Shown: positions 1-64,000, counted from the stretch's first letter. The stretch is 64,000 nucleotides of DNA from Nitrospirota bacterium (GCA_035516175.1 DATJAO010000062.1:14040-78039); one strand, 5' to 3'. The notes: generated from the letters alone by a model not told the origin. A program made the numbers and translations.

Positions 1-2058
1 AAAGGTGCGATAGTGCTGGTCAGCAAGCAGGGTCGTCGGCACGAGCACCGCGACCTGTAAGCCATCCTCTACCGCCTTAAATGAAGCCCGGAGTGCGACC
101 TCGGTTTTGCCATAGCCAACGTCGCCACACACAAGCCGGTCCATGGGCCGCGGCTGCTGCATGTCGGCGAGCACCTCCTCGATGGCCTTCTGCTGGTCCG
201 GCGTCTCCTCGTAGGGGAAGGCGGCTTCGAACTCGCGGTAAAGGTTATCTGGCGGGGTGAAGGACGACCGCTGCATGGCTTCGCGTGCGGCGTAGATAGC
301 CGCGAGCGACCGCGCCATCTCGAGGATATCCTTCTTAACTTTCTCCTTGGTCTTGGCCCATATGAGGGCGCCAAGCCGGTCGAGCTTCGGCGCCGAGCCT
401 TCGACGCCGATATACTTCTGCACCTTGTCGAGGCTGTAGAGCGGGACATAGAGTTTCGCATCGGGTTCGTAGCGGAGCATAAGGAAGTCGGTCTCGAACC
501 CGTCGACATTGATGTGAGTTAGCCCCTGGTACTCTCCTACACCGTAGTCGGTGTGCACAACGAAATCGCCCGGCTTAAGCTCTTTAAACGTAGAGAGAAA
601 AGGAGCAATGACGGGCTTCTTCGCTGAAGGCCGGTGAACCTTTCTGCCGAAAATCTCTTCTTCAGTGATGAGAGTGAGGCCGAGTGCCTCCCAAGCAAAT
701 CCCTCCGAGAGCCTTCCGACCGTCACCGTGACCGGCCATGGTCCGGCTTCCTCGTTTGCGATCGGGGATCCGATGGCCACCCCGAGGCCGTATTCCGTGC
801 ACAGCCTCTTGAGCCGAGCGGCCGCTTCATCGGTGCCGCAGATGATCGAAACGCGGTTGAACCCCCTGAGCTGCTTCAGCTTTTCCACGAGCCCAGCCAT
901 GGTGCCATCGATCGGTTGACTGCCCTTGTTCTCCCTGTCGATCGGATTCGTAAGCCGGACCCCAAGCCATGCGGATGATTTTGTGTCCATTCGATATCCA
1001 CCGCCGGTGCCGAGCAGACGGATGTTCAGCACAGGAAAGTTCGATAGCTCAGCCTTGATATTCTCCTGATCAAGATAAAGTCCTGTGACCTCCGGCAGGG
1101 GTCGGCTCTCTCCGATCTCTTCTTGCCTCCCCTCGGCTATCTTGCGACCCTGCTCCTCAATCTCTTTGTTGATGTCATCTGGCTCTATGAGGGCAATAAT
1201 ACTGTTCTCCGGCAGATACTTGAACAGACCTTCCATATCATAAAAGAACGGTGCGAGGAACTCTCCTCCCGGGGGGAGCATCCCCTCCCTGATCTGGTCG
1301 GTCAAGGCTTTATCTTCCATACAGCGGCTAAATTGCTCGATCCCCTTCTCGTTGATGATAAGCTCCCGTACTGGGAGTACCACTGCTTCCTTGATCTCCG
1401 CTGTCGAGCGCTGGGTCTCAGGATCGAACGAGCGCAAGGACTCAACGGTATCACCGAAGAATTCCATTCGGATGGGATTCTCGTGAATCGGAGAGAAGAA
1501 GTCAATGATACCTCCCCTCCTGCTGAACTCTCCCACACGGGTGACCAGCGATGCGGATTCGTAGCCCGTGGAAACGAGGGCTGCAACGAGGCTTTCAGGG
1601 TCGATCTGTGTTGCGATTGTGATGGTCTTTACCGAGTCGGCAAACAGATCCCAGGGCGGTAGCTTCAGCATCAAGGCCTGGACAGGGGCTACATAAATGC
1701 CGGTCGTGCCGGAAATCAAGTTGTAGAGGAACCGCATGCGCTCGCCTACAGTGCGGCTGTCGGGAGAGTCTGCCTCAAAGGGAAGCACGCCCCAGGCCGG
1801 GAGTCCGAGGATTTCGGTCTTAGACGCCTCTATTCCGGCAATCCTTATCGTGCTCATAAAGAAGCGCAGATCTTCGAGCAACGTCGCCGCCTCTTCCTCG
1901 GTCGATGTAACAACCACGAGAGGCCGCCCCGATTCACGCTGCAGACCTGACAAAAAAAGGGCCTTCGATGCCCCCCAGAGCTCACTCACCTCTATGGTTT
2001 TGCTGTTGGCCTTGACTTCACCAATGATGGGCAGGAGTATGTCGCGTATGCTCTTCAT
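1..2058 (-). CDS. mfd: Transcription-repair coupling factor Mfd, N-terminal 686 codons; the 3' part lies beyond the window start
   Basis: Absent from the ORF track because the frame never reaches a stop inside the window. Hand translation from the reverse-strand ATG at 2058 gives MKSIRDILLPIIGEVKANSKTIEVSELWGASKALFLSGLQRESGRPLVVVTSTEEEAATLLEDLRFF. A mid-gene check near 1560 gives VTRVGEFSRRGGIID. The window edge reads RPMDRLVCGDVGYGKTEVALRASFKAVEDGLQVAVLVPTTLLADQHYRTF (SF2 helicase motif I). The frame was spot-checked at these three places only. Confidence 0.88.
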   Translation of the reverse strand, partial: MKSIRDILLPIIGEVKANSKTIEVSELWGASKALFLSGLQRESGRPLVVVTSTEEEAATLLEDLRFFMSTIRIAGIEASKTEILGLPAWGVLPFEADSPDSRTVGERMRFLYNLISGTTGIYVAPVQALMLKLPPWDLFADSVKTITIATQIDPESLVAALVSTGYESASLVTRVGEFSRRGGIIDFFSPIHENPIRMEFFGDTVESLRSFDPETQRSTAEIKEAVVLPVRELIINEKGIEQFSRCMEDKALTDQIREGMLPPGGEFLAPFFYDMEGLFKYLPENSIIALIEPDDINKEIEEQGRKIAEGRQEEIGESRPLPEVTGLYLDQENIKAELSNFPVLNIRLLGTGGGYRMDTKSSAWLGVRLTNPIDRENKGSQPIDGTMAGLVEKLKQLRGFNRVSIICGTDEAAARLKRLCTEYGLGVAIGSPIANEEAGPWPVTVTVGRLSEGFAWEALGLTLITEEEIFGRKVHRPSAKKPVIAPFLSTFKELKPGDFVVHTDYGVGEYQGLTHINVDGFETDFLMLRYEPDAKLYVPLYSLDKVQKYIGVEGSAPKLDRLGALIWAKTKEKVKKDILEMARSLAAIYAAREAMQRSSFTPPDNLYREFEAAFPYEETPDQQKAIEEVLADMQQPRPMDRLVCGDVGYGKTEVALRASFKAVEDGLQVAVLVPTTLLADQHYRTF

Positions 2059-2131
2059 GGAAGAGGCACTATAACACACCAAGCCAGTCAATTCAACCCA
2101 GCGGCTCAGTCGCGGCCGGAGCAGAATTGTC

Positions 2132-2160
2132 TTGATATTGGCGTCTTTCTTGGTTAGAAT
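2132..2160 (+). promoter_or_regulatory. Candidate sigma-70 promoter (TTGATA-17 nt-TAGAAT) upstream of the GIY-YIG gene
   Basis: TTGATA at 2132-2137, 17-nt spacer, TAGAAT at 2155-2160. The predicted transcript start falls only about 3 nt before the GTG at 2170. Confidence 0.35.
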
Positions 2161-2169
2161 CTCCACACA

Positions 2170-2460
2170 GTGATTTCGCTGAAAAACAAGAGCTCTGCTC
2201 AAAACCTGAACTGGTTTCTCTATATTCTCAAGTGCAGCGATGGCACGCTGTATACCGGCATCACTAATGACCTTTCCCGCCGCATGAACCAGCACAATAA
2301 CGGCAGCGCGTCCCGCTACACCCGGAGCCGTAGGCCTGTTCAGTGCTTGTACCATGAGACCTGTCCCAGCCGTTCCCACGCGCTGAAAAGAGAGCTCGCG
2401 GTAAAATCACTGCCGAAAAAAGAAAAAGAGAGGCTGATCAGTAAACTAAAGCGGAACTGA
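2170..2460 (+). CDS. GIY-YIG nuclease superfamily protein (YhbQ/UPF0213-like)
   Basis: 96 aa. The stretch WFLYILKCSDGTLYTGITNDLSRRMNQHNNGSASRYTRSRRPVQCLY matches the GIY-YIG small-protein pattern. GTG start. Confidence 0.75.
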   Translation: MISLKNKSSAQNLNWFLYILKCSDGTLYTGITNDLSRRMNQHNNGSASRYTRSRRPVQCLYHETCPSRSHALKRELAVKSLPKKEKERLISKLKRN

Positions 2461-2490
2461 TCTTTTGAACACTGGGAGGGCGGTCATCGT

Positions 2491-4407
2491 ATGGGCAGGT
2501 ACGAAGAAATATTTGCGAGAAGCATCCGGGACCCGCAGGGGTTCTGGGGAGAGGCTGCCGGAGCGATCTCATGGTACAAAAAATGGGACAGGGTGCTTGA
2601 TGACTCCAAACCACCGTTCTACCGTTGGTTCTCAGGCGCCGAACTGAACACCTGTTACAACGCCCTAGACCGACACGTGGAGGGCGGCCGCGCGGACCAG
2701 ACTGCCCTTATCTACGACAGTCCGGTTACAAAACAGATAGAGCGTTTCACCTACCGAGAGCTGCGCGATAAAACTGCAAAGTTCGCCGGTGTGCTCAGGG
2801 ACCAGGGTGTCAAAAAAGGAGATCCTGTCGTCATTTACATGCCGATGATACCTGAGGCTGTTGTAGCAATGCTCGCCTGTGCGCGCCTAGGCGCAGTGCA
2901 CTCCGTTGTCTTCGGCGGCTTCGCTCCGCACGAACTTGCCATCAGGATCGATGACGCCAAACCCAGCGTCGTCATTACGGCATCGGGTGCAATCGAAGTA
3001 ACACGGCCGATCCGGTACAAACCCATGGTTGACAAGGCCTTCGAGCTCGCATCGCACACGCCCAAGACATGCATCGTGTTCCAGCGGCCGCAGTTTAAGG
3101 CCGAGATGATGCCTGGCCGCGATGTTGATTGGGAACAGCTCATGGCAAAGACACAACCTGCAGACTGCGTGCCCGTCAAGGCCACGGACCCGCTTTACAT
3201 CCTCTATACCTCCGGCACCACAGGCTTGCCCAAGGGGGTGGTGCGCGACAACGGCGGCCACGCCGTGGCACTCCACTGGAGCATGGATCATATCTACGGA
3301 GTGAAGCCAGGCGACGTGTACTGGGCCGCGTCGGACGTGGGCTGGGTCGTGGGCCATTCCTACATCGTGTATGGTCCCCTTTTGGCCGGCTGTTCCACTA
3401 TTCTCTATGAAGGAAAATCCGTCGGAACCCCTGATCCGGGCGCGTTCTGGCGTGTCATCTGTGAGCATAAGGTCAAAGTGTTGTTCACCGCTCCCACAGC
3501 GTTCCGGGCGATCAAGAAGGAAGACCCGAACGGCGAGCATATCAGGAAATACGACCTTACGGGGTTTAAGTACCTCTTCCTGGCGGGTGAGCGGCTCGAC
3601 CCCGATACCTACCATTGGGCTACGAATTTACTCAACAAGCCGGTCATCGACCACTGGTGGCAGACCGAAACCGGTTGGCCTATCACGGCAAACCCCATGG
3701 GCATCGAGGATTTTCCGATCAAACCCGGTTCATCCACCAAACCCGTACCGGGATTCGATGTCCGTATTCTGGACGGCAGCGGCAGAGAGCAGGCGCCGAA
3801 CAATGAAGGCGTGGTCGTGGTAAAGATGCCGCTCCCGCCCGGAACTCTCCAGACCCTCTGGAACGCAGATGATCGGTTCGTGAAGTCCTACACGAACATT
3901 TATCCTGGTTACTACTACACGAGCGACGGCGGGTATAAGGATGGCGATGGATATGTCTATATTATGGGCCGCATTGACGACGTGATCAATGTCGCGGGCC
4001 ACCGTCTCTCCACGGGAGAGATGGAGGAGATCGTCTCGACACACCAGGCCGTGGCCGAGTGTGCGGTGATCGGAGCGGCTGATCCGCTCAAGGGCCAGCT
4101 CCCTCTCGGCTTTGTGGTCTTGAAGTCAGGCGTAAGCGCTCCTAAGGAGATCATCGAGGAAGAGCTTGTCCAGCTCGTGCGGAACGAGATCGGACCTATC
4201 GCCTGCTTCAGGAAGGTGGCTGTCGTGAATCGGCTGCCGAAGACGCGTTCCGGCAAGATCCTGCGCGGGACCATGAGGAAGATAGCAGATGGCGAAGCAT
4301 ACAAAATGCCCTCGACTATTGACGATCCAGCCATTCTTGGAGAGATCGAGACAGCACTTAAGGAAATCGGCTACGCACTGCACAACGGTGCAACCGGTTT
4401 TCAATAA
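2491..4407 (+). CDS. prpE: Propionate--CoA ligase-like acyl-CoA synthetase (AMP-forming)
   Basis: 638 aa. The N-terminus YEEIFARSIRDPQGFWGEAAGAISW...PPFYRWFSGAELNTCYNALDRHV follows the PrpE/Acs pattern. The AMP-binding motif YTSGTTGLPKG is present. PrpE versus Acs cannot be settled by eye. Confidence 0.8.
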   Translation: MGRYEEIFARSIRDPQGFWGEAAGAISWYKKWDRVLDDSKPPFYRWFSGAELNTCYNALDRHVEGGRADQTALIYDSPVTKQIERFTYRELRDKTAKFAGVLRDQGVKKGDPVVIYMPMIPEAVVAMLACARLGAVHSVVFGGFAPHELAIRIDDAKPSVVITASGAIEVTRPIRYKPMVDKAFELASHTPKTCIVFQRPQFKAEMMPGRDVDWEQLMAKTQPADCVPVKATDPLYILYTSGTTGLPKGVVRDNGGHAVALHWSMDHIYGVKPGDVYWAASDVGWVVGHSYIVYGPLLAGCSTILYEGKSVGTPDPGAFWRVICEHKVKVLFTAPTAFRAIKKEDPNGEHIRKYDLTGFKYLFLAGERLDPDTYHWATNLLNKPVIDHWWQTETGWPITANPMGIEDFPIKPGSSTKPVPGFDVRILDGSGREQAPNNEGVVVVKMPLPPGTLQTLWNADDRFVKSYTNIYPGYYYTSDGGYKDGDGYVYIMGRIDDVINVAGHRLSTGEMEEIVSTHQAVAECAVIGAADPLKGQLPLGFVVLKSGVSAPKEIIEEELVQLVRNEIGPIACFRKVAVVNRLPKTRSGKILRGTMRKIADGEAYKMPSTIDDPAILGEIETALKEIGYALHNGATGFQ

Positions 4408-4419
4408 AAGATTGTTTGC

Positions 4420-5568
4420 ATGAAAGACCGATCATTCGAACGTTACAGACGGGATTTTCCCATAACGGAGAAGTACATCTACCTCGACCACGCAGGCGTG
4501 GCACCGGCTTCGCTCAGGGTTAAAGCAGCGGTCGAAAAGTTCCTGGCGGAATCCGCTGAGTGCGGGGCGTTCCAATACCCGCAGTGGGTGCAGCGGGTCA
4601 ACGACATCAGAAGATCCTGCGCAAGACTCATCAATGCCGAAATCGACGAGATCGCCTTCGTCAGAAGCACGTCTCACGGTCTCTCCCTTGTTGCCGAGGG
4701 CCTCGACTGGGAACGGGGCGACAACCTCCTGATCTACGAAAAGGAATTTCCTTCCAATATATACCCTTGGACCAATCTCGCTAGAAAGGGAGTAGAGCGA
4801 AGGGTCATCCCCTCACGAGGGGGCAGAATCCGTATCGATGACATCGGGCGGCTCATGGATTCCCGGACGAGGCTGCTTGCGATAAGCTCGGTGCAGTTCG
4901 CGAACGGGTTCCGAATAGACCTGAAAAGTTTGGGCAACCTCTGTCGTAATAGAGGAGCTCTTCTCTGTGTTGACGCAATCCAGAGCCTTGGAGCATTTCC
5001 CATGGATGTCAAGGCGAGTCGTATCGATTTCCTCGCCGCCGACGCGCACAAGTGGCTCCTCGGCCCTGAAGGTATTGGAATATTTTACTGTAGAAAGGAA
5101 CTTGCCGAACAGCTTAATCCGCTGCTCATCGGATGGAAAAGTGTACAGAATGAGCTTGATTTTGATAACCCGGCCTTCCGTCTGAAGTCAGACGCTTTGA
5201 GATTCGAAGAGGGCTCGATGAATCTCATGGGCATTTTGGGACTCGGCGCCGCAATTGACCTTCTGTTCGAGGTCGGGATCGAAAACATCGAGCAGCGAGT
5301 GCTTTGTCTCGGAGATCTAATCACCCATGAAGCTGAAGAGAGAGGCTATACCTTGATGACGCCGAAGGTCCGCGAGGAACGGGGTGGAAATATAACAATT
5401 TGCGGGAAGTTCGACCCAGCAAAAATGAAGGATGCGTTACGAGAGGAAGGCATTATGGTGAACGTCCGCGGCGGCGGACTCCGGGTCTCACCACATTTTT
5501 ATAATACGGAAGAAGAAATACGAGCATTCTTCAAAACACTTGACCGCCTCCTTAACAGGTCGTTTTAA
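4420..5568 (+). CDS. Class V aminotransferase / cysteine desulfurase-like PLP enzyme
   Basis: 382 aa. Carries the LAADAHKWLLGPEGIGIFY lysine motif region typical of class V PLP enzymes. Starts 12 nt after prpE. Confidence 0.8.
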   Translation: MKDRSFERYRRDFPITEKYIYLDHAGVAPASLRVKAAVEKFLAESAECGAFQYPQWVQRVNDIRRSCARLINAEIDEIAFVRSTSHGLSLVAEGLDWERGDNLLIYEKEFPSNIYPWTNLARKGVERRVIPSRGGRIRIDDIGRLMDSRTRLLAISSVQFANGFRIDLKSLGNLCRNRGALLCVDAIQSLGAFPMDVKASRIDFLAADAHKWLLGPEGIGIFYCRKELAEQLNPLLIGWKSVQNELDFDNPAFRLKSDALRFEEGSMNLMGILGLGAAIDLLFEVGIENIEQRVLCLGDLITHEAEERGYTLMTPKVREERGGNITICGKFDPAKMKDALREEGIMVNVRGGGLRVSPHFYNTEEEIRAFFKTLDRLLNRSF

Positions 5569-5914
5569 CTTACTCCCTGGCCTGATGAGACGGTTTTTAC
5601 GGCGTAGATGATAATACACCAGCCGTTCCTCAGACTATGGTCAACTGTTCGACAAGGCCTTAACATCACTCGACCAGTGTTAGTGACAGTTCGCATACCG
5701 GGGTCTCACCGGCTCGGGCGGTATGGTCACAAGCCGTGATCGATCCCCGCCAGGGACAAGTGACGGCGAGGATCGGGAAGCTCCCGACCGGCCGCGTGCT
5801 GCAAGCATTGCTTTGTCTTGCCGAGATACCGCTGCCCAGTGAGATCGGCGCTTTAAATCATACCTTGCGCCATGAGACCCGCTCTGCCGACTTTTCAATT
5901 CGCCGTCAAATCTC

Positions 5915-5943
5915 TTGACAATGAACACGATCTCGGTATATAT
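5915..5943 (+). promoter_or_regulatory. Candidate sigma-70 promoter for htpG (TTGACA, 16-17 nt spacer, TATATA)
   Basis: TTGACA at 5915-5920 and TATATA/ATATAT at 5937-5943. This leaves a leader of about 90 nt before the htpG ATG at 6037. Confidence 0.5.
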
Positions 5944-6036
5944 AGACGGTTTGAAGAATGAGATCTGCCGTTATCGACAACGAGCGTCCGGGTGGCATGT
6001 CCGCGGCCTGCATGACAGCAAAGAATGAGGTGATCT

Positions 6037-7944
6037 ATGAGCGTTGAAAAAATGGAGTTCAAGACCGAGGTCAAAGAGCTTTTGGATCTCATGATCCACT
6101 CGCTCTATTCTCACAAGGAGATCTTCCTGAGGGAGCTCATTTCAAACGCATCCGATGCCATCGACAAGGCGCGTTACGAATCGCTAACAAACAAGGAGGT
6201 CCTCGAGAATTGCGGTGAATGGCGGATCAAGATCATCGTCGATAAGACCGCCGGCACGCTGACGGTCAGCGACAACGGCATCGGCATGAACCATGACGAG
6301 GTCATCGTGGAGCTCGGAACCATCGCGCACTCGGGCACGAAGGACTTCGTTCGCGCTCTTCAGAGCAAGGAGCTCAAGGACAAGCCGGAGCTCATCGGAC
6401 AATTCGGCGTAGGATTTTATTCATCATTCATGGTCGCTGACAAGGTCACGGTCATAACCAGAAAGGCGACGGAAAAAACCACAAAGGCCGTTAAATGGGA
6501 ATCCAATGCCGGCAGTTCTTTTACCATCGATGAGGCCGAGAAGGATCGGGCTGGGACCGATGTGATCCTCCACCTCAAGACGGAGGACAGGAATTATCTG
6601 GACGAATGGGAGATCCGATCGATTATCAGAAAATACTCGGATTACATCGAGCACCCCGTGGTCATGGACATTGAGCGGGAAAAGGAAGACCCGCTCGACA
6701 AGCACAAGAAGATCAAGGTCACTGAAGAAGAGACCATGAACGCCGGCAAGGCCCTCTGGCTTAAGGACCCGTCTGTTGTTAAAGCCGAAGAATACAATGA
6801 GTTCTACAAGCACATCTCCCATGATTTCGGCGATCCAGCGAAAGTCATCCATTACCGCGCCGAAGGAGCTTCGGAGTTCATTGCACTACTCTATATCCCC
6901 TCAAAGGCGCCCTACGGGATCCTCTACAAGGACTACAAGATCGGGCCGACGCTCTACGTCAAACGGGTCCAGATTATGGACCACTGCGAGCAGCTCATAC
7001 CCGAATACTTGCGCTTTGTGAGGGGCGTCGTGGACTCTTCAGACCTTCCGCTAAACGTTTCGCGGGAGATTCTGCAGTCGAACCGGCATGTTGAGGTCAT
7101 AAAAAGGAATATCACTAAGAAAGTGCTCGATACCTTGGCGGACATGAAAAAGAACGCTTTTGATACTTATGTCGATTTTCATAAGGAGTTCGGCAGGATC
7201 CTGAAGGAAGGCATCCATTTCGATTTTTCCCGAAAGGAGCAGATCGCCGATCTTCTCCTGTTTCCGTCCACCAAGACAGGGCCGGGTAAGTACACGACCT
7301 TCGACGACTACGTGAAGAACATGCCGATCGCGCAGGGCGAGATCTATTACATCACGGGTAAGCCCGATGAAAACGTTACACAGTCGCCCTATCTCGAGGC
7401 GTTCCGCGAAAAGGGGTATGAAGTCCTGATCATGACTGATGATATCGATGACTTCATCATGCTGGATCTGCAGGAATACAAGGACAAGAGAATCAAGTCG
7501 GTCATCAAGGGTGAGATCAGCCTCGACAAGGACAAGCAGGCGGAGAAAGAAAGATCGAAAGAGAGGTTCGAGAGGCTGCTTGCCGCGATAAAAGAGCAGT
7601 TAAAGGAAGAGGTAAAGGACGTGCGCCTTTCCGGCAGGCTCAAGGACTCGGCTTGCTGCCTCGTCGCCGACGAGGGAGGGCTCGATCCGCAGATGGAAAA
7701 ACTCCTGAAGTCCATGGGTCAGGAAGTGCCTTCTCAAAAGAGGATTCTGGAGATTAATCCCTCGCACCGGATCTTCGAGGCCATGAATGATCTCATTGCA
7801 CAGGGCGGACATGAAGCGATCGTGAAGGAGTATATCGACCTGCTGTATGACCAGGCGCTCCTCCTCGAAGGCTCCAAGGTCAAGGACCCTGCGGCATTTG
7901 CAAAATCCATAGCAAAGCTTATGCTCGAAAATGTGAAGCAGTAA
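6037..7944 (+). CDS. htpG: Molecular chaperone HtpG (Hsp90)
   Basis: 635 aa. Hsp90 signature stretch LLDLMIHSLYSHKEIFLRELISNASDAIDKARY and the motif GQFGVGFYSSFMVADKV. Confidence 0.97.
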   Translation: MSVEKMEFKTEVKELLDLMIHSLYSHKEIFLRELISNASDAIDKARYESLTNKEVLENCGEWRIKIIVDKTAGTLTVSDNGIGMNHDEVIVELGTIAHSGTKDFVRALQSKELKDKPELIGQFGVGFYSSFMVADKVTVITRKATEKTTKAVKWESNAGSSFTIDEAEKDRAGTDVILHLKTEDRNYLDEWEIRSIIRKYSDYIEHPVVMDIEREKEDPLDKHKKIKVTEEETMNAGKALWLKDPSVVKAEEYNEFYKHISHDFGDPAKVIHYRAEGASEFIALLYIPSKAPYGILYKDYKIGPTLYVKRVQIMDHCEQLIPEYLRFVRGVVDSSDLPLNVSREILQSNRHVEVIKRNITKKVLDTLADMKKNAFDTYVDFHKEFGRILKEGIHFDFSRKEQIADLLLFPSTKTGPGKYTTFDDYVKNMPIAQGEIYYITGKPDENVTQSPYLEAFREKGYEVLIMTDDIDDFIMLDLQEYKDKRIKSVIKGEISLDKDKQAEKERSKERFERLLAAIKEQLKEEVKDVRLSGRLKDSACCLVADEGGLDPQMEKLLKSMGQEVPSQKRILEINPSHRIFEAMNDLIAQGGHEAIVKEYIDLLYDQALLLEGSKVKDPAAFAKSIAKLMLENVKQ

Positions 7945-8017
7945 TCGCTTTGTTTTGACTCTGTTTCGCGTCTGTTTCGCCCAAATCAGGTTGTGACTTG
8001 CTTTCTAGACGAAAACC

Positions 8018-9139
8018 ATGAAAACAGCCTTTGTTTACTCTGATAAATTCGCCAAGTTCGATTACGGGTCAAGCCACCCATTAAAGCCTTTCCGCTTGAA
8101 GCTTACCTATGATTTAATCACGGCTTGCCACCTCCTTGCTTCTCCGGACCCGCGAGTGGTCGAACCTCCTCTGGCGAGAACCGAAGACCTGCTGACACAT
8201 CATACCAAAGATTATATCGACATCCTGCGGGCTGTAGACAACGGCGAGTACGTGGCAGGCGCCGAAGCATACGGGCTTGGTCCCGGCGACAATCCCGTCT
8301 TTCCCGGTGTGTTCAACTGGTCAAGACTCGTTGCAGGCGCATCACTCAAGGCAGCAGACCTCGTTGACAGCAATGAAGTCGCGATCGCGTTCAACATCGC
8401 GGGCGGACTCCATCACGCGCATGTTTCACAGGCCTCTGGTTTCTGTTATATCAACGATCCCGTGCTCGTTATCAAGTTTCTGGTTAACCGGGGAAGAAAG
8501 GTCGCTTATATCGATATCGACGCCCACCACGCCGACGGCGTCCAGGAGGCGTTTTACGGCACGGACAAGGTCCTGACCATTTCCCTGCATGAAACGGGAC
8601 AAGGGCTCTTCCCGGGCTCGGGATTCGAGCACGAGATTGGCGAGGGCGTGGGGAAAGGATATAGCGTGAACATCCCGCTGCCTCCGGAAACTGGCGACGA
8701 ACTCTTCACCCATGCATTTACCGAAATCATTCCTCAGCTCGTAGCTTCCTTCAAACCCGACATCGTCGTGAGCCAGCTCGGGGTAGATACGTTCCGGAGC
8801 GATCCGCTTGCCCACTTGAACATGACGACGAATGGCTTTTGCCACGTGGTCAGGATGATTAAGTCTATGGCCTCAAAGTGGGTTGCCTTGGGCGGTGGAG
8901 GTTATGACATCGCGAACGTGGCCCGAGCGTGGACTCTCGCATGGGCGATCATGAACGACGTTGATGCCCCTGAAGAGATCCCCGAAAACTTTCTCCTTCA
9001 GTATCCCGATGCCGGTTTCTTGAGCAGGAAACTGCGGGATAAACCGCCTGTTATGGAGGGAGGAAAGGAAGAATTGATGAGGATGGAAGTGGACAGGGTG
9101 ATCAAGTATATCAAAGAGCATATGACTAGTCGCATCTGA
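8018..9139 (+). CDS. acuC: Histone deacetylase family protein (acetoin utilisation AcuC-like)
   Basis: 373 aa. Motifs GGLHHA, FCYINDPV and DIDAHHADGVQEAFY of class I HDAC/AcuC enzymes. Confidence 0.88.
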   Translation: MKTAFVYSDKFAKFDYGSSHPLKPFRLKLTYDLITACHLLASPDPRVVEPPLARTEDLLTHHTKDYIDILRAVDNGEYVAGAEAYGLGPGDNPVFPGVFNWSRLVAGASLKAADLVDSNEVAIAFNIAGGLHHAHVSQASGFCYINDPVLVIKFLVNRGRKVAYIDIDAHHADGVQEAFYGTDKVLTISLHETGQGLFPGSGFEHEIGEGVGKGYSVNIPLPPETGDELFTHAFTEIIPQLVASFKPDIVVSQLGVDTFRSDPLAHLNMTTNGFCHVVRMIKSMASKWVALGGGGYDIANVARAWTLAWAIMNDVDAPEEIPENFLLQYPDAGFLSRKLRDKPPVMEGGKEELMRMEVDRVIKYIKEHMTSRI

Positions 9140-9452
9140 TCTTGGGCCGTGTCAGCACCTCTTTACTCTAATTATCATGCCACGCTCTGCTTTAAGCCCC
9201 CCCTGCTGTTCCATCGGACGCTCCATTCAACGTTTGGAACGCCGTAAACTCAGACAGCCACAAAAACCCACCTTGACATAGGCCGTCACTTGGTTTATCT
9301 ATAACCCTTGTAATTGACCCGGGACGACAAGACATCCCTCGAAGGAAATCTTATGCTAATATTAAAGAGTGGTATTTTTACGAGTATATATTGCAAGACA
9401 TTCTGTGTGAACAATAGTACCCATCAGGGCCAGGGACCTCAGGTGCCATTCA

Positions 9453-10019
9453 ATGTTTACTTCTATCTTTTTGAAAATACTGAACAGGGAAGCATCGTCT
9501 GCTAGGAGCAAGCCCGAAGAAATCCTCGAACGGCTTGACATTAGGGAGGGGCAGGCAATCGCGGACATCGGCTCGGGGGGCGGATATTTCACGCTTGCCT
9601 TTGCTCGGAAGGTAGGCAAGACTGGCCACGTATATGCGGTTGATATCAAAAAGAAGTACCTGGAATTCATCATGCGTCGTTCAGAGCAGGCGGGGCTCGA
9701 CAATATCATCTGCGTCCTCGCGGGGGAGGAAGAGATGAACCTGCCGGAAGCCGGTCTCGATCTTGTTTTCGCAAGGAACGTGTTTCATCATCTGCCCGAA
9801 CCGGCAAATTACTTCGCCAATCTTATTAAATATCTGAAGCGGGCCGGAAAAGCCGCTGTCATCGAGCACAAAAAGAAAGGCTTTGGCTTTGTCGCTCTCT
9901 TTGGGCATCATACATCCCGGCACGCTATCGTGCGGGAGATGGAGAGAGCGGGATACTGCCCGGCGGGGTCTTTCGATATCCTGCCGGACCAGTCCTTTAC
10001 CCTGTTCGCTGTGAAATAA
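9453..10019 (+). CDS. Class I SAM-dependent methyltransferase
   Basis: 188 aa. SAM motif I AIADIGSGGGYFTLAFA, followed by VFARNVFHHL. Confidence 0.75.
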   Translation: MFTSIFLKILNREASSARSKPEEILERLDIREGQAIADIGSGGGYFTLAFARKVGKTGHVYAVDIKKKYLEFIMRRSEQAGLDNIICVLAGEEEMNLPEAGLDLVFARNVFHHLPEPANYFANLIKYLKRAGKAAVIEHKKKGFGFVALFGHHTSRHAIVREMERAGYCPAGSFDILPDQSFTLFAVK

Positions 10020-10157
10020 ATGCCGATCATGTGAGGATTGCTGGTTATCGGGGGTGTGCGAGATTTACATGATCGGGGTGCATGTATACCACGTTAGTAA
10101 GATGTTTGCCCAAATATTTCTCATGGTTGGTCACAACTATCCCCCATCACATACAAT

Positions 10158-10991
10158 TCACTTCAGGCCCCGTGGAAGAATGATGCCAATAGCTCCTCCG
10201 TCGTATTTTTCTCTACGCCATTTGTACAATAGGTCGATGATCGTACCCGGTTCTTGTATAGTGTACAGTGCCCGCAGTGCTTCTGCCAGCACTACTCGCT
10301 GCTGTGCAGTGTTAAATGGCGCGCCAAATGGATGACCGAATGGCCATCTCAAAAAAATGGTCCTGGGAGGCTTGACCTTCTCGGAATATTCCCGGACGAT
10401 CGATACGCCGATTGTCGGGATCCCCTCTTTTTCTATTTCGCGCTGTATCAATCCCACGGATTGATTGCAGATGCCTCATCCGGGTGTCAAGATAACGATA
10501 TCTACATCATCTTTTTTCAATCGATCAGCGACCTCGGGTGCACTCTTATTAATCAGCGTAAGTAGATGCTTGCCTGTAATATGGCCCATGAATCCGTAAT
10601 GAAAATCGGCAATATTCCCAATGAACCCTTCCCTTGCGAATTCCTTGAGTCTTTCGATGGGAAAAACGATATTGATGTCCCTATCAGCATCGGAATGATC
10701 ATAGTAGTCATGGGTGATCATCAGACTCGAGAGCGGCTTCGTGATATCGATAATCCTGTATGACGGATCACCGTCGCGGTCTTTCATATCGAACGGCTCC
10801 TGATCTTTGTGATGGATGCCTGCCGTTGTCACTACTGCTATCTTGGAATTTTCGAGGCCGGTTGTTACCGGAGCCCAGGGGATATCAAGGGATTTCCACG
10901 GTTCATAGGCGGCAGTAAATTTCCTGGAGAGCGACGGGAAACGGGTTATTATTTTTGCGATTAATTTATTTATTACTCTGTCCATGCTCAT
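10158..10991 (-). CDS. Glycine/betaine/sarcosine/D-proline reductase selenoprotein B (GrdB) family protein with in-frame UGA (Sec); two track ORFs joined
   Basis: Track ORFs 10476..10991 and 10158..10457 are in the same frame, separated only by TGA (10476-10478) and six sense codons. The joined sequence reads ...DVDIVILTPG-U-GICNQSVGLIQREIEKEGIPTIGVS... (UxxC). N- and C-terminal halves both look GRDB-like. A hairpin follows the UGA. Confidence 0.8.
10447..10478 (-). promoter_or_regulatory. UGA (10476-10478) plus candidate bacterial SECIS hairpin (10447-10465)
   Basis: The mRNA reads UGA GGC AUC UGC A-AUCAAUCC-GUG-GGAUUGAU. This is a perfect 8-bp stem starting 11 nt after the UGA, with G and U in the apical loop. 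Confidence 0.7.
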
Positions 10992-11475
10992 ACGTCATAA
11001 GGTCTCTCGTGCGTTCGTTGATCGGCCCCAAAGGGTCAATCTCATTTGTCGACAGTCGTAAACCTGGGCGGTCGCGGAGATGTATAAAGGCACCGGTTAC
11101 GCCGAAGCGACAAGTTGCGAGGCTTCGGCATGGTCATTGAAAAAACATTGTACAAACAACATTACATAGCTAGTCGACAAACAGAACGGTGATTGACACA
11201 CGTCTCGACAGAAAACTGATGAAAGAGCGGGATGACATCAATTCTCCGTCGGGGATTGGAGCGGGCCTATGATGTTCGATTTTGGCGCAGGCGGTTTGAG
11301 TTAAACAGCATCAAACCCGACTCATCATCCGCCGGTCACAGAACCGGACACCGGCCCACTCCTCAAATTCATGTGTTTAGTGCAAAGGGAGGTCAAGTGA
11401 TATCCCCGATATCAATATCTATGAGCAACCAGAACTTTTTTCAGGTTTTCAATTATTTGTTCGCGTAAATGACTC

Positions 11476-13713
11476 TTAAATCGTTTCATGTTTGATAACA
11501 GCCGGATCATATGGTAGCACAAAAACCTCTTTATCTTTCACGACCAAGATGAGATTGTTTTTTTTCGCCAACCCATACAGGGCCTTATTCCAGGAACCGT
11601 TTGTCATGAGGGTAATTCTTCTCTCCATTTTTGAATCAATGTTGATAATATATCCGTCTTGAGAAGCTGTCTTCGCTATACGCCGCACAATATCGCTTAT
11701 TTTATTCTTTCTTGCTTTGATAGCAATTGCTCTCCCGTTCAAGGAAAGGAACGAATCAGGAATATATCCTTGACCAGGGTCGGCCCCATAGGCAAGAAGG
11801 ATTTTTACGGCATCAACATTCCCCATTCTGGTGGCTGCAGTCAAAGCAGTAAAGCCCCTCGTGGTCTTTGCATTAACAGTTACTCCCTTTTCGAGAAGCA
11901 TCTTGGCCGTGTCTACGTGACCTTCGTTAACAGCGCACATGAGCGGAGTCTTCCCATCAACTGATGCCATCTTCATATTTGCACCTTTTTCTAAAAGCAG
12001 CGCGACAAACCCGGAATGTCCTTTACACGCAGCGGACAGTAACGAAAAATTCCCTTTATCGTCCACGTCATTAACGTCTGCACCGTGCTCGATAAGCAAC
12101 CCGGCAACTTCTGTGCGCCCATGATCAGCAGCGAATATTAACGGGAAGCGCCCTGCTTTATTCCGGCCTTTCACATTCGCGCCATTTTGCAGGAGGTATT
12201 TTACAATTCTCATGTGTGCTTCTTTAAAATCAGAAGTATCCAAAGCAGCCTGCAATGCTGTAGCAGCGCCTTCACTGGAGGGGACCGTATAATTGACGTC
12301 TGCACCGTTTTCACAAAGTAATTTAACGATATTTTCATGCCCCTTGCCTGAGGCCGCCATCAATGCTGTATTACCGCTCTTATCAAAATAATTTAATGAT
12401 GCTGCCTTCAGCTTAATCAGCTTCTTGAGTACATTTACATATCCATTTTCGGAAGCGATAATAAGAGCTGTCTTTCCATTTTCATTTTTTGCATCTAAAT
12501 TTATTTCTGCCTTAATAAAGAGATCCACAGCCTCCTCGTTATTCTTTGACACTTCATCCAGGAAAGCTTGCTCGGAAAACTGGATGTTTTTGTTTTCTAG
12601 TTTCTTTGCAAAATACCATTTCGCGAGAGAACCTCTATTTACAACTATTGCGCCAATGAGAATTGCTATGATAAGCGCGACTACTGCATAGGTAGCTGTT
12701 TTCAGTCCCTTCTTTTTCAATTTAGGTGTTTCTAAATGACTGCTTTCATCAATTGGCAAACTGTCAGCTGCCTGCTCAAGGGGGGGACTATCTGGACTAA
12801 GCTCTGGAGCACTATCAGCAGGCTGCTTATCGTTTGTCTCCTCAGCCAATATTGTTTTGAGATTTCTTTTATGCCTGATTGGCTCTCCTGTCTTCCTTTT
12901 CAGCCGTAGTATATGAATATCGAGTTCAGGTAATGGTCCAATTTCATCTAGGTAGGTACGTATCTTCTTTTGCCATAAGAAAATGGAAAGATCGATAAGA
13001 AGCCCGGATATCACGCCGATTATGGCTGACAAGATAACAGCGCCGGAAAATAAGCCCAGCAGAATACCGACGCCTCCCAGTACGAGCGGAGGCAGCCACC
13101 AGAGCCTGGAATACGAAGTCAAAGAATCATGAATTCTTTGTTGTTTAAAGGGTTTCCCTTCAGGCGTGTTTAGGAAATCTTCCCATTCTCTGGCATCGAC
13201 TCGCAGCTTCTCCTGATACTTCTTGATTACACGAGCAATGTCACGATGACCTTTTTCTTCGGCAATATTAACGGCGGTCTTGCCGGACTTGTCCTTTGCC
13301 TCAAAATCAATACCTGATTGCAGGAGAAGATCAACAATATCGGTTCCTGTTTGATCAAATGCCGCCTTGTGCAACGCTGTCCAACCGTCATCACGTCTTG
13401 CATTAACGTTCACACCTGCTTGTATTAGGACCTCAGCGATCTCTGTTTGCCCTTTTGACGCAGCAACCATCAACGGCGTGACCCCGTCGCGACTTAAGTT
13501 TATATTAATCCCCTCTTCTATCAACTGCTTCACAACACTGACGTTTCCGATCTCGAGTGCCTCAATTAATTGAGGCCATTTCTTTGCTGTAGGTGAGGCA
13601 TAATCACGATTGTATTTCCCCGGACCTGCCTTTGATAACGGCTTTGCATCCCGCCCTTCTTTCTTGGTTTTCTTCTGATATCCCTTGGATGGCCCAGATA
13701 TTTTATTTTCCAT
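11476..13713 (-). CDS. Ankyrin-repeat membrane protein (about 745 aa) with ANK blocks on both sides of three predicted TM helices and an STN-like C-terminal domain
   Basis: I moved the start to the ATG at 13713 (MENKISGPSKG), which has AAGGAG 8 nt upstream. Many TALHxAA / GxTPLMxAxxxGH / DVNxxD ANK repeats are visible. Hydrophobic stretches are LWWLPPLVLGGVGILLGLFSGAVILSAIIGVISGLLIDLSIFLW and TATYAVVALIIAILIGAIVV. The sequence looks AT-richer than its neighbours by eye. Confidence 0.88.
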   Translation of the reverse strand: MENKISGPSKGYQKKTKKEGRDAKPLSKAGPGKYNRDYASPTAKKWPQLIEALEIGNVSVVKQLIEEGININLSRDGVTPLMVAASKGQTEIAEVLIQAGVNVNARRDDGWTALHKAAFDQTGTDIVDLLLQSGIDFEAKDKSGKTAVNIAEEKGHRDIARVIKKYQEKLRVDAREWEDFLNTPEGKPFKQQRIHDSLTSYSRLWWLPPLVLGGVGILLGLFSGAVILSAIIGVISGLLIDLSIFLWQKKIRTYLDEIGPLPELDIHILRLKRKTGEPIRHKRNLKTILAEETNDKQPADSAPELSPDSPPLEQAADSLPIDESSHLETPKLKKKGLKTATYAVVALIIAILIGAIVVNRGSLAKWYFAKKLENKNIQFSEQAFLDEVSKNNEEAVDLFIKAEINLDAKNENGKTALIIASENGYVNVLKKLIKLKAASLNYFDKSGNTALMAASGKGHENIVKLLCENGADVNYTVPSSEGAATALQAALDTSDFKEAHMRIVKYLLQNGANVKGRNKAGRFPLIFAADHGRTEVAGLLIEHGADVNDVDDKGNFSLLSAACKGHSGFVALLLEKGANMKMASVDGKTPLMCAVNEGHVDTAKMLLEKGVTVNAKTTRGFTALTAATRMGNVDAVKILLAYGADPGQGYIPDSFLSLNGRAIAIKARKNKISDIVRRIAKTASQDGYIINIDSKMERRITLMTNGSWNKALYGLAKKNNLILVVKDKEVFVLPYDPAVIKHETI

Positions 13714-14008
13714 AAGGCAACTCCTTGTTTTCAGTGTCACAAGAGCATGGTTCAGTATATCGTGAACGCTCTGTCTCGTCAACACTCTCCTCATTAAATT
13801 TGGCCCACGCATGCACATCGGATGAAATTTCCCTGCAACCTCTACCACACAAATCTTTCGTGGCATTAAAAAGACGAGCGTTTGCAAGGAAGACCAGGGC
13901 GCCTTATATCCCCCGCCCTGAAGAAACGGGATTTTACGGCGCGAAATGATAAAAATTTAGAAACCCGCTTGCGGCGTTTTCGAAACTATCTAAGGACCTC
14001 ATTTGCTG

Positions 14009-14037
14009 TTGACAGGCCATTTTAGTTTTGCTATGGT
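14009..14037 (+). promoter_or_regulatory. Candidate sigma-70 promoter (TTGACA-17 nt-TATGGT) upstream of ppsR
   Basis: TTGACA at 14009-14014, 17-nt spacer, TATGGT at 14032-14037. Confidence 0.4.
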
Positions 14038-14154
14038 CAATCGTACATGCAATACAAGGTCGAATAATCTTTCCTTCATCTTTGCCTGCACTGCGCACAG
14101 CGCTCTGTACCAGGCGGTGTATACACGTTCGCGTATCATATGATGTATTGAAGA

Positions 14155-14973
14155 ATGCCTACGAAAAAAATCTACATTATTTCCGATGCCACCGGCCAGA
14201 GCGGCCTGCACATTCTGAGGGCAGCCATCGTTCAGTTCGAACATTCCCGCACGAAAATGATGGTTTTCCATGATATCGATTCAAAGGCCGCTCTCAAAAA
14301 AATCCTCGACCAGGCCAAGTCGGACAAGGCACTCATCGCCTTTACCTTTGTCAGAAAAGAGATGAGGGACTATGCCAACGCATACTGCCTGAAGAGCAAT
14401 ATTTACCATCTTGACATTCTGGGCCCGCCCATCAGCAATCTCTCTTCCTATCTGCATCGGGAACCGCTCGAGACCCCTACCCTCCTCAGAAAGGTCGATG
14501 CGCGGTATTTTAAGCGTATCGACGCGATAGAGTACACGATCGGACACGATGACGGCAGGGGCGCCGAGCGCCTCAGGGAAGCTGATATCGTTCTGGTGGG
14601 TCTATCGCGGACATCCAAGACACCAACCTCGTTATTCCTTGCTCAGGAGGGCTATAAGGTTGCAAATGTCCCTATTGTTCCTGGTATTCCCTTACCAGAA
14701 GAGCTCTTCGAAATTGACCAGCACAAGATCGTCTGTCTAAATATAGACCCCGAAGTCCTCCAGAAAATCAGGAAGGTGCGTCAAAAAAATTCCAATCTTA
14801 AATCGAGTTACAGCGACTTGAAGAAGGTCTTTGCCGAGGTCGAGTACGTCTGGGACCTCGTCAAAAAACACAAGAACTGGAAGATCGTTGATACAACGAA
14901 CAAATCTATTGAGGAGACTGCATGGGAAATCATCCACCACATTTCCGGACATGGACATGACGAGTATAATTAG
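14155..14973 (+). CDS. ppsR: PEP synthase / pyruvate phosphate dikinase regulatory protein (bifunctional kinase-pyrophosphorylase, DUF299)
   Basis: 272 aa. Motifs IYIISDATGQSG, DIVLVGLSRTSKTPTSLFLAQEGYKVANVP and IDPEVLQKIR. Confidence 0.9.
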   Translation: MPTKKIYIISDATGQSGLHILRAAIVQFEHSRTKMMVFHDIDSKAALKKILDQAKSDKALIAFTFVRKEMRDYANAYCLKSNIYHLDILGPPISNLSSYLHREPLETPTLLRKVDARYFKRIDAIEYTIGHDDGRGAERLREADIVLVGLSRTSKTPTSLFLAQEGYKVANVPIVPGIPLPEELFEIDQHKIVCLNIDPEVLQKIRKVRQKNSNLKSSYSDLKKVFAEVEYVWDLVKKHKNWKIVDTTNKSIEETAWEIIHHISGHGHDEYN

Positions 14974-15213
14974 TCCCATTCTCGTTTTTGTCCCGAGTTT
15001 CGAATAAATACTACCTGGAGGGCTGCTCAGGCCAAACGTTCATTTGCGGATGTCCCCATCTGTTAACTCGAAACAACGCATATTCACACCTCGACCGCAT
15101 GCTGCTCCGCGGTCATCAAAGAGGAAATGGCCTTGTCGGGCTGCTTCATGCCATCGACGATCATACTCGTCCTGCTGTTACCAACGCACGTTTAAAAAAG
15201 ATTCAACAAACTG

Positions 15214-15234
15214 AAAAAGAGAAGAAATCTTCTC
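15214..15234 (-). terminator. Weak candidate intrinsic terminator downstream of pgi
   Basis: The reverse strand reads GAGAAG-AUUU-CUUCUC followed by UUUUU. The stem is short and AT-rich. Confidence 0.35.
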
Positions 15235-15319
15235 AACATGGAAAAAATGAAGGCGAGTTCAGTTTGGAAAGGATCGGCCTAGGAATTCATGAAATTCAGT
15301 AGCTTTGCGAGCTCTTTTA

Positions 15320-16918
15320 TCACAATAACTCTTTGATCAAATAGCGCGAATCGAATACGGGCGCGGTAGGCATCTTCTGCACCTTATGATCCTGATTTAC
15401 GCTCATGTGTTCGAGGATCATGAAGACCGTCTCGACACTATCTTCCGCGTTGATGGCTTTGGCGACCTCTTCGGCGGTGAAGGACGTTCCGGGATTTTCG
15501 CGCAGGTGTGCAAGTAACTTTCCCTGGAGGGCTATAACGGCACCAGCCATCTTCTTCCCTGCTTCGACGCCGGGCTGGTGATAGGCATTGATATTGACGA
15601 GTTTGGCGTAGAACCCCACCGCCCGTTCATAGAGAGCGATGAGCGCGCCGACGGACTGGGGATTGAGCCTTTCGATCGTAATAGAGACTGACTCACGACC
15701 ATTATCATACAAGGCGTTCCTCGTTCCCAGGAGATAGGCGTTCAGATAATCGCCGCTCGTGACGCCAGGATCGACTTCAAGGGAGGGCGCATCATGGTCA
15801 TGAAGCACCCCGATGAACGTAGCGAAAAAATTATTCACTCCCTCGCGGAGCTGCTGCACGTAAGCATGCTGGTCTGTCGAGCCCTTGTTGCCGTAAACCG
15901 CAATGCCCTGGTTTACCACTTTGCCACTGAGGTCTTTCTCCTTGCCGAGAGACTCCATGACAAGCTGCTGAAGGTATTTGGGAAAGAGCATCAGCCTGTC
16001 TTTATAAGGAAGGATAACCATGTCTTTGGCTCCGCAGCCATTGGTCGCATGATGCCAGGCAAGAGCCAAGAGCGCCGAAGGATTGGAGCGGGTCTCCTTG
16101 CGACGGGTAATCTCATCGCAAAGGGCGGCACCCTTTAACAATTCTTCTATAGATACACCCTGAAGTGCGGCCGGCAGAAGACCAACAGCAGACATTACCG
16201 ATGTCCTCCCACCTATCCAATCCCACATAGGGAACCTTGCTAGCCATCCCCCACTTTTTGATATATTATAAAGCTTGCTTCCCACTCCTGTTACGGCAAC
16301 AGCATGCCTCTCAAACGACAGGCCTGCTTTCCGATAGGCTGATGCAACTTCGAGCATACCGTTTCTCGTCTCGATTGTGCCACCACTCTTGGAGATTACA
16401 ATGGTTAGAGTATTGTCCAGATCATCACCGATTTCCGCAAGCACCCGGTCTATGCCGTCGGGGTCCGTGTTGTCAATGAAATAGGGTTTCATCTTGTCCG
16501 ATTTTGTGCCGAAGGAATCGGCAATGAACTGTGGACCCAGAGCCGAACCGCCGATACCGATACTTAATACATGCGTGAAGCGCTCCCGTTTGCGGGGATA
16601 GATCTTTCCTGCATGGACGGAGAATGCAAAGCCTTTGATCGCCTCGATGGTGTCTTTTATTTCCTGTCGGATCTCAGGCGTCGGCGCCCGATCAGGGCTG
16701 CGAAGCCAATAATGACCGACCATGCGGTTCTCGTCGGGATTGGCAATGGCACCTGCCTCGAGCTCCTCCATGACACTGTAAGCTTTCTGTATCTCAGGCT
16801 CCATGCAGGCAAGATAGTCGGCGGGAAAATTCATCCTGCTGATGTCGAGCGTCATGCCGATGGATGGACAGATACAAAGATATTGTTTGTACCGTTCCCA
16901 GGAGGTTTTGTCGGTCAT
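15320..16918 (-). CDS. pgi: Glucose-6-phosphate isomerase
   Basis: 532 aa. Motifs [25 protein letters not shown] and [14 protein letters not shown] of phosphoglucose isomerase. Confidence 0.93.
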
Positions 16919-16997
16919 GATCTTGTCCTTAATGGCATAAAAATCAAGGATCAGTGCCCTTTTCTCTCGAAAGCATTAAGTCCTCAGTTCCATATGG

Positions 16998-17291
16998 TCA
17001 GGATCTGCGACCGTCAGTCGAAGAGTCTGTCTTTGCGTTTTCTTCTTCATTTCCATACACAGCCCGTATCCTGCGGCCAAGCTCCCGTAATGCGTCGGAG
17101 AACTTCATTCCCTTGTCGATAAGCTCACGTACAACCTCCGCCTTGCTCAAGGCCGTGATCACCTCATTGGTCTGATCCACAATCTCGCACTGGTTCTCAC
17201 CCTTTTCGAGCTGCTGCCGGATACAGGACTCAAGCTGATCAGGCGTATACTTTTCTGCCAGTTTTCTTAATTCCTTGGTATCCATAGCCAA
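16998..17291 (-). CDS. Small acidic hypothetical protein
   Basis: 97-aa ORF filling the gap between pgi and mnmE. No motif recognised. Confidence 0.45.
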   Translation of the reverse strand: MAMDTKELRKLAEKYTPDQLESCIRQQLEKGENQCEIVDQTNEVITALSKAEVVRELIDKGMKFSDALRELGRRIRAVYGNEEENAKTDSSTDGRRS

Positions 17292-17442
17292 GTTTGATAA
17301 TGGACATATTCTATCATAAAATTTTTTCGAATATTAGAAAGAATCCTTTACATAAAAGGAATTTAATTGTGACGGGCGCGGATCTGATCAGGTGTTCCAA
17401 AAAGATGTTTTTAGACTTTGTGCTTTGTGGTAATATACGCCC

Positions 17443-18816
17443 ATGCAGGAACAGGATACGATCTGCGCGGTCTCGACGCCGCCGGGCGAAGGTGGGATCG
17501 GCATCATCCGGATGAGCGGGAAAGATGCGATCAGCATCGGTGCGAGAGTCTTCAAGCCGCGCCGCGATAATAATGATTTTGCGCTGACTGCTACCCATAC
17601 GGTCCACTATGGACACGTCATCGACCCGGGCACGGGGGAAATGGTTGATGAAGTGCTCATGAGCGTTATGCGCGGGCCTGCTACGTATACGCGGGAAGAT
17701 GTAGTCGAGATAAACTGCCATGGTGGCATGATGCCGCTCTGGCGCACCATGGCTCTGCTCATCAATGCAGGTGCGCGGCAGGCCGAGCCCGGAGAGTTCA
17801 CGAAGAGGGCGTTCCTGCACGGCAGGATAGATCTTGCCCAGGCAGAGGCTGTGATGGACATCATCAGGGCCAAGACCGATCTTTCGCACCGTGCGGCGAA
17901 TGAACTGCTCATGGGCGGTTTATCGATAGAAGTCTCAAACCTCCGGGACCGCCTTGTTTCACTTCTCGCTTCGGTGGAGGCGGGAATCGATTTCCCCGAG
18001 GAGGACATTGAGACCGAGTCCGGCACGCCGCTCGCGGATGAGGTATCCGACATTTTGGCGATGATAGAGGGATTGCTCTCGAGCTTTGCGTTCGGACGGA
18101 TTCTTCGCGACGGCTTTGCGACCGCCATTGTCGGCAAACCGAACGTGGGTAAGTCTTCGCTCTTGAATGCGCTGCTCAAACAGAATCGCGCAATCGTTAC
18201 CGAGATACCCGGTACGACGCGGGATGTGCTTGAGGAATATTTGAACGTCTCCGGCATCCCGATCAGAATTCTGGACACTGCGGGAATCAGGCACACCCAT
18301 GATGCGGTTGAGCAGGAGGGTGTCCGCCGGAGCCTTGCGGCAATCGAGTCCGCGGACATCGTGATCGTGGTCCTCGATGGCTCAGAGAAGCTCAAGGAAG
18401 AAGACCAGCGAGTATTGAAAGAGGTAGAGGGAAAGAGCGCGATCGCGGTAATCAATAAGTCCGATTTGCCACGCGAACTGGAGGTCCTTGATCGACCTCG
18501 ATTGCAGGTCTCTCTATCGTGCCGCACCGGAGACGGTTTAGATAGTTTGAAGCGTGCGGTTTCAGATATGATGAAGCAGGGGACCGTCAGAGCCCGAGAA
18601 CACGCCTGGGCCGTGAACCAGCGGCACAGGGGCGCGCTGGAAAATACAAGGATCAGTTTGGAAAAGTCACTTGAATCCGTCAAAGCCTGCCTGTCTCCCG
18701 AATTCATCGCCGTTGACTTGCGGGACGCTCTCGACAGTCTGGGTCTAATCCTCGGCGCGACATACACTGAGGATATCCTCGAGAGGATATTTAATGACTT
18801 CTGCATTGGAAAGTAG
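17443..18816 (+). CDS. mnmE: tRNA modification GTPase MnmE
   Basis: 457 aa. N-terminus DTICAVSTPPGEGGIGIIRMSG, G-domain GKPNVGKSSLLNAL...DTAG, and the C-terminal FCIGK motif. Confidence 0.97.
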   Translation: MQEQDTICAVSTPPGEGGIGIIRMSGKDAISIGARVFKPRRDNNDFALTATHTVHYGHVIDPGTGEMVDEVLMSVMRGPATYTREDVVEINCHGGMMPLWRTMALLINAGARQAEPGEFTKRAFLHGRIDLAQAEAVMDIIRAKTDLSHRAANELLMGGLSIEVSNLRDRLVSLLASVEAGIDFPEEDIETESGTPLADEVSDILAMIEGLLSSFAFGRILRDGFATAIVGKPNVGKSSLLNALLKQNRAIVTEIPGTTRDVLEEYLNVSGIPIRILDTAGIRHTHDAVEQEGVRRSLAAIESADIVIVVLDGSEKLKEEDQRVLKEVEGKSAIAVINKSDLPRELEVLDRPRLQVSLSCRTGDGLDSLKRAVSDMMKQGTVRAREHAWAVNQRHRGALENTRISLEKSLESVKACLSPEFIAVDLRDALDSLGLILGATYTEDILERIFNDFCIGK

Positions 18817-18930
18817 GCATGAAATTTTGAATAGGTGATTAGTCACGGATTAACACTGATCGACACGGATAAAAACTTTTTCCTCCGTGTACTCTATTGT
18901 ATCCGTGGTAATAAAGTCGAGGGCTGTTCT

Positions 18931-20808
18931 ATGTCCTTTGGGAAAAAATACGATGTAATCATAATCGGCGCAGGTCACGCTGGGTGCGAAGCGGCGCTGG
19001 CCGCGGCGCGCATGGGCTGTTCCACGCTCATGCTCACCATGAACCTCGACAGCATCGCGCTTATGTCCTGCAATCCTGCAATAGGCGGGCTCGCGAAGGG
19101 GCACCTTGTGAAAGAGATCGATGCCCTAGGCGGTAAGATGGCGAAGATCATTGACCGTACTGGTATTCAATTCAGAATTCTCAACCGGAGCAAGGGGCCG
19201 GCAGTCCGAGGCACGCGTGCGCAAGCAGACAAGCAGAAGTACCGGCTCGCCATGAAAGAATCCGTCGAGCAGCAGCCGGGACTTGATGTGAAGCAGGGTC
19301 TCGTCGAAAAGATTCTCGTTGAGGACAGCAGGATTGTCGGCGTTGAGACGAACATCGGCGTCCAGTACTGCTCTTCCGCCGTGATCGTAACTACCGGTAC
19401 GTTTTTGAAGGGCCTCATCCATATCGGGCTAATACATTATCCTTCAGGCAGGGCAGGGGAGTTCCCTTCAGAAGGCCTCTCCGGCAGCCTCAGAGACCTC
19501 GGCTTCGAGCTTGGCCGTCTCAAAACCGGGACGCCTGCAAGAGTCAATGGAAGGACGATTGATTTTTCCAGGACTAGAGCACAGTATGGTGACGATCCTG
19601 CGCCGTTCTTTTCTTTTTCAGAGAAAGAACACCCATTAAGACAATTACCGTGCTATTTGACATTTACCACCCCACTTACACATAAATATATAAAGAATAA
19701 TCTTGATCGCTCCCCACTTTATACTGGGTTAATAAAAGGCATTGGCCCGCGCTATTGTCCGTCTATCGAGGACAAAGTAATGAGATTCCCGGATCGGGAG
19801 CGACATCAGATATTTCTCGAACCGGAAGGTCTTGATACAGAAGAATATTATGCTAATGGTGTCTCCACGAGCTTACCATATGACGTCCAGGTCCAGATTT
19901 ATCGAACCATACCGGGGCTTGAAGAAGCTGAGATAATGAGGCCTGCCTATGCCATTGAGTACGATTTCGCTCCGCCCATGCAGATCATGCACACGCTCGA
20001 GACGAAGAAAATCTTCGGGCTTTACTTCGCTGGGCAGATCAACGGCACGTCGGGTTACGAGGAAGCCGCGGCCCAGGGGTTAATGGCGGGGATCAATGCC
20101 GCGCTCAAGATCCAGAAGCGGCCGCCGCTCATTCTCAACCGCGCGGAAGCATACATCGGCGTACTGATTGACGACCTCGTGACGAGAGGCACGTCGGAAC
20201 CATACCGCATGTTCACGTCCCGGGCTGAGTATCGGCTCATCCTGCGCGAGGATAATGCGGACTTGCGGCTCAGGGACAAGGGACATGAGATTGGCCTCGT
20301 GACTGATGAAGAGTACCGATGTTTTTTAAAGAAGAAAAAAGCGGCGGAACAGGAGATAGTCAGGCTCGGGAAGACATGGGTAAAGCCGACACCAGAGATT
20401 AATGCCGTGCTTACGAATGCCGGATCCGCGGGTCTTGTGGGGGAGGCAGTGATGGAGCAGGTCCTCAAGCGGCCGGAGCTGCGGTATGAAGATATCGCGA
20501 AGATCAGCCCACCACCCCAACCGCTCGATCCGGCAATCGCGGAACAAGTGGAGATACAGGTGAAATATTCAGGCTATATCCAACGCCAGCTCCAGCAGGT
20601 GGAAAGGTTTTCATCGCTAGAACAGAAGGACATCCCCTCTGAAATGGATTACGATGGCGTAACTGGCCTCGGCACCGAGGTGCGCCAGAAGCTCAAGGAA
20701 GTGCGGCCCGTCTCGCTCGGCCAGGCATCACGTATAGCAGGTGTGACCCCCGCGGCGATATCGCTTCTTATGGTCGCGCTCGAAAAAAGGAAGAGGGGAA
20801 GGGCATAG
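18931..20808 (+). CDS. mnmG: tRNA uridine 5-carboxymethylaminomethyl modification enzyme MnmG (GidA)
   Basis: Start moved to the ATG at 18931 ([32 protein letters not shown] fold). The track start at 18835 adds 32 non-conserved residues. Confidence 0.96.
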
Positions 20809-20921
20809 AGATTGCGACCATTGTCGTGCATACTGCAAAAGCATGAAGAACAGGTTCTATCTTCCTCCGGAAAGAGGATTTAGACGAGAGGAACTCAGAG
20901 TAGGACAACAGAGAGGGCATC

Positions 20922-21566
20922 GTGACTCCGCGAGAAATATTAAAGACAGGTGCACAAGAGCTTGGCATCGCTCTGACCGTCGAGCGGATCAACTCTTTAT
21001 TCATATATTTGGCGGAATTGAAAAAGTGGAACCGGCAGATAAACCTCACGGCCATAACAGAAGAGCGGGACATGGTTATCAAACATGTTCTAGACTCCCT
21101 GTCCTACCTGAAAGGATTTACGCCGGCACCAGGGCTGCTGCTCCTCGATATGGGATCAGGGGCAGGCTTTCCGGCACTGCCGCTCAAAATCGCGTTCCCC
21201 GAGATTGCCGTCACGCTCGTCGAGTCCGCAAAGAAGAAGGCTTCATTTCTCCGCCACGTCATGAGGACACTGAAGCTTACGGGTGCTGAAATCATTGACA
21301 AGAGGACGGAGGAGCTTCCCGTTTCCCTATCCGCTTTCTTTGACGTAGTTACTGCCCGTGCCTTTGCAGATATGGAAAAAGCTCTTTCGGTAGGCGTTCC
21401 CTTCCTGAAGGAGGGCGGGCTCATGGTCCTGAGCAGGGGTCCGGAAGAAGCGATTACAGAGCCGGAGATTGCCAAAGCCGGCGTCACTCTGAAAAAAAGG
21501 ATCGAGCAGACCCTGCCACATTCAGATTATAAAAGGGCAATCTGGGTATTCAAAAAGACATCGTAG
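20922..21566 (+). CDS. rsmG: 16S rRNA (guanine527-N7)-methyltransferase RsmG (GidB)
   Basis: 214 aa. Motifs LKKWNRQINLTAI, HVLDSL and LLDMGSGAGFPALPLKI. Confidence 0.92.
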   Translation: MTPREILKTGAQELGIALTVERINSLFIYLAELKKWNRQINLTAITEERDMVIKHVLDSLSYLKGFTPAPGLLLLDMGSGAGFPALPLKIAFPEIAVTLVESAKKKASFLRHVMRTLKLTGAEIIDKRTEELPVSLSAFFDVVTARAFADMEKALSVGVPFLKEGGLMVLSRGPEEAITEPEIAKAGVTLKKRIEQTLPHSDYKRAIWVFKKTS

Positions 21567-21567
21567 A

Positions 21568-21583
21568 TGTTCCACGTGGAACC
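21568..21583. other. parS-type centromere site TGTTCCACGTGGAACc (15 of 16 palindromic)
   Basis: Read directly, starting 1 nt after the rsmG stop. It fits the canonical TGTTNCACGTGNAACA parS pattern. Confidence 0.8.
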
Positions 21584-21757
21584 CTGTTACACTTTGAACT
21601 TTTTTTGTGCCGTCATTGGGAAAAGGCGCCCAGCCTATTCTGAAGAGTTTAGGAATCCTGCGGCAAATAGCCGTTACGGTGCGGAACATGCGTGTGCGTA
21701 ATGTGGAATAAAAAAAGGAAGATCATAAAAAATTATAGCCAATGCTGAGAATTATTC

Positions 21758-22825
21758 ATGCTAGAAGGAGCACTTAAAATACCTCCTGAATGGAGAGAGG
21801 CAGCCGAAGAGGTCGGCGCTCAAGGCGGGCCTGTGCTGGTAATGGGCGCACCGGGCTCGGGCAAAACCACATTCTGCCTGTACCTCGCCGGGCTGTACTG
21901 CCGGGCCGGCAAAAGATTGGCATGGCTAGATGCCGACCCCGGCCAGCCTTTTATCGGTCCGCCCGCAGTCATATCACTCACTCCGTATGCCGAAGCTGCG
22001 GACCTGCTGAAGAGAAAGAATGCATTCGCAATGAGCTTCATCGGCAATACCTCACCCGTCGGCCGCCTGCTCGAGATGATGTCGGGCCTCCAGAAACTTT
22101 ACACGCTGGCTCAGTCGCTGCAGCCTGACCTTATCCTGATCAATACGTGCGGCCTAGTGAACGGGGGGGCAGCGAGAGAGCTCAAGTTTCACGAAATAGA
22201 CATGATCGCGCCCCGGTATGTGATTGCCCTGCAAAAAGAGAACGAGGTCGACCACCTTCTCTCGCCGCACTCGCATCGGGCTGGACTACTTATCCAGAGG
22301 CTTCCTGTGTCGCCCGATGCAAAGGTCTCGACCCGCGAGGCGCGTCAGGCCGTGCGGGAACAACGCTTTAAAGAATACTTTCGGGGAGCTGACTTTCATG
22401 ACATCAACCTGAACGATGTCGGCGTCCATGGTCCGGGCCTGGGAACTGGCGAGCGGTTGGGGTTCCGTGACATCAACCGGCTTTCAAAGATTGTCAAGGG
22501 CATCGTGGTCCATGCGGAGCTCTCCGCTGACAGGCTGTTTCTCGTGGTTGAAGGTGAGTATGCTGGCGATGAGCTTTTCACGGCCAAGGAGCAATACAAG
22601 GTTCGTGAGGTCGAAGTTCTCAGGCGGTCGGAAATAGACCATCTGCTCGTGGGGCTGAACGATGACCGGAACATCTGCCTGGGCATCGGCATCCTGCGCG
22701 CCATTGACCTGAGGGAGCTGGCCATCAGGGTGATCACACCAGTCCGAGACACGGCGCAGGTCCGGAATGTATCGCTGGGTTCCATCCGCGTGAGCCCTGC
22801 CGGTGGCGAGCTTGGACAGATATGA
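21758..22825 (+). CDS. Clp1/Grc3/Nol9-like P-loop polynucleotide kinase family protein
   Basis: 355 aa. Walker A VMGAPGSGKTTF, then WLDADPGQPFIGPP and ILINTCGLVNGGA, in the order and spacing I recall for the Clp1 P-loop domain (GxxxSGKS/T ... DxDxGQ ... NTxGW). Confidence 0.68.
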   Translation: MLEGALKIPPEWREAAEEVGAQGGPVLVMGAPGSGKTTFCLYLAGLYCRAGKRLAWLDADPGQPFIGPPAVISLTPYAEAADLLKRKNAFAMSFIGNTSPVGRLLEMMSGLQKLYTLAQSLQPDLILINTCGLVNGGAARELKFHEIDMIAPRYVIALQKENEVDHLLSPHSHRAGLLIQRLPVSPDAKVSTREARQAVREQRFKEYFRGADFHDINLNDVGVHGPGLGTGERLGFRDINRLSKIVKGIVVHAELSADRLFLVVEGEYAGDELFTAKEQYKVREVEVLRRSEIDHLLVGLNDDRNICLGIGILRAIDLRELAIRVITPVRDTAQVRNVSLGSIRVSPAGGELGQI

Positions 22826-22933
22826 TTAAAAGTCCCATCCCATAACGGCAACGCGTCACCGTACTCTTATACTCTTCAAATAGGCTGGACGCCTTTTCTT
22901 AGGTAGTACAAAAAAGTTTAAAGTGTTTTACCG

Positions 22934-22949
22934 TGTTCCACGTGGAACA
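22934..22949. other. parS-type centromere site TGTTCCACGTGGAACA (perfect 16-bp palindrome)
   Basis: Read directly. It lies in the AT-rich spacer upstream of parA. Confidence 0.85.
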
Positions 22950-23206
22950 TTGTTGCGGAAATGCGAAGGAGAAAAAAAATACGCTATGTATGCTGGTTCA
23001 AGCATATTTTTATATTCATCTTTACTGATTTAACCATTCCCAACTTGCCATTTCTGACCTTTTTCCTGATGTTTATCTGTGTTCATCCGCAGTTCACAAA
23101 GAGGTCGTCGACTCCAGCCTTTCTCAATTTTTTCTTCCTTTTATCATCATCCTATGGTAAAGTAATGACGTTCTGAACCGACAGTATGCGGAGGATATAG
23201 GGAAGC

Positions 23207-23983
23207 ATGGGCAGAGTCATAGCAATTGCCAATCAGAAGGGGGGCGTGGGCAAGACAACGACCACCGTGAACATAGCAGCATCGCTTGCCGCAGCTGAAA
23301 AAAAGGTGCTCCTCATCGACTCAGACCCCCAGGGCAACTCCACAAGCGGCATGGGGATCGACCGGAACGGGATAACCAGCAGCACTTACGATCTCTTCAC
23401 CGGCAGGCGGACGCTCGAGGAGATAAAAAAATCAACACATTTTCCCTGGCTCGAGGTCATTCCATCGAAGATAGATCTGGTGGGTGTTGAAGTGGAGCTC
23501 ATCCAGATGCTTGCTCGGGAGCGGGTGCTCAAGAAGGCGCTCGCACCAATCCGTGACGATTATGATTACATCTTCATCGACTGCCCGCCGTCTCTGGGCC
23601 TCCTTACCGTGAACGCCCTAACAGCTGCCGACGGCGTGATAATCCCGGTGCAGTGCGAATACTATGCGCTCGAGGGTCTTACGGCACTTATGAACACCAT
23701 CAAGCTCATTAAGCAGGACCTAAACCCAGACCTCTCCATTGAAGGAGTGCTCCTCACCATGTATGATAGCAGGAACAACCTCGCTGAACAAGTGGCCCAG
23801 GAAGTGCGCAAGTATTTTGGCGACAAGGTGTACACGACGATCATTCACCGGAACGTGGCTTTGAGCGAAGCGCCAAGTCATGGCAAGCCAGTGCTGCTGT
23901 ACGACATCCGGTCTCGTGGCGCGCAGAGTTACCTGGAACTGGCCAAGGAGGTTATCAGTCATGCAAAAACAAGCACTCGGTAA
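23207..23983 (+). CDS. parA: Chromosome partitioning ATPase ParA (Soj)
   Basis: 258 aa. Deviant Walker [19 protein letters not shown], plus DCPPSLG. Confidence 0.95.
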
Positions 23984-24806
23984 GGGACTTGGCGCGCTCA
24001 TTCCGGACCTGTCAGCGCTCGACGATAAGGAGAAGAAAGCTCTCGGTATCAACGAGATCGAGCTGGACAAGATCGTTCCGAACGAGTACCAGCCCCGCAA
24101 AGTCTTCAATGATGAAAAGATGAAAGAGCTCGCGGCATCGATAAAAGAGCAGGGTGTTATCCAGCCCGTGATCGTACACCGGGCTGGCGGCGGCTATCAG
24201 TTGATCGCTGGTGAGCGCCGATGGCGTGCCTCTCGGCTTGCGGGACTCAAGACCATTCCAGCTCTCGTCAAGGAAGCCACCAAGCGGGAGCTCCTCGAGA
24301 TGGCCCTGATCGAGAACATCCAGCGCGAGGACCTGAACCCGCTAGAAGCAGCCGAGGCATACAAGCGACTCCAGGACGAATTCAAGCTCACGCAGGAAGA
24401 CCTCGCGAAGAGGGTCGGCAAAGAGCGCTCCACAGTCACGAATTTCCTGCGTCTTCTTGGGCTGCCCAAAGAGATAAAACAGGAGCTGGCAACGGGCTCC
24501 CTCAGCATGGGACACGCCAAGGCACTCCTGTCCCTTGAGCGCGTGCGAGACCAGATGCAGGCCGCGGTGATGATCGTGAAGAAGGGTCTCTCGGTGCGCG
24601 AGGCCGAGGCGCTCGCCGCCCGGTTTAAGAATCCGCCAAAGGAGAAAAAGGCAAGGCTGAGCCACGAGCTCAAATCGGTTGAAGAAAAGCTCAAGAAAGC
24701 GCTCGGCACCAAAGTGAGCATAATCGCGAAGTCCAAGGGTGGCAGGATCGTCATTGAGTATTATTCTGCGGAAGAGCTGGATAGGATCATTGATAAGATT
24801 TGTTAA
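23961..24806 (+). CDS. parB: Chromosome partitioning protein ParB (Spo0J)
   Basis: Start moved to the ATG at 23961 ([15 protein letters not shown]), with AAGGAGG at 23945-23951. Motifs [27 protein letters not shown] and [10 protein letters not shown]. Confidence 0.95.
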
Positions 24807-25002
24807 CTACGAATTATACAACTAACAGTAAAAACATAAGGTGAGATGGAGAAGCGGGGGAAAGGGAAAAACGGCCATTGTGTTCTGGTTCGATTCCTCA
24901 TCCTTCCATATTCTATCTTTCTTTTTCTAATTGTTTGGGTGAATTAATCCATGGCTATTTTACGGATATAAATTTTGAAATCACGTGGAGGAGGATGTAT
25001 TC

Positions 25003-25398
25003 ATGTTGAAAAAAGGTTCAGGATCACCAGAGCAGGCGGAGATCACGGCATTTTTGGGAAAGGGCACGGGGTTCAAGGGTGTACTCAGTTTCGAGGGCAC
25101 CATCCGTGTCGACGGGAAGGTGGAGGGAGAGGTGATTTCCAAAGATACCCTCATCGCCGGTGACGGCGCGTTCCTCCAGGGGGAGATCACTGTGGGTACA
25201 ATCATCTGTAGCGGGAAGATCGTCGGGAACGTCAACGCGAGCCAGAAGGTGCATATCATCGCACCTGGAATCGTCCAGGGTAATATCAAGACGCCCAAGC
25301 TCATCATAGAAGAGGGTGTCACGTTTGACGGCAAGAGCGAGATGGCAGGCGAGAAGAAGACCGCTGAACAGAAGGTTGTGTCGCTGACGGAGCGATAG
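25003..25398 (+). CDS. Bactofilin (DUF583) cytoskeletal protein
   Basis: Start moved to the ATG at 25003, with GGAGGAGG 8 nt upstream. Repetitive beta-helix pattern FKGVLSFEGTIRVDGKVEGEVIS...LQGEITVGTIICSGKIVGNVNAS.KVHI...VQGNIKTPKLIIEEGVTFDG. Confidence 0.88.
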   Translation: MLKKGSGSPEQAEITAFLGKGTGFKGVLSFEGTIRVDGKVEGEVISKDTLIAGDGAFLQGEITVGTIICSGKIVGNVNASQKVHIIAPGIVQGNIKTPKLIIEEGVTFDGKSEMAGEKKTAEQKVVSLTER

Positions 25399-25559
25399 AT
25401 ACTTTTCGCCCAGCCACGCATTACCGCGGATATACAAACAGGAGGAGAAAGAGAGGCGGGAGAAGGGCCATTGCAATACAATTTTCCCTTCCTATTTCAC
25501 CAAACTCTCTAGTTCTCCTTAATTAATTTTTTCCGCAACAGCATCTTAACGAGACAATT

Positions 25560-28500
25560 ATGGTCCTCTTTCATCTCTACCGCACACCCGCGCTCTCAGC
25601 CTACCAGGCCGCGGGCCTGCTCGCGGCCGCACAGAAAAAGGTCTCTCCCGCAATCCGCGGGATCGAGACCGAATTCTGCTTCAATGTCGCCACCGACAGC
25701 CCGCTCACGCAGGACGAAATGAGCCTGCTTCGGTGGCTCCTGGCCGAGACCTTCGAGCCGGGAAATTTCTCCGACAAGAGCTTCGTAGCTCGTCCCGCGC
25801 TCCGCATTTCTCGTGCATTGATTTTTGAAGTAGGCCCCCGCATGAACTTCATGACAGCTTGGTCAACGAATGCGGTCTCGGTCTGCCATGCTTGCGGCCT
25901 CGGAAAGATTACAAGAATTGAACGTTCCCGCCGATACCGTCTGGAGCTCGCCAATCAAGGGGCCATGAGCCAAGCGCAACGAGCTTCTTTCCTCTGGCTC
26001 GTCCACGACCGCATGACCGAATGCCCATATCCGAAACCGCTCGCGACCTTCGAGACCGGCATCAAACCCGAGCCGGTTCGCATCGTCCCGGTCATGGAGC
26101 AGGGAAGGACCGCCCTCGAAAAAATCAACCGTGAAATGGGCCTGGGACTCGATGACTGGGATCTTGATTATTACACAAACCTTTTCAAGAACGAGATCAA
26201 ACGCAACCCCACGAATGTAGAGTGCTTCGACCTGTCACAGTCGAACAGCGAACACTCCCGCCACTGGTTCTTCCGCGGGAGGCTCATCGTCGATGGCAAG
26301 GAAGTCCCAGAGACCTTGATGAAGATCGTGAAGTCAACCTACGAAGCGAACAGAAACAACAGCGTCATTGCCTTCAGGGATAATTCGAGTGCTATCAAGG
26401 GTTACGAGATAACAACTCTTATTCCGAAGGACCCCGCCTTCCCGTCTGCATTCAAGGAATCACGGCGAATTCACAATATCATCTTCACGGCCGAGACACA
26501 TAACTTCCCCTCTGGCGTTGCTCCTTTCCCGGGCGCCGAGACCGGTACCGGCGGACGCATCCGCGATGTGCAAGCAACGGGCACTGGAGGCCTTGTCGTC
26601 GCGGGCACGGCAGCCTACTGCGTGGGCAACCTCCGCATCCCTGGCTACCCGCTCTCGTGGGAAGATGCTTCGTATACATATCCGAACAACCTCGCATCTC
26701 CTCTTCAGATCGAGATCGAGGCGAGTAACGGCGCTTCGGACTACGGTAACAAGTTTGGCGAACCCGTGATTCAGGGCTTTACACGCTCTTTCGGTCTCCT
26801 GCTGCCCGACGGTGAGCGGCGGGAATGGATCAAACCGATCATGTTCAGCGGGGGTGTGGGCCAGATGGACATTCGCCATACCGAGAAGACAGTCGCACGG
26901 AAGGGAATGCTCGTGGTCAAGATCGGGGGCCCCGCATACCGCATTGGCATGGGTGGTGGTGCAGCCTCATCCATGATCCAGGGCGAGAACATCGCCGAGC
27001 TTGACTTTAACGCAGTGCAGCGCGGCGACGCCGAGATGGAGCAGAAACTGAACCGCGTCATACGCGCCTGTGTGGAGCTCGGGAAGAAGAACCCGATCCA
27101 GAGCATTCACGATCAGGGGGCGGGCGGCAACTGTAACGTGGTGAAGGAGATCGTGTACCCGGCGGGTGCGAGGATCGATATCAGGAAGATCCAGATCGGC
27201 GACAACACGCTCTCGGTGCTCGAGATCTGGGGCGCTGAGTACCAAGAACAGAATGCGCTCCTGATTAAACCGGAACACGAATCGCTGTTTCGCTCGTTCT
27301 GTGTGCGCGAGAAGGTGCCTGTTACCGTGATCGGCACGGTCACGGGCAACGGTTACATCCTGCTCTACGACGAGATCGACAATTCCACGCCCGAAAACCT
27401 TGAGCTGGCAAAAATCCTCGGCGACATGCCGCAGAAGATTTTCAAGCTCGATCGAAAGCAAACCGCGCTCATGCCCCTCGCACTTCCCAAGGACCTTACC
27501 ATACGCAAAACCCTTGACAAAGTGATGCGACTTCTCTCGGTCGGCTCCAAACGCTTCTTGACGAACAAAGTTGACCGTTCCGTCACCGGCCTCATCGCAC
27601 GCCAGCAGTGCGCTGGCCCGCTTCAACTTACGGTCGCTGATGTCGCCGTAATCGCCCAATCACATTTAGGGGTCACGGGTGCTGCTATCGCCATCGGCGA
27701 GCAGCCGGTAAAGGAGCTGATCGATCCAGCGGCCATGGCGCGTATGAGCGTGTGTGAGGCGCTCACAAACATCGTATGGGCAGAGGTCAGCTCGCTCGAG
27801 GACATTCGATGTTCGGCTAACTGGATGTGGGCACCGAAGCTCTCGGGTGAGGGAAGCCGGCTCTATGATGCTGCTGTTGCCATGCGGGACATCATGATCA
27901 AGCTCGGCATTGCGATCGACGGCGGAAAGGACAGCCTTTCCATGGCAGCCAGGGTCACAAAACCCGACGGCACGATTGAGACCGTGAAGTCGCCTGGTAC
28001 ACTTGTCATCTCGGCCTATGTCAGCTGTCCTGATATCACCAAAACCGTTACGCCTGACCTTAAGGCACCGGGAAGAGGAAAGCTGCTGTTCATTGATCTC
28101 GCGCGCGGAAAGAACCGTGTTGGTGGCTCTGCCCTTGCCCAGGTCTTCAATCAGGTGGGGAGCGAGTCACCGGACATTGACGATCCTAAACTTCTCAAGC
28201 AAGCGTTCAATGCCGTCCAGAAACTGATCAAGAAAGGGCTGATACTCTCAGGTCATGACCGCTCCGACGGTGGGCTCATCACAACGCTCCTTGAAATGGC
28301 ATTCGCCGGGAATTGCGGAATAGAGGTCAACCTCCCGTCTGAAATCACGCATGGTAAGGACCCGATCTCGGTTCTGTTCTCCGAGGAGGCCGGTCTCGTC
28401 ATCGAATATCTTCCGGAGAACGAGTCCGTGATATGCCAGCTCCTGAACAAGGCAGCAGTGCCGAATTGGGTCATAGGAAATTCAATCGTTGAAAAACGAA

Positions 28501-29510
28501 TCAAGACATCAATCAGCTGGAAGAATGTCCTCGATGAAGACATGCGCGTGCTCCGGGACGTCTGGGAGGAGACGAGTCATCAGCTTGACTTGCTGCAGAG
28601 AAACCCCGGGAACATACTCGAGGAGCGAAAGAATATCTATGACCGAAAGGGACCGTCCTTCGTCATTCCCTTCAACCCGAAACCAACGAATCCTGCGATC
28701 CTCCAGCGTACTGACAAACTCAGGGTCGCGGTCATCCGCGAAGAGGGGAGCAACGGCGACCGCGAGATGGTCTCGGCCTTCTACCTTGCCGGTTTCGAGC
28801 CCTGGGACGTGACCATGACGGACCTGCTCGAGGGTCGCGTCACGCTTGACCAGTTCCGCGGTGTGGTCTTTGTTGGGGGATTCAGCTACGCCGATGTGCT
28901 CGATTCGGCAAAAGGCTGGGCTGCATCCATCCGGTTCAACAAAAAGGTCTGGGACCAGTTCGAACAATTCTACTTCCGGCATGATACCTTTAGTCTCGGC
29001 GTTTGCAATGGCTGTCAGCTGATGGCACTCTTGGGCTGGGTGCCGTGGCGCGGTATCTCGGATGAGCTTCAGCCGCGCTTTATTCACAACCTTTCCGGCC
29101 GTTTCGAGTCCCGCTTTTCGACGGTGAAGATTTTAAAGAGCCCCTCCATTATGCTCAGGGATATGGACAGCTCCGTACTTGGTATCTGGGTGGCTCACGG
29201 CGAGGGTCAGGCGTATTTTCCGGACAAGAAGATTTTTGACGAGGCCGAATACGGTCTCGCACCGATCAGATACGTGGACGACGACGACACAATCACCGAA
29301 GCCTATCCCTTCAATCCCAACGGCTCGCCAGCCGGCATCGCGGGCCTCTGTTCGCCCGATGGCCGCCACCTTGCCATGATGCCGCACCCTGAGCGTACTG
29401 TGCTCACCTGGCAGTGGGGATGGCTACCCGAAGATCTCAAGAAATCGCTCCCCGCCTCTCCCTGGCTAAGAATGTTCCAGAATGCCCGGGTGTGGTGTGA
29501 ACAGTCCTAA
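25560..29510 (+). CDS. purL: Phosphoribosylformylglycinamidine synthase, single-chain large type
   Basis: 1316 aa. Contains FGAM synthase domains and a C-terminal glutaminase with GVCNGCQLM and MPHPER. Confidence 0.97.
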   Translation: MVLFHLYRTPALSAYQAAGLLAAAQKKVSPAIRGIETEFCFNVATDSPLTQDEMSLLRWLLAETFEPGNFSDKSFVARPALRISRALIFEVGPRMNFMTAWSTNAVSVCHACGLGKITRIERSRRYRLELANQGAMSQAQRASFLWLVHDRMTECPYPKPLATFETGIKPEPVRIVPVMEQGRTALEKINREMGLGLDDWDLDYYTNLFKNEIKRNPTNVECFDLSQSNSEHSRHWFFRGRLIVDGKEVPETLMKIVKSTYEANRNNSVIAFRDNSSAIKGYEITTLIPKDPAFPSAFKESRRIHNIIFTAETHNFPSGVAPFPGAETGTGGRIRDVQATGTGGLVVAGTAAYCVGNLRIPGYPLSWEDASYTYPNNLASPLQIEIEASNGASDYGNKFGEPVIQGFTRSFGLLLPDGERREWIKPIMFSGGVGQMDIRHTEKTVARKGMLVVKIGGPAYRIGMGGGAASSMIQGENIAELDFNAVQRGDAEMEQKLNRVIRACVELGKKNPIQSIHDQGAGGNCNVVKEIVYPAGARIDIRKIQIGDNTLSVLEIWGAEYQEQNALLIKPEHESLFRSFCVREKVPVTVIGTVTGNGYILLYDEIDNSTPENLELAKILGDMPQKIFKLDRKQTALMPLALPKDLTIRKTLDKVMRLLSVGSKRFLTNKVDRSVTGLIARQQCAGPLQLTVADVAVIAQSHLGVTGAAIAIGEQPVKELIDPAAMARMSVCEALTNIVWAEVSSLEDIRCSANWMWAPKLSGEGSRLYDAAVAMRDIMIKLGIAIDGGKDSLSMAARVTKPDGTIETVKSPGTLVISAYVSCPDITKTVTPDLKAPGRGKLLFIDLARGKNRVGGSALAQVFNQVGSESPDIDDPKLLKQAFNAVQKLIKKGLILSGHDRSDGGLITTLLEMAFAGNCGIEVNLPSEITHGKDPISVLFSEEAGLVIEYLPENESVICQLLNKAAVPNWVIGNSIVEKRIKTSISWKNVLDEDMRVLRDVWEETSHQLDLLQRNPGNILEERKNIYDRKGPSFVIPFNPKPTNPAILQRTDKLRVAVIREEGSNGDREMVSAFYLAGFEPWDVTMTDLLEGRVTLDQFRGVVFVGGFSYADVLDSAKGWAASIRFNKKVWDQFEQFYFRHDTFSLGVCNGCQLMALLGWVPWRGISDELQPRFIHNLSGRFESRFSTVKILKSPSIMLRDMDSSVLGIWVAHGEGQAYFPDKKIFDEAEYGLAPIRYVDDDDTITEAYPFNPNGSPAGIAGLCSPDGRHLAMMPHPERTVLTWQWGWLPEDLKKSLPASPWLRMFQNARVWCEQS

Positions 29511-29766
29511 ATAAACTTACCAGGGCGTGGCATTGTCCTTGCTTTCAATATAATTGCCCCATTGTGGCAATATCGTTGTGTTTACATAAATGTAATCCTC
29601 CCTTTATAATTTTGTTCTATACAATGGGACCGCTTCATTCTTCTTTCCTGTACTCATAGCTCATTCCTGTAGCAAGTCCTCGTCGAGTTGTATTGCTTTT
29701 TTTTAAATTTTCAATCCACTCGCCCGGTGAAACGAAATTTAATATTTGTTTGAGGAGGGAACGACC

Positions 29767-30148
29767 ATGGCAAAGGCGAAAAAAGTAAAACAGTCTAGTT
29801 TTATGATACCGGATAGGGCTGGGCTGTTTTCATAAGCTACTATCGCTCTCGCAGGTGAAAAAAGTGAAGATCAGCACTATGTGTGCCTGCGGCATGCGGG
29901 GTGAAGCAAACTTCATGCTGACTGCGGACAGCAATGCGAAGGCAAAAAACGCGCTTTTGCCTCTAGTTGCTGAGATCAGGGCGCATGATGTGCTTGTAGT
30001 GGATATGCCGAATAAGCCTATCGAGTTGCAGGAAGTAGCGAAAAAGATTGCCGTGCAGGAATCAAAATTACTTATATGCATTAAACGACAATCTGATGCA
30101 GATGGGCGACCTGTATCTTTACAACCTCGGATAATGCAAAAGAAGTGA
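29767..30148 (+). pseudogene. ACT-domain protein interrupted by a one-base frameshift in a T run (or a sequencing error)
   Basis: Strong RBS GAGGAGG at 29752-29758, then an ATG at 29767. That ORF stops after 22 codons (MAKAKKVKQSSFMIPDRAGLFS*). Removing one T from tttt at 29827-29830 joins it to the frame of track ORF 29855..30148. The joined product reads ...IPDRAGLFHKLLSLSQVKKVKISTM...AKAKNAL...HDVLVVDMPNKP..., which resembles tandem ACT half-domains. Confidence 0.45.
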
Positions 30149-30459
30149 AGTAAATTAAATGAAATAATCCCTCAGGCAAGAGGAGATGGGGGCTCTTTAG
30201 GTTACGAGTAAGCTTGTCGCAACTATGACTCCGGACTTTCATCTGGAGGTATAATGGCCCAATAACATACGAACAAAGCATTGCCCTCCAAAACCAAAAA
30301 CAACCTTTTTTAGCCAGCCTTAATTTTTGAGCTATATTTATTAAAGAGGACAGAATACATCTATTACGTCTGCAATCTGATATTGTGATACTAAAGATAA
30401 TGCAATATTATCCGGTCGGGTAGCATGAACATTGCTATCATCAAGGAAGGTTTTTTGAT

Positions 30460-31590
30460 ATGAAGGCGCGGTTACTGATTTCAGCATCCCGGACCATCCT
30501 GTTGTTATCTATGATGTTTCTCTCAGCATGTGGAGGGAACGAAGTTGGGAAGACACTGGCATTACCCGCTACATCCATGACCGTTGGCGTTCCGATAACA
30601 GACACGGTAGTATTAAACGGGTTCAATGCCTATACCGTGCCCGTGATTCCGGGTGGACTTTATAAGATGAGTATTACTGGTCTCACCGATGATGCCGATC
30701 TCCTGTTCTTTGGCACAGATAGCACCTTCACATTCCTCTCATCATGCGCCGTTGATAATACCAGACTCATCGGATTATCGTCCGAAGACTGTATCATAAA
30801 CGCGCCTGGAAATGCTCTCTATTTCGAAGTTGACGGGACATTCCTGTCAACCTCATCAGCGACCTTCAATATCGATGTGGAATTGCTAAGCCCGCCGGTC
30901 AATCTGATTCTCTCACTACCCTCATCCGACATGACTACCCAGACCAGCGCAGCGGCCTATGTTGTACCAGTCACGCCCGGTGTAGCCTACACAATCAGCA
31001 TCACCGGTCTTACGGATGACGCTGATCTTTTTATATTTGGAGATGACGTTACCTTTTCGTCGCCGGCGACATGCTCCATCGACAACACGCGCTTCATCGG
31101 AACGACGCCTGAGGACTGCACACTGACCTCCACGGGCGGGATGTTATATTTTATTGTTGACGGAATATTCAGTACGGCCCAATCGGTTACCTATACGACT
31201 CTCGTGACACCAGCTCCTTCAATAAGCAACGCTGTAAATGAGGGCTCAATTACTACTCCGGTAATCGTAAGCGTTGGCACCGCTTCATCTGGACAAGTGG
31301 GCCCAGCAGGAATCAGCTATTATGTCGCGAGCAATTTGACGCCGAACACGCGTTACACAGTAAGCATAACGGGTCTTACTAATGACGCCGATCTCAAGGC
31401 CTACACTGATAACACGTTTACGAATCCCGTGACCTGTTTACCTAATAGAAATAATACTGGCTTTGCAGGCACGACACCTGAGGATTGTTCGATATTTATC
31501 TCTGGCGGATCTTTGTATTTCTCTGTTAGCGCAGGCTCCGGAAACCTGAAGGGAGCTGGGTTTATTAATCTTGTTAATCTCGGGCCGTAG
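30460..31590 (+). CDS. Secreted lipoprotein with three tandem PPC (pre-peptidase C-terminal)-like domains
   Basis: 376 aa. Signal peptide with lipobox LSAC-GG. The block Y.VPV.PG..Y.ISITGLT(D/N)DADL..(F/Y)...TF.....C..DNT.F.G.(T/S)PEDC........LYF.V.G recurs three times. Confidence 0.75.
   Translation: MKARLLISASRTILLLSMMFLSACGGNEVGKTLALPATSMTVGVPITDTVVLNGFNAYTVPVIPGGLYKMSITGLTDDADLLFFGTDSTFTFLSSCAVDNTRLIGLSSEDCIINAPGNALYFEVDGTFLSTSSATFNIDVELLSPPVNLILSLPSSDMTTQTSAAAYVVPVTPGVAYTISITGLTDDADLFIFGDDVTFSSPATCSIDNTRFIGTTPEDCTLTSTGGMLYFIVDGIFSTAQSVTYTTLVTPAPSISNAVNEGSITTPVIVSVGTASSGQVGPAGISYYVASNLTPNTRYTVSITGLTNDADLKAYTDNTFTNPVTCLPNRNNTGFAGTTPEDCSIFISGGSLYFSVSAGSGNLKGAGFINLVNLGP
30580..31575 (+). 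repeat. Three protein-level tandem repeats of about 100 aa inside the lipoprotein gene (about 30580-30882, 30907-31206, 31243-31575)
   Basis: Aligned by eye from the translation. Repeats 1 and 2 are closest to each other. The ITGLTDDADL cores sit at aa 72-81, 181-190 and 302-311. Confidence 0.7.
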
Positions 31591-31635
31591 GGATGTTAAG
31601 GATAGCAAGCAATGACGGAAGAGCTCGCAGCTTGA

Positions 31636-32418
31636 TCAATCAAGCGATACGACGAAACTCCCCGGATATCCATGCTCGGAAAAGTTCGTCTCCGCCGCCT
31701 CTGCCGACTTCAACGACGTATGGTTGCCTGCATAGACACGATAAAATAATTCACCATAAACTATTGCGGGATGAATTTCGGAGAATCCTACAGCCTTCTT
31801 CATCTCCTCAGAGAGCTTCACCGCATTCTGGTAATCCTTAAAAGCGCCCACCTGAACAGTATAGTTTCCAGCATCATAGTTAACTTGGCTCGAATATTCC
31901 TCACGGCCTGCGGGGCCACCTACCCGGTACCCTAGCGCCTCGATCCGGACAGATGCGGTGCCGGCGACATCGATACCCAGCTTTTTCGCCGCGCCATAGG
32001 AGAGGTCGATGATTCTGCCTTTTACAAAGGGCCCTCGATCATTGATACGGACGATCGCCTCCCGCCCGTTGTCTCTATTGTATACCTTTACGTACACGCC
32101 AAGCGGGAGGGTCTTGTGTGCCGCTGTCATTGCGTTCATATCATAGATCTCGCCGTTGCTCGTGGTCTTGCCGTGAAAATCCTTTCCATACCAGCTTGCG
32201 ACCCCTGTCTGGACGAACCCCTCATGACTCTCGAGCGGCTCATATCGCTGACCATATACAGTGTATGGTCTCTGCGATGCGTTGGTTCCGCGCCTCGAGG
32301 GTTCCGGAGGTCTGGCAACATTCGTTCGTTTTACTCCGCAGGCGGAGAGTACCAGCGTACAACACAGAAGCAAAATAATACGTTTGACCATCCTTACCGT
32401 ACTCATTTGAACCCGCAT
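31636..32418 (-). CDS. rlpA: Septal ring lytic transglycosylase RlpA family lipoprotein (DPBB domain plus C-terminal SPOR domain)
   Basis: 260 aa. Lipobox LSAC-G, then ASWYGKDFHGKTTSNGEIYDMNAMTAAHKTLPLGVYVKVYN...IVRINDRGPF, and a SPOR-like C-terminus YTVQVGAFKDYQNA. An alternative start at M10 (32391) is possible. Confidence 0.9.
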   Translation of the reverse strand: MRVQMSTVRMVKRIILLLCCTLVLSACGVKRTNVARPPEPSRRGTNASQRPYTVYGQRYEPLESHEGFVQTGVASWYGKDFHGKTTSNGEIYDMNAMTAAHKTLPLGVYVKVYNRDNGREAIVRINDRGPFVKGRIIDLSYGAAKKLGIDVAGTASVRIEALGYRVGGPAGREEYSSQVNYDAGNYTVQVGAFKDYQNAVKLSEEMKKAVGFSEIHPAIVYGELFYRVYAGNHTSLKSAEAAETNFSEHGYPGSFVVSLD

Positions 32419-32565
32419 CTATGCATGGCACATATTTCCGGAACGAAATTGTTCATAATCTTCGCAAGCGGTGATATAATACAAACTATCTCCTCATAGA
32501 GCAATAAGAAAATCAGGTTCTTTTTTTTAATGAAAAACACAGCTAAAAAAATGTAAGAGCCCACC

Positions 32566-32870
32566 ATGAACAGGACCATCAAGCCCCTGGACCTCAGGTC
32601 TATGCTCTGATCACGTCAGGATATCGCCATTCTCGATGTTCCGAGGAAGGCAGATTACGATGCTGGTCATGATGTTCTCCCCGATGCCGAGTGGCGCGAA
32701 CCTGACAAAGTGGCAGCATGGATCATGGACCTGCCGAGGGACAAAGAAATCGTGATCTACTGTGGGCGCGGCGGTTCAGTGCGCAATCCTTGATCAGCTC
32801 TTTCGCAAGAAGACGACATTACCGCGTGAAAAAGGCCGATGGCAAAATCATAGAAACGCTTTCTAGGCGA
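32566..32870 (+). pseudogene. Decayed rhodanese-domain gene with in-frame stops and a likely frameshift
   Basis: Hand translation from the ATG at 32566 gives MNRTIKPLDLRSML*SRQDIAILDVPRKADYDAGHDVLPDAEWREPDKVAAWIMDLPRDKEIVIYCGRGGSVRNP*... The TGA codons are at 32608 and 32791. The rhodanese-like pattern, including the active-site loop YCGRGG, is still readable. The C-terminal part only continues in another frame. Confidence 0.55.
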
Positions 32871-32884
32871 ATATTGGGGTAACT

Positions 32885-34513
32885 ATGAACGAGAGCGAAA
32901 AGGGTGCTCCAGCACAGCTCAAGGTGTATCGTCCGGTCCGTCCGCCTGCCGGGCAGGACTCCCCGGATGAACTCCTCGTCAAATTCCGCATCTACCTGCC
33001 CGACCGACCCGGTTCTCTGGCCGGTTTCGCCACCACCATCGCCCGTGTCGGCGGGAACATCTCGTTCTTTCACTATGACCGTTCAACGGACAGCAGCCGT
33101 GTTGCCGTTGAGGTGCAGCTCGAAGGAGAAGACAGCCTTAGCGTACTCCTGCAATACCTCCGGGAGAACCAGTACGGATTCGAAATCGTGAGGGGCGGAC
33201 CGGACGAGGTGCTGGTCACGACTGTTGAAAGCATTCTCGAAATTAATGTCCGGCTGGTCAACAGGTCTGGTTCCCTCGCCTCTTTTGCCCGGCTCCTTGC
33301 CGGGCACGACGCAAACGTCATCTACATGCTTTACGACGAAGACATCGACCCCGAATCCGCGGACATCGTTATGGCCACGGCGAACCCGCAGGAGGTCAAC
33401 GCGCTCCTGCAGGCCGTTAATGAAGACGGATATCACTACCGCGTCGTTTACCGGGGCAGCAACGAGCAGGAGGCAGCGCATATCATCGGTCTCAAGATGG
33501 TGGAGAAGTTTTTCCTGCGCCTCAAGAAGCTCCTCCCGTCGAGCGATGTTGCGGAGATCAAATCCCTCGTGGAATCATCCCGGGAGTTGTATCAGGACCT
33601 GGTACACTTCGCTGCTGAAGCCGGAAACAATCTTGAGGCAGGCGATGTGTTCGAGACGGTTCTTACCTTCGCGTCGCGCGCGCGGAGCCGGACCGGAGAA
33701 AATTTCTCGGCAACGGCGATGCTACCGCTGCGCTTCCACAACTGGGTGACGCTCCACGGCTTCCGCCTGCCATCGAGCGAGAACTTCTATCTGCTGCGCG
33801 ACGGCGACGACCTGACCATGATCGACGCCGGTCACGGTATATATTACGAGGACATCAAGCGGCTAATCAGGAATCTGGGGATGGACCCAGCATGGGTAAG
33901 AAGGATCTACGTCACCCATCCCGATACGGACCACGCCGGCACGTCCGGATACTTCGAACAGGAGTTCGGGACTGCGGTCTTCATGCACCCGGGCAGCGCA
34001 GATGTCATCACGCACATGAATCGGGCGCACGGGATTTCAGGCAGCCTGCTGAACCTGAATAAGTACTACACCCGGCTTTCAAGCAGATTTACGGAGTGCC
34101 GGTTCCCCTCCCGGCCGCACCATTTCTCCACCAACGAGCGGGAAGAAAGAGGATCATTCTGGATCATCGACACCTTTAAGGTCGGCCCGCTCCTGTTCGA
34201 GGTGCTCGAAAGCCACGGCGGCCATACGCCCGGGCTTGTCTTTTACCTGAATCGAGAATTCGGGCTGCTCTTCACCTCGGACTTTCTCTTGAACGTGCGG
34301 AGCCTCTCACCCGAAGAGAAAGAACACCTGGGCATCTACCGGTATCTGCTCACGAGCCCGAACAGCGATTCCCGGGTCTATAAAGAAGAGACTGCGGCAT
34401 TGAAAGAAATGATGCTCTCTCTTGATCGTGAATTGGGGGCTCACGGCAGGCAAGGGTACATTTTTCCGGGTCACGGCGATTATTATCCTGTTTCGGGCCT
34501 GATAGATAAGTGA
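32885..34513 (+). CDS. Two N-terminal ACT domains fused to an MBL-fold metallo-hydrolase domain
   Basis: 542 aa. ACT-like segments are FRIYLPDRPGSLAGFATTIARVGGNISFFHY and INVRLVNRSGSLASFARLLAGHDANVIYMLY. The MBL segment is LTMIDAGHG...IYVTHPDTDHAGTSGYF...HGGHTPG. Confidence 0.72.
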   Translation: MNESEKGAPAQLKVYRPVRPPAGQDSPDELLVKFRIYLPDRPGSLAGFATTIARVGGNISFFHYDRSTDSSRVAVEVQLEGEDSLSVLLQYLRENQYGFEIVRGGPDEVLVTTVESILEINVRLVNRSGSLASFARLLAGHDANVIYMLYDEDIDPESADIVMATANPQEVNALLQAVNEDGYHYRVVYRGSNEQEAAHIIGLKMVEKFFLRLKKLLPSSDVAEIKSLVESSRELYQDLVHFAAEAGNNLEAGDVFETVLTFASRARSRTGENFSATAMLPLRFHNWVTLHGFRLPSSENFYLLRDGDDLTMIDAGHGIYYEDIKRLIRNLGMDPAWVRRIYVTHPDTDHAGTSGYFEQEFGTAVFMHPGSADVITHMNRAHGISGSLLNLNKYYTRLSSRFTECRFPSRPHHFSTNEREERGSFWIIDTFKVGPLLFEVLESHGGHTPGLVFYLNREFGLLFTSDFLLNVRSLSPEEKEHLGIYRYLLTSPNSDSRVYKEETAALKEMMLSLDRELGAHGRQGYIFPGHGDYYPVSGLIDK

Positions 34514-34527
34514 TCAGGCGGTTCGTG

Positions 34528-35481
34528 TTACAGAGTCGCCCGTATTGTGTCGAGCCCGTCGTTGTAATGATCTCGCCCTGGATGAATCTGGGCGATCAGG
34601 TGGGGAGAAAATATCTTTTCCTGCGCTATCTCCGACCCAATATATCCGAGTTTCTTTAAAACCGTAACAAACTTCATGGTCGATTTTATGTAGCCTTCGG
34701 TAAGCTGGGCGCAGTACTTTGGGGAAAGCATGAGCGTTTCGAGAACGAAGCGCTCATCAACGATGCCGACGTAATCGGCAATCAACCGCGCAGCGTCAGC
34801 TGGACGTCTCCTGATGAATTCGGTTGCTTCCTCATGGAGTCCGATAAATTTCTCTACCGTCGTCGTTTCCCGTGTTAAATATCCGCTGTCCACAACAATC
34901 CCGTAGCTTGGGTTATCGGGCCAGAGCCTCGACGGCGGGTAGAGCACCCTGCCGCCGGCGAAACGCTTGATCGCGATGGCCAGAGCGGGTGTGCCGACGG
35001 CAGCAGATACGTCGTTGTTGACCACAGCCTCGGTCACCAGATCCGCCCAGGGATAATTGATAATCTCGATCTCCCTCGCGAAGCCGAATCGGTTAATGCA
35101 GTCAAATAAGATAACGTCGTGGATGGAACCCTTTCCTGGTACGCCGATCCTGCGCCCCCGGAACTGCCTCAGTATCATTCCCAGGTCCTCGGTCTCCGGA
35201 AATCCTGTCCACTGCGCCTTCCCAGCCATGACCGTACCTTCCACATGTCCGCCTGCCACGCAGGTCACCTTGATCCCCTGGTCTATGCCGATTATAGCGG
35301 GCGGTAGCCCGATGTACGCCATATCAAGTTCGCCCCTGCTGAAGGCCTTCATGATCGCTGGACCGGTGCCCATGAGCTTCCATTCTATCTCTGCGCCAAC
35401 TCGAGAATCCGTGTCTCCCTTTGCCATCAATAGAATCGCAGTATGGTAGAAGGTTGAGAGATGTCCAATCCGGATTTTCAT
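34528..35481 (-). CDS. NMT1/THI5-like (SsuA/TauA-type) periplasmic-binding-protein fold protein without a signal peptide
   Basis: 317 aa. It starts MKIRIGHLSTFYHTAILLMAKGD with no hydrophobic leader or lipobox. The type II PBP-like pattern GELDMAYIGLPPAIIG is present. Confidence 0.6.
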   Translation of the reverse strand: MKIRIGHLSTFYHTAILLMAKGDTDSRVGAEIEWKLMGTGPAIMKAFSRGELDMAYIGLPPAIIGIDQGIKVTCVAGGHVEGTVMAGKAQWTGFPETEDLGMILRQFRGRRIGVPGKGSIHDVILFDCINRFGFAREIEIINYPWADLVTEAVVNNDVSAAVGTPALAIAIKRFAGGRVLYPPSRLWPDNPSYGIVVDSGYLTRETTTVEKFIGLHEEATEFIRRRPADAARLIADYVGIVDERFVLETLMLSPKYCAQLTEGYIKSTMKFVTVLKKLGYIGSEIAQEKIFSPHLIAQIHPGRDHYNDGLDTIRATL

Positions 35482-35579
35482 TGGTTATGTCATTCCTCGC
35501 AGATTGAGTGCAGGTGCCTGTAAATATAATAATCGCCATGACCGTCGGAGTCAAGCACTGTAAAACGGCTGCTTTCCTA

Positions 35580-35608
35580 TTGATGGGGCAGGTGCAGTGT
35601 GTTAATAT
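35580..35608 (+). promoter_or_regulatory. Candidate sigma-70 promoter (TTGATG-17 nt-TAATAT) for the histidine kinase gene
   Basis: TTGATG at 35580-35585, 17-nt spacer, TAATAT at 35603-35608. The ATG at 35617 lies about 9 nt after the -10 element. Confidence 0.4.
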
Positions 35609-35616
35609 GATAACGT

Positions 35617-37647
35617 ATGAAAATTATGATCGACAGGGACAGTTCAGAGTTATTAAAAGCGCTCGATGTTCTGAGCATGCCTGCCTTCGTTGTCGACAAA
35701 GAATGGACTATCCTTTCCTGTAATGACAATGTTCACGCGTTCTTCGATTACGATCGCGTTGAGGTTATCGGTCGGAATCTCGATAAATTCATATCCCTTG
35801 ACAATATTCTCCGGGAGCGCGAGTCCACCGCCCTTTCTCCATCTGCAAATGACGCGACCGAGGGAGAAGCCTCATCGTCCCTGCGAACCTTCTGTTTCCC
35901 CAAGAACGGCAGTCCCATGGCATCCCGGATAGCGGTTATCCCGATTAGAAACCATCGTCCGGACAGGATGATCATCGCAGTCCGTGACGCGCCCGGCCAA
36001 AAGGCCGCGTCTGCCGATACCGGATCCAAGCTGCACCGGGAGAGGACTACGCAAGGTGAGCTGATCAACGAGCTGAGCAGCATCATCAATTCCAGCCTGA
36101 GCATCGGGACGATCTTCCGAATGGTTGTCTCCGAGTTGCGGAAAATCATCGACTACAATAGGGCAAGTCTGTTGCTTTATAATGAAAAGGACGACAATCT
36201 CCTGATCTTCGCCCTGGATACGGAGATGAAGACGGTAATGAAAAAAGGAGTGAAGGCCCCGATTGAAGGGACCAGCGCCGGCTGGGTCGTGCAGAATAAC
36301 AAGCCCTGGATCAGCTACGATTTGAACGACACGGTATTCCCCCTGGACAGGAAGCTGTTGAGCGAGGGCATCCGTTCGACGATCAGCATCCCCTTATTCC
36401 ATGACCGTATGCTCGGGGTATTCAATTTTGACAGCACCAAGCCTTCACACTACTCGGAGAAGGACTTCAATATTCTGCTCCCCGTGGCAAAGCATATTGC
36501 CGTCGCTCTTGAGAACGCGCTCCTGTTTGAAGAGATCTCGAAGGAAAAGAAGGAGTGGGAGCGTACCTTCGACGCCATTACCGACATGGTCTGGATCGAG
36601 GACGGCAGGCAGCAGGTGATCCGTGCGAACCACACCCTGTTGATGAGAACAGGGTATTCCAAGACGGAGATCACGGACAAGCACTGCGCGGAGATCCTCG
36701 AGAGAATCGGCGTCGTGCTGACCGGCGGGTGTCTTTGTTCCGAGACGCTCTCGTGCAAAAGACCGTCGTTCCAGGAGCTGAAAAACGGCATTGGCAGCAT
36801 TTTCCATTTCTGGGCCTATCCACTCATCGACGAGGAGGGCAGTCTCTATGCCATTGTTCACTACCTCAAGGACGTGACATCACAGAAGAGGCTCGAACAG
36901 CAGCTCATCCGGTCGGACAAACTCGCTTCCTTGGGCACACTCGTCGCGGGTATCGCCCACGAGATCAACAACCCCCTAGGGATCATCGCGGGCTACTCCG
37001 AGGCACTCCTCGACCGGGCCCGTGACAAGTCTCTTGCCGGCATCCGAGAATTTGAGGATTTTCCCGAGTATCTCAAGACCATCCACAATGAAATCTTCCG
37101 TTGTAAAACGATCCTCAAGAGCCTGCTTGAGTTCGCACGTCCGTCCGGAGGGACCTTCCGCGAGATCGATATTAACGAGCTAATCAAGGAAGTACTTCTC
37201 CTGCTCCAGCACCGGACAGCCCGGCTGAAGCACACGATCGAACTCAATTTGAACCGCGCTGTCCCGAAGATCTATGCCGATGCAGGCAGCCTCCGACAGC
37301 TCCTCATGAACCTCCTGCTGAACGCCATTTACTTCACGCCCGAGGGCGGAAACATCTTCATCAAGACTGAACTGGACGATACCTCACAGGATCAGGGAGT
37401 CAAGGGTTGTCGGAGCCGGATCCGGCTGTCCGTCAGAGACACAGGCACAGGAATCCCCAGCGACCTCATCGACAAAATCTTTGATCCGTTCTTCACCACC
37501 AAGCCTGTTGGTGAAGGCACGGGCCTTGGCCTTACGATCTGTCACAAAATCGTGGAAGAGCACGGTGGCACCATCGATGTGGAAAGCGAACCCGAAAAGG
37601 GCGCAACCTTCATCATCACTCTGCCGACGATCCTATGCAGGGAGTAA
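35617..37647 (+). CDS. Cytoplasmic PAS-GAF-PAS sensor histidine kinase
   Basis: 676 aa with no TM segment. H box [17 protein letters not shown] box [15 protein letters not shown] boxes RDTGTGIP and GEGTGLGL. Confidence 0.9.
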
Positions 37648-37768
37648 AAAAAGAATAATGCGAATCGCGGAGACACTAAGTACGCAGAGATTTTTAAGGG
37701 CTTTAAAAATAAAAAGCTTAAGGATTTTCTTGTTGCCTTGGTGTCTGAGCTGCATATGAAATTTCGTT

Positions 37769-39100
37769 ATGATCAACGTACTTGTCGTCGATGACGAAGA
37801 GCCGTTCAGAAGGCTCCTGAAGAAAGAACTTACTCGAAAAGGTTATGCTGTCGAGGTTGCGCCCGACGGTAGTGAGGCCTTGCGTCTCCTTCACGACAAA
37901 TCTTTCGACGTGATCCTCTTGGACGTTGTTATGCCCGGCATTGACGGCATATCGCTCATGAAAAAGCTGAAGGACGATTCGGGTACTCCGGCGATCATCG
38001 TCCTTACGGGCAAGGCCACGGTCGAGACGGCAGTCGAGGCCATGAAAAATGGGGCCTACGACTACCTCACCAAGCCGTACAAGCTGGATGAACTGGTGAT
38101 TGTCATCGATCGAGCGTACGAATACAGCCGCCTAAGCGTCAAGAGCAAGCTGCTGGAGCAGGAGCTGGTCCGGAAAGAATCGCCGTTCGAATTCATCGGA
38201 AGGTCCAGACAGCTCCGTGACATCCTCGCGCTTATCCAGAAAGTTGCGCCCACCGACTCACCGGTGTTCATCCAGGGCGAAAGCGGGACAGGCAAGGAAC
38301 TCGTGGCAAACACAGTCTGGCACTTCAGCACGCGGAAGGACGCGCCGTTCATTGCGCTGAACTGCGCCTCCTTGACGGAGAACCTCATGGAGTCCGAGAT
38401 CTTTGGTCACGAGAAGGGCGCCTTCACCAGCGCCTACCAGATGAAGCATGGTCTCGTCGAAGTGGCGGACAAGGGAACGCTCTTCCTTGACGAGATCGGC
38501 GAGATGCCCATCGGGCTCCAGGCAAAGCTTCTCCGGTTCCTCGATTCCGGCGAGTTCCGGAGGGTGGGCGGGAATAAAACTCTCTCCGTGGACGTGCGCA
38601 TGATCGCTGCCACGAACAAAGATCTCACAGGCATGATCAAAACGGGGAAATTCCGGGAAGACCTGTACTACCGTTTGAACGTGATCAACCTCACGATCCC
38701 TGCGCTCCGGGAGCGGAAGGAAGATATACCCGAGCTGTCGCGGCATTTTCTCAAGAAGTATGCCAATAAGTTGTCCAAAGCCATTATGGATTTCACACCT
38801 GAGGCGCTTGAGTTGCTGGCTGGGTATCACTGGCCGGGCAATGTACGAGAACTCGAGAACGTGGTGGAGCGGGCGGTGATCCTCTGCGAATCCGATCGCA
38901 TCGAGGCCATTGACCTCTCCATCCCGTCCTCTGCGTCCGTAGCGGAACTCGGTACCAACCCGTCCCTCGAAGAAATGGAGAAAGCCTTTATCCTCAGGAT
39001 CCTGAAAGAAGCAGGCAACAACCAGTCCAAGGCGAGCCAGCTCCTCGGTATTGACCGAAAGACCCTTTATCTCAAACTAAAAAAATACGGGATCAATTGA
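37769..39100 (+). CDS. Sigma-54-dependent response regulator (NtrC/AtoC family: receiver, AAA+ and HTH domains)
   Basis: 443 aa. Receiver VLVVDDE...DVILLDVVMPG. AAA+ domain GESGTGKELVA, GAFTSA (GAFTGA variant) and ESEIFGHEKG. C-terminal Fis-type HTH QSKASQLLGIDRKTLYLKLKKYGI. Confidence 0.95.
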   Translation: MINVLVVDDEEPFRRLLKKELTRKGYAVEVAPDGSEALRLLHDKSFDVILLDVVMPGIDGISLMKKLKDDSGTPAIIVLTGKATVETAVEAMKNGAYDYLTKPYKLDELVIVIDRAYEYSRLSVKSKLLEQELVRKESPFEFIGRSRQLRDILALIQKVAPTDSPVFIQGESGTGKELVANTVWHFSTRKDAPFIALNCASLTENLMESEIFGHEKGAFTSAYQMKHGLVEVADKGTLFLDEIGEMPIGLQAKLLRFLDSGEFRRVGGNKTLSVDVRMIAATNKDLTGMIKTGKFREDLYYRLNVINLTIPALRERKEDIPELSRHFLKKYANKLSKAIMDFTPEALELLAGYHWPGNVRELENVVERAVILCESDRIEAIDLSIPSSASVAELGTNPSLEEMEKAFILRILKEAGNNQSKASQLLGIDRKTLYLKLKKYGIN

Positions 39101-39962
39101 TTGCGCTTCGAAAGGCCTCTTGCTTCAATCCCTCGCCTATGATCACAATTCTGCTGTCCTCAATATCCCTCTCAAACGGAACTCTGTCCACTTTCCCAAG
39201 GACAATATCGAATCGATACGGACCTTTCTCTGTCTGAACCAAAGCCTTTGCCCTCACGATGGTTCCGTACTTTCCCCGAGCCAATTCATTGAACCGCTTA
39301 TTAAAAGAGTCAAAATCCACGGTCTTCTCCAGTCTGATCGCCATTGTATTAAAATTGAAATGAGCATGATGGCTTCTCGGGTCTCTTGCCATACGTGGTA
39401 TCTCGGTCATGGGTTCCCTGATTTCAGCATTCACGGTGCGGAATAGGACTGCCCGGGGGTTGATGGTTCCGATGCGGTTGATTGCCTCGACGGTCATCTC
39501 TTCCCTTACAAGGTCCGTCTTGTTGACCAGGATAACGTCGGCGCACGTGATTTGGTCCTCGAAAAAGCTGCCATACATCCCTGAATCGTAAAGCTCCGTG
39601 AATTCCGTGGCATCGATAATTCCGACCACACTTACCAATTCGGCACCAGCGCTCGCGAGTGCTTCGAGTACGCCGGAGGGCGATGCCACACCGCTCGGCT
39701 CAATCAACAAATGTTCCGGCGAGAACTCCTTGGCGATCTTATTGATCGTCGTGATCAAATCAAATTTGAGCGTGCAGCACACGCATCCGCTCGGCAGCTC
39801 GACGGATTCTATACCGCCTGCGGAAAAGATCTCACCATCGATGCCGGCTGTGCCGAAGTCATTCACCAGCACCACGGCCTTCTCTGTCATGCCTTTCACG
39901 AAGTTCCTGATGAAAGTCGTCTTACCTGACCCCAGTAAGCCGCACACAACCGTTATCTTCAT
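39093..39962 (-). CDS. CobW/YjiA-type G3E family metallochaperone GTPase
   Basis: 289 aa. Motifs VVCGLLGSGKTTF, the CxCC motif GCVCCTL, and LVNKTDL. Confidence 0.85.
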   Translation of the reverse strand: MKITVVCGLLGSGKTTFIRNFVKGMTEKAVVLVNDFGTAGIDGEIFSAGGIESVELPSGCVCCTLKFDLITTINKIAKEFSPEHLLIEPSGVASPSGVLEALASAGAELVSVVGIIDATEFTELYDSGMYGSFFEDQITCADVILVNKTDLVREEMTVEAINRIGTINPRAVLFRTVNAEIREPMTEIPRMARDPRSHHAHFNFNTMAIRLEKTVDFDSFNKRFNELARGKYGTIVRAKALVQTEKGPYRFDIVLGKVDRVPFERDIEDSRIVIIGEGLKQEAFRSAIN

Positions 39963-40223
39963 AAATATCAGCCCTTTTCCCTAACTCGAATTCATCCCAC
40001 GACAGGCAACACGCAATAGAACTAAAATCATGGAACTGCCGCTGCGCGGAGGTCCTCAAGTTTTATGAAGGTGGAAAGCATGGCTTCAAGAACTTCTTCG
40101 CGTTCTTTGCGTCTTCGCAGGAAATAGTATTTCTTGCCTTAGTTAGAATATTGCAATGATGATGCCAGAGCGCGGGACTTTGCCACAACGATAGAGACAT
40201 GCGCTTCGAAAAAGAGGGATAAT

Positions 40224-41114
40224 ATGTTTAAGGAAATAGCTATGAATGTCAGCGACAAATTTAAAAAGCGGGGGCAGGGGGTATCCCTCGAATTTTTCCC
40301 ACCCAAGTCCTCGGAGGCGAAAGATGCCTTCATGAAGGTAGTGAATGAGCTGAAGGCCTTTGACCCCCTCTACGTATCCGTGACCTATGGAGCAGGCGGA
40401 ACGACTCAGGACCGGACGCTTAACACCCTCAAATGGATCAAAAAAGAAACGGACCTGACGGTGATGTCGCATCTTACCTGTATTGGTGCAACGAAGATGT
40501 CCATGAGTGCACTCCTGAAGGAATATCAAGGCAGCGGAATCGATAACATCTTAGCCCTGCGCGGTGATCCACCGATGAACCGGCCTGACTTCGACCCAAC
40601 TCAGGGCGAGTTCAAATACGCCCGGAACCTTGTTGATTTCGTCAAGAAATATGATTATTTCTCCATCGCCGTGGCTGTGTATCCCGAAGGACACGCTCAG
40701 TCGCCGAGCATCGAGAAGGATATGGAATATACGAAGCAAAAGATCGACGCAGGGGCGGACTTCGGGATCACCCAAATGTTCTTCGACAATAGATACTACT
40801 ACGACTTCCTCGATCGGGCTGCGAAGCTCGGCATCACGATTCCCATCCTGCCGGGCATTATGCCGATCGTTGACTGCAAAAAGATCGTACAGCTTGCTGA
40901 GTTCTGCAATGCTTCCGTACCGAAGGCAATTCTGGACAGAATGGAGCCTGCTATGGACATGCCCGAGGAGATGAGGAAGCTGGGAGTCGAATACGCGGTG
41001 AAACAGTGCGAGGACCTGATAAAAAACGGCGTAAACTACCTTCACTTTTACACCATGAACCGCTCCGATTCAGTAAGTGAGATACTGAAAGCACTTCGAA
41101 TAGAAAGGCGATAG
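40224..41114 (+). CDS. metF: 5,10-methylenetetrahydrofolate reductase
   Basis: 296 aa. Motifs SLEFFPPK, YVSVTYGAGGTT, HLTCIG, ILALRGDPP, ITQMFFD and LHFYTMNR. An alternative start at 40242 (MNVSDKF) is possible. Confidence 0.9.
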   Translation: MFKEIAMNVSDKFKKRGQGVSLEFFPPKSSEAKDAFMKVVNELKAFDPLYVSVTYGAGGTTQDRTLNTLKWIKKETDLTVMSHLTCIGATKMSMSALLKEYQGSGIDNILALRGDPPMNRPDFDPTQGEFKYARNLVDFVKKYDYFSIAVAVYPEGHAQSPSIEKDMEYTKQKIDAGADFGITQMFFDNRYYYDFLDRAAKLGITIPILPGIMPIVDCKKIVQLAEFCNASVPKAILDRMEPAMDMPEEMRKLGVEYAVKQCEDLIKNGVNYLHFYTMNRSDSVSEILKALRIERR

Positions 41115-41437
41115 ATGAGAGAACAATGCCCTCATCGCCTCCCTAGGGGTGAGGAAAAATGCCACAGACGATGGGAAATTTTTCAGCTACTTTACAATTG
41201 AAGATAATCTCAATCAGTAGCTTTACGCTTTGCGTGCAGTGTCGTCACGCCTGTGCTTTTGATTATTGAACATGCATCTCAGGCGTTTAGTGCAAGAATG
41301 CGGGACGGAATATCTTCGAATTTCCGGTGATTTCAGTCTTGAGCAGACTGCCAGCATCCAGCTCTGCATGATCCCATGCTTATGCGGGACAAGCGTCAGC
41401 AACACTGATGGCGGCTTCACCGGACCGCCTTTTGGTC

Positions 41438-41453
41438 TGGCATCGCAAATGCA
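41438..41453 (+). promoter_or_regulatory. Sigma-54-type -24/-12 motif TGGCAT-N5-ATGCA
   Basis: TGGCATCGCAAATGCA has the GG-to-GC spacing of the TGGCAC-N5-TTGCW consensus. Caveat: the predicted transcript start (about 41464) is only about 4 nt before the ATG at 41468. Confidence 0.3.
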
Positions 41454-41467
41454 CATACTTTCTTGTC

Positions 41468-41797
41468 ATGAAAGAAATTATCCTCTGTTCGTCTAATCCC
41501 ATATTGATCAAAAACCTCTACTGCATTCTAAGAGACGAAGGGTACAACGTGGAAACCGTCGAACACCCCGCCCTCGCTGTCCAGATGGTTATGCTCAAGC
41601 AGTATGACTTCATCATCGTCGATTCGGAACCCTTTGGTCTCTCTGCGGAGGACGCGGTGCAGATCATCAAGACCGTGGTTCCCGGCATGCCTGTCCTTTT
41701 CGTAGGGAAAAAATGCGGCAAGGAATATACGCAGGCCGTTGAACCACCAGTCGACCTCGAGGAATTCAAGCGAACTATCCATGTCATGTCAGTCTGA
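41468..41797 (+). CDS. Stand-alone receiver (CheY-like) domain protein
   Basis: Start moved to the ATG at 41468 (MKEIILCSSNPILIKNLYCILRDEGYNVETV...YDFIIVDSEP). 109 aa with a receiver-like alternation. The acidic pocket is incomplete (no DD pair near the N-terminus). Confidence 0.55.
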   Translation: MKEIILCSSNPILIKNLYCILRDEGYNVETVEHPALAVQMVMLKQYDFIIVDSEPFGLSAEDAVQIIKTVVPGMPVLFVGKKCGKEYTQAVEPPVDLEEFKRTIHVMSV

Positions 41798-41831
41798 GTA
41801 GGTGATATCTCATTGTGCGAAGGGAGATGCT

Positions 41832-42860
41832 ATGAAACCGAAAGAAGTGATTTTCAAGGCATTCGAAGGGGGTAAGCCGGACAGACTTCCGGTGACCCTG
41901 TTTGGCGCAGGCATGTGGAGCATCAAGGGCTGGGGTACATCGTTCGAGGCTCTTTCACGGGACGCCGATAAGATGACCTCTATGCTCATCGACATGAGCG
42001 GGAAGCTCCAGTGTGACATCGTCTATCCGGGCTCGGGTTACAATAACTTTCATGCGTCGGCCCTGGGTGGGAAAATCAAGTGGCGGGAAATTGGCGCGCC
42101 GGACCTGGAGGACCATTTCGTCTCCTCCGAGGAGGATCTCGCGAAGCTTAGAATCAGCGACCTCGACAAGGACGAGGTCATCAACACCGTAAAGAAGGCC
42201 CTGCACAAAACGAAGGCGAAGATCGGCGACACCTACGCCGTGACGATGACGGCCTGGGGCCCTTTCACCCTCGGTGCGCGGCTGGTGGGTGAAGAGGCCA
42301 TGATGAAGGCCACGTTCAAGAAGCCCGCCTTCGTGGAGAAAGTTGTGGACTTCGCCACTGACGTACTGATCCATCTCTACGAGCCCATCGTCGCCGATAA
42401 GACGCTCGAGCTCATCAGCTTGGCCGACCCTACGGCGTCAGGCGACCTTATTTCCCGGAAACAGTTCGAGAAGTTCGCCGTGCCCTATCTCAAGAAATTC
42501 ACCGACTGGGCGAAGGCCCGGGGCGTCCATACTCTGGTGCACATCTGCGGCAACACAACGGACAGGCTGGACCTGTTCCCGCTTACCGGCGCCAGTTGCA
42601 TCAGCCTCGATCACAAGACTGACATCACCAAGGCCAAGGAGACGCTCCAAGGCAAAATGTGCTTCGGCGGGAACGTGGACCCCGTAAAGATCATGCTCAA
42701 CGGCTCTGTTCTGGACGTCGAGAATTGCTGCAAGGAGATCATCAAGGCCGCCGGTACCGACGGCGGATTCGTTCTCATGCCGGGGTGCGACATACCCCCA
42801 ACCGTTCCGTACGAGAATATCCAGAAGTTCATCCAAGTCGCGCGGGAATGGAAACTATGA
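41832..42860 (+). CDS. URO-D family methyltransferase, MtaA/CmuA-like (methylcobamide:thiol type), paralogue 1
   Basis: Start moved to the ATG at 41832 (MKPKEVIFKAFEGGKPDRLPV). H-x-C is in LVHICGNT (His codon at 42540). The distal Cys is in LMPGCDIPPTVP. Confidence 0.8.
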   Translation: MKPKEVIFKAFEGGKPDRLPVTLFGAGMWSIKGWGTSFEALSRDADKMTSMLIDMSGKLQCDIVYPGSGYNNFHASALGGKIKWREIGAPDLEDHFVSSEEDLAKLRISDLDKDEVINTVKKALHKTKAKIGDTYAVTMTAWGPFTLGARLVGEEAMMKATFKKPAFVEKVVDFATDVLIHLYEPIVADKTLELISLADPTASGDLISRKQFEKFAVPYLKKFTDWAKARGVHTLVHICGNTTDRLDLFPLTGASCISLDHKTDITKAKETLQGKMCFGGNVDPVKIMLNGSVLDVENCCKEIIKAAGTDGGFVLMPGCDIPPTVPYENIQKFIQVAREWKL

Positions 42861-42980
42861 ACAAAGGAGGTGAACCGATACTAGTTGTAGTGAGGGGAGA
42901 TTATCAAAGTGGGTATTTTGTAAGAGTTGAAAAAATTGTTTTCCCGGGCACAGAACGCGTCCGGGCAAGGGGAGGAAAAC

Positions 42981-43424
42981 ATGGCTGACAAGAAGATGAC
43001 AGTGGAAGAAGTGAACGAGTACATGAAAAAGCAGTGCGGCTTTGTGCCGAGAATGTTCCAGATCATCAACACCGTAACGCCGGAACCGGGCAGGACCTTC
43101 GCCGATTTCTACGCCAGCATCTTCGGCGATGGGGCCCTTTCCCGCAAGGTGAAAGAGCTGATGTTCATGTCCGGCGGAGTAGGTTACTGCTCGCCTCGCT
43201 GCATTATCCACGTGATCCCCGCGATCAATGCGGGTGCGACCACGGGAGAGATTTTCGAAGCGGCGTCGGTCGGCATGATCCTCGCGGGCTTTGTTCCCGG
43301 CGGGCCCGGCATTCCCTACGCCTTCGAGTACGCCCTGAAGTGCCTGGACATCGAGGCGAAGTACCGCAAGGGCGAGAAGTGGGAATACTTGCCGCAGCCG
43401 AAGTTCGATCATGGTGTGTTTTAA
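42981..43424 (+). CDS. Carboxymuconolactone decarboxylase (AhpD-like) family protein
   Basis: Start moved to the ATG at 42981, with GGAGGA upstream. Contains GALSRKVKELMFMSGGVGYCSPRCIIHVIPA, the AhpD/CMD-like helix with paired Cys and His. Confidence 0.7.
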   Translation: MADKKMTVEEVNEYMKKQCGFVPRMFQIINTVTPEPGRTFADFYASIFGDGALSRKVKELMFMSGGVGYCSPRCIIHVIPAINAGATTGEIFEAASVGMILAGFVPGGPGIPYAFEYALKCLDIEAKYRKGEKWEYLPQPKFDHGVF

Positions 43425-43438
43425 ATCCATTATTTAAT

Positions 43439-43462
43439 GGGGGAGCGTCGAAAAACTCCCCC
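43439..43462 (+). other. GC-rich hairpin GGGGGAG-N10-CUCCCCC immediately after the CMD gene
   Basis: Read directly. It has a 7-bp G/C stem but no U tract follows, so it is not a canonical intrinsic terminator. Confidence 0.3.
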
Positions 43463-43596
43463 GATTCTGACTCATACATTCATTCTTAAGCGATAGCGAC
43501 CTTCAAAGTAACTTGTGCACTTCATAATCACGCATTTGCTCCGGCCTACCCCGCATCTTACGGCGCTTGTCCGGGCAAGAGAAAAGGGGAGCGGTG

Positions 43597-44544
43597 ATGT
43601 TTCGGTTTAAACGAGATCAGAAAGTATATGTACTCGACGGGATTCGGGTCGGAGGGCAGGCCGGTGAGAACCCTCCGCTGTTGATTGCATCCATGTTTCA
43701 TAACAAGGACCGAATTGTTACAGACCGGAAAGGCAATTTCGACCACCAGAAAGCTGCAGAACTCATCAAGCAGCAGGAAAAACTTTCAACCTCCACCGGC
43801 ATCCCGTCCATGGTGGCCATGGTGGCGAACACCCCAGATGAGGCAAAGATCTACATCGACTTCTACCGTGAAACGACCACCATGCCCTTCGGCATCGACA
43901 TGTGGGTCGCCGAGAAGAGAGCCGAGGCCACGGAGTACGTGGCGAAGTTGGGACTGCAGGACAAGTTCTTGTACAACAGCATCACCCCCTGGGACAAGGA
44001 CATCAAGGGTCAGGTCCAGAAACTCAAAGACCTCGGAATCAAGCACGTTGTGGTCCAGGCCTTCGACGACGCTGACCAATCGCCCCTTGGGCGCCTGAAG
44101 TCATTGGAAAAAATTCTTGCCCAGGGCGCGGACAGCTTCAAGACCATCATCGTCGACACCTCCGTCATGAATCTGCCTGCCACATCGTTCTCGCTCGTTG
44201 CCAACCGCTTGATCAAAGAGACGCTCGGGCTTCCCTGCGGCGGCGCCTACTCCAACGGCACGCACATGTGGAAGGATGCGAAGACCATCTGGAGCCTCGA
44301 CGGTTTCAAGGCCATGGACGCCGTTGTCCAGGGCATGGCATCGGTGATCTGGAGCGATTTCAATTTCTACGGCCCCATCGTTACGGCGCCGCGCATCTTC
44401 CCGGCGGTAGCGGCAGCGCATATCCTGCTTACAACGCTGTTGTATGACGAAACTAAAAGAATTCCCGACAATCCCAATATCCCGATCAAGAAGTACTTCG
44501 GTGATTTTCTGGGCAAGCTAACGTCGGGGGCGGCGAGGAAATAG
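43597..44544 (+). CDS. MtrH-like methyltransferase (tetrahydromethanopterin S-methyltransferase subunit H family; pterin:corrinoid methyl transfer)
   Basis: Start moved to the ATG at 43597. MFRFKRDQKVYVLDGIRVGGQAGENPPLLIASMFHNKDRIVTDRKGNFDHQKAAELIKQQE follows the N-terminal pattern I recall for MtrH (MFRF..EQ.V.eigGvk.GGqpGE.PtvLigsiFy......D..G.FD...AE.Li). LYNSI is also present. Confidence 0.83.
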   Translation: MFRFKRDQKVYVLDGIRVGGQAGENPPLLIASMFHNKDRIVTDRKGNFDHQKAAELIKQQEKLSTSTGIPSMVAMVANTPDEAKIYIDFYRETTTMPFGIDMWVAEKRAEATEYVAKLGLQDKFLYNSITPWDKDIKGQVQKLKDLGIKHVVVQAFDDADQSPLGRLKSLEKILAQGADSFKTIIVDTSVMNLPATSFSLVANRLIKETLGLPCGGAYSNGTHMWKDAKTIWSLDGFKAMDAVVQGMASVIWSDFNFYGPIVTAPRIFPAVAAAHILLTTLLYDETKRIPDNPNIPIKKYFGDFLGKLTSGAARK

Positions 44545-44560
44545 AAAAAGGGAATTTTGG

Positions 44561-44661
44561 GGTAACCGCGGGTCAACTTCGTGGACTCACGGTTCGAACC
44601 AGATTCAGACAGTTGTCCGATTTTATCTGTGTGTCCTGACGAAGTCGGGACCCGTGGTTAC
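44561..44661 (+). other. About 100-nt element closed by a 13-bp inverted repeat, in the mtrH-like / mtaA-like intergenic spacer
   Basis: GTAACCGCGGGTC (44562-44574) pairs with GACCCGTGGTTAC (44649-44661) with one G-U pair. It stacks on a second helix, CTTCGTGGAC (44577-44586) with GTCC-TG-ACGAAG (44633-44644). Confidence 0.4.
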
Positions 44662-44705
44662 AGAAAGTCCTGTATTTGACTTTCGATCTGCACTAAGGAG
44701 GAACT

Positions 44706-45734
44706 ATGGCAACAATGAATGCGCGAGAACGGGTACTGAAGATGTTCGCCGGTGAAGAGATCGATCGGCCTCCCTGCTTCAGCGGGATGGGCAATGTGAC
44801 TACGGAGGGCCTCAAGGGGCTCGGGCAGAACTTTGCGGCGACGCATCTCAACGCGAAGATGATGGCCGCGGCCGCGGCTTCGACCTACAAGCTCTTCGGC
44901 TTCGAATGCGGCGTGGCCCCCTTCGACCTCTGCATCGAGGCCGAGGCCATGGGATGCGAGATCAACGTGTATGCCCATTCAGAGGACCTGCTGTATCCCA
45001 CGATCAAGAAGAAGCTGATCCACAACGAAGCGGAATTGGACATCTCCATACCCTCCAATCTCACAACGCGCGGAAGGGTGCCGCTCATGAAGGAGACGAT
45101 CCAACTGCTCAAGAAGGATATCGGCAGCGAAGCGCCCATCGGTTCCTACGTGCTCGGGCCCTTCACGCTGGCCGGACAAATCATGGAACTGAACGATTTG
45201 CTGAAGCTGTCCTTCAAAAAGCCGGACAAGATCGGGAAGCTTCTCGATCAGATGGCGGACGTGATCATCCGGGTGGCGAAGGAGTACGAACAGGCCGGTG
45301 TGGACTTCATAACGGTGCGGGAGATGGGGGCGACGTCGGACGTTCTGAGCCCGCGGGTGTTCAAGAGCCTGATCCTGCCGTACCTCAAAAAGATCTTCGA
45401 AAAACTGAACGTGCCGAGCGTGCTCCACATCTGCGGCAAGACGAATGACATCGTCCCGTTCATGGCCGAGAGCGGTTCGAAAGCGATCAGCGTGGACCAG
45501 AAGAACGACGTTGCCGAGACACGCAAGAAGCTCGGCCCCAAGGCGCTGGTCTTCGGGAACTATGACCCTTACAACGTGTTGGTAGCGGGCTCGCCGGACC
45601 TGGTGCGCCAGACCATCAAGAAATGCATGGATGACGGAGTGACCGCAGTCTGGCCCGGCTGCGACATCTGGCCGACGGTGCCGCCGGATAACATGAAGGC
45701 CATGATGGACGAAGTTAAAAATTACCGGAGGTGA
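44706..45734 (+). CDS. URO-D family methyltransferase, MtaA/CmuA-like (methylcobamide:thiol type), paralogue 2
   Basis: 342 aa. N-terminus ERVLKMFAGEEIDRPPCFSG. H-x-C is in VLHICGKT (His codon at 45426). The distal Cys is in VWPGCDIWPTVP. Confidence 0.8.
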   Translation: MATMNARERVLKMFAGEEIDRPPCFSGMGNVTTEGLKGLGQNFAATHLNAKMMAAAAASTYKLFGFECGVAPFDLCIEAEAMGCEINVYAHSEDLLYPTIKKKLIHNEAELDISIPSNLTTRGRVPLMKETIQLLKKDIGSEAPIGSYVLGPFTLAGQIMELNDLLKLSFKKPDKIGKLLDQMADVIIRVAKEYEQAGVDFITVREMGATSDVLSPRVFKSLILPYLKKIFEKLNVPSVLHICGKTNDIVPFMAESGSKAISVDQKNDVAETRKKLGPKALVFGNYDPYNVLVAGSPDLVRQTIKKCMDDGVTAVWPGCDIWPTVPPDNMKAMMDEVKNYRR

Positions 45735-45738
45735 TCCT

Positions 45739-46431
45739 ATGGTTACGGAAGAAAAAAAGGCGGAGCTCTTGGCGAAACTGCGGAACGCCGTGATCCAGTA
45801 CGATGAGGATACGGCCAAGGAAGCGGCTCAAGAGGCACTGGACGTTGGCATGGAAGCGAACGACGCCATTTTCAACGGTTTGGTGAGCGGCATGGTGGAA
45901 GTGGGAAAAATGTTCGAGGCGCAGGAATACTTCGTGCCCGAACTGCTCATGTGCGCCGACGCGCTGTACGCCGGCCTGGATATCCTGAAGCCCCATGTGA
46001 AACAGCTGGACCTGGGGGTGAAGGGCTCGGTCGTGATCGGGACCGTGGAAGGCGACGTTCACGATATCGGCAAGAACATCGTGAAGATGATGTTCGACGT
46101 GGCCGGTTTCACGGTCTATGACCTAGGCAGGGACGTGCCGCTCGACAAGTTTGTGCAAGAGCAGCTCCGGACCGATTCCGACCTTGTCTGCCTTTCGGCC
46201 ATGATGACTACAACGATGACGGGAATGAAGAAAGTGATCGACGACCTTCGGACCAGAAACCCCAATGTGAAGATCATGATCGGCGGAGCTCCCGTTTCCC
46301 AGGACGTGGCGGACAAGTACGGCGCAGACGGATACGCAAAAGACGCGACCAACGCATTGAAGGACGCCATCAACATGATCGCGTCCCTCAAGAAGATGAA
46401 GGATGAGGTGGAAGCCAAGAAGGCGAAATGA
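45739..46431 (+). CDS. Methyltransferase cognate corrinoid protein (B12-binding, MtaC/MtbC/MttC-like)
   Basis: 230 aa. N-terminal helical cap, then the DxHxxG motif in VEGDVHDIGKNIV, followed by LSAMMTTTM and IMIGGAPV. Confidence 0.9.
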   Translation: MVTEEKKAELLAKLRNAVIQYDEDTAKEAAQEALDVGMEANDAIFNGLVSGMVEVGKMFEAQEYFVPELLMCADALYAGLDILKPHVKQLDLGVKGSVVIGTVEGDVHDIGKNIVKMMFDVAGFTVYDLGRDVPLDKFVQEQLRTDSDLVCLSAMMTTTMTGMKKVIDDLRTRNPNVKIMIGGAPVSQDVADKYGADGYAKDATNALKDAINMIASLKKMKDEVEAKKAK

Positions 46432-47078
46432 AGACCTCGCTGAAGCGGGAGCTGCTGGACCACGGCGCCGCGGTTGTGGGAATCGCTGGCCTCCGCGGGT
46501 ACCTGAGCGGCGAGATCAGCCACTTGGACCGGGCGGTGTCCATCGGTGTGGACCGGAAGCTAAATGAGGACACCCTCAGCCAGCTGGTGAGTCTCCAGAA
46601 GCGCGCCGTCCGGTTCCTGAAGGCCCGGGGACACCGGACTCTGGCCATACCGCCGGACTCGGACCGCAAGAAGGACACGTTCATCTCGAAGCTCTACTCC
46701 CTGTTCAATCACAAGATGGCCGCCACGTCGGCGGGGCTGGGCTGGATCGGGAAGAACGGTCTTCTCATAAGCCCCCGCTACGGGCCGCGGTTGTCCCTGG
46801 CCACAGTGCTGACGGACGCCCGGCTCAAGCCGGACGCGCCCGTCGAACACTGCCTCTGTGGAGAATGCATGCTCTGCATTGAGCACTGCCCTTCGAAGGC
46901 CATAACCGGGTCGGAATGGTCGCGGTCATCGCCTTTCGCGGAACTGGTAAAGCTCAATGCCTGCAGAAGTCATAAAGCTGCGAAAAGAGCAACGGACAAC
47001 AAACCCAATTGCGGGCTATGCATCAACATATGCCCATATGGAAGAAGAAATTCTGACATGAAGAATGCGGAACGCTGA
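46428..47078 (+). CDS. 4Fe-4S double-cluster protein related to the epoxyqueuosine reductase (QueG) / reductive dehalogenase core
   Basis: 216 aa. Contains HKMAATSAGLGWIGKNGLLISPRYGPRLSLATVLTDARL, then CGECMLCIEHCP and CGLCINICP. The start overlaps the corrinoid protein stop (ATGA). Confidence 0.68.
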   Translation: MKTSLKRELLDHGAAVVGIAGLRGYLSGEISHLDRAVSIGVDRKLNEDTLSQLVSLQKRAVRFLKARGHRTLAIPPDSDRKKDTFISKLYSLFNHKMAATSAGLGWIGKNGLLISPRYGPRLSLATVLTDARLKPDAPVEHCLCGECMLCIEHCPSKAITGSEWSRSSPFAELVKLNACRSHKAAKRATDNKPNCGLCINICPYGRRNSDMKNAER

Positions 47079-47184
47079 GTGCGGAAAGAAAAACGTCATT
47101 CCCGCATAAATGGGAATCCAAGGTGTCATCTGTGATCATCTGTGGCTAACCATTGCAGATGTGTTTTTATTATCGGGAGGAAGA

Positions 47185-49161
47185 ATGTCGAAGAAACATA
47201 AGGTCATTTTCCAGCCCTCGGGCAGGCGCGGCGAGATCGAGGAAGGTAAGACCATCCTCGAGGCAGCCCAGGCCCTGGGCGTTGACATCGAAGGGCTCTG
47301 CGGCAATAAGAAGGTCTGCGGCAAATGCAAGGTGAGGATCGAGGAGGGCTACTTCGAGAAGGACAACATCGACTCGGGAATGACACACCTCTCGCCGCTA
47401 ACCGAGGCGGAGAAGAAGCACATCAAACCCGAGGATGGGCCCGGCATCCGGCTGTCCTGCACCGCGGAAGTACACGGCGATATCAAGGTCTTCGTGCCCG
47501 AGCGGTCGCGGGCCGGCAAGCAGGTGGTGCGCAAGGCTGCTAAGGAGCTGACGATCAAGCTCGATCCGGCGGTGAAGAAGTACAACGTGGACCTCGTGCC
47601 GCCGACACTCCACGATATGACTACGGGAGACTGGGAGCGAGTGCTCAAGTTCCTCGAGGACGACTACGGACTCAAGGGGCTCACCTTCGATTACCTCGTC
47701 CTGAAGGACCTCCAGGACCTCCTGCGTAAGGGCGAATGGAAGGCCACGGTCACGGTCTGGATGGACAAGGAGATCATCAAGGTGGAACCGGGGTTCGTCG
47801 AAGAGAGCTACGGGCTGGCCGTGGACATCGGCACCACGACCTGCGTGGGCTACCTCACGGACCTCAGCACAGGCAAGGTGGTAAACACCGAGTCCATGAT
47901 GAACCCCCAGGTTCCCTACGGCGAGGACGTGATGTCCCGCATCACCTACGCGATGAGCAATCCCCGCGGGCTCGAGACCATGCAAAAGGCGATAATCCAG
48001 GGCCTGAACGAGATCATCGAGCGAGTGGTGACCGAGATCAGGAAGGACGGTCCCAACCCGGGGCATATCATCGATGATCTCACGATCGTGTTCAACACGG
48101 CAATGCACCACATCTTTCTGGGTCTGAACCCCGAGTATATCGGCCGTTCACCCTTCATTCCCGCGGTCCAGAGCTCGCTCGACCTGAAGGCGCGCGACCT
48201 AGGGCTCCGGATCAATCCTGCGGCGTACATCCACGTCCTGCCCATCGAAGCGGGCTTTGTGGGCGCGGACAACGTGGGCGTGCTGATTGCTGAGGAGCCT
48301 TACAACCAGGACGAGAACGTGCTGATCATTGACATTGGAACGAACGGCGAGCTGCTCATGGGGAACCGGAACAAGGTCTGCTCCACGTCCTGCGCAACGG
48401 GACCGGCCTTCGAAGGCGCCCAGATCAAGTTCGGCATGCGCGCAGCGCCAGGCGCCATCGAGACCGTGGAGATCGATCCCGCGACCAAGGAGCCCCGCTA
48501 CAAGGTCATCGGCAAGGCGGACTGGCACACACACATCGAGAACGTGAACGCCAAGGGCCTCTGTGGCTCCGCCATCATACAGGTCGTCGCCGAGATGTTC
48601 AGGGCGGGTATCGTGGACAAAAGCGGACGGTTCGTCATGGATCTGGGAACACCGCGCGTTCGGAAGGACGCCGATGGCAAGCCGGAGTACGTGCTCGCTT
48701 GGGCCTCCGAAACCTCCATCGGCCAGGACATCACCATTACCCAGGGCGACGTGCGGGCGCTCCAGCTGGCCAAAGGTGCACTTTACACCGGCGCGAAGCT
48801 CATGATGAAACGGCTCGGTATTGCCACGCTGGACCGGGTGATCCTCGCCGGCGCCTTCGGGAGCCACATCGACCGCGAGGCGTCCATGACGCTCGGCATG
48901 TTCCCGGACTGTTCTCTCGACAAGGTCTACGCCGTGGGCAACGCGGCCGGAGACGGTTCGCGTATGGCGCTCCTGAATCGGGACAAGCGGCGCGAAGCGA
49001 ACGAGCGTGCTCGGTGGGTCGAGTTCGTCGAGATCGCCACAGATCCGCTGTTCGAGAGGGAGTTCATGCAGGCGATGCACATCCCGCACATGAAGGACAT
49101 GTTCCCGAACTTGAAGGAGCTTCTTGCAAAGAAGGGGAGCACAGTGGAGATCAAGGGGTAG
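47185..49161 (+). CDS. RamA-type corrinoid reductive activase (N-terminal 2Fe-2S ferredoxin plus ASKHA/DUF4445 ATPase)
   Basis: Start moved to the ATG at 47185, with GGGAGGA upstream. Plant-type ferredoxin Cys pattern LCGNKKVCGKCKV...RLSCTA. ASKHA motifs GLAVDIGTTT, IIDIGTNGE, CATGPAFEG and GNAAGDG. Confidence 0.85.
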   Translation: MSKKHKVIFQPSGRRGEIEEGKTILEAAQALGVDIEGLCGNKKVCGKCKVRIEEGYFEKDNIDSGMTHLSPLTEAEKKHIKPEDGPGIRLSCTAEVHGDIKVFVPERSRAGKQVVRKAAKELTIKLDPAVKKYNVDLVPPTLHDMTTGDWERVLKFLEDDYGLKGLTFDYLVLKDLQDLLRKGEWKATVTVWMDKEIIKVEPGFVEESYGLAVDIGTTTCVGYLTDLSTGKVVNTESMMNPQVPYGEDVMSRITYAMSNPRGLETMQKAIIQGLNEIIERVVTEIRKDGPNPGHIIDDLTIVFNTAMHHIFLGLNPEYIGRSPFIPAVQSSLDLKARDLGLRINPAAYIHVLPIEAGFVGADNVGVLIAEEPYNQDENVLIIDIGTNGELLMGNRNKVCSTSCATGPAFEGAQIKFGMRAAPGAIETVEIDPATKEPRYKVIGKADWHTHIENVNAKGLCGSAIIQVVAEMFRAGIVDKSGRFVMDLGTPRVRKDADGKPEYVLAWASETSIGQDITITQGDVRALQLAKGALYTGAKLMMKRLGIATLDRVILAGAFGSHIDREASMTLGMFPDCSLDKVYAVGNAAGDGSRMALLNRDKRREANERARWVEFVEIATDPLFEREFMQAMHIPHMKDMFPNLKELLAKKGSTVEIKG

Positions 49162-49389
49162 ACGAAGTGTGGAATACGGACTACGGCATGAGAAAAGCAA
49201 TTCTTGATGTTCTCTGTGACTGCTGTTGATGAGAAGATATTTTGCAACCGCATCAAAAGGTATAATAGGATTATTACCGCGGACTCCCTCCCGGTGATAA
49301 TGTGGCGCAGGGGCGGGAAGGCATTCCCCGGACGTCGTTTCTTCCCGCCCCTCTTTCTAAGGGGAATACGGCTTGAGGACAAGAGGCAC

Positions 49390-49707
49390 ATGACAACGGT
49401 CGTCGTCAACTCCGGAGCGTGCGGTTTTACGATCACTATAAAGGCCAAGAAGGGAAAAGAAAGGAAGATCGACATATCCCTGAACACGGCCTGTGAGATG
49501 GTGCAGAAGATGCTTGCCGATATCGCGACCGTGGACCATAGGGTGACGCTCATAGGTTTCCGCGACAATCCGGTCTATGTGTCCGCGGCGAAGCACCTCA
49601 AACACGTAGCTTGTCCGGTTCCGTCGGCGATACTGAAAGCCATTGAGACGGAAACAGGCATGAACGTGCCAAAGGATGCTCGGATAGAGTTCGTCCGGGA
49701 GGAATGA
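49390..49707 (+). CDS. Small Cys-containing hypothetical protein
   Basis: Start moved to the ATG at 49390 (MTTVVVNSGACGFTITIKAKKGK), with GAGGA about 11 nt upstream. 105 aa. No motif recognised. Confidence 0.45.
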   Translation: MTTVVVNSGACGFTITIKAKKGKERKIDISLNTACEMVQKMLADIATVDHRVTLIGFRDNPVYVSAAKHLKHVACPVPSAILKAIETETGMNVPKDARIEFVREE

Positions 49708-49785
49708 CGGTGCTGGTGGCTTTCCCATTATCCCGTACGAAGCCAATGTGTTATACTGATATTACCACTTTGGGAATGGGCGGCC

Positions 49786-50472
49786 ATGGGTACGATAGTG
49801 ATTGTTGCTGCATATGGTGTGTATGCGGCGTTCTGGATACGGTTCTTGCTGCATGCACTGCTTTGGTGGAAGGCGGTGACACGGCCCGCCACGATCGTCG
49901 GACCTTTGTCGCCATCGTCTGTCAAGGCATGGGCCTTTTCGGCACGGGACGTGGTCCTTTTCTGGAGACTTTTAAAAGTCAACCCAGCGCTGTGGTTCGG
50001 CGAATGGCTGTTCCATGTGTCGTTCCTGTTCGTTATCATGCGGCACCTGCGCTATGTTTTTCTCCCCGTCCCGGAGTGGGTATGGTGGTTCCAGATTCCC
50101 GGGCTGATCGCCGGATATATCCTTCCTCTGTCCCTGCTCTATATCTTCATCGTCCGGATGTTCTCGGTCCGGGAAAAATATTCTACGCCTGCCAACATGG
50201 TTCTGTTGGGCCTGCTGTTCGTGATCAGTTCCCTTGGCCTGCTGATGGTCACTCTGTTCAGGACCGATGTCGTGGCGGTAAAATTGTTCACCATCGGCAT
50301 CCTGAGCGTTACACCGGCCGCTGTGCCGGGCAGCATCCTGTTCCTGCTGCATTTTTCCCTGGTCTTGATCCTGATCCCTTTACTCCCGACCCACATCCTG
50401 ACCGCTCCGTTGGTGATGCTGGAGGCGAGGAAACGGGATTTGGGGCTTCCCCTGGTGATGCATGAAGAATAA
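49786..50472 (+). CDS. NarI/HdrE/DsrM-like integral membrane cytochrome b-type subunit
   Basis: 228 aa with about five hydrophobic helices. Conserved-looking His residues sit in helices (FLLHALLWW, WLFHVSFLFVIMRHL, LLHFSL, PTHIL). The 3' end overlaps the HdrD-like gene by 11 nt. Confidence 0.6.
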   Translation: MGTIVIVAAYGVYAAFWIRFLLHALLWWKAVTRPATIVGPLSPSSVKAWAFSARDVVLFWRLLKVNPALWFGEWLFHVSFLFVIMRHLRYVFLPVPEWVWWFQIPGLIAGYILPLSLLYIFIVRMFSVREKYSTPANMVLLGLLFVISSLGLLMVTLFRTDVVAVKLFTIGILSVTPAAVPGSILFLLHFSLVLILIPLLPTHILTAPLVMLEARKRDLGLPLVMHEE

Positions 50473-51664
50473 GCAGTCATTTACCGAAGATCTTTCGCCC
50501 CGGCAAATCCTTGAAATCGACGCTTGCACCCAGTGTGGCGAGTGCCTGAAGCACTGCCCCGTACAGGACGTGACGGGCAACCCCGCGGTTTCACCACCGG
50601 AGAAGATCCGCATGTTCCGTGAGTTCATCCGTGCCTCTGACGGTCTTAAGGCCAAGCTCTTCGGGCCGGGCGAGGTGGACCGTAAACTGCTTGAGGATTT
50701 CACCCGGGCAGTATTTGAATGTACTACCTGCGGAGCCTGCGGCCAGAACTGCCCCGTCGGCATTTTCACACAGCGGCTCTGGCCCATGCTCAGGAAAGAG
50801 ATGGTAAAGCGGGGCCTCGGCCCCATCGGCATCCAGGCGAACTTGCCGAAGGCCATTACGAGCAGCGGCAATCCCTATGATAAGCCTGCAGCCGATCGTT
50901 ACCGGCCCTGGTTCCCGGAGAATGCAAAGGTGGCCGACCGGGCGGACGTGGCCTATTACGCCGGATGCACGGGCTCCTATGAGGCGCAGCCCATGGTGCG
51001 CGGAGACGCCCTCGTGCTGGGCGCCATGGGTGAGCCATTCACCATGCTGCCACCGGACGAGGAGGTCTGCTGTGGATTCCCGCTCTTCATCACGGGACAG
51101 CACGACCTGCTCGAGGACCTGGTCAAGAGGCTTGTGGAAGGATACAAGGCCAAGGGCGTACGGACGCTCGTCTGTTCGTGCCCCTGCTGCGTGAACATCA
51201 TGTCGCGGGACTGGCCAGCGATCTACGGCCATGAGCTGCCCTTCACGATACGGCATATTACCCAGTTCGTTGCTACAGCCATGGAGCAGGGAAAACTTCG
51301 TATCTCGAAAGAACTGCACGAACGGGTGATCTACCACGACCCCTGCTATCTCAGCAGGGGAGTTGGAGTCATTGAGGAGCCCCGTGAGGTGCTCCGGCGC
51401 ATCCCCGGGCTCACGCTGCTTGAGTTCGAGCGGCACGGCCTGAACTCGCGCTGCTGCGGCTCCGGCGGCGCCGCACGGAAGGTGTTTCATGAGAATGCCA
51501 TCAAGATGGGAAGGCTGACGATCGACGAGGCTGTCAAAAAAAAGGCGGATCGGTTGATCCTGTCCTGTCCCGCGTGCTACGCCAAGGTGAACGAGGCAAT
51601 GCAGGAGCATGACAAGCAGATCAGGATCACCGACATCATGGAACTGATTTCAAGTTTGATTTAA
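50462..51664 (+). CDS. HdrD/DsrK-like Fe-S oxidoreductase (two 4Fe-4S motifs plus two CCG domains)
   Basis: 400 aa. Cluster motifs CTQCGECLKHCP and CTTCGACGQNCP. CCG motifs EVCCGFP and SRCCGSGG, with DPCY between them. Confidence 0.85.
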   Translation: MKNKQSFTEDLSPRQILEIDACTQCGECLKHCPVQDVTGNPAVSPPEKIRMFREFIRASDGLKAKLFGPGEVDRKLLEDFTRAVFECTTCGACGQNCPVGIFTQRLWPMLRKEMVKRGLGPIGIQANLPKAITSSGNPYDKPAADRYRPWFPENAKVADRADVAYYAGCTGSYEAQPMVRGDALVLGAMGEPFTMLPPDEEVCCGFPLFITGQHDLLEDLVKRLVEGYKAKGVRTLVCSCPCCVNIMSRDWPAIYGHELPFTIRHITQFVATAMEQGKLRISKELHERVIYHDPCYLSRGVGVIEEPREVLRRIPGLTLLEFERHGLNSRCCGSGGAARKVFHENAIKMGRLTIDEAVKKKADRLILSCPACYAKVNEAMQEHDKQIRITDIMELISSLI

Positions 51665-51756
51665 AATGGCGACTTGCCTGCTTACAGGCTTTAAAGCTTT
51701 TACTATGTTCATCCGTGGTTAATGTGGGTTCCGGATTTTGTCGAAGGTGAGACATC

Positions 51757-53013
51757 ATGAGCCATTATTCCATACGATGCAGGAAGTGCGGAAAGATCCT
51801 TGGGAATTCCTACTGCGCCGACTGCGAGCACTGTAAAGATGCTCTCCTCGTGACCGAGTATCGCAATCACCTCTTCATGGAGAGCGGGGCGAAGGGCGTC
51901 TGGAGGTTTAACTGGCTTCCAGTCCATCAGCCTCATTCCGTCCAACCGGGACCAGTCGTGTATCGTTCCATCGGTCTCGCGGAGCATCTCAGCCTCAAGG
52001 AGCTCTTCATCGCTTTCAACGGCTACTGGCCAGAGAAAGGGGCGCTGCTCGAGACCTGTACCTTCAAGGAGTTTGAGGCCGCCGTAGTGCTCCAGAACGC
52101 CCGGGAGAACGGTGTCGGTGGCCTGATCGTCGCATCGGCGGGGAACACTGCGCGGGCCTTCGCGCACCTTTCGGCGAAGAAGGGCTTGCCGGTGGTCATC
52201 GTTGTGCCGCGGATGTGTCTGACAGAAATGTGGTATCTCGAAAGCTCTTCCTTGGTGCCCACGCTGGCCGTGGGAGACGGCGACTACTCGGACTCCATCG
52301 ATGTGGCGAAGCGCATCGCCCTGACCACGGGCTTCCCGTTTGAGGGAGGAGTAAAGAATATCGCAAAACGAGACGGCCTCGGTATCGTGATGCTTGAGGC
52401 GGTTTCGAAGATAGGAAAACTGCCGGACCACTATGTCCAGGCCGTAGGAAGCGGCACCGGCGCAGTCGGAGGCTGGGAAATGGCAGAGCGGCTCGTCAGG
52501 GACGGTAGGTTCGGTACGCGCCTGCCGAAACTCCACCTGGGGCAAAACGTGCCCTTTGTGCCCATGCTCCATGCCTGGGAGAAAGGTAGCAGGTCTTTGT
52601 TTCGCGAGGACCTGAATCCCGAGCTTATCGGCCACATCACAACGCGCGTGCTTTCGACCCGCTACCCGGCCTATTCGGTGCAAGGCGGCGTGTTCGATGC
52701 CCTTACCTCGGCCGGCGGCGGAATGTACGGCGTTGAGAACGAGGCGGTATATGCAGCAATGGACGAGTTCCTCAAGACCGAGGGGATCGACCTTGTTCCT
52801 GCATCGGGTGTCGCCGTAGCTGTGCTCAAAGATGCCGTGCGGAAAGGCACGATCGGGAAGAGCGATACCATCCTTCTGAACATCACCGGCGGTGGCGAGG
52901 CGCGGTTACGGAAGGATAAGCAGACCCATATGGTCATCCCGAAGTTCATATCGAAGAACGCGACGGAGAAAGATATCGAGGACCTGCTGTGCCACGACCT
53001 GAAGAAGAGTTAA
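51757..53013 (+). CDS. Cysteate synthase-like PLP enzyme (threonine synthase fold)
   Basis: 418 aa. N-terminal Cys-rich ribbon RCRKCGK...CADCEHC. The lysine region TCTFKEFEA replaces the PTGSFKDRG motif of true threonine synthases. SAGNTARAFA is present. The 3' end overlaps a ComDE-like gene. Assigned from recalled family features and gene context. Confidence 0.6.
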   Translation: MSHYSIRCRKCGKILGNSYCADCEHCKDALLVTEYRNHLFMESGAKGVWRFNWLPVHQPHSVQPGPVVYRSIGLAEHLSLKELFIAFNGYWPEKGALLETCTFKEFEAAVVLQNARENGVGGLIVASAGNTARAFAHLSAKKGLPVVIVVPRMCLTEMWYLESSSLVPTLAVGDGDYSDSIDVAKRIALTTGFPFEGGVKNIAKRDGLGIVMLEAVSKIGKLPDHYVQAVGSGTGAVGGWEMAERLVRDGRFGTRLPKLHLGQNVPFVPMLHAWEKGSRSLFREDLNPELIGHITTRVLSTRYPAYSVQGGVFDALTSAGGGMYGVENEAVYAAMDEFLKTEGIDLVPASGVAVAVLKDAVRKGTIGKSDTILLNITGGGEARLRKDKQTHMVIPKFISKNATEKDIEDLLCHDLKKS

Positions 53014-54134
53014 TAGCAATACTGAAAAGGAACGGTGTAGATTTCACCGCATCGCTCCCCTGTGAGAAGATCAAGACCTTGCTCGAGATGGTAGGCCGGT
53101 CCTTCACTCACCTTCCGCTGACGAGGGAAGAGGAGGGCGTGGGCATCTGCGCCGGCGCGGCCCTCGCTTGCAGGAAGCCGGCTATGTTTGTTCAAAGTTC
53201 AGGAATCGGGAACATGATCAATGCCCTGCTCTCCCTCACGGCGTTCTATGAACTTCCCCTTGCCCTGTTCGTGAGTCGGAGGGGAATTTACAAGGAGAAG
53301 ATCGAGGCTCAGTTCCCCATGGGCCGGCGGCTCCCTAGCATCCTGACAGGCGCAGGGATCAATCATGCCGAAATAAACAGCAGAGAAGATTTCAGTATTG
53401 TGGAACAGAAGCTTCAGCACGTGTATCCCAAGAGCAGCATCCATGCATTTCTGTTAAGCCCGGCTATATGGGAAAATTCCGAGTGCGAAGTGTCTAGTGT
53501 GGAGTGCGGGATTAAAAAAGACAAAAAAACTCCTGAGACTTTGGGCGAAAGGCGAGAAGCAAAAGTAAGGCAACATGCGCAGTTGACCCGGTACGAGATC
53601 ATCAGGCTAATCGCATCGTACCTTGACAGGAAAGTCGTTGTCAGTAATCTCGGCTGGCCTTCCAAGGAACTCTATGCTCTAAAGCATCAGCCCTCGAATT
53701 TCTACATGCTGGGAAGTATGGGGATGGTCACGCCCATCGGACTAGGCATCGCGCTTACGTCATCTAAAGAAATCATCGTGATCGACGGCGACGGCAGCCT
53801 GCTCATGAATCCCGGCAGCCTCGCAACGGCAGCCTCTGTTGCGCCATACAATCTAACCATCATCGCCATCGATAACGGTGCATACGGCTCAACAGGAAAC
53901 CAGCCGACGCTGGCTGGGACCTGCGTAGATCTTGAATACGTGGCGCAGGGGTTCGGGATCAGGAATACCGTGAAAGTGGCGAGTGAAGAGCAGATTGTTG
54001 GAGTGATGCAGAAACCGCGGTCTGGGCTGACTTTTATTCACGTCTTGGCTATTCCGGGAAACAGGGACGTGCCGAATATCCCCCTGCACCATCTGGAAAT
54101 TAAAAAGCAGGTGCAGGAATTTTTGAAGAGATGA
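52989..54134 (+). CDS. comDE: Sulfopyruvate decarboxylase, fused alpha-beta (ComDE-like, ThDP-dependent)
   Basis: 381 aa. LPLTREEEGVGICAGAALA and RRGIYKEKIEAQFPMGRRL match what I recall of ComD (PVTREEEGIGICAGAYLAG, RG...EKI.AQ.PMGR), not phosphonopyruvate decarboxylase. The C-terminal half has the ThDP motif VIDGDGSLLMN...IDNGAYGSTG. GTG start, uncertain. Confidence 0.78.
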   Translation: MPRPEEELIAILKRNGVDFTASLPCEKIKTLLEMVGRSFTHLPLTREEEGVGICAGAALACRKPAMFVQSSGIGNMINALLSLTAFYELPLALFVSRRGIYKEKIEAQFPMGRRLPSILTGAGINHAEINSREDFSIVEQKLQHVYPKSSIHAFLLSPAIWENSECEVSSVECGIKKDKKTPETLGERREAKVRQHAQLTRYEIIRLIASYLDRKVVVSNLGWPSKELYALKHQPSNFYMLGSMGMVTPIGLGIALTSSKEIIVIDGDGSLLMNPGSLATAASVAPYNLTIIAIDNGAYGSTGNQPTLAGTCVDLEYVAQGFGIRNTVKVASEEQIVGVMQKPRSGLTFIHVLAIPGNRDVPNIPLHHLEIKKQVQEFLKR

Positions 54135-54293
54135 TCCGAATGCATCGGAACGGAAAAAGATTACACGACGAGTCTCGAAGAGCACAGAAGAAAAGCATTT
54201 GAATCTTCTTATGTTTTCTCTTTTTTCTCCATTAGCCCCGTGACTTCATGGGAGATCTTCTTTCCTTTCGTCAATAAGTTATACTGTTCATTA

Positions 54294-54917
54294 CTACAAT
54301 CTTCCCGTCTTCTGGTACTCCTGAACATAAAGCCTGATCGCCCGCAGCATGATCCAGTCCAAGGTAACGCTGTTGTCCGTTGCAATCCGGATGAGTTCGT
54401 CAATCAGCTCCTTATCGATGGTAGGTTGACCAACAGGTTGAGATGCGGAAACTTCTTCTTCTGTCTTTGTCTCCGTGCCGTGCCTCCCTTTCTGGTGTTC
54501 CCGGCGAAGAAGGTCCATAAGCTCCCTTACATCACCGCCTTGTATCGCTTGTCTAACATCATCCGGTATCTCTTCTGCTGACGGTCTCTGCCCTGAAGTC
54601 GCGTTTTCCGATGAAAGCGGCTGCTCCCTGTTCTCAGGTGTATGCGATGAGACTGCAGTGTTGCCCGCAGGCATTATCCCCGTCATACCCATCATCATGG
54701 TTGCAAGGTTTCGGGCATATTCATTGTCCGGCATTTCCTGCTGGAGAAATTCCTCGAGCTTTCCCTCTGACATGGCAGCGGCCATGCGATCTGCCATGAG
54801 TGTTGTCTGCTCTTCCTGTTCAGACCGTTTTTTTCTGCCGAAGGCGGTTGTCAGTGGCTTTGGTAAAGGCTTTTCTTTATCGGTTTTTTTCATGTTCTCC
54901 TTTGGACCAGTTTCCAT
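54294..54917 (-). CDS. Hypothetical protein, low-complexity with a possible ribbon-helix-helix-like C-terminus
   Basis: 207 aa. It has a charged, disordered-looking body. The C-terminal segment is TIDKELIDELIRIATDNSVTLDWIMLRAIRLYVQEYQ. Confidence 0.4.
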   Translation of the reverse strand: METGPKENMKKTDKEKPLPKPLTTAFGRKKRSEQEEQTTLMADRMAAAMSEGKLEEFLQQEMPDNEYARNLATMMMGMTGIMPAGNTAVSSHTPENREQPLSSENATSGQRPSAEEIPDDVRQAIQGGDVRELMDLLRREHQKGRHGTETKTEEEVSASQPVGQPTIDKELIDELIRIATDNSVTLDWIMLRAIRLYVQEYQKTGRL

Positions 54918-55228
54918 CGCAGCTGCAGAACGGCATTACTGCTTCCCGGGGTCTGTTTACAGTCAGGAGGCAAAGTTTTGGACTTATATTCGTACTCAAA
55001 GGTAACGGATCCCGCCATGCACTTCTCCGCGGTATGCAGATACAATATATCACGGTCAAGACATTGTCAAGACGGTTCGCTTAATTAACCCTCTGCTGCT
55101 GTTAATTTAATTATTGCAGTAATTGAAAAGAAAAGGTAAATTGGATTCAAGCAATTCCTCTCGCAGCCGCATAGGAATTCAGCGTTCTTATGATCCGGCT
55201 CCAATATCATAAAGATTAAAAGGAGAAA

Positions 55229-55660
55229 ATGATGGCGCAGGCAAAGCAAGGTGACACCGTAAATGTACACTACACCGGGAAGCTTGAGGACGGGACGGTG
55301 TTTGACTCATCCCGGGACCGGCATCCGCTGCAGTTTGTCCTCGGCAAGGGCCAGGTCATTGCCGGCTTCGAGCAGGCCGTGATCGGGATGAACACCGGAG
55401 AATCAAGAACAGTAAACATCCCCATGGAGCAGGCATACGGGCCCCATCGTTCAGATATGATCGTGACCATGGACCGGAGCCAGCTTCCTGCGGATCTAAA
55501 CCCCCGGGTCGGACAGCGGCTGGAACTCACCCAGATGGACGATCAGACCATTCTAGTGACGGTGACCGATATCAGCGAATCAAGCATGACGCTCGATGCA
55601 AACCATCCTCTTGCAGGCAAGACCCTAACGTTCGATATCGAGCTTATCGGAATCAGGTAG
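55229..55660 (+). CDS. slyD: FKBP-type peptidyl-prolyl cis-trans isomerase (SlyD/FkpB-like, no His-rich tail)
   Basis: 143 aa. Motifs GDTVNVHYTGKLEDGTVFDSS, GKGQVIAGFEQAVIGM and NHPLAGKTLTFDIELIGI. Confidence 0.9.
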   Translation: MMAQAKQGDTVNVHYTGKLEDGTVFDSSRDRHPLQFVLGKGQVIAGFEQAVIGMNTGESRTVNIPMEQAYGPHRSDMIVTMDRSQLPADLNPRVGQRLELTQMDDQTILVTVTDISESSMTLDANHPLAGKTLTFDIELIGIR

Positions 55661-55685
55661 AACGATCCTTTTCCCATATCTGCGC

Positions 55686-56030
55686 TTGATATCCTCAATG
55701 TCCCGCTTGTTTATCCGAGATGATATGGACCTTGCATTCAGCCAGACGAACGGGGTGCTTAAACTGGTTGGCACATTCGTTATTGGGTTTGTCGATAAGA
55801 ACGGCCCTCTCGGAAAGGCATATGAGCAGTACAAAAAAAAGTGCGTATTCTACAAAGATGCAACATTTTATGCTGTCGACGATCGTCTTGCCCATCTTAC
55901 GACGGCCGGCTTCGGTGAATTCAGCATTGCACAGACAGTTTTCGGTATGCCTTCCGATTTTCCCGTCGATGAACCAATAAAGCCGGGTTGCTGTGAAGGC
56001 TCCTTTGTGGTGATCAAGGCGATGAAATAG
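55686..56030 (+). pseudogene. C-terminal remnant of a class I SAM-dependent methyltransferase (SAM-binding half missing)
   Basis: 114-aa ORF with a TTG start only 25 nt after slyD. Only the distal half-pattern is present (LVGTFVIGFVDKNGPLGKAYEQYKKK.VFYKDATFY...LAHLTTAGFGEF...GSFVVIKAMK). Confidence 0.45.
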
Positions 56031-56176
56031 CTCAGAAATATCATGATGGCTCGTGGGACGGAAGAGAGGATTGGTCTCAATCAGACAGCCTGCCTCATCA
56101 CGGGAATTCCCGCGGCGGCAAGCAATCCCAAAAAAAGCGAGATTATAAGTACCGGCTCTGCTCTGAACTCGATTCG

Positions 56177-56668
56177 CTAAAAGGTTATACCAAGAGAGAA
56201 GGTCGGAAAGTCCTCGCCGTTGTTCGGCCCCGGCCAGTTAAATATGAGTTTTCCGTTCGAATAATGGACGAAACCCAGCGAAAGATCGAAAGATCCTACT
56301 TTGATGCCGAAGGCAAATCTGAAATAAAACTGAAACGGTGTACCGAGATTAGCCGTCGTTCTGTTGATATGGCCGACGCCGAAGTCAGCGCTGCCGTAGG
56401 TGTTCGCTGCAACGGTCCAGCGCAGGCCCCGAGCAAAACTGAGTGCATTATTATTGTTCGGACCGTTCCAGGAGGCATAGGTAATTTCATAAAAACTGTC
56501 GGTGTCGAAAAGCTTGGAGGTCTCCTTTTGATACCGAACGGCCGTATAGGTGCTGCCCTGCGAGCTAATGACGCCCGGCCCGGCCTCTAAAAAAAGTCCA
56601 TTGGCACAAGCAGTCCAAGCATAAAAAATAAAAAAAAAGAAGGCAACCAGAGTGATCCGTAGTTTCAT
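56177..56668 (-). CDS. Outer-membrane acyloxyacyl hydrolase (PagL-like lipid A deacylase family)
   Basis: Start moved to the ATG at 56668 (MKLRITLVAFFFFIFYAWTACA signal peptide). Alternating beta-strand pattern, the HYSNG motif, and a terminal aromatic residue (ITF). Confidence 0.68.
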   Translation of the reverse strand: MKLRITLVAFFFFIFYAWTACANGLFLEAGPGVISSQGSTYTAVRYQKETSKLFDTDSFYEITYASWNGPNNNNALSFARGLRWTVAANTYGSADFGVGHINRTTANLGTPFQFYFRFAFGIKVGSFDLSLGFVHYSNGKLIFNWPGPNNGEDFPTFSLGITF

Positions 56669-56755
56669 GGTAACGCCTCTCTTAGAGGAATAATCACATG
56701 AAAAGGAACCACGGAAGCTCATCCCTCCCGGATTGCCGCTGGGAGGGGCAGGTCG

Positions 56756-58447
56756 TTAACTGATTAACGGCGATGTGCTCGCTGATGTCCCGAGCAGTTT
56801 CCTCACATAGAGCTGCTGCACGATTGAGAGCACGTTGCTCAAGGTGATGTAAAGCAGCAGGCCGGCAGGCAGCCAGGCGAAAAGGAAAATGAACGCGATA
56901 TTCATGAACATCATGATCTTGGCCTGCGACGGGTCCGGCGTGGCCGATGTCATCTTCATCGTGAGGATCATGCTCACGCCCATGAGAACCGGAAGGATAT
57001 AGTACGGGTCGTAAACCGAAAGGTCCTTAATCCAGAAAGAGATAAAGGGCGACTGGCGGAGCTCAATCGAGACGGACAACACGTTGTAAAGAGCAACGAA
57101 AAATGGCAGCTGAAGGAGCATAGGCAAGCACCCACCGACTGGGTTCACTTTGTGCTCCTTGTACAGCTTCATCATCTCCTGATTCATGCGCTGAGGGTCT
57201 TTTTTATACTTTTCGCGGAGCGCTGTCAGTTGAGGCTGGAGTTTTTTCATTTCCTCCATGGCTGTTGCGCTCTTGAGCGAGGGGTAGAACAGAAGAATCC
57301 GAACCACGATGGTGAGGAGGATGATCGCCACACCATAATTGTTGGTAATCGCATAGAACTGTCGCAGGAGCCAGAACATCGGCTTTGCGAGGACACCGAA
57401 CCAGCCATAATCGACTAACTGCTCTAATCCATGGCCAGAGGCCTGGAGGAGCGTATAGCTCTTTGGGCCGGCATAGAGACCGAAGGAGTGCGACTCGGGT
57501 TTTTCCTTTACCGTCAGGTCCGTGGTGAGCAGGTCACCTACGTCTTTGGGGGCGGACACCCGTCTTGCGGTGATGATCCCCGCCCCCCCATACAGCATTG
57601 TAGCGGTAAAGTACTTGTCTGCCTGCCCGAACCATTCAATGGTCCCTGCGTACTGTGTCTCGCCCTTGATACTCCCGAGCTTTTCTGAAATCTTTTTGCC
57701 CTCGAGGAGCGCGACCAAACCGACACGTCCGCTTGCGTCCTTGCTCACCTTGTCTGCGAGGCCGAAGTCAGTGCCAAGCGACAGGCGGTAACCGTCGAGT
57801 CCCTTTGTCACGATGGTCATGTCTACCTTGTAATCGCTGTTCGTAAAGGTCAGGCGTTTTTCTATCATGATGCCTTGCGGGCCTGTATAGGTGAGGATTA
57901 ACGTCTGAGAAGGATTGTCCTTGTCAAGGCGTATGGATTCGTGGTTCGCGTGGAACTCGACGTTCGCAAGTTTGTCCAGCGCCTTATCAAGCGGTATGAG
58001 AGTCAGCGGGGCAACCATTTCCTCTCGCTCAACCCCTTCGTACTGGGAGAGAAGCTGAACGTTCCCGAGCTCCTTTTTCGGCTTCTCCTCCCTCTTGGCC
58101 TCACCGGTGATCTTCTTCCAGAGCGCGCCGATGCCGGTCTCGGTCTTGTCCGCTTCGCGGTACCGCTTCAGTTCCCAACGCTTGATCACGCCGCCAGCGG
58201 TATTCACAACAGCCTTCACGATATCGGTCTCGATGATGATATCCTTGCCACCAGCTGCCGCTTGAATCTTGCCTGCGACGGATTCCGGCTTGACTGGCAT
58301 TGGTGCCGGTTTCTGCTGCGTCATTTCCTGCTTCGCAGTCTCCGTGACCGGCGGTTTTGGCGGCGGTTTGGGAGCAAAGAACTTTATGTACACCAGAAAC
58401 ACCAGCAACGATAAAGAAAGTGCCAGTATGAATCTTCGTGTTTCCAT
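56756..58447 (-). CDS. yidC: Membrane protein insertase YidC
   Basis: 563 aa. N-terminal TM segment, large periplasmic domain, then AIILLTIVVRILLFYP...KVNPVGGCLPMLLQLPFFVALY. Confidence 0.95.
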   Translation of the reverse strand: METRRFILALSLSLLVFLVYIKFFAPKPPPKPPVTETAKQEMTQQKPAPMPVKPESVAGKIQAAAGGKDIIIETDIVKAVVNTAGGVIKRWELKRYREADKTETGIGALWKKITGEAKREEKPKKELGNVQLLSQYEGVEREEMVAPLTLIPLDKALDKLANVEFHANHESIRLDKDNPSQTLILTYTGPQGIMIEKRLTFTNSDYKVDMTIVTKGLDGYRLSLGTDFGLADKVSKDASGRVGLVALLEGKKISEKLGSIKGETQYAGTIEWFGQADKYFTATMLYGGAGIITARRVSAPKDVGDLLTTDLTVKEKPESHSFGLYAGPKSYTLLQASGHGLEQLVDYGWFGVLAKPMFWLLRQFYAITNNYGVAIILLTIVVRILLFYPSLKSATAMEEMKKLQPQLTALREKYKKDPQRMNQEMMKLYKEHKVNPVGGCLPMLLQLPFFVALYNVLSVSIELRQSPFISFWIKDLSVYDPYYILPVLMGVSMILTMKMTSATPDPSQAKIMMFMNIAFIFLFAWLPAGLLLYITLSNVLSIVQQLYVRKLLGTSASTSPLIS

Positions 58448-58460
58448 GGATCCTCCGGAA

Positions 58461-58670
58461 TTATTTTACAGGATCGTATCCGCCGGGATGGAACGGATGA
58501 CACTTTGCAATCCGCACGACCGTCATCCAAATCGCTGTCACGGTGCTCTTTTTTTCGAAGGCTTCAATCGCGTACTCGGAACAGGTCGGGACGAACCTGC
58601 AGGCAGGCGGGAAAATTGGTGAAAGATAACGCCGGTACAGGCGGATGATGGAGATAAACAATGTCTTCAC
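58461..58670 (-). CDS. yidD: Membrane protein insertion efficiency factor YidD
   Basis: 69 aa. Contains YRRYLSPIFPPACRFVPTCSEYAIEA...CHPFHPGGYDPV. Confidence 0.9.
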   Translation of the reverse strand: MKTLFISIIRLYRRYLSPIFPPACRFVPTCSEYAIEAFEKKSTVTAIWMTVVRIAKCHPFHPGGYDPVK

Positions 58671-59035
58671 GGTGCTGTGCCTTCCGACTTCTCGCTGTGA
58701 AGGACCGCTCTCTGGAGAACGGTCTCAACGGTCCTCAGAATCTTTTCGTAAGGGGCCGCGGAGAGTTCCTTCCGAACCACGAACACCATGTCATAACCCG
58801 CCGCATGATCTTTTAACACCCTCATGATGCAGTCCCTGATCTGACGCTTTAACCGGTTTCTCTTGACCGCGTTTGCCAGTTTCTTGCTGACAGAAATTCC
58901 GACTCGGAAACTACCTGCTTTGTTTTTTGTATAAAAAAGAGAAAGACCGTCAACTGACAGTCTTTTTCCTTTCATGGTCGAAATAAACTCTGTGTTTTTC
59001 CGTAACCGCTCGCTTTTCCGGTATGCGTACGGCAT
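58667..59035 (-). CDS. rnpA: Ribonuclease P protein component
   Basis: 122 aa, basic. Contains SVSKKLANAVKRNRLKRQIRD. The 3' end overlaps the yidD start by 4 nt. Confidence 0.9.
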   Translation of the reverse strand: MPYAYRKSERLRKNTEFISTMKGKRLSVDGLSLFYTKNKAGSFRVGISVSKKLANAVKRNRLKRQIRDCIMRVLKDHAAGYDMVFVVRKELSAAPYEKILRTVETVLQRAVLHSEKSEGTAP

Positions 59036-59055
59036 TGCGTTTGCCCACGCAGGAG

Positions 59056-59193
59056 TTATACAGCGAGACGCTTTCTTCCCTTTGCCCTGCGACGGTTTAT
59101 TGCCTTTCTGCCTCCGACGGTGCTCATTCGTTTTCTGAAGCCCTGAAGCCGCTTCTGCTTAAGATTGCTTTTTTGTGCTGTTGTCTCCGACAT
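59056..59193 (-). CDS. rpmH: 50S ribosomal protein L34
   Basis: Too short for the ORF track. Hand translation of the reverse strand from the ATG at 59193 gives [45 protein letters not shown], the L34 pattern. Confidence 0.92.
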
Positions 59194-59252
59194 TGTACCT
59201 GCTCCTTCAATGAATGGCGTTGCTATAAATGCGCATGAATTGGTAGAGGCGT

Positions 59253-59280
59253 ATTATAATCGAAACGAGGAATAAGTCAA
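59253..59280 (-). promoter_or_regulatory. Candidate sigma-70 promoter for rpmH-rnpA-yidD-yidC (TTGACT-16 nt-TATAAT)
   Basis: The reverse strand has TTGACT (59280-59275), a 16-nt spacer, then TATAAT (59258-59253). This leaves a leader of about 55 nt to rpmH. Confidence 0.6.
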
Positions 59281-59356
59281 GCAAAAAACCCGCCATACCC
59301 GCAGCTTTGACTTTCGAAACCTTTTTTGGTAAAGTGCAACAACCGGATTACATGAT

Positions 59357-59791
59357 ATGAAACTGGGTGTTGACTATATCGGCGTTGGCGTGGGTGCGAT
59401 CATCCTTGACGCGGAGGGCAGGGTCTTCCTCGCCAAACGCGGGTCTCTGGCACGGAACGAAAGGAACCGGTGGGAATTCCCGGGAGGCGGTGTCGAATTC
59501 GGCGAGACGCTCGTGTATGCCCTTGTGCGCGAGATCGCGGAAGAATACGGATGCGAAATCGAAGTGCAGGAACTCCTCGGGGTCGTTGATCACATCATTC
59601 CGAACGAAGGGCAGCACTGGGTCTCGCCCATGTTCATCTGCAGGGTGAAAAGCGGGACACCGCACATCCGAGAACCCCACAAATGCGAAGAGATTGGCTG
59701 GTTTTCTATCGATGAAATACCTGAGGCAAAGCTAACCATCGCATCCAGGAAGGGGCTTGAAAGCCTAAAGAAGAAAATATGTGCGAGTTAA
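59357..59791 (+). CDS. NUDIX hydrolase
   Basis: 144 aa. Nudix box GGGVEFGETLVYALVREIAEEYG. Confidence 0.9.
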   Translation: MKLGVDYIGVGVGAIILDAEGRVFLAKRGSLARNERNRWEFPGGGVEFGETLVYALVREIAEEYGCEIEVQELLGVVDHIIPNEGQHWVSPMFICRVKSGTPHIREPHKCEEIGWFSIDEIPEAKLTIASRKGLESLKKKICAS

Positions 59792-59822
59792 GCATGAGTG
59801 TTTGCGGCCCAATCCGGTCATT

Positions 59823-60500
59823 ATGAAAAATATTTACTCATACCCTGTTGATTCAATCCTCCTCCTCGGCCCGACCGGTGTCGGAAAGAGCCCGCTCGGT
59901 GATGCTATTGGTGGCAGAGGTCTGTTCGAACGAAGGTGCCATCACCTGGACTTCGGAGCTGAGCTGCGTAGTGCCTTGTCAGACAGGGAGCGTTCTGCTG
60001 CTTACTCGTCTATAGAGCTCGATTTCATTCATGGTGTTCTTGAGCGTAGTCTCCTTCTTGAAAACGAGCATTTCCCGCTCGCGGAGAAGATCATCTCTCT
60101 GTTCCTAGACCGTGTGGGATTCTCGCAAGGAAATGTGCTCGTATTGAACGGCATACCACGCCATTCGGGGCAGGCACAAGACATCGCGACCATTGCTGAT
60201 ATTCATGCTCTTATTGTTCTGGATTGTTCTGCGGAAACTGTTTTTTGCCGTATCCGTGATAATGTGGGAGGGGACAGAATATCGCGGGTGGATGATAATA
60301 AAGAAATGATAGAGAAAAAAATGATGATCTTCCGGGAGAGAACCGCGCCGCTCATTGAGCATTATACGAGAGCAGGGGGTTTCATCTACCGGCTTGAAAT
60401 ATCCAGCATAACCACGACTGATCAAGCATATCTGCGGCTTTTATCGCTTACCGCCGCTCACCCACCAATCACTCTTATCGCTGAACCACCACAGCGATGA
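59823..60500 (+). CDS. Adenylate kinase-family P-loop protein
   Basis: Start moved to the ATG at 59823. P-loop LLLGPTGVGKSP, plus LNGIPRHSGQAQ resembling the GFPR..QA motif of nucleoside monophosphate kinases. Confidence 0.55.
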   Translation: MKNIYSYPVDSILLLGPTGVGKSPLGDAIGGRGLFERRCHHLDFGAELRSALSDRERSAAYSSIELDFIHGVLERSLLLENEHFPLAEKIISLFLDRVGFSQGNVLVLNGIPRHSGQAQDIATIADIHALIVLDCSAETVFCRIRDNVGGDRISRVDDNKEMIEKKMMIFRERTAPLIEHYTRAGGFIYRLEISSITTTDQAYLRLLSLTAAHPPITLIAEPPQR

Positions 60501-61016
60501 GTCCGTTTCGAGGATCACTTTTGCGAGATCGCGCGCCGTGTCCGTTTGAAGTCGTTTGAGCGAGAACTCCAGCCATTCGTCTGCGTATTTGTTTCCTACG
60601 TCCTTGTACTCCTTGAGCGCCAGGATCATCTCTAGCTGGTCCGCATCGCGTGCCAACCGCGCTTCCTCGGTCCTTCCTTCGATAAACTCCAGTATCAGTT
60701 CCTGAATCTCGTTTCCAAAGGGTAAGGTCTGCGCAAGGTCTTCAATCGCCTTTTTCTCATTTGCCTCGACATATTTTTTGTTCACGTAGTTTAGGTCACC
60801 TGTCCTGGCTTCCGGCAGATCGTGGAATAGGCACATCTTGATTAAACGCTCTACATTAATATTTTTTAACAGCTTTCCGAGTGCGTATCCAATGTACGAA
60901 GTCCTTAAGATGTGCTCAGCCACTGACTCCGCGCCGGTGCCGAGGAATTGGAACCCGCTCCGGGGTGTTCGTTTGAGCATTCCCGCTTCGAATAAAAAAT
61001 TTGCAATGTTCTTCAT
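60441..61016 (-). CDS. HD-domain phosphohydrolase (YfbR-like 5'-deoxynucleotidase family)
   Basis: 191 aa. Contains ESVAEHILRTSYIG, LFHDLPEARTGDLN and DADQLEMILA. Confidence 0.83.
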   Translation of the reverse strand: MKNIANFLFEAGMLKRTPRSGFQFLGTGAESVAEHILRTSYIGYALGKLLKNINVERLIKMCLFHDLPEARTGDLNYVNKKYVEANEKKAIEDLAQTLPFGNEIQELILEFIEGRTEEARLARDADQLEMILALKEYKDVGNKYADEWLEFSLKRLQTDTARDLAKVILETDSSLWWFSDKSDWWVSGGKR

Positions 61017-61362
61017 GGCAGTGCTTTTATACCATGTTTTACTTTATCTGTAAATAATATATCTGTTAGTGATGTCACTCCATTGTGGGTCTATGGCTTT
61101 CCTGAAATGGGGTAAGTTGACCAAATCATGTTGGGAAAAAATGAGAATAAAGACAAGAAAGTGTCGATGAAGTAAAGTGATCCTCGCGAGTCTTAATATA
61201 AATCGCTAATATGATTATTACAAACGCCAAAATCATGCTATGCAGTCATTGCGTTAGACCGAAGAGAGCATGGCATTCTCGCATTTTAAACATGAATCGC
61301 TTCATCGTGGCCCTCTTTGCAATGACGCGATGACAGACAAGCCCTTACATTTTTATTAATCA

Positions 61363-61731
61363 TCAGAACGTTGCATTCTGACGCTTCATAAGTAGCTCAC
61401 CGAGATAAGAACCTGGTTTGACCTCCGCGTTCTTTATCCATTCCGCTCCCTCTAGGCCATATGGTTTCACGCAGGATGCGCAGATATAAAACTTACAGTC
61501 GAAGTCTTCCACCAGACTTTTCATGAGCTCAGCAACAGGAGAAAAACCCTTCTGCCAAGTGACCGACTCGGCAAACCCCTTACGCGCGAGATGGACCCCT
61601 TCATTTATGAGGAAGAAATCAATCTTGGCATCGAATGCAGCCATGTTGGTTGCCAGCTGAAGCGCCGCAGCCGCGCGCTCAATCGCATCATAAGAGTGAG
61701 TGATAACAAATACGAATTCCTTGTTTTCCAT
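61363..61731 (-). CDS. DsrE/DsrF-like sulfur-relay family protein
   Basis: 122 aa. Contains FVFVITHS...IDFFLINEGVHLA...FYICASCV. Confidence 0.65.
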   Translation of the reverse strand: MENKEFVFVITHSYDAIERAAAALQLATNMAAFDAKIDFFLINEGVHLARKGFAESVTWQKGFSPVAELMKSLVEDFDCKFYICASCVKPYGLEGAEWIKNAEVKPGSYLGELLMKRQNATF

Positions 61732-61918
61732 AATGTCTTGCCTCCAATTGTTATTAGATCAAACTGCACGTGCGTCATCGGTGAAATAATGATACCACGG
61801 GTCGTGCAAGTTACTGAAGAAATTTCTTTTATGATTGAAACATAGCATTGTATAAAAAAGATGTTTGTTCCATAGGTTTCGATTGGTTTAATTACTATTA
61901 ATATATATAAATAAAATT

Positions 61919-61933
61919 AGTAGTAGTAGTAGT
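61919..61933. repeat. (TAG)5 microsatellite in an AT-rich spacer
   Basis: The sequence tagtagtagtagtag was read directly. Confidence 0.9.
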
Positions 61934-62101
61934 AAGTAATGTGAATATGTTGAAAGTGCGAAGAAGGTCTTGAAAATGAAAACAAATGAATAATGGAAAA
62001 GCTGTCGACTTGTTTGTGAGATGAAACGATAAGAGATGTTGACAACTAAATGCTCTGAGTTTTGCACAGCTTATCATTAGGCAGTTCACAGGAATATGTT
62101 A

Positions 62102-62455
62102 TTATCCTGGAGGCCAGGAAAACCGACGACCGGAAAGAATATGAAGGTGAATGTGGAATACGGTCTGGCCGGCCCCGGCGCCGTTATTGATGACCATCCG
62201 GTATCCCTTCGAGTCTAGACCCTTTTTGTCAGCGATTTTCTTTGCGGTCAAAAAAAGGTGCCCAATAAGATCTTTATCGGCTTCGGTCATGCTATGAATC
62301 TCGGGGATATGTTTCTTCGGAACTACGAGGAGATGGACGGGCGCTTGTGGATTTACATCTTCAAAGGCGGTCACGAGATGGTCATCATATATGGTTTTTG
62401 AAGGGATCTTTTTCTCGATGATCTTGCAGAATATGCAATTGGGCTCTAAACTCAC
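62102..62455 (-). CDS. HIT family (HinT-like) nucleotide hydrolase
   Basis: Start moved to the GTG at 62455, which forms a GTGA overlap with the hisI stop. Contains [13 protein letters not shown] and the histidine triad FHIHLHIL. Confidence 0.88.
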
Positions 62456-62811
62456 TTTTTCCCCTCTTGGTTTCCGGAAAAACTTCTGAAAAAACAGGAG
62501 CGCTCGCCGGTGTGGCATGCAGGGCCGGTCTGCTCCACCTTAATGAGCAACGTGTCCTGGTCGCAGTCGTACAGGATCTCCTTTACACGCTGAATATTGC
62601 CGGACGTCTCGCCCTTTTGCCAGAACTTGTGACGCGAGCGGCTCCAGAAACACGTCAGGCCGCTCTCCACGGTCCTCTTCAAAGACTCAGCGTTCATGTA
62701 CGCCACCATCAAGACCTCACCGGTCCTCCAGTCCTGGATGACGGCGGGGATGAGGCCCTTTTCATCGTATTTCAAATTATCTGGAATCTGCATAGTGATA
62801 GTTTTTATCAT
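62452..62811 (-). CDS. hisI: Phosphoribosyl-AMP cyclohydrolase (monofunctional HisI)
   Basis: 119 aa. Contains [47 protein letters not shown] and [12 protein letters not shown]. Confidence 0.93.
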
Positions 62812-63142
62812 AAACAGGAAGAAATGTCCAGAGCACCATTAACAGCGACCGTATTTCCTGAAAAGTTTAACACGATTTGGGACAACCACTTCGCACGAGT
62901 AAGAGTCCCGAGAATGTTGAATTTTCAATTACTGTTACGGGACAAAAGGAAGGGAAACAAAGAACCGGCTTCACGTTATCATGAAACAGGTTCTCTATCG
63001 AATCATAAAAGTAATTATCATTAGCCCATGAACTCGGGACGCGGCAAATATCTCTGCCGCATCGACAAATAAAATTAGCAGTGGCTCTCAGCAGATGTAA
63101 AGTCTGATTCGGGAATCCTCGGTCGTCAGGCTAAAGAGAATG

Positions 63143-63616
63143 TCAAATAAACAAATTGATCTGAGCGTCAGCAGCAGCGTCCATCCACATTGCCGCCCCG
63201 CCGAACTCAACACCATCAATGACATCTTCCTGCTTAACCCCCATCACATCCATGGTCATCTGGCAGGCAATGAGCTTTACACCGCTTTCCTTCGCGAGTT
63301 CGAGCAACTGACCGATGGTCGCGACGCCGTGCTTTTTGAACATGGATTTCATCATAGCCGTTGCCATTGCCTCCATGCCGGGAAGCGAGCCGACGAGAGT
63401 TGGAATCGGCACAGGCATGGGCATTGCAGGATTGCCGATGGGCGATATTTTAAGATTGTCAGCGTTGCCTTTTTTTATGATGTCGAGCCCGAAGAATGTG
63501 AAAAAAATCGTTACATCCATATCCATAGCTGCTGCGGTTGTGGCTAGGATCAGCGGAGGATAGGCCATATCCAGTGAGCCCTTTGATGCAATGATCGTCA
63601 TTTTTTTTTGCGCCAT
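63143..63616 (-). CDS. DsrE2-like / DsrE-DsrF-DsrH family sulfur-carrier protein
   Basis: 157 aa. Contains MTIIASKGSLDMAYPPLILATTAAAMDMDVTIFFTFFGL...LIACQMTMDVMG. It lies next to a TusA-like gene. Confidence 0.68.
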   Translation of the reverse strand: MAQKKMTIIASKGSLDMAYPPLILATTAAAMDMDVTIFFTFFGLDIIKKGNADNLKISPIGNPAMPMPVPIPTLVGSLPGMEAMATAMMKSMFKKHGVATIGQLLELAKESGVKLIACQMTMDVMGVKQEDVIDGVEFGGAAMWMDAAADAQINLFI

Positions 63617-63628
63617 GAGAATAACTCC

Positions 63629-63871
63629 TTACGCGGTTTTTTTGATATAGAATGTGAACGTTCCCGAGCCTTCATCAACTTTTAAAATCTCGTTGCCCGT
63701 TCTCTTAGCCCAGGAAGCCATATCGTTCTTGGAACCGGGATCCGTGGTCTCCACTTTAAGAACCTGATCTTTCGAGAGTGCCTCAACAGCCTTTTTTGTT
63801 TTTAAGATTGGCAAGGGGCAGCTCATACCTTTACAGTCTAAAATCTGATCTACCTTAATTTCTCCTGACAT
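63629..63871 (-). CDS. tusA: TusA/SirA-like sulfurtransferase
   Basis: Start moved to the ATG at 63871, with GGAGGTG upstream. Contains LDCKGMSCPLPILKTKKAVEAL with the CPxP motif. Confidence 0.85.
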   Translation of the reverse strand: MSGEIKVDQILDCKGMSCPLPILKTKKAVEALSKDQVLKVETTDPGSKNDMASWAKRTGNEILKVDEGSGTFTFYIKKTA

Positions 63872-63923
63872 GGTTCGGTCACCTCCGTTTGTATTGTTGA
63901 CAAAACACAGAAACAAGTGTTTT

Positions 63924-63953
63924 ATTGTATGGCAGGAACAGTTGCAAAGTCAA
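63924..63953 (-). promoter_or_regulatory. Candidate sigma-70 promoter for tusA (TTGACT-18 nt-TACAAT)
   Basis: The reverse strand has TTGACT (63953-63948), an 18-nt spacer, then TACAAT (63929-63924). Confidence 0.4.
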
Positions 63954-64000
63954 GCAATTTTTTATATGTTGATTCTTCTAGCCTTTGTTCATAAATTGAT

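What the first reader, a model, noticed from the sequence alone, without database searches (positions are those of the whole stretch)
51757..54134. Cysteate synthase-like and fused ComDE-like genes overlap, giving a methanogen-type route to sulfoacetaldehyde
Seen in sequence: the 418-aa threonine-synthase-fold ORF has a Cys-rich N-terminal ribbon. Its PLP-lysine region reads TCTFKEFEA, not the PTGSFKDRG of threonine synthase.
It overlaps by 25 nt a 381-aa ThDP enzyme. That enzyme's N-terminal half carries TREEEGVGICAGA and RG..KEKIEAQFPMGR, which I recall as ComD-type rather than phosphonopyruvate decarboxylase-type.
Established knowledge: cysteate synthase, an aminotransferase and ComDE form the phosphoserine-dependent branch of coenzyme M biosynthesis described in Methanosarcinales. 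The bacterial CoM route described in Xanthobacter uses different enzymes.
Inference: this is either CoM (or another sulfonate) biosynthesis, or a catabolic route from cysteate to sulfoacetaldehyde that feeds sulfite respiration.
Basis: partly seen in the sequence, partly recalled or inferred. Interest (0 to 1): 0.75.

Follow-up and report, generated by a model that had tools for sequence, protein, structure and literature searches.

The report
Coenzyme-M-type sulfonate genes in Nitrospirota
A soil or sediment bacterium of the phylum Nitrospirota carries the two signature enzymes of the archaeal phosphoserine route towards coenzyme M; they sit at the end of a conserved gene block for corrinoid methyl transfer and a membrane disulfide reductase, which suggests that a methanogen-type cofactor is used in organisms that have no known way to make methane.

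Summary
ORF 51757-53013 is a cysteate synthase: TIGR03844 scores 463 bits against a cut-off of 325, and a solved cysteate synthase scores 302 bits against 46 or less for threonine synthases. ORF 52989-54134 is a fused ComD+ComE sulfopyruvate decarboxylase. Both subunit models pass their cut-offs and the phosphonopyruvate decarboxylase model fails. The 25-nt overlap recurs in relatives.

The pair is the 3' end of a co-directional block of about 12 kb: two MtaA/CmuA-family methyltransferases, an MtrH-like protein, a corrinoid protein, a RACo activase, DUF6951, a cytochrome b and an HdrD-like protein. This block stays linked to the pair in about 60 Nitrospirota/Thermodesulfovibrionia loci, whereas the downstream housekeeping genes do not.

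A Hydrothermarchaeales archaeon, from a phylum reported to lack methyl-CoM reductase (MCR), packs MtaA-like, corrinoid protein, RACo, MtrH-like, CS, ComDE and a signal-less SsuA-like protein into one tight operon.

Best reading: this is biosynthesis of sulfoacetaldehyde, probably on the way to coenzyme M or a close thiol-sulfonate, for the neighbouring methyltransferase and disulfide-reductase machinery. The catabolic and phosphonate readings are disfavoured. No CoM synthase (MMP16) was found nearby, and the end product is unproven.

The parts
51757..53013 (+). Cysteate synthase (CS), 418 aa, a PLP enzyme of the threonine-synthase fold. It has an N-terminal Cys-rich ribbon, and the PLP lysine is Lys104 in TCTFKEFEA.
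   Evidence: TIGR03844 scores 462.9 bits (cut-off 324.9), while all ThrC models are far below their cut-offs. The solved cysteate synthase 9k3c scores 302 bits against 46 or less for ThrC. Motifs are conserved across 57 bacterial and 16 archaeal homologues.
52989..54134 (+). Fused sulfopyruvate decarboxylase ComDE, 381 aa, GTG start. ComD-like part is residues 5-161 and ComE-like part is residues 201-378. ThDP motif GDGSLLMNPG...DNGAYGSTGNQ.
   Evidence: TIGR03845 scores 179.1 (cut-off 147.95) and TIGR03846 scores 222.1 (cut-off 221.5). Ppd model TIGR03297 scores 209.6, below its cut-off of 312.5. Pfam finds TPP_enzyme_N and TPP_enzyme_C. The protein is 41-53% identical to archaeal ComDE that sit next to CS.
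52989..53013 (+). 25-nt overlap of the CS stop region with the ComDE start, suggesting translational coupling. GAGGA lies about 7 nt upstream of the GTG.
   Evidence: The same offset occurs in 31 of 57 bacterial loci. Archaeal loci have 4-nt overlaps.
50462..51664 (+). HdrD-like iron-sulfur protein, 400 aa, with two ferredoxin-type 4-Cys motifs and two CCG (CX_nCCX_nCXXC) motifs.
   Evidence: Pfam CCG x2 and Fer4_8. The best NCBIfam match is TfrB, thiol:fumarate reductase (CoM/CoB), at 183 bits, below its cut-off. All 20 Cys are conserved in 49 sequences. The gene is present upstream of CS in 54 of 57 loci.
49786..50472 (+). Membrane cytochrome b of the NarI/DsrM/HdrE type, 228 aa. It overlaps the HdrD-like gene by 11 nt.
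   Evidence: Weak DsrM match of 46 bits. The archaeal counterpart has a weak Nitrate_red_gam match. Four His are conserved. Present in 47 of 53 loci.
49390..49707 (+). DUF6951 small protein (about 105 aa) with invariant Cys11, Cys35, His72 and Cys75.
   Evidence: PF22263 scores 104 bits. Present in 20 bacterial and 2 archaeal loci.
47110..49161 (+). RACo-type reductive activase of corrinoid proteins (2Fe-2S plus ASKHA domain).
   Evidence: Pfam Fer2, RACo_linker, Raco_middle and RACo_C_ter. Present in 46 of 47 loci. 60% identical to the Hydrothermarchaeales copy.
46428..47078 (+). Protein with two 4Fe-4S clusters that resembles the C-terminal part of QueG/reductive dehalogenases. Found only in the bacterial version of the module.
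   Evidence: Present in 41 of 44 bacterial loci and in no archaeal locus.
45739..46431 (+). Corrinoid (B12-binding) protein, 230 aa.
   Evidence: Pfam B12-binding_2 and B12-binding. TIGR02370 scores 210.5, just under its cut-off of 215.3. 64% identical to the Hydrothermarchaeales copy.
44706..45734 (+). MtaA/CmuA-family methylcobamide:thiol methyltransferase-like protein (called UROD2 here), 342 aa, with the Zn-ligand motif HxC...PGC.
   Evidence: NF004889 'methylcobalamin:coenzyme M methyltransferase' scores 281.4 (cut-off 244) and TIGR01463 scores 251.2 (cut-off 235.4). The MtaA and MtbA equivalogs are below their cut-offs. The solved MtaA 4ay7 scores 167 bits with the Zn ligands aligned, and these ligands are invariant.
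43567..44544 (+). MtrH-family methyltransferase, probably methyl-corrinoid:tetrahydrofolate.
   Evidence: PF02007. NF002142 scores 319.7 (cut-off 287); the Mtr-complex MtrH and MtgA equivalogs are below their cut-offs. MtrH-like MtoA transfers methyl to H4F/H4MPT and not to CoM (PMC8630106).
42927..43424 (+). AhpD/CMD-like small protein, 165 aa, with invariant CSPRC...H.
   Evidence: The orthologue in L027 matches PF02627 CMD. There are weak AhpD-domain matches. Present in 15 bacterial and 3 archaeal loci.
41802..42860 (+). Second MtaA/CmuA-like URO-D family protein (called UROD1 here), 352 aa. It is 27% identical to UROD2 and keeps HxC...PGC.
   Evidence: (below cut-offs). Present at this position in 20 of 33 loci.
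40224..41114 (+). Methylenetetrahydrofolate reductase (MetF). This is context that links the block to folate C1 metabolism.
   Evidence: PF02219 scores 317 bits. FolD is inserted inside the module in 4 other loci; this was judged from the sequence only.
34528..35481 (-). Signal-peptide-less SsuA/TauA-like protein (NMT1_2), 317 aa. Its orthologue is translationally coupled to ComDE in the archaeal operons and lies just downstream of ComDE in many Nitrospirota loci.
   Evidence: PF13379. SsuA_fam aligns over the full length at 73 bits, below its cut-off. Orthologues are listed and their positions. The AF2 model has pLDDT 85, and the top folds are TauA, Thi5 and SsuA with TM 0.74-0.78.
54294..54917 (-). 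Conserved 207-aa protein of unknown function, convergent with ComDE. The C-terminus looks like a ribbon-helix-helix, judged by eye only.
   Evidence: No Pfam or NCBIfam match. Present downstream of ComDE on the opposite strand in 36 of 48 loci.

Best explanation
The two overlapping genes encode a cysteate synthase and a fused ComDE sulfopyruvate decarboxylase.

Proposed steps:
- Cysteate synthase converts O-phospho-L-serine plus sulfite to L-cysteate plus phosphate.
- An unlinked general aminotransferase converts cysteate to sulfopyruvate.
- ComDE converts sulfopyruvate to sulfoacetaldehyde plus CO2.

Together these form the archaeal 'type 2' branch that makes sulfoacetaldehyde. In this Nitrospirota bacterium the branch is biosynthetic.

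The sulfoacetaldehyde is most likely thiolated to coenzyme M (2-mercaptoethanesulfonate) or a close thiol-sulfonate. The thiolating agent could be an unidentified enzyme, a COG1900-type sulfurtransferase elsewhere in the genome, or sulfide acting without an enzyme.

That thiol would then serve the co-encoded machinery:
- MtaA/CmuA-family Zn methyltransferases exchange methyl groups between a corrinoid protein and a thiol.
- An MtrH-like enzyme links the same corrinoid protein to methyl-tetrahydrofolate.
- An HdrD-like protein with cytochrome b connects a thiol/disulfide couple to the membrane quinone pool.

Status of the steps:
- Shown here: family membership of both enzymes, their coupling, and the conserved linkage to the module.
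- Inferred: the reactions, by homology.
- Hypothesis: the final thiolation, the identity of the product, and the direction and purpose of methyl and electron flow.
For: CS family membership:
- TIGR03844 scores 462.9 against 324.9, and all ThrC models are below their cut-offs.
- The solved cysteate synthase 9k3c scores 302 bits, with the PLP-Lys motif aligned.
- Catalytic-region motifs are shared with Methanoperedens CS.

ComDE family membership:
- Both subunit models are above their cut-offs and the Ppd model is below.
- CS and ComDE are adjacent, as in M. acetivorans MA3297-MA3298, whose deletions give CoM auxotrophy (PMC11844431).

Linkage in 63 bacterial loci with CS identity of 64-95%:
- Upstream module genes are retained: RACo 46/47, HdrD-like 54/57, Fer4 41/44, corrinoid protein 39/43, UROD2 36/40.
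- Downstream housekeeping genes are not: YidC 8/40, RnpA 7/40, FKBP 12/48.

Independent archaeal evidence:
- Hydrothermarchaeales locus L065 has MtaA-like, CoP, RACo, MtrH-like, CS, ComDE and SsuA-like genes in one co-directional operon with gaps of -4 to +6 nt.
- The HdrD-like, cytochrome b, AhpD-like, DUF6951 and second MtaA-like genes are divergent from it in the same locus.
- L064 and L066 show subsets of the same arrangement.
- The phylum is reported to lack MCR (PMC6775978, PMC6946796).

Features of the neighbouring proteins:
- UROD2 passes the 'methylcobalamin:coenzyme M methyltransferase' subfamily cut-off and keeps the MtaA Zn ligands.
- The HdrD-like protein keeps both CCG motifs, and its best named relative is the CoM/CoB-dependent TfrB.
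- The partner in the position that ComF occupies in M. acetivorans is a cytoplasmic relative of sulfonate-binding proteins.
- A TusA-DsrE2-DsrE sulfur-relay cluster in the window fits an organism with dissimilatory sulfur metabolism, and so with internal sulfite.
- COG1900 sulfurtransferases exist in anaerobic bacteria, and back-up routes to CoM exist in M. acetivorans.
Against: - No MMP16/ComF or other COG1900 gene was found in the 64-kb window or within +/-10 kb of CS in the bacterial loci. However, no gene shared between loci follows ComDE in the Methanoperedens loci of the same data set either.
- No enzyme that consumes methyl-CoM is known in bacteria, so the purpose of a CoM methyltransferase is unexplained.
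- MtaA/CmuA-family members also act on methanethiol, DMS, methylmercaptopropionate and chloromethane.
- MtrH-like enzymes work in organisms without CoM (PMC8630106), so the methyltransferase genes do not by themselves require CoM.
- The TIGR03846 score exceeds its cut-off by only 0.6 bits.
- HdrD-like/cytochrome b pairs (DsrMK and others) are common in sulfur-metabolising bacteria and have other substrates.
- No chemistry was measured.
Confidence: 0.55

Rival explanations
1. The pair makes sulfoacetaldehyde for a non-thiol sulfonate, such as isethionate, taurine or sulfoacetate, used as a compatible solute or as a sulfite sink. Under this reading the linkage to the methyltransferase/Hdr-like genes has no mechanistic meaning.
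For: - The enzymes only establish production of sulfoacetaldehyde.
- No CoM synthase was found nearby.
- The conserved SsuA/TauA-like partner would bind any small sulfonate.
- Nearly all loci with the full module come from one bacterial class, so some of the synteny could be inherited.
Against: - No sulfoacetaldehyde reductase, taurine aminotransferase or sulfoacetaldehyde dehydrogenase is conserved next to the pair.
- Linkage to the module is kept while the other flank is scrambled.
- The same genes are fused into one tight operon in an archaeon of another domain.
Confidence: 0.2
2. The pair makes CoM or a related thiol mainly as a low-molecular-weight redox thiol or sulfane-sulfur carrier. 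The HdrD-like/cytochrome b pair acts as its disulfide reductase and the AhpD-like protein as a thiol-dependent peroxidase. The methyltransferases handle methylated sulfur compounds independently.
For: - CoM acts as an antioxidant thiol in Methanosarcina (PMC12713407).
- The module contains several thiol/disulfide-type proteins: HdrD-like, AhpD-like with CxxxC, DUF6951 with a 3Cys-1His site, and DsbA-like in archaeal loci.
- The window has a sulfur-relay cluster.
Against: - It does not explain why MtaA-like, corrinoid protein, RACo and MtrH-like genes are in one operon with CS-ComDE in L065.
- No peroxidase activity or disulfide substrate has been tested.
Confidence: 0.15
3. Catabolic route: imported cysteate, sulfolactate or sulfopyruvate is converted to sulfoacetaldehyde and then desulfonated, and the released sulfite feeds respiration.
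For: - Bacterial ComDE participates in sulfolactate degradation in Roseovarius (my own recollection, not checked here).
- The organism probably respires sulfur compounds.
- An SsuA-like protein is present.
Against: - Cysteate synthase builds cysteate from phosphoserine and sulfite, so it is useless in a pathway that starts at cysteate.
- The SsuA-like protein has no signal peptide and no permease or ATPase partner.
- No Xsc, IslAB, CuyA or sulfolactate dehydrogenase gene is conserved in 63 loci.
Confidence: 0.04
4. ORF2 is a phosphonopyruvate decarboxylase and the pair belongs to phosphonate biosynthesis.
For: - Ppd model TIGR03297 aligns over the full length at 209.6 bits.
- The best solved relatives are putative Ppd subunits. 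No ComDE structure exists for comparison.
Against: - The Ppd score is 100 bits below its cut-off, while both ComD and ComE models pass.
- The gene is always paired with cysteate synthase.
- No PEP-mutase-type motif occurs in the window or in any of 80 loci; this was a crude regex based on a motif recalled from memory.
- No conserved pepM-sized neighbour was found.
Confidence: 0.02

Closest known systems
Methanosarcina acetivorans MA3297 (cysteate synthase), MA3298 (fused ComDE) and MA3299 (MMP16/ComF): the type-2 CoM biosynthesis cluster (Graham et al. 2009; PMC11844431)
   Same: - The same two enzyme families in the same order, with a fused ComDE.
- The PLP-Lys and ThDP motifs are the same.
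- The window proteins are 43-47% (CS) and 41-45% (ComDE) identical to the Methanoperedens and other Methanosarcinales-type loci (L067-L079) in this data set.
   Different: - The host is a bacterium with no known methyl-CoM reductase.
- No MMP16 gene follows; a signal-less SsuA-like protein takes that position in related archaeal operons instead.
- The genes overlap by 25 nt.
- They are embedded in a methyltransferase/HdrD-like block.
Methylotrophic methanogen methyl-transfer and heterodisulfide machinery (MtaA/MtbA/MtsA with a corrinoid protein and RamA; the Mtr complex; HdrDE)
   Same: - An MtaA/CmuA-family enzyme with Zn ligands, a corrinoid protein and an ATP-dependent activase.
- An MtrH homologue.
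- An HdrD-type protein with two CCG motifs, next to a di-heme-type cytochrome b.
   Different: - There is no MT1 of the MtaB/MttB type, no membrane Mtr complex and no MCR.
- The activase is the bacterial RACo type.
- None of the proteins reaches an equivalog cut-off for the methanogen enzymes.
Mto/Odm-type corrinoid methyltransferase systems of Methermicoccus, Archaeoglobus, Desulfitobacterium and acetogens (PMC8630106, PMC8359953)
   Same: An MtrH-like methyl-corrinoid:H4F/H4MPT transferase, a corrinoid protein and a RACo-like activase sit in one cluster that feeds the Wood-Ljungdahl methyl branch. MTHFR and, in some loci, FolD are nearby.
   Different: - Those systems use an MtvB-type O-demethylase of about 47 kDa and occur in organisms that do not make CoM.
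- Here the partners are two MtaA/CmuA-family proteins of about 38 kDa, and CoM-type biosynthesis genes are linked.
Bacterial CoM biosynthesis of Xanthobacter autotrophicus Py2 (ComA, XcbB1-E1; PMC9457059)
   Same: It would also give a bacterium CoM.
   Different: - It uses entirely different enzymes and intermediates, starting from phosphoenolpyruvate.
- It serves alkene/epoxide metabolism.
- No ComA-type gene was seen in the window.
Bacteroidota cysteate synthase of sulfonolipid (capnine/sulfobacin) biosynthesis (PMC11211663, PMC11525784)
   Same: A bacterial cysteate synthase that makes cysteate from phosphoserine.
   Different: That pathway condenses cysteate with an acyl-CoA and needs no ComDE. 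No such acyltransferase is linked here, and ComDE is always present.

Membership tests
Cysteate synthase (TIGR03844, EC 2.5.1.76) | Score above the curated equivalog cut-off, and below the cut-offs of the threonine synthase models | tested here: met
   462.9 bits against a cut-off of 324.9. The best ThrC model scores 86.8 against 303.
Cysteate synthase (TIGR03844, EC 2.5.1.76) | Full-length similarity to an experimentally solved cysteate synthase, with the PLP lysine in the TC(T/S)FKE motif | tested here: met
   9k3c scores 302 bits over residues 4-408. Lys104 is aligned. ThrC structures score 46 bits or less. The motif is invariant in archaeal CS.
Cysteate synthase (TIGR03844, EC 2.5.1.76) | Catalyses O-phosphoserine + sulfite -> L-cysteate + phosphate | not testable with these tools
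   Needs an enzyme assay.
Sulfopyruvate decarboxylase ComDE (TIGR03845 + TIGR03846, EC 4.1.1.79) | Both subunit models above their curated cut-offs | tested here: met
   Alpha subunit 179.1 against 147.95. Beta subunit 222.1 against 221.5, which is marginal.
Sulfopyruvate decarboxylase ComDE (TIGR03845 + TIGR03846, EC 4.1.1.79) | Distinguishable from phosphonopyruvate decarboxylase, with no PEP mutase partner | tested here: met
   TIGR03297 scores 209.6, below its cut-off of 312.5. No conserved pepM-like neighbour was found in 80 loci. A crude motif search found nothing.
Sulfopyruvate decarboxylase ComDE (TIGR03845 + TIGR03846, EC 4.1.1.79) | Decarboxylates sulfopyruvate to sulfoacetaldehyde | not testable with these tools
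   Needs an enzyme assay.
Complete archaeal type-2 CoM pathway (CS, aspartate aminotransferase, ComDE, ComF/MMP16) | A CoM synthase (MMP16, TIGR03287, COG1900d) or L-ASST (PF01837) is present | tested here: not met
   - None among the roughly 55 window proteins scanned.
- None among the gene families conserved within +/-10 kb in 63 bacterial loci.
- The rest of the genome could not be searched.
- The Methanoperedens loci in the same set also lack a conserved gene after ComDE.
Complete archaeal type-2 CoM pathway (CS, aspartate aminotransferase, ComDE, ComF/MMP16) | An aminotransferase converts cysteate to sulfopyruvate | tested here: inconclusive
   None is found in the module. In methanogens this step is done by a general, unlinked aspartate aminotransferase (PMC12713407). 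A class-V aminotransferase lies 47 kb away at 4420-5568.
Complete archaeal type-2 CoM pathway (CS, aspartate aminotransferase, ComDE, ComF/MMP16) | The cell contains CoM | not testable with these tools
   Needs metabolite analysis.
MtaA/CmuA methyltransferase family (TIGR01463; NF004889 methylcobalamin:CoM methyltransferase) | Score above the subfamily cut-off, with the Zn ligands His-x-Cys...Cys | tested here: met
   UROD2 scores 281.4 against 244 and 251.2 against 235.4. HxC and PGC align to MtaA 4ay7 and are invariant in 37 sequences. UROD1 is below the cut-offs but keeps the ligands.
MtaA / MtbA proper (NF040654, NF041608 equivalogs) | Score above the equivalog cut-off | tested here: not met
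   251.9 against 400 and 191.3 against 600. The thiol substrate therefore cannot be assigned by homology.
HdrDE-type heterodisulfide reductase | An HdrD with two [4Fe-4S] motifs and two CCG motifs, next to a di-heme cytochrome b | tested here: met
   Pfam CCG x2 and Fer4_8. All Cys are conserved, and four His are conserved in the cytochrome b.
HdrDE-type heterodisulfide reductase | Orthology to methanogen HdrD/HdrE, or specificity for CoM-S-S-CoB | tested here: inconclusive
   No equivalog cut-off is reached. The best matches are TfrB at 183 against 385 and DsrK at 86 against 400. The cytochrome b matches DsrM at 46 against 300.
Sulfoacetaldehyde-consuming catabolic systems (Xsc, IslAB, SarD/IsfD, Tpa) | A desulfonating or reducing enzyme is encoded with the pair | tested here: not met
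   No such family is among the conserved neighbours or among the scanned window proteins.

The most novel reading that the evidence does not exclude
Thermodesulfovibrionia-type Nitrospirota bacteria and MCR-free Hydrothermarchaeota synthesise coenzyme M by the archaeal phosphoserine route. They use it in a self-contained module that moves methyl groups between tetrahydrofolate (or H4MPT) and CoM through a soluble corrinoid system, and that couples a CoM-containing disulfide to the quinone pool through an HdrDE-like complex. This would be a CoM-dependent C1 and redox metabolism without methyl-CoM reductase. The module would have been exchanged between the two domains. A signal-less SsuA/Thi5-fold protein could be a new partner in the last steps of sulfonate processing.
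Probability: 0.3. Interest if true: 0.85.

Novelty: new variant of a known kind. Interest (0 to 1): 0.68.

Why it matters
Coenzyme M is regarded as a hallmark of methane and alkane metabolism in archaea. In bacteria it is known only from alkene oxidisers, which make it by an unrelated pathway.

Here the archaeal-type genes are widespread in an environmentally abundant bacterial class. The database holds thousands of highly conserved homologues. The genes are locked to methyltransferase and Hdr-like genes, both in these bacteria and in MCR-free archaea.

If CoM is really made:
- It extends the cofactor's biology to sulfur-cycling bacteria.
- It points to an unrecognised fate for methyl-CoM or a new role for CoM disulfides.
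- It is a clear case of inter-domain transfer of a cofactor-plus-user module.
- It complicates the use of CoM-pathway and mtaA/mtrH/hdrD genes as markers of methanogenesis in metagenomes.

If CoM is not made, the block still defines a conserved, uncharacterised sulfonate-linked methyl-transfer system that can be tested directly with recombinant proteins.

Tried and rejected
- **Threonine synthase reading of ORF1.** Rejected: all ThrC models are far below their cut-offs.
- **Phosphonopyruvate decarboxylase reading of ORF2.** Rejected on HMM cut-offs, the constant pairing with CS and the absence of a PEP mutase.
- **Later start for ORF2 that would remove the overlap.** Rejected: the next Met would truncate the conserved ComD N-terminus.
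- **Search for a ComF candidate downstream of ComDE where relatives have insertions.** I found only lineage-specific genes. By eye these include a radical-SAM-like protein with CxxxCxxC, an APC-type permease, a multihaem cytochrome and a transposase-like protein. None was HMM-verified and none is conserved.
- **Promoter and terminator scans of 40000-55200.** Counts are not above shuffled expectation.
- **Sigma-54 -24/-12 pattern.** 27 matches against 28 expected. Only two are suggestively placed, at 40152-40167(-) and 41438-41453(+).
- **Rfam and tRNA scans of the whole window.** Nothing found.
- **Literature searches** for cysteate synthase or ComDE in Nitrospirota/Thermodesulfovibrionia, for CoM in Hydrothermarchaeota, and for comDE in non-methanogens. 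No description of this linkage was found. The library is incomplete, so this is not proof of novelty.
- **Structure prediction of the SsuA-like protein.** It gave a confident SBP-type fold, equally close to TauA/SsuA binders and to the Thi5 enzyme. It does not decide between a binder and an enzyme.

Full report
**1. The observation**

Two ORFs lie on the + strand exactly as described: 51757..53013 (ATG, 418 aa) and 52989..54134 (GTG, 381 aa). They overlap by 25 nt.

The first gene has AGGTGA about 7 nt before its ATG. The second has GAGGA about 7 nt before its GTG.

The GTG start is supported in three ways. The ComD model match begins at residue 5. Homologues start with the same MPRPEEEL sequence. 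The same start offset occurs in 31 of 57 related bacterial loci.

All quoted motifs are present: the Cys-rich N-terminus (Cys8, 11, 21, 24, 27), TCTFKEFEA, TREEEGVGICAGA and RRGIYKEKIEAQFPMGRR.

**2. What the two proteins are**

ORF1 is a cysteate synthase.
- It scores 462.9 bits on the NCBIfam equivalog TIGR03844 (cut-off 324.9). Every threonine synthase model scores 87 bits or less, against cut-offs of 167-421.
- Against solved structures it matches a protein deposited as cysteate synthase (9k3c) over residues 4-408 at 302 bits. Threonine synthases reach at most 46 bits.
- In that alignment Lys104 of TCTFKEFEA pairs with the lysine of tcsFKEtEA, and with the lysine of GSFKDRG in threonine synthase.
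- In an alignment of 57 bacterial and 16 archaeal homologues, several blocks are essentially invariant: TC(T/S)FKE, ASAGNTARAF, GG.(K/R)N.A(K/R)RDG, QA.GSGTG and NITGGG. The archaeal set includes Methanoperedens, a genuine CoM user.

ORF2 is a fused ComDE sulfopyruvate decarboxylase.
- It passes both sulfopyruvate decarboxylase models: alpha 179.1 against 147.95, and beta 222.1 against 221.5, which is marginal. It fails the phosphonopyruvate decarboxylase model, 209.6 against 312.5.
- It has the ThDP motif GDGSLLMNPG...DNGAYGSTGNQ.
- It is 41-53% identical to archaeal ComDE genes that sit next to CS.
- No ComDE structure exists. The best solved relatives are putative Ppd subunits at 78 and 51 bits.
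- No PEP mutase was seen in the window or in 80 related loci.

The pairing and order match M. acetivorans MA3297-MA3298, whose deletions cause CoM auxotrophy (PMC11844431).

**3. Whose genome**

The window carries bacterial core genes: mnmE, mnmG, rsmG, parA, parB, yidC, rnpA and a PagL-type lipid A deacylase.

The closest contigs are Nitrospirota MAGs, with CS 95% identical in DATJZV010000053. The family extends through Thermodesulfovibrionales, Ca. Sulfobium and Dissulfurispiraceae at 64-95% identity.

The next relatives are archaeal at 43-47% identity: Methanoperedens, other Methanosarcinales and Hydrothermarchaeota. A quick neighbour-joining tree gives one bacterial clade, separate from a Hydrothermarchaeota group and a Methanoperedens group.

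GenBank and JGI already label these bacterial proteins 'cysteate synthase'.

**4. The context, which changes the picture**

The pair is the last two genes of a co-directional array running from 41802 to 54134:

| Gene | Coordinates | Note |
|---|---|---|
| MtaA/CmuA-like UROD1 | 41802-42860 | |
| AhpD/CMD-like protein with CSPRC | 42927-43424 | |
| MtrH-family protein | 43567-44544 | NF002142 319.7 against 287 |
| MtaA/CmuA-family UROD2 | 44706-45734 | NF004889 'methylcobalamin:coenzyme M methyltransferase' 281.4 against 244 |
| Corrinoid protein | 45739-46431 | |
| QueG/RDH-like 2x[4Fe-4S] protein | 46428-47078 | |
| RACo activase | 47110-49161 | |
| DUF6951 | 49390-49707 | |
| NarI/DsrM/HdrE-type cytochrome b | 49786-50472 | |
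| HdrD-like protein with two CCG motifs | 50462-51664 | best named relative is the CoM/CoB-dependent TfrB |
| CS | 51757-53013 | |
| ComDE | 52989-54134 | |

MTHFR lies just upstream at 40224-41114.

Both URO-D paralogues keep the His-x-Cys...Cys zinc site of MtaA. All cluster cysteines of the HdrD-like protein and four histidines of the cytochrome b are conserved.

An independent gene call with precomputed Pfam hits reproduces this map in another assembly.

**5. Is the linkage meaningful?**

In 63 bacterial loci the upstream genes stay with CS and the opposite flank does not.

| Flank | Gene | Present / eligible loci |
|---|---|---|
| Upstream (module) | RACo | 46/47 |
| Upstream (module) | HdrD-like | 54/57 |
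| Upstream (module) | Fer4 | 41/44 |
| Upstream (module) | Corrinoid protein | 39/43 |
| Upstream (module) | UROD2 | 36/40 |
| Upstream (module) | MtrH-like | 29/36 |
| Downstream (housekeeping) | FKBP | 12/48 |
| Downstream (housekeeping) | YidC | 8/40 |
| Downstream (housekeeping) | RnpA | 7/40 |

The strongest evidence comes from another domain. Hydrothermarchaeales locus L065 has MtaA-like, corrinoid protein, RACo, MtrH-like, CS, ComDE and SsuA-like genes in one operon, with intergenic distances of -4 to +6 nt. A divergent set holds DUF6951, a second MtaA-like gene, HdrD-like, cytochrome b and AhpD-like genes. L064 and L066 show CS, ComDE and SsuA-like genes with AhpD-like, DUF6951, DsbA-like, HdrD-like and cytochrome b genes.

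Identities between the window and L065 point to inter-domain transfer of the whole module: corrinoid protein 64%, RACo 60%, UROD2 55%, ComDE 53%, UROD1 52%, CS 47%, SsuA-like 43%. Hydrothermarchaeota are reported to lack MCR (PMC6775978, PMC6946796).

**6. The SsuA-like partner**

The gene that follows ComDE in the archaeal operons also lies just downstream of ComDE in many Nitrospirota loci. It has an orthologue in the window at 34528-35481(-), next to a PAS/GAF histidine kinase and a sigma-54 response regulator.

It has no signal peptide and no transporter partners. It aligns end to end with the SsuA family at 73 bits, below the cut-off. It is highly conserved, with many invariant His and Cys. 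Its AlphaFold model (pLDDT 85) is closest to TauA, Thi5 and SsuA, with TM 0.74-0.78.

It is therefore either a cytoplasmic sulfonate binder or an enzyme of that fold. It occupies the place that MMP16/ComF holds in M. acetivorans. This is suggestive only.

**7. Mechanism proposed**

- *Shown:* family membership of both enzymes, their coupling, and the module linkage.
- *Inferred from the families:* phosphoserine plus sulfite gives cysteate; an unlinked aminotransferase gives sulfopyruvate; ComDE gives sulfoacetaldehyde.
- *Hypothesis:* sulfoacetaldehyde is thiolated to CoM or a close analogue. That thiol is the substrate of the MtaA-family enzymes, which share the corrinoid protein with the MtrH-like methyl-H4F transferase, and of the HdrD-like/cytochrome b complex.

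Sulfite is plausibly available inside the cell, because the window also holds a TusA-DsrE2-DsrE sulfur-relay cluster.

**8. Caveats**

- No MMP16 or COG1900 gene was found in the window or in the neighbourhoods. However, the Methanoperedens loci in the same data set also lack a conserved gene after ComDE. COG1900 sulfurtransferases are known in anaerobic bacteria. M. acetivorans lacking MMP16 still makes CoM.
- MtaA/CmuA enzymes also use methylated thiols or chloromethane, and MtrH-like enzymes work without CoM (PMC8630106). The methyltransferase genes alone therefore do not prove that CoM is used.
- No bacterial consumer of methyl-CoM is known.

**9. Rivals**

- A non-thiol sulfonate product (isethionate or taurine) is possible but lacks supporting genes.
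- CoM as a redox thiol or sulfane carrier is compatible with the thiol/disulfide proteins in the module, but does not explain the methyltransferase operon.
- The catabolic reading fails because cysteate synthase is a sulfite-consuming synthase and no desulfonating enzyme is linked.
- The phosphonate reading fails on HMM cut-offs and on context.

**10. Novelty**

The gene names are already assigned automatically in public records. The system-level association was not found in eight literature searches of the held library. That association is archaeal-type CoM-branch genes fixed to an MtaA / MtrH / corrinoid / HdrDE-like module in MCR-free bacteria and archaea.

I rate it a new variant of a known kind, with interest of about 0.68. 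The high-novelty reading, CoM-dependent C1/redox metabolism without MCR, gets about 0.3 probability.

Noticed in passing
window 61363-63916 (- strand): A sulfur-relay cluster: a DsrE-like protein (61363-61731), a DsrE2-type protein (63143-63616, PF13686 at 191 bits) and TusA (63629-63916). This is typical of organisms with dissimilatory sulfur metabolism.
   Followed up: partly
window 11476-13887 (- strand): An 803-aa protein made almost entirely of ankyrin repeats lies in the lowest-GC stretch of the window (GC 0.45-0.46 against about 0.55 elsewhere). It may be horizontally acquired.
   Followed up: no
L053:8512-12700 (Rokuibacteriota MAG) and L073:436-7538 (Spirochaetota MAG): - In L053, CS-ComDE is followed by a ThiF/MoeB-like E1, a JAMM-type protease and a ThiS/MoaD-like protein ending in GG(HG).
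- In L073, a ThiS-like and ThiF-like pair lies 5 kb from a 43%-identical CS-like gene that has no ComDE.
- This could be a sulfur-carrier-protein route for thiolation, or a different chemistry for those CS-like enzymes.
- All of this was judged from the sequences only.
   Followed up: partly
window 34528-39962: The SsuA-like gene is divergent from a cytoplasmic PAS/GAF histidine kinase (35617-37647) and a sigma-54-dependent response regulator (37769-39100), followed by a CobW-family GTPase (39093-39962, -). A good -24/-12 match (TGGCATCATCATTGCA, 40152-40167, -) lies about 190 nt upstream of cobW. This may be the regulatory unit of the module.
   Followed up: partly
L027:6751-7698, L037:6992-7936 and two other loci: A FolD-like gene (methylene-H4F dehydrogenase/cyclohydrolase, judged by sequence) is inserted inside the module. 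In L027 it sits between DUF6951 and the cytochrome b. In L012 and L022 a methyl-accepting chemotaxis-like gene is inserted between the RACo and cytochrome b genes.
   Followed up: no
window 17443-24806 and 56756-59035: An origin-proximal gene set is present: mnmE, mnmG, rsmG, parA and parB, and on the other side yidC and rnpA. The module therefore sits in the chromosomal core near oriC. No dnaA was seen in the window.
   Followed up: no
window 21758-22825: A 355-aa protein matches the eukaryote/archaea-type CLP1 polynucleotide-kinase P-loop domain (PF16575, 124 bits). This is unusual in a bacterium.
   Followed up: no
window 2491-5568; L067 and L070 upstream of CS: An AMP-forming acetyl-CoA synthetase is followed by a class-V aminotransferase in the window. 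An acetyl-CoA synthetase-like gene also sits directly upstream of CS in two of the archaeal loci in the Methanoperedens group (L067, labelled only 'uncultured archaeon', and L070). This is probably coincidental.
   Followed up: no
L013 (labelled Betaproteobacteria) and L053 (Rokuibacteriota): Their CS genes nest inside the Nitrospirota clade at 65-79% identity. L013 also carries the Nitrospirota-type module. This suggests mis-binning or recent transfer.
   Followed up: no
window 32885-34513: A 542-aa fusion of ACT-type regulatory domains with a metallo-beta-lactamase-fold domain lies immediately next to the SsuA-like gene. Its function is unknown.
   Followed up: no
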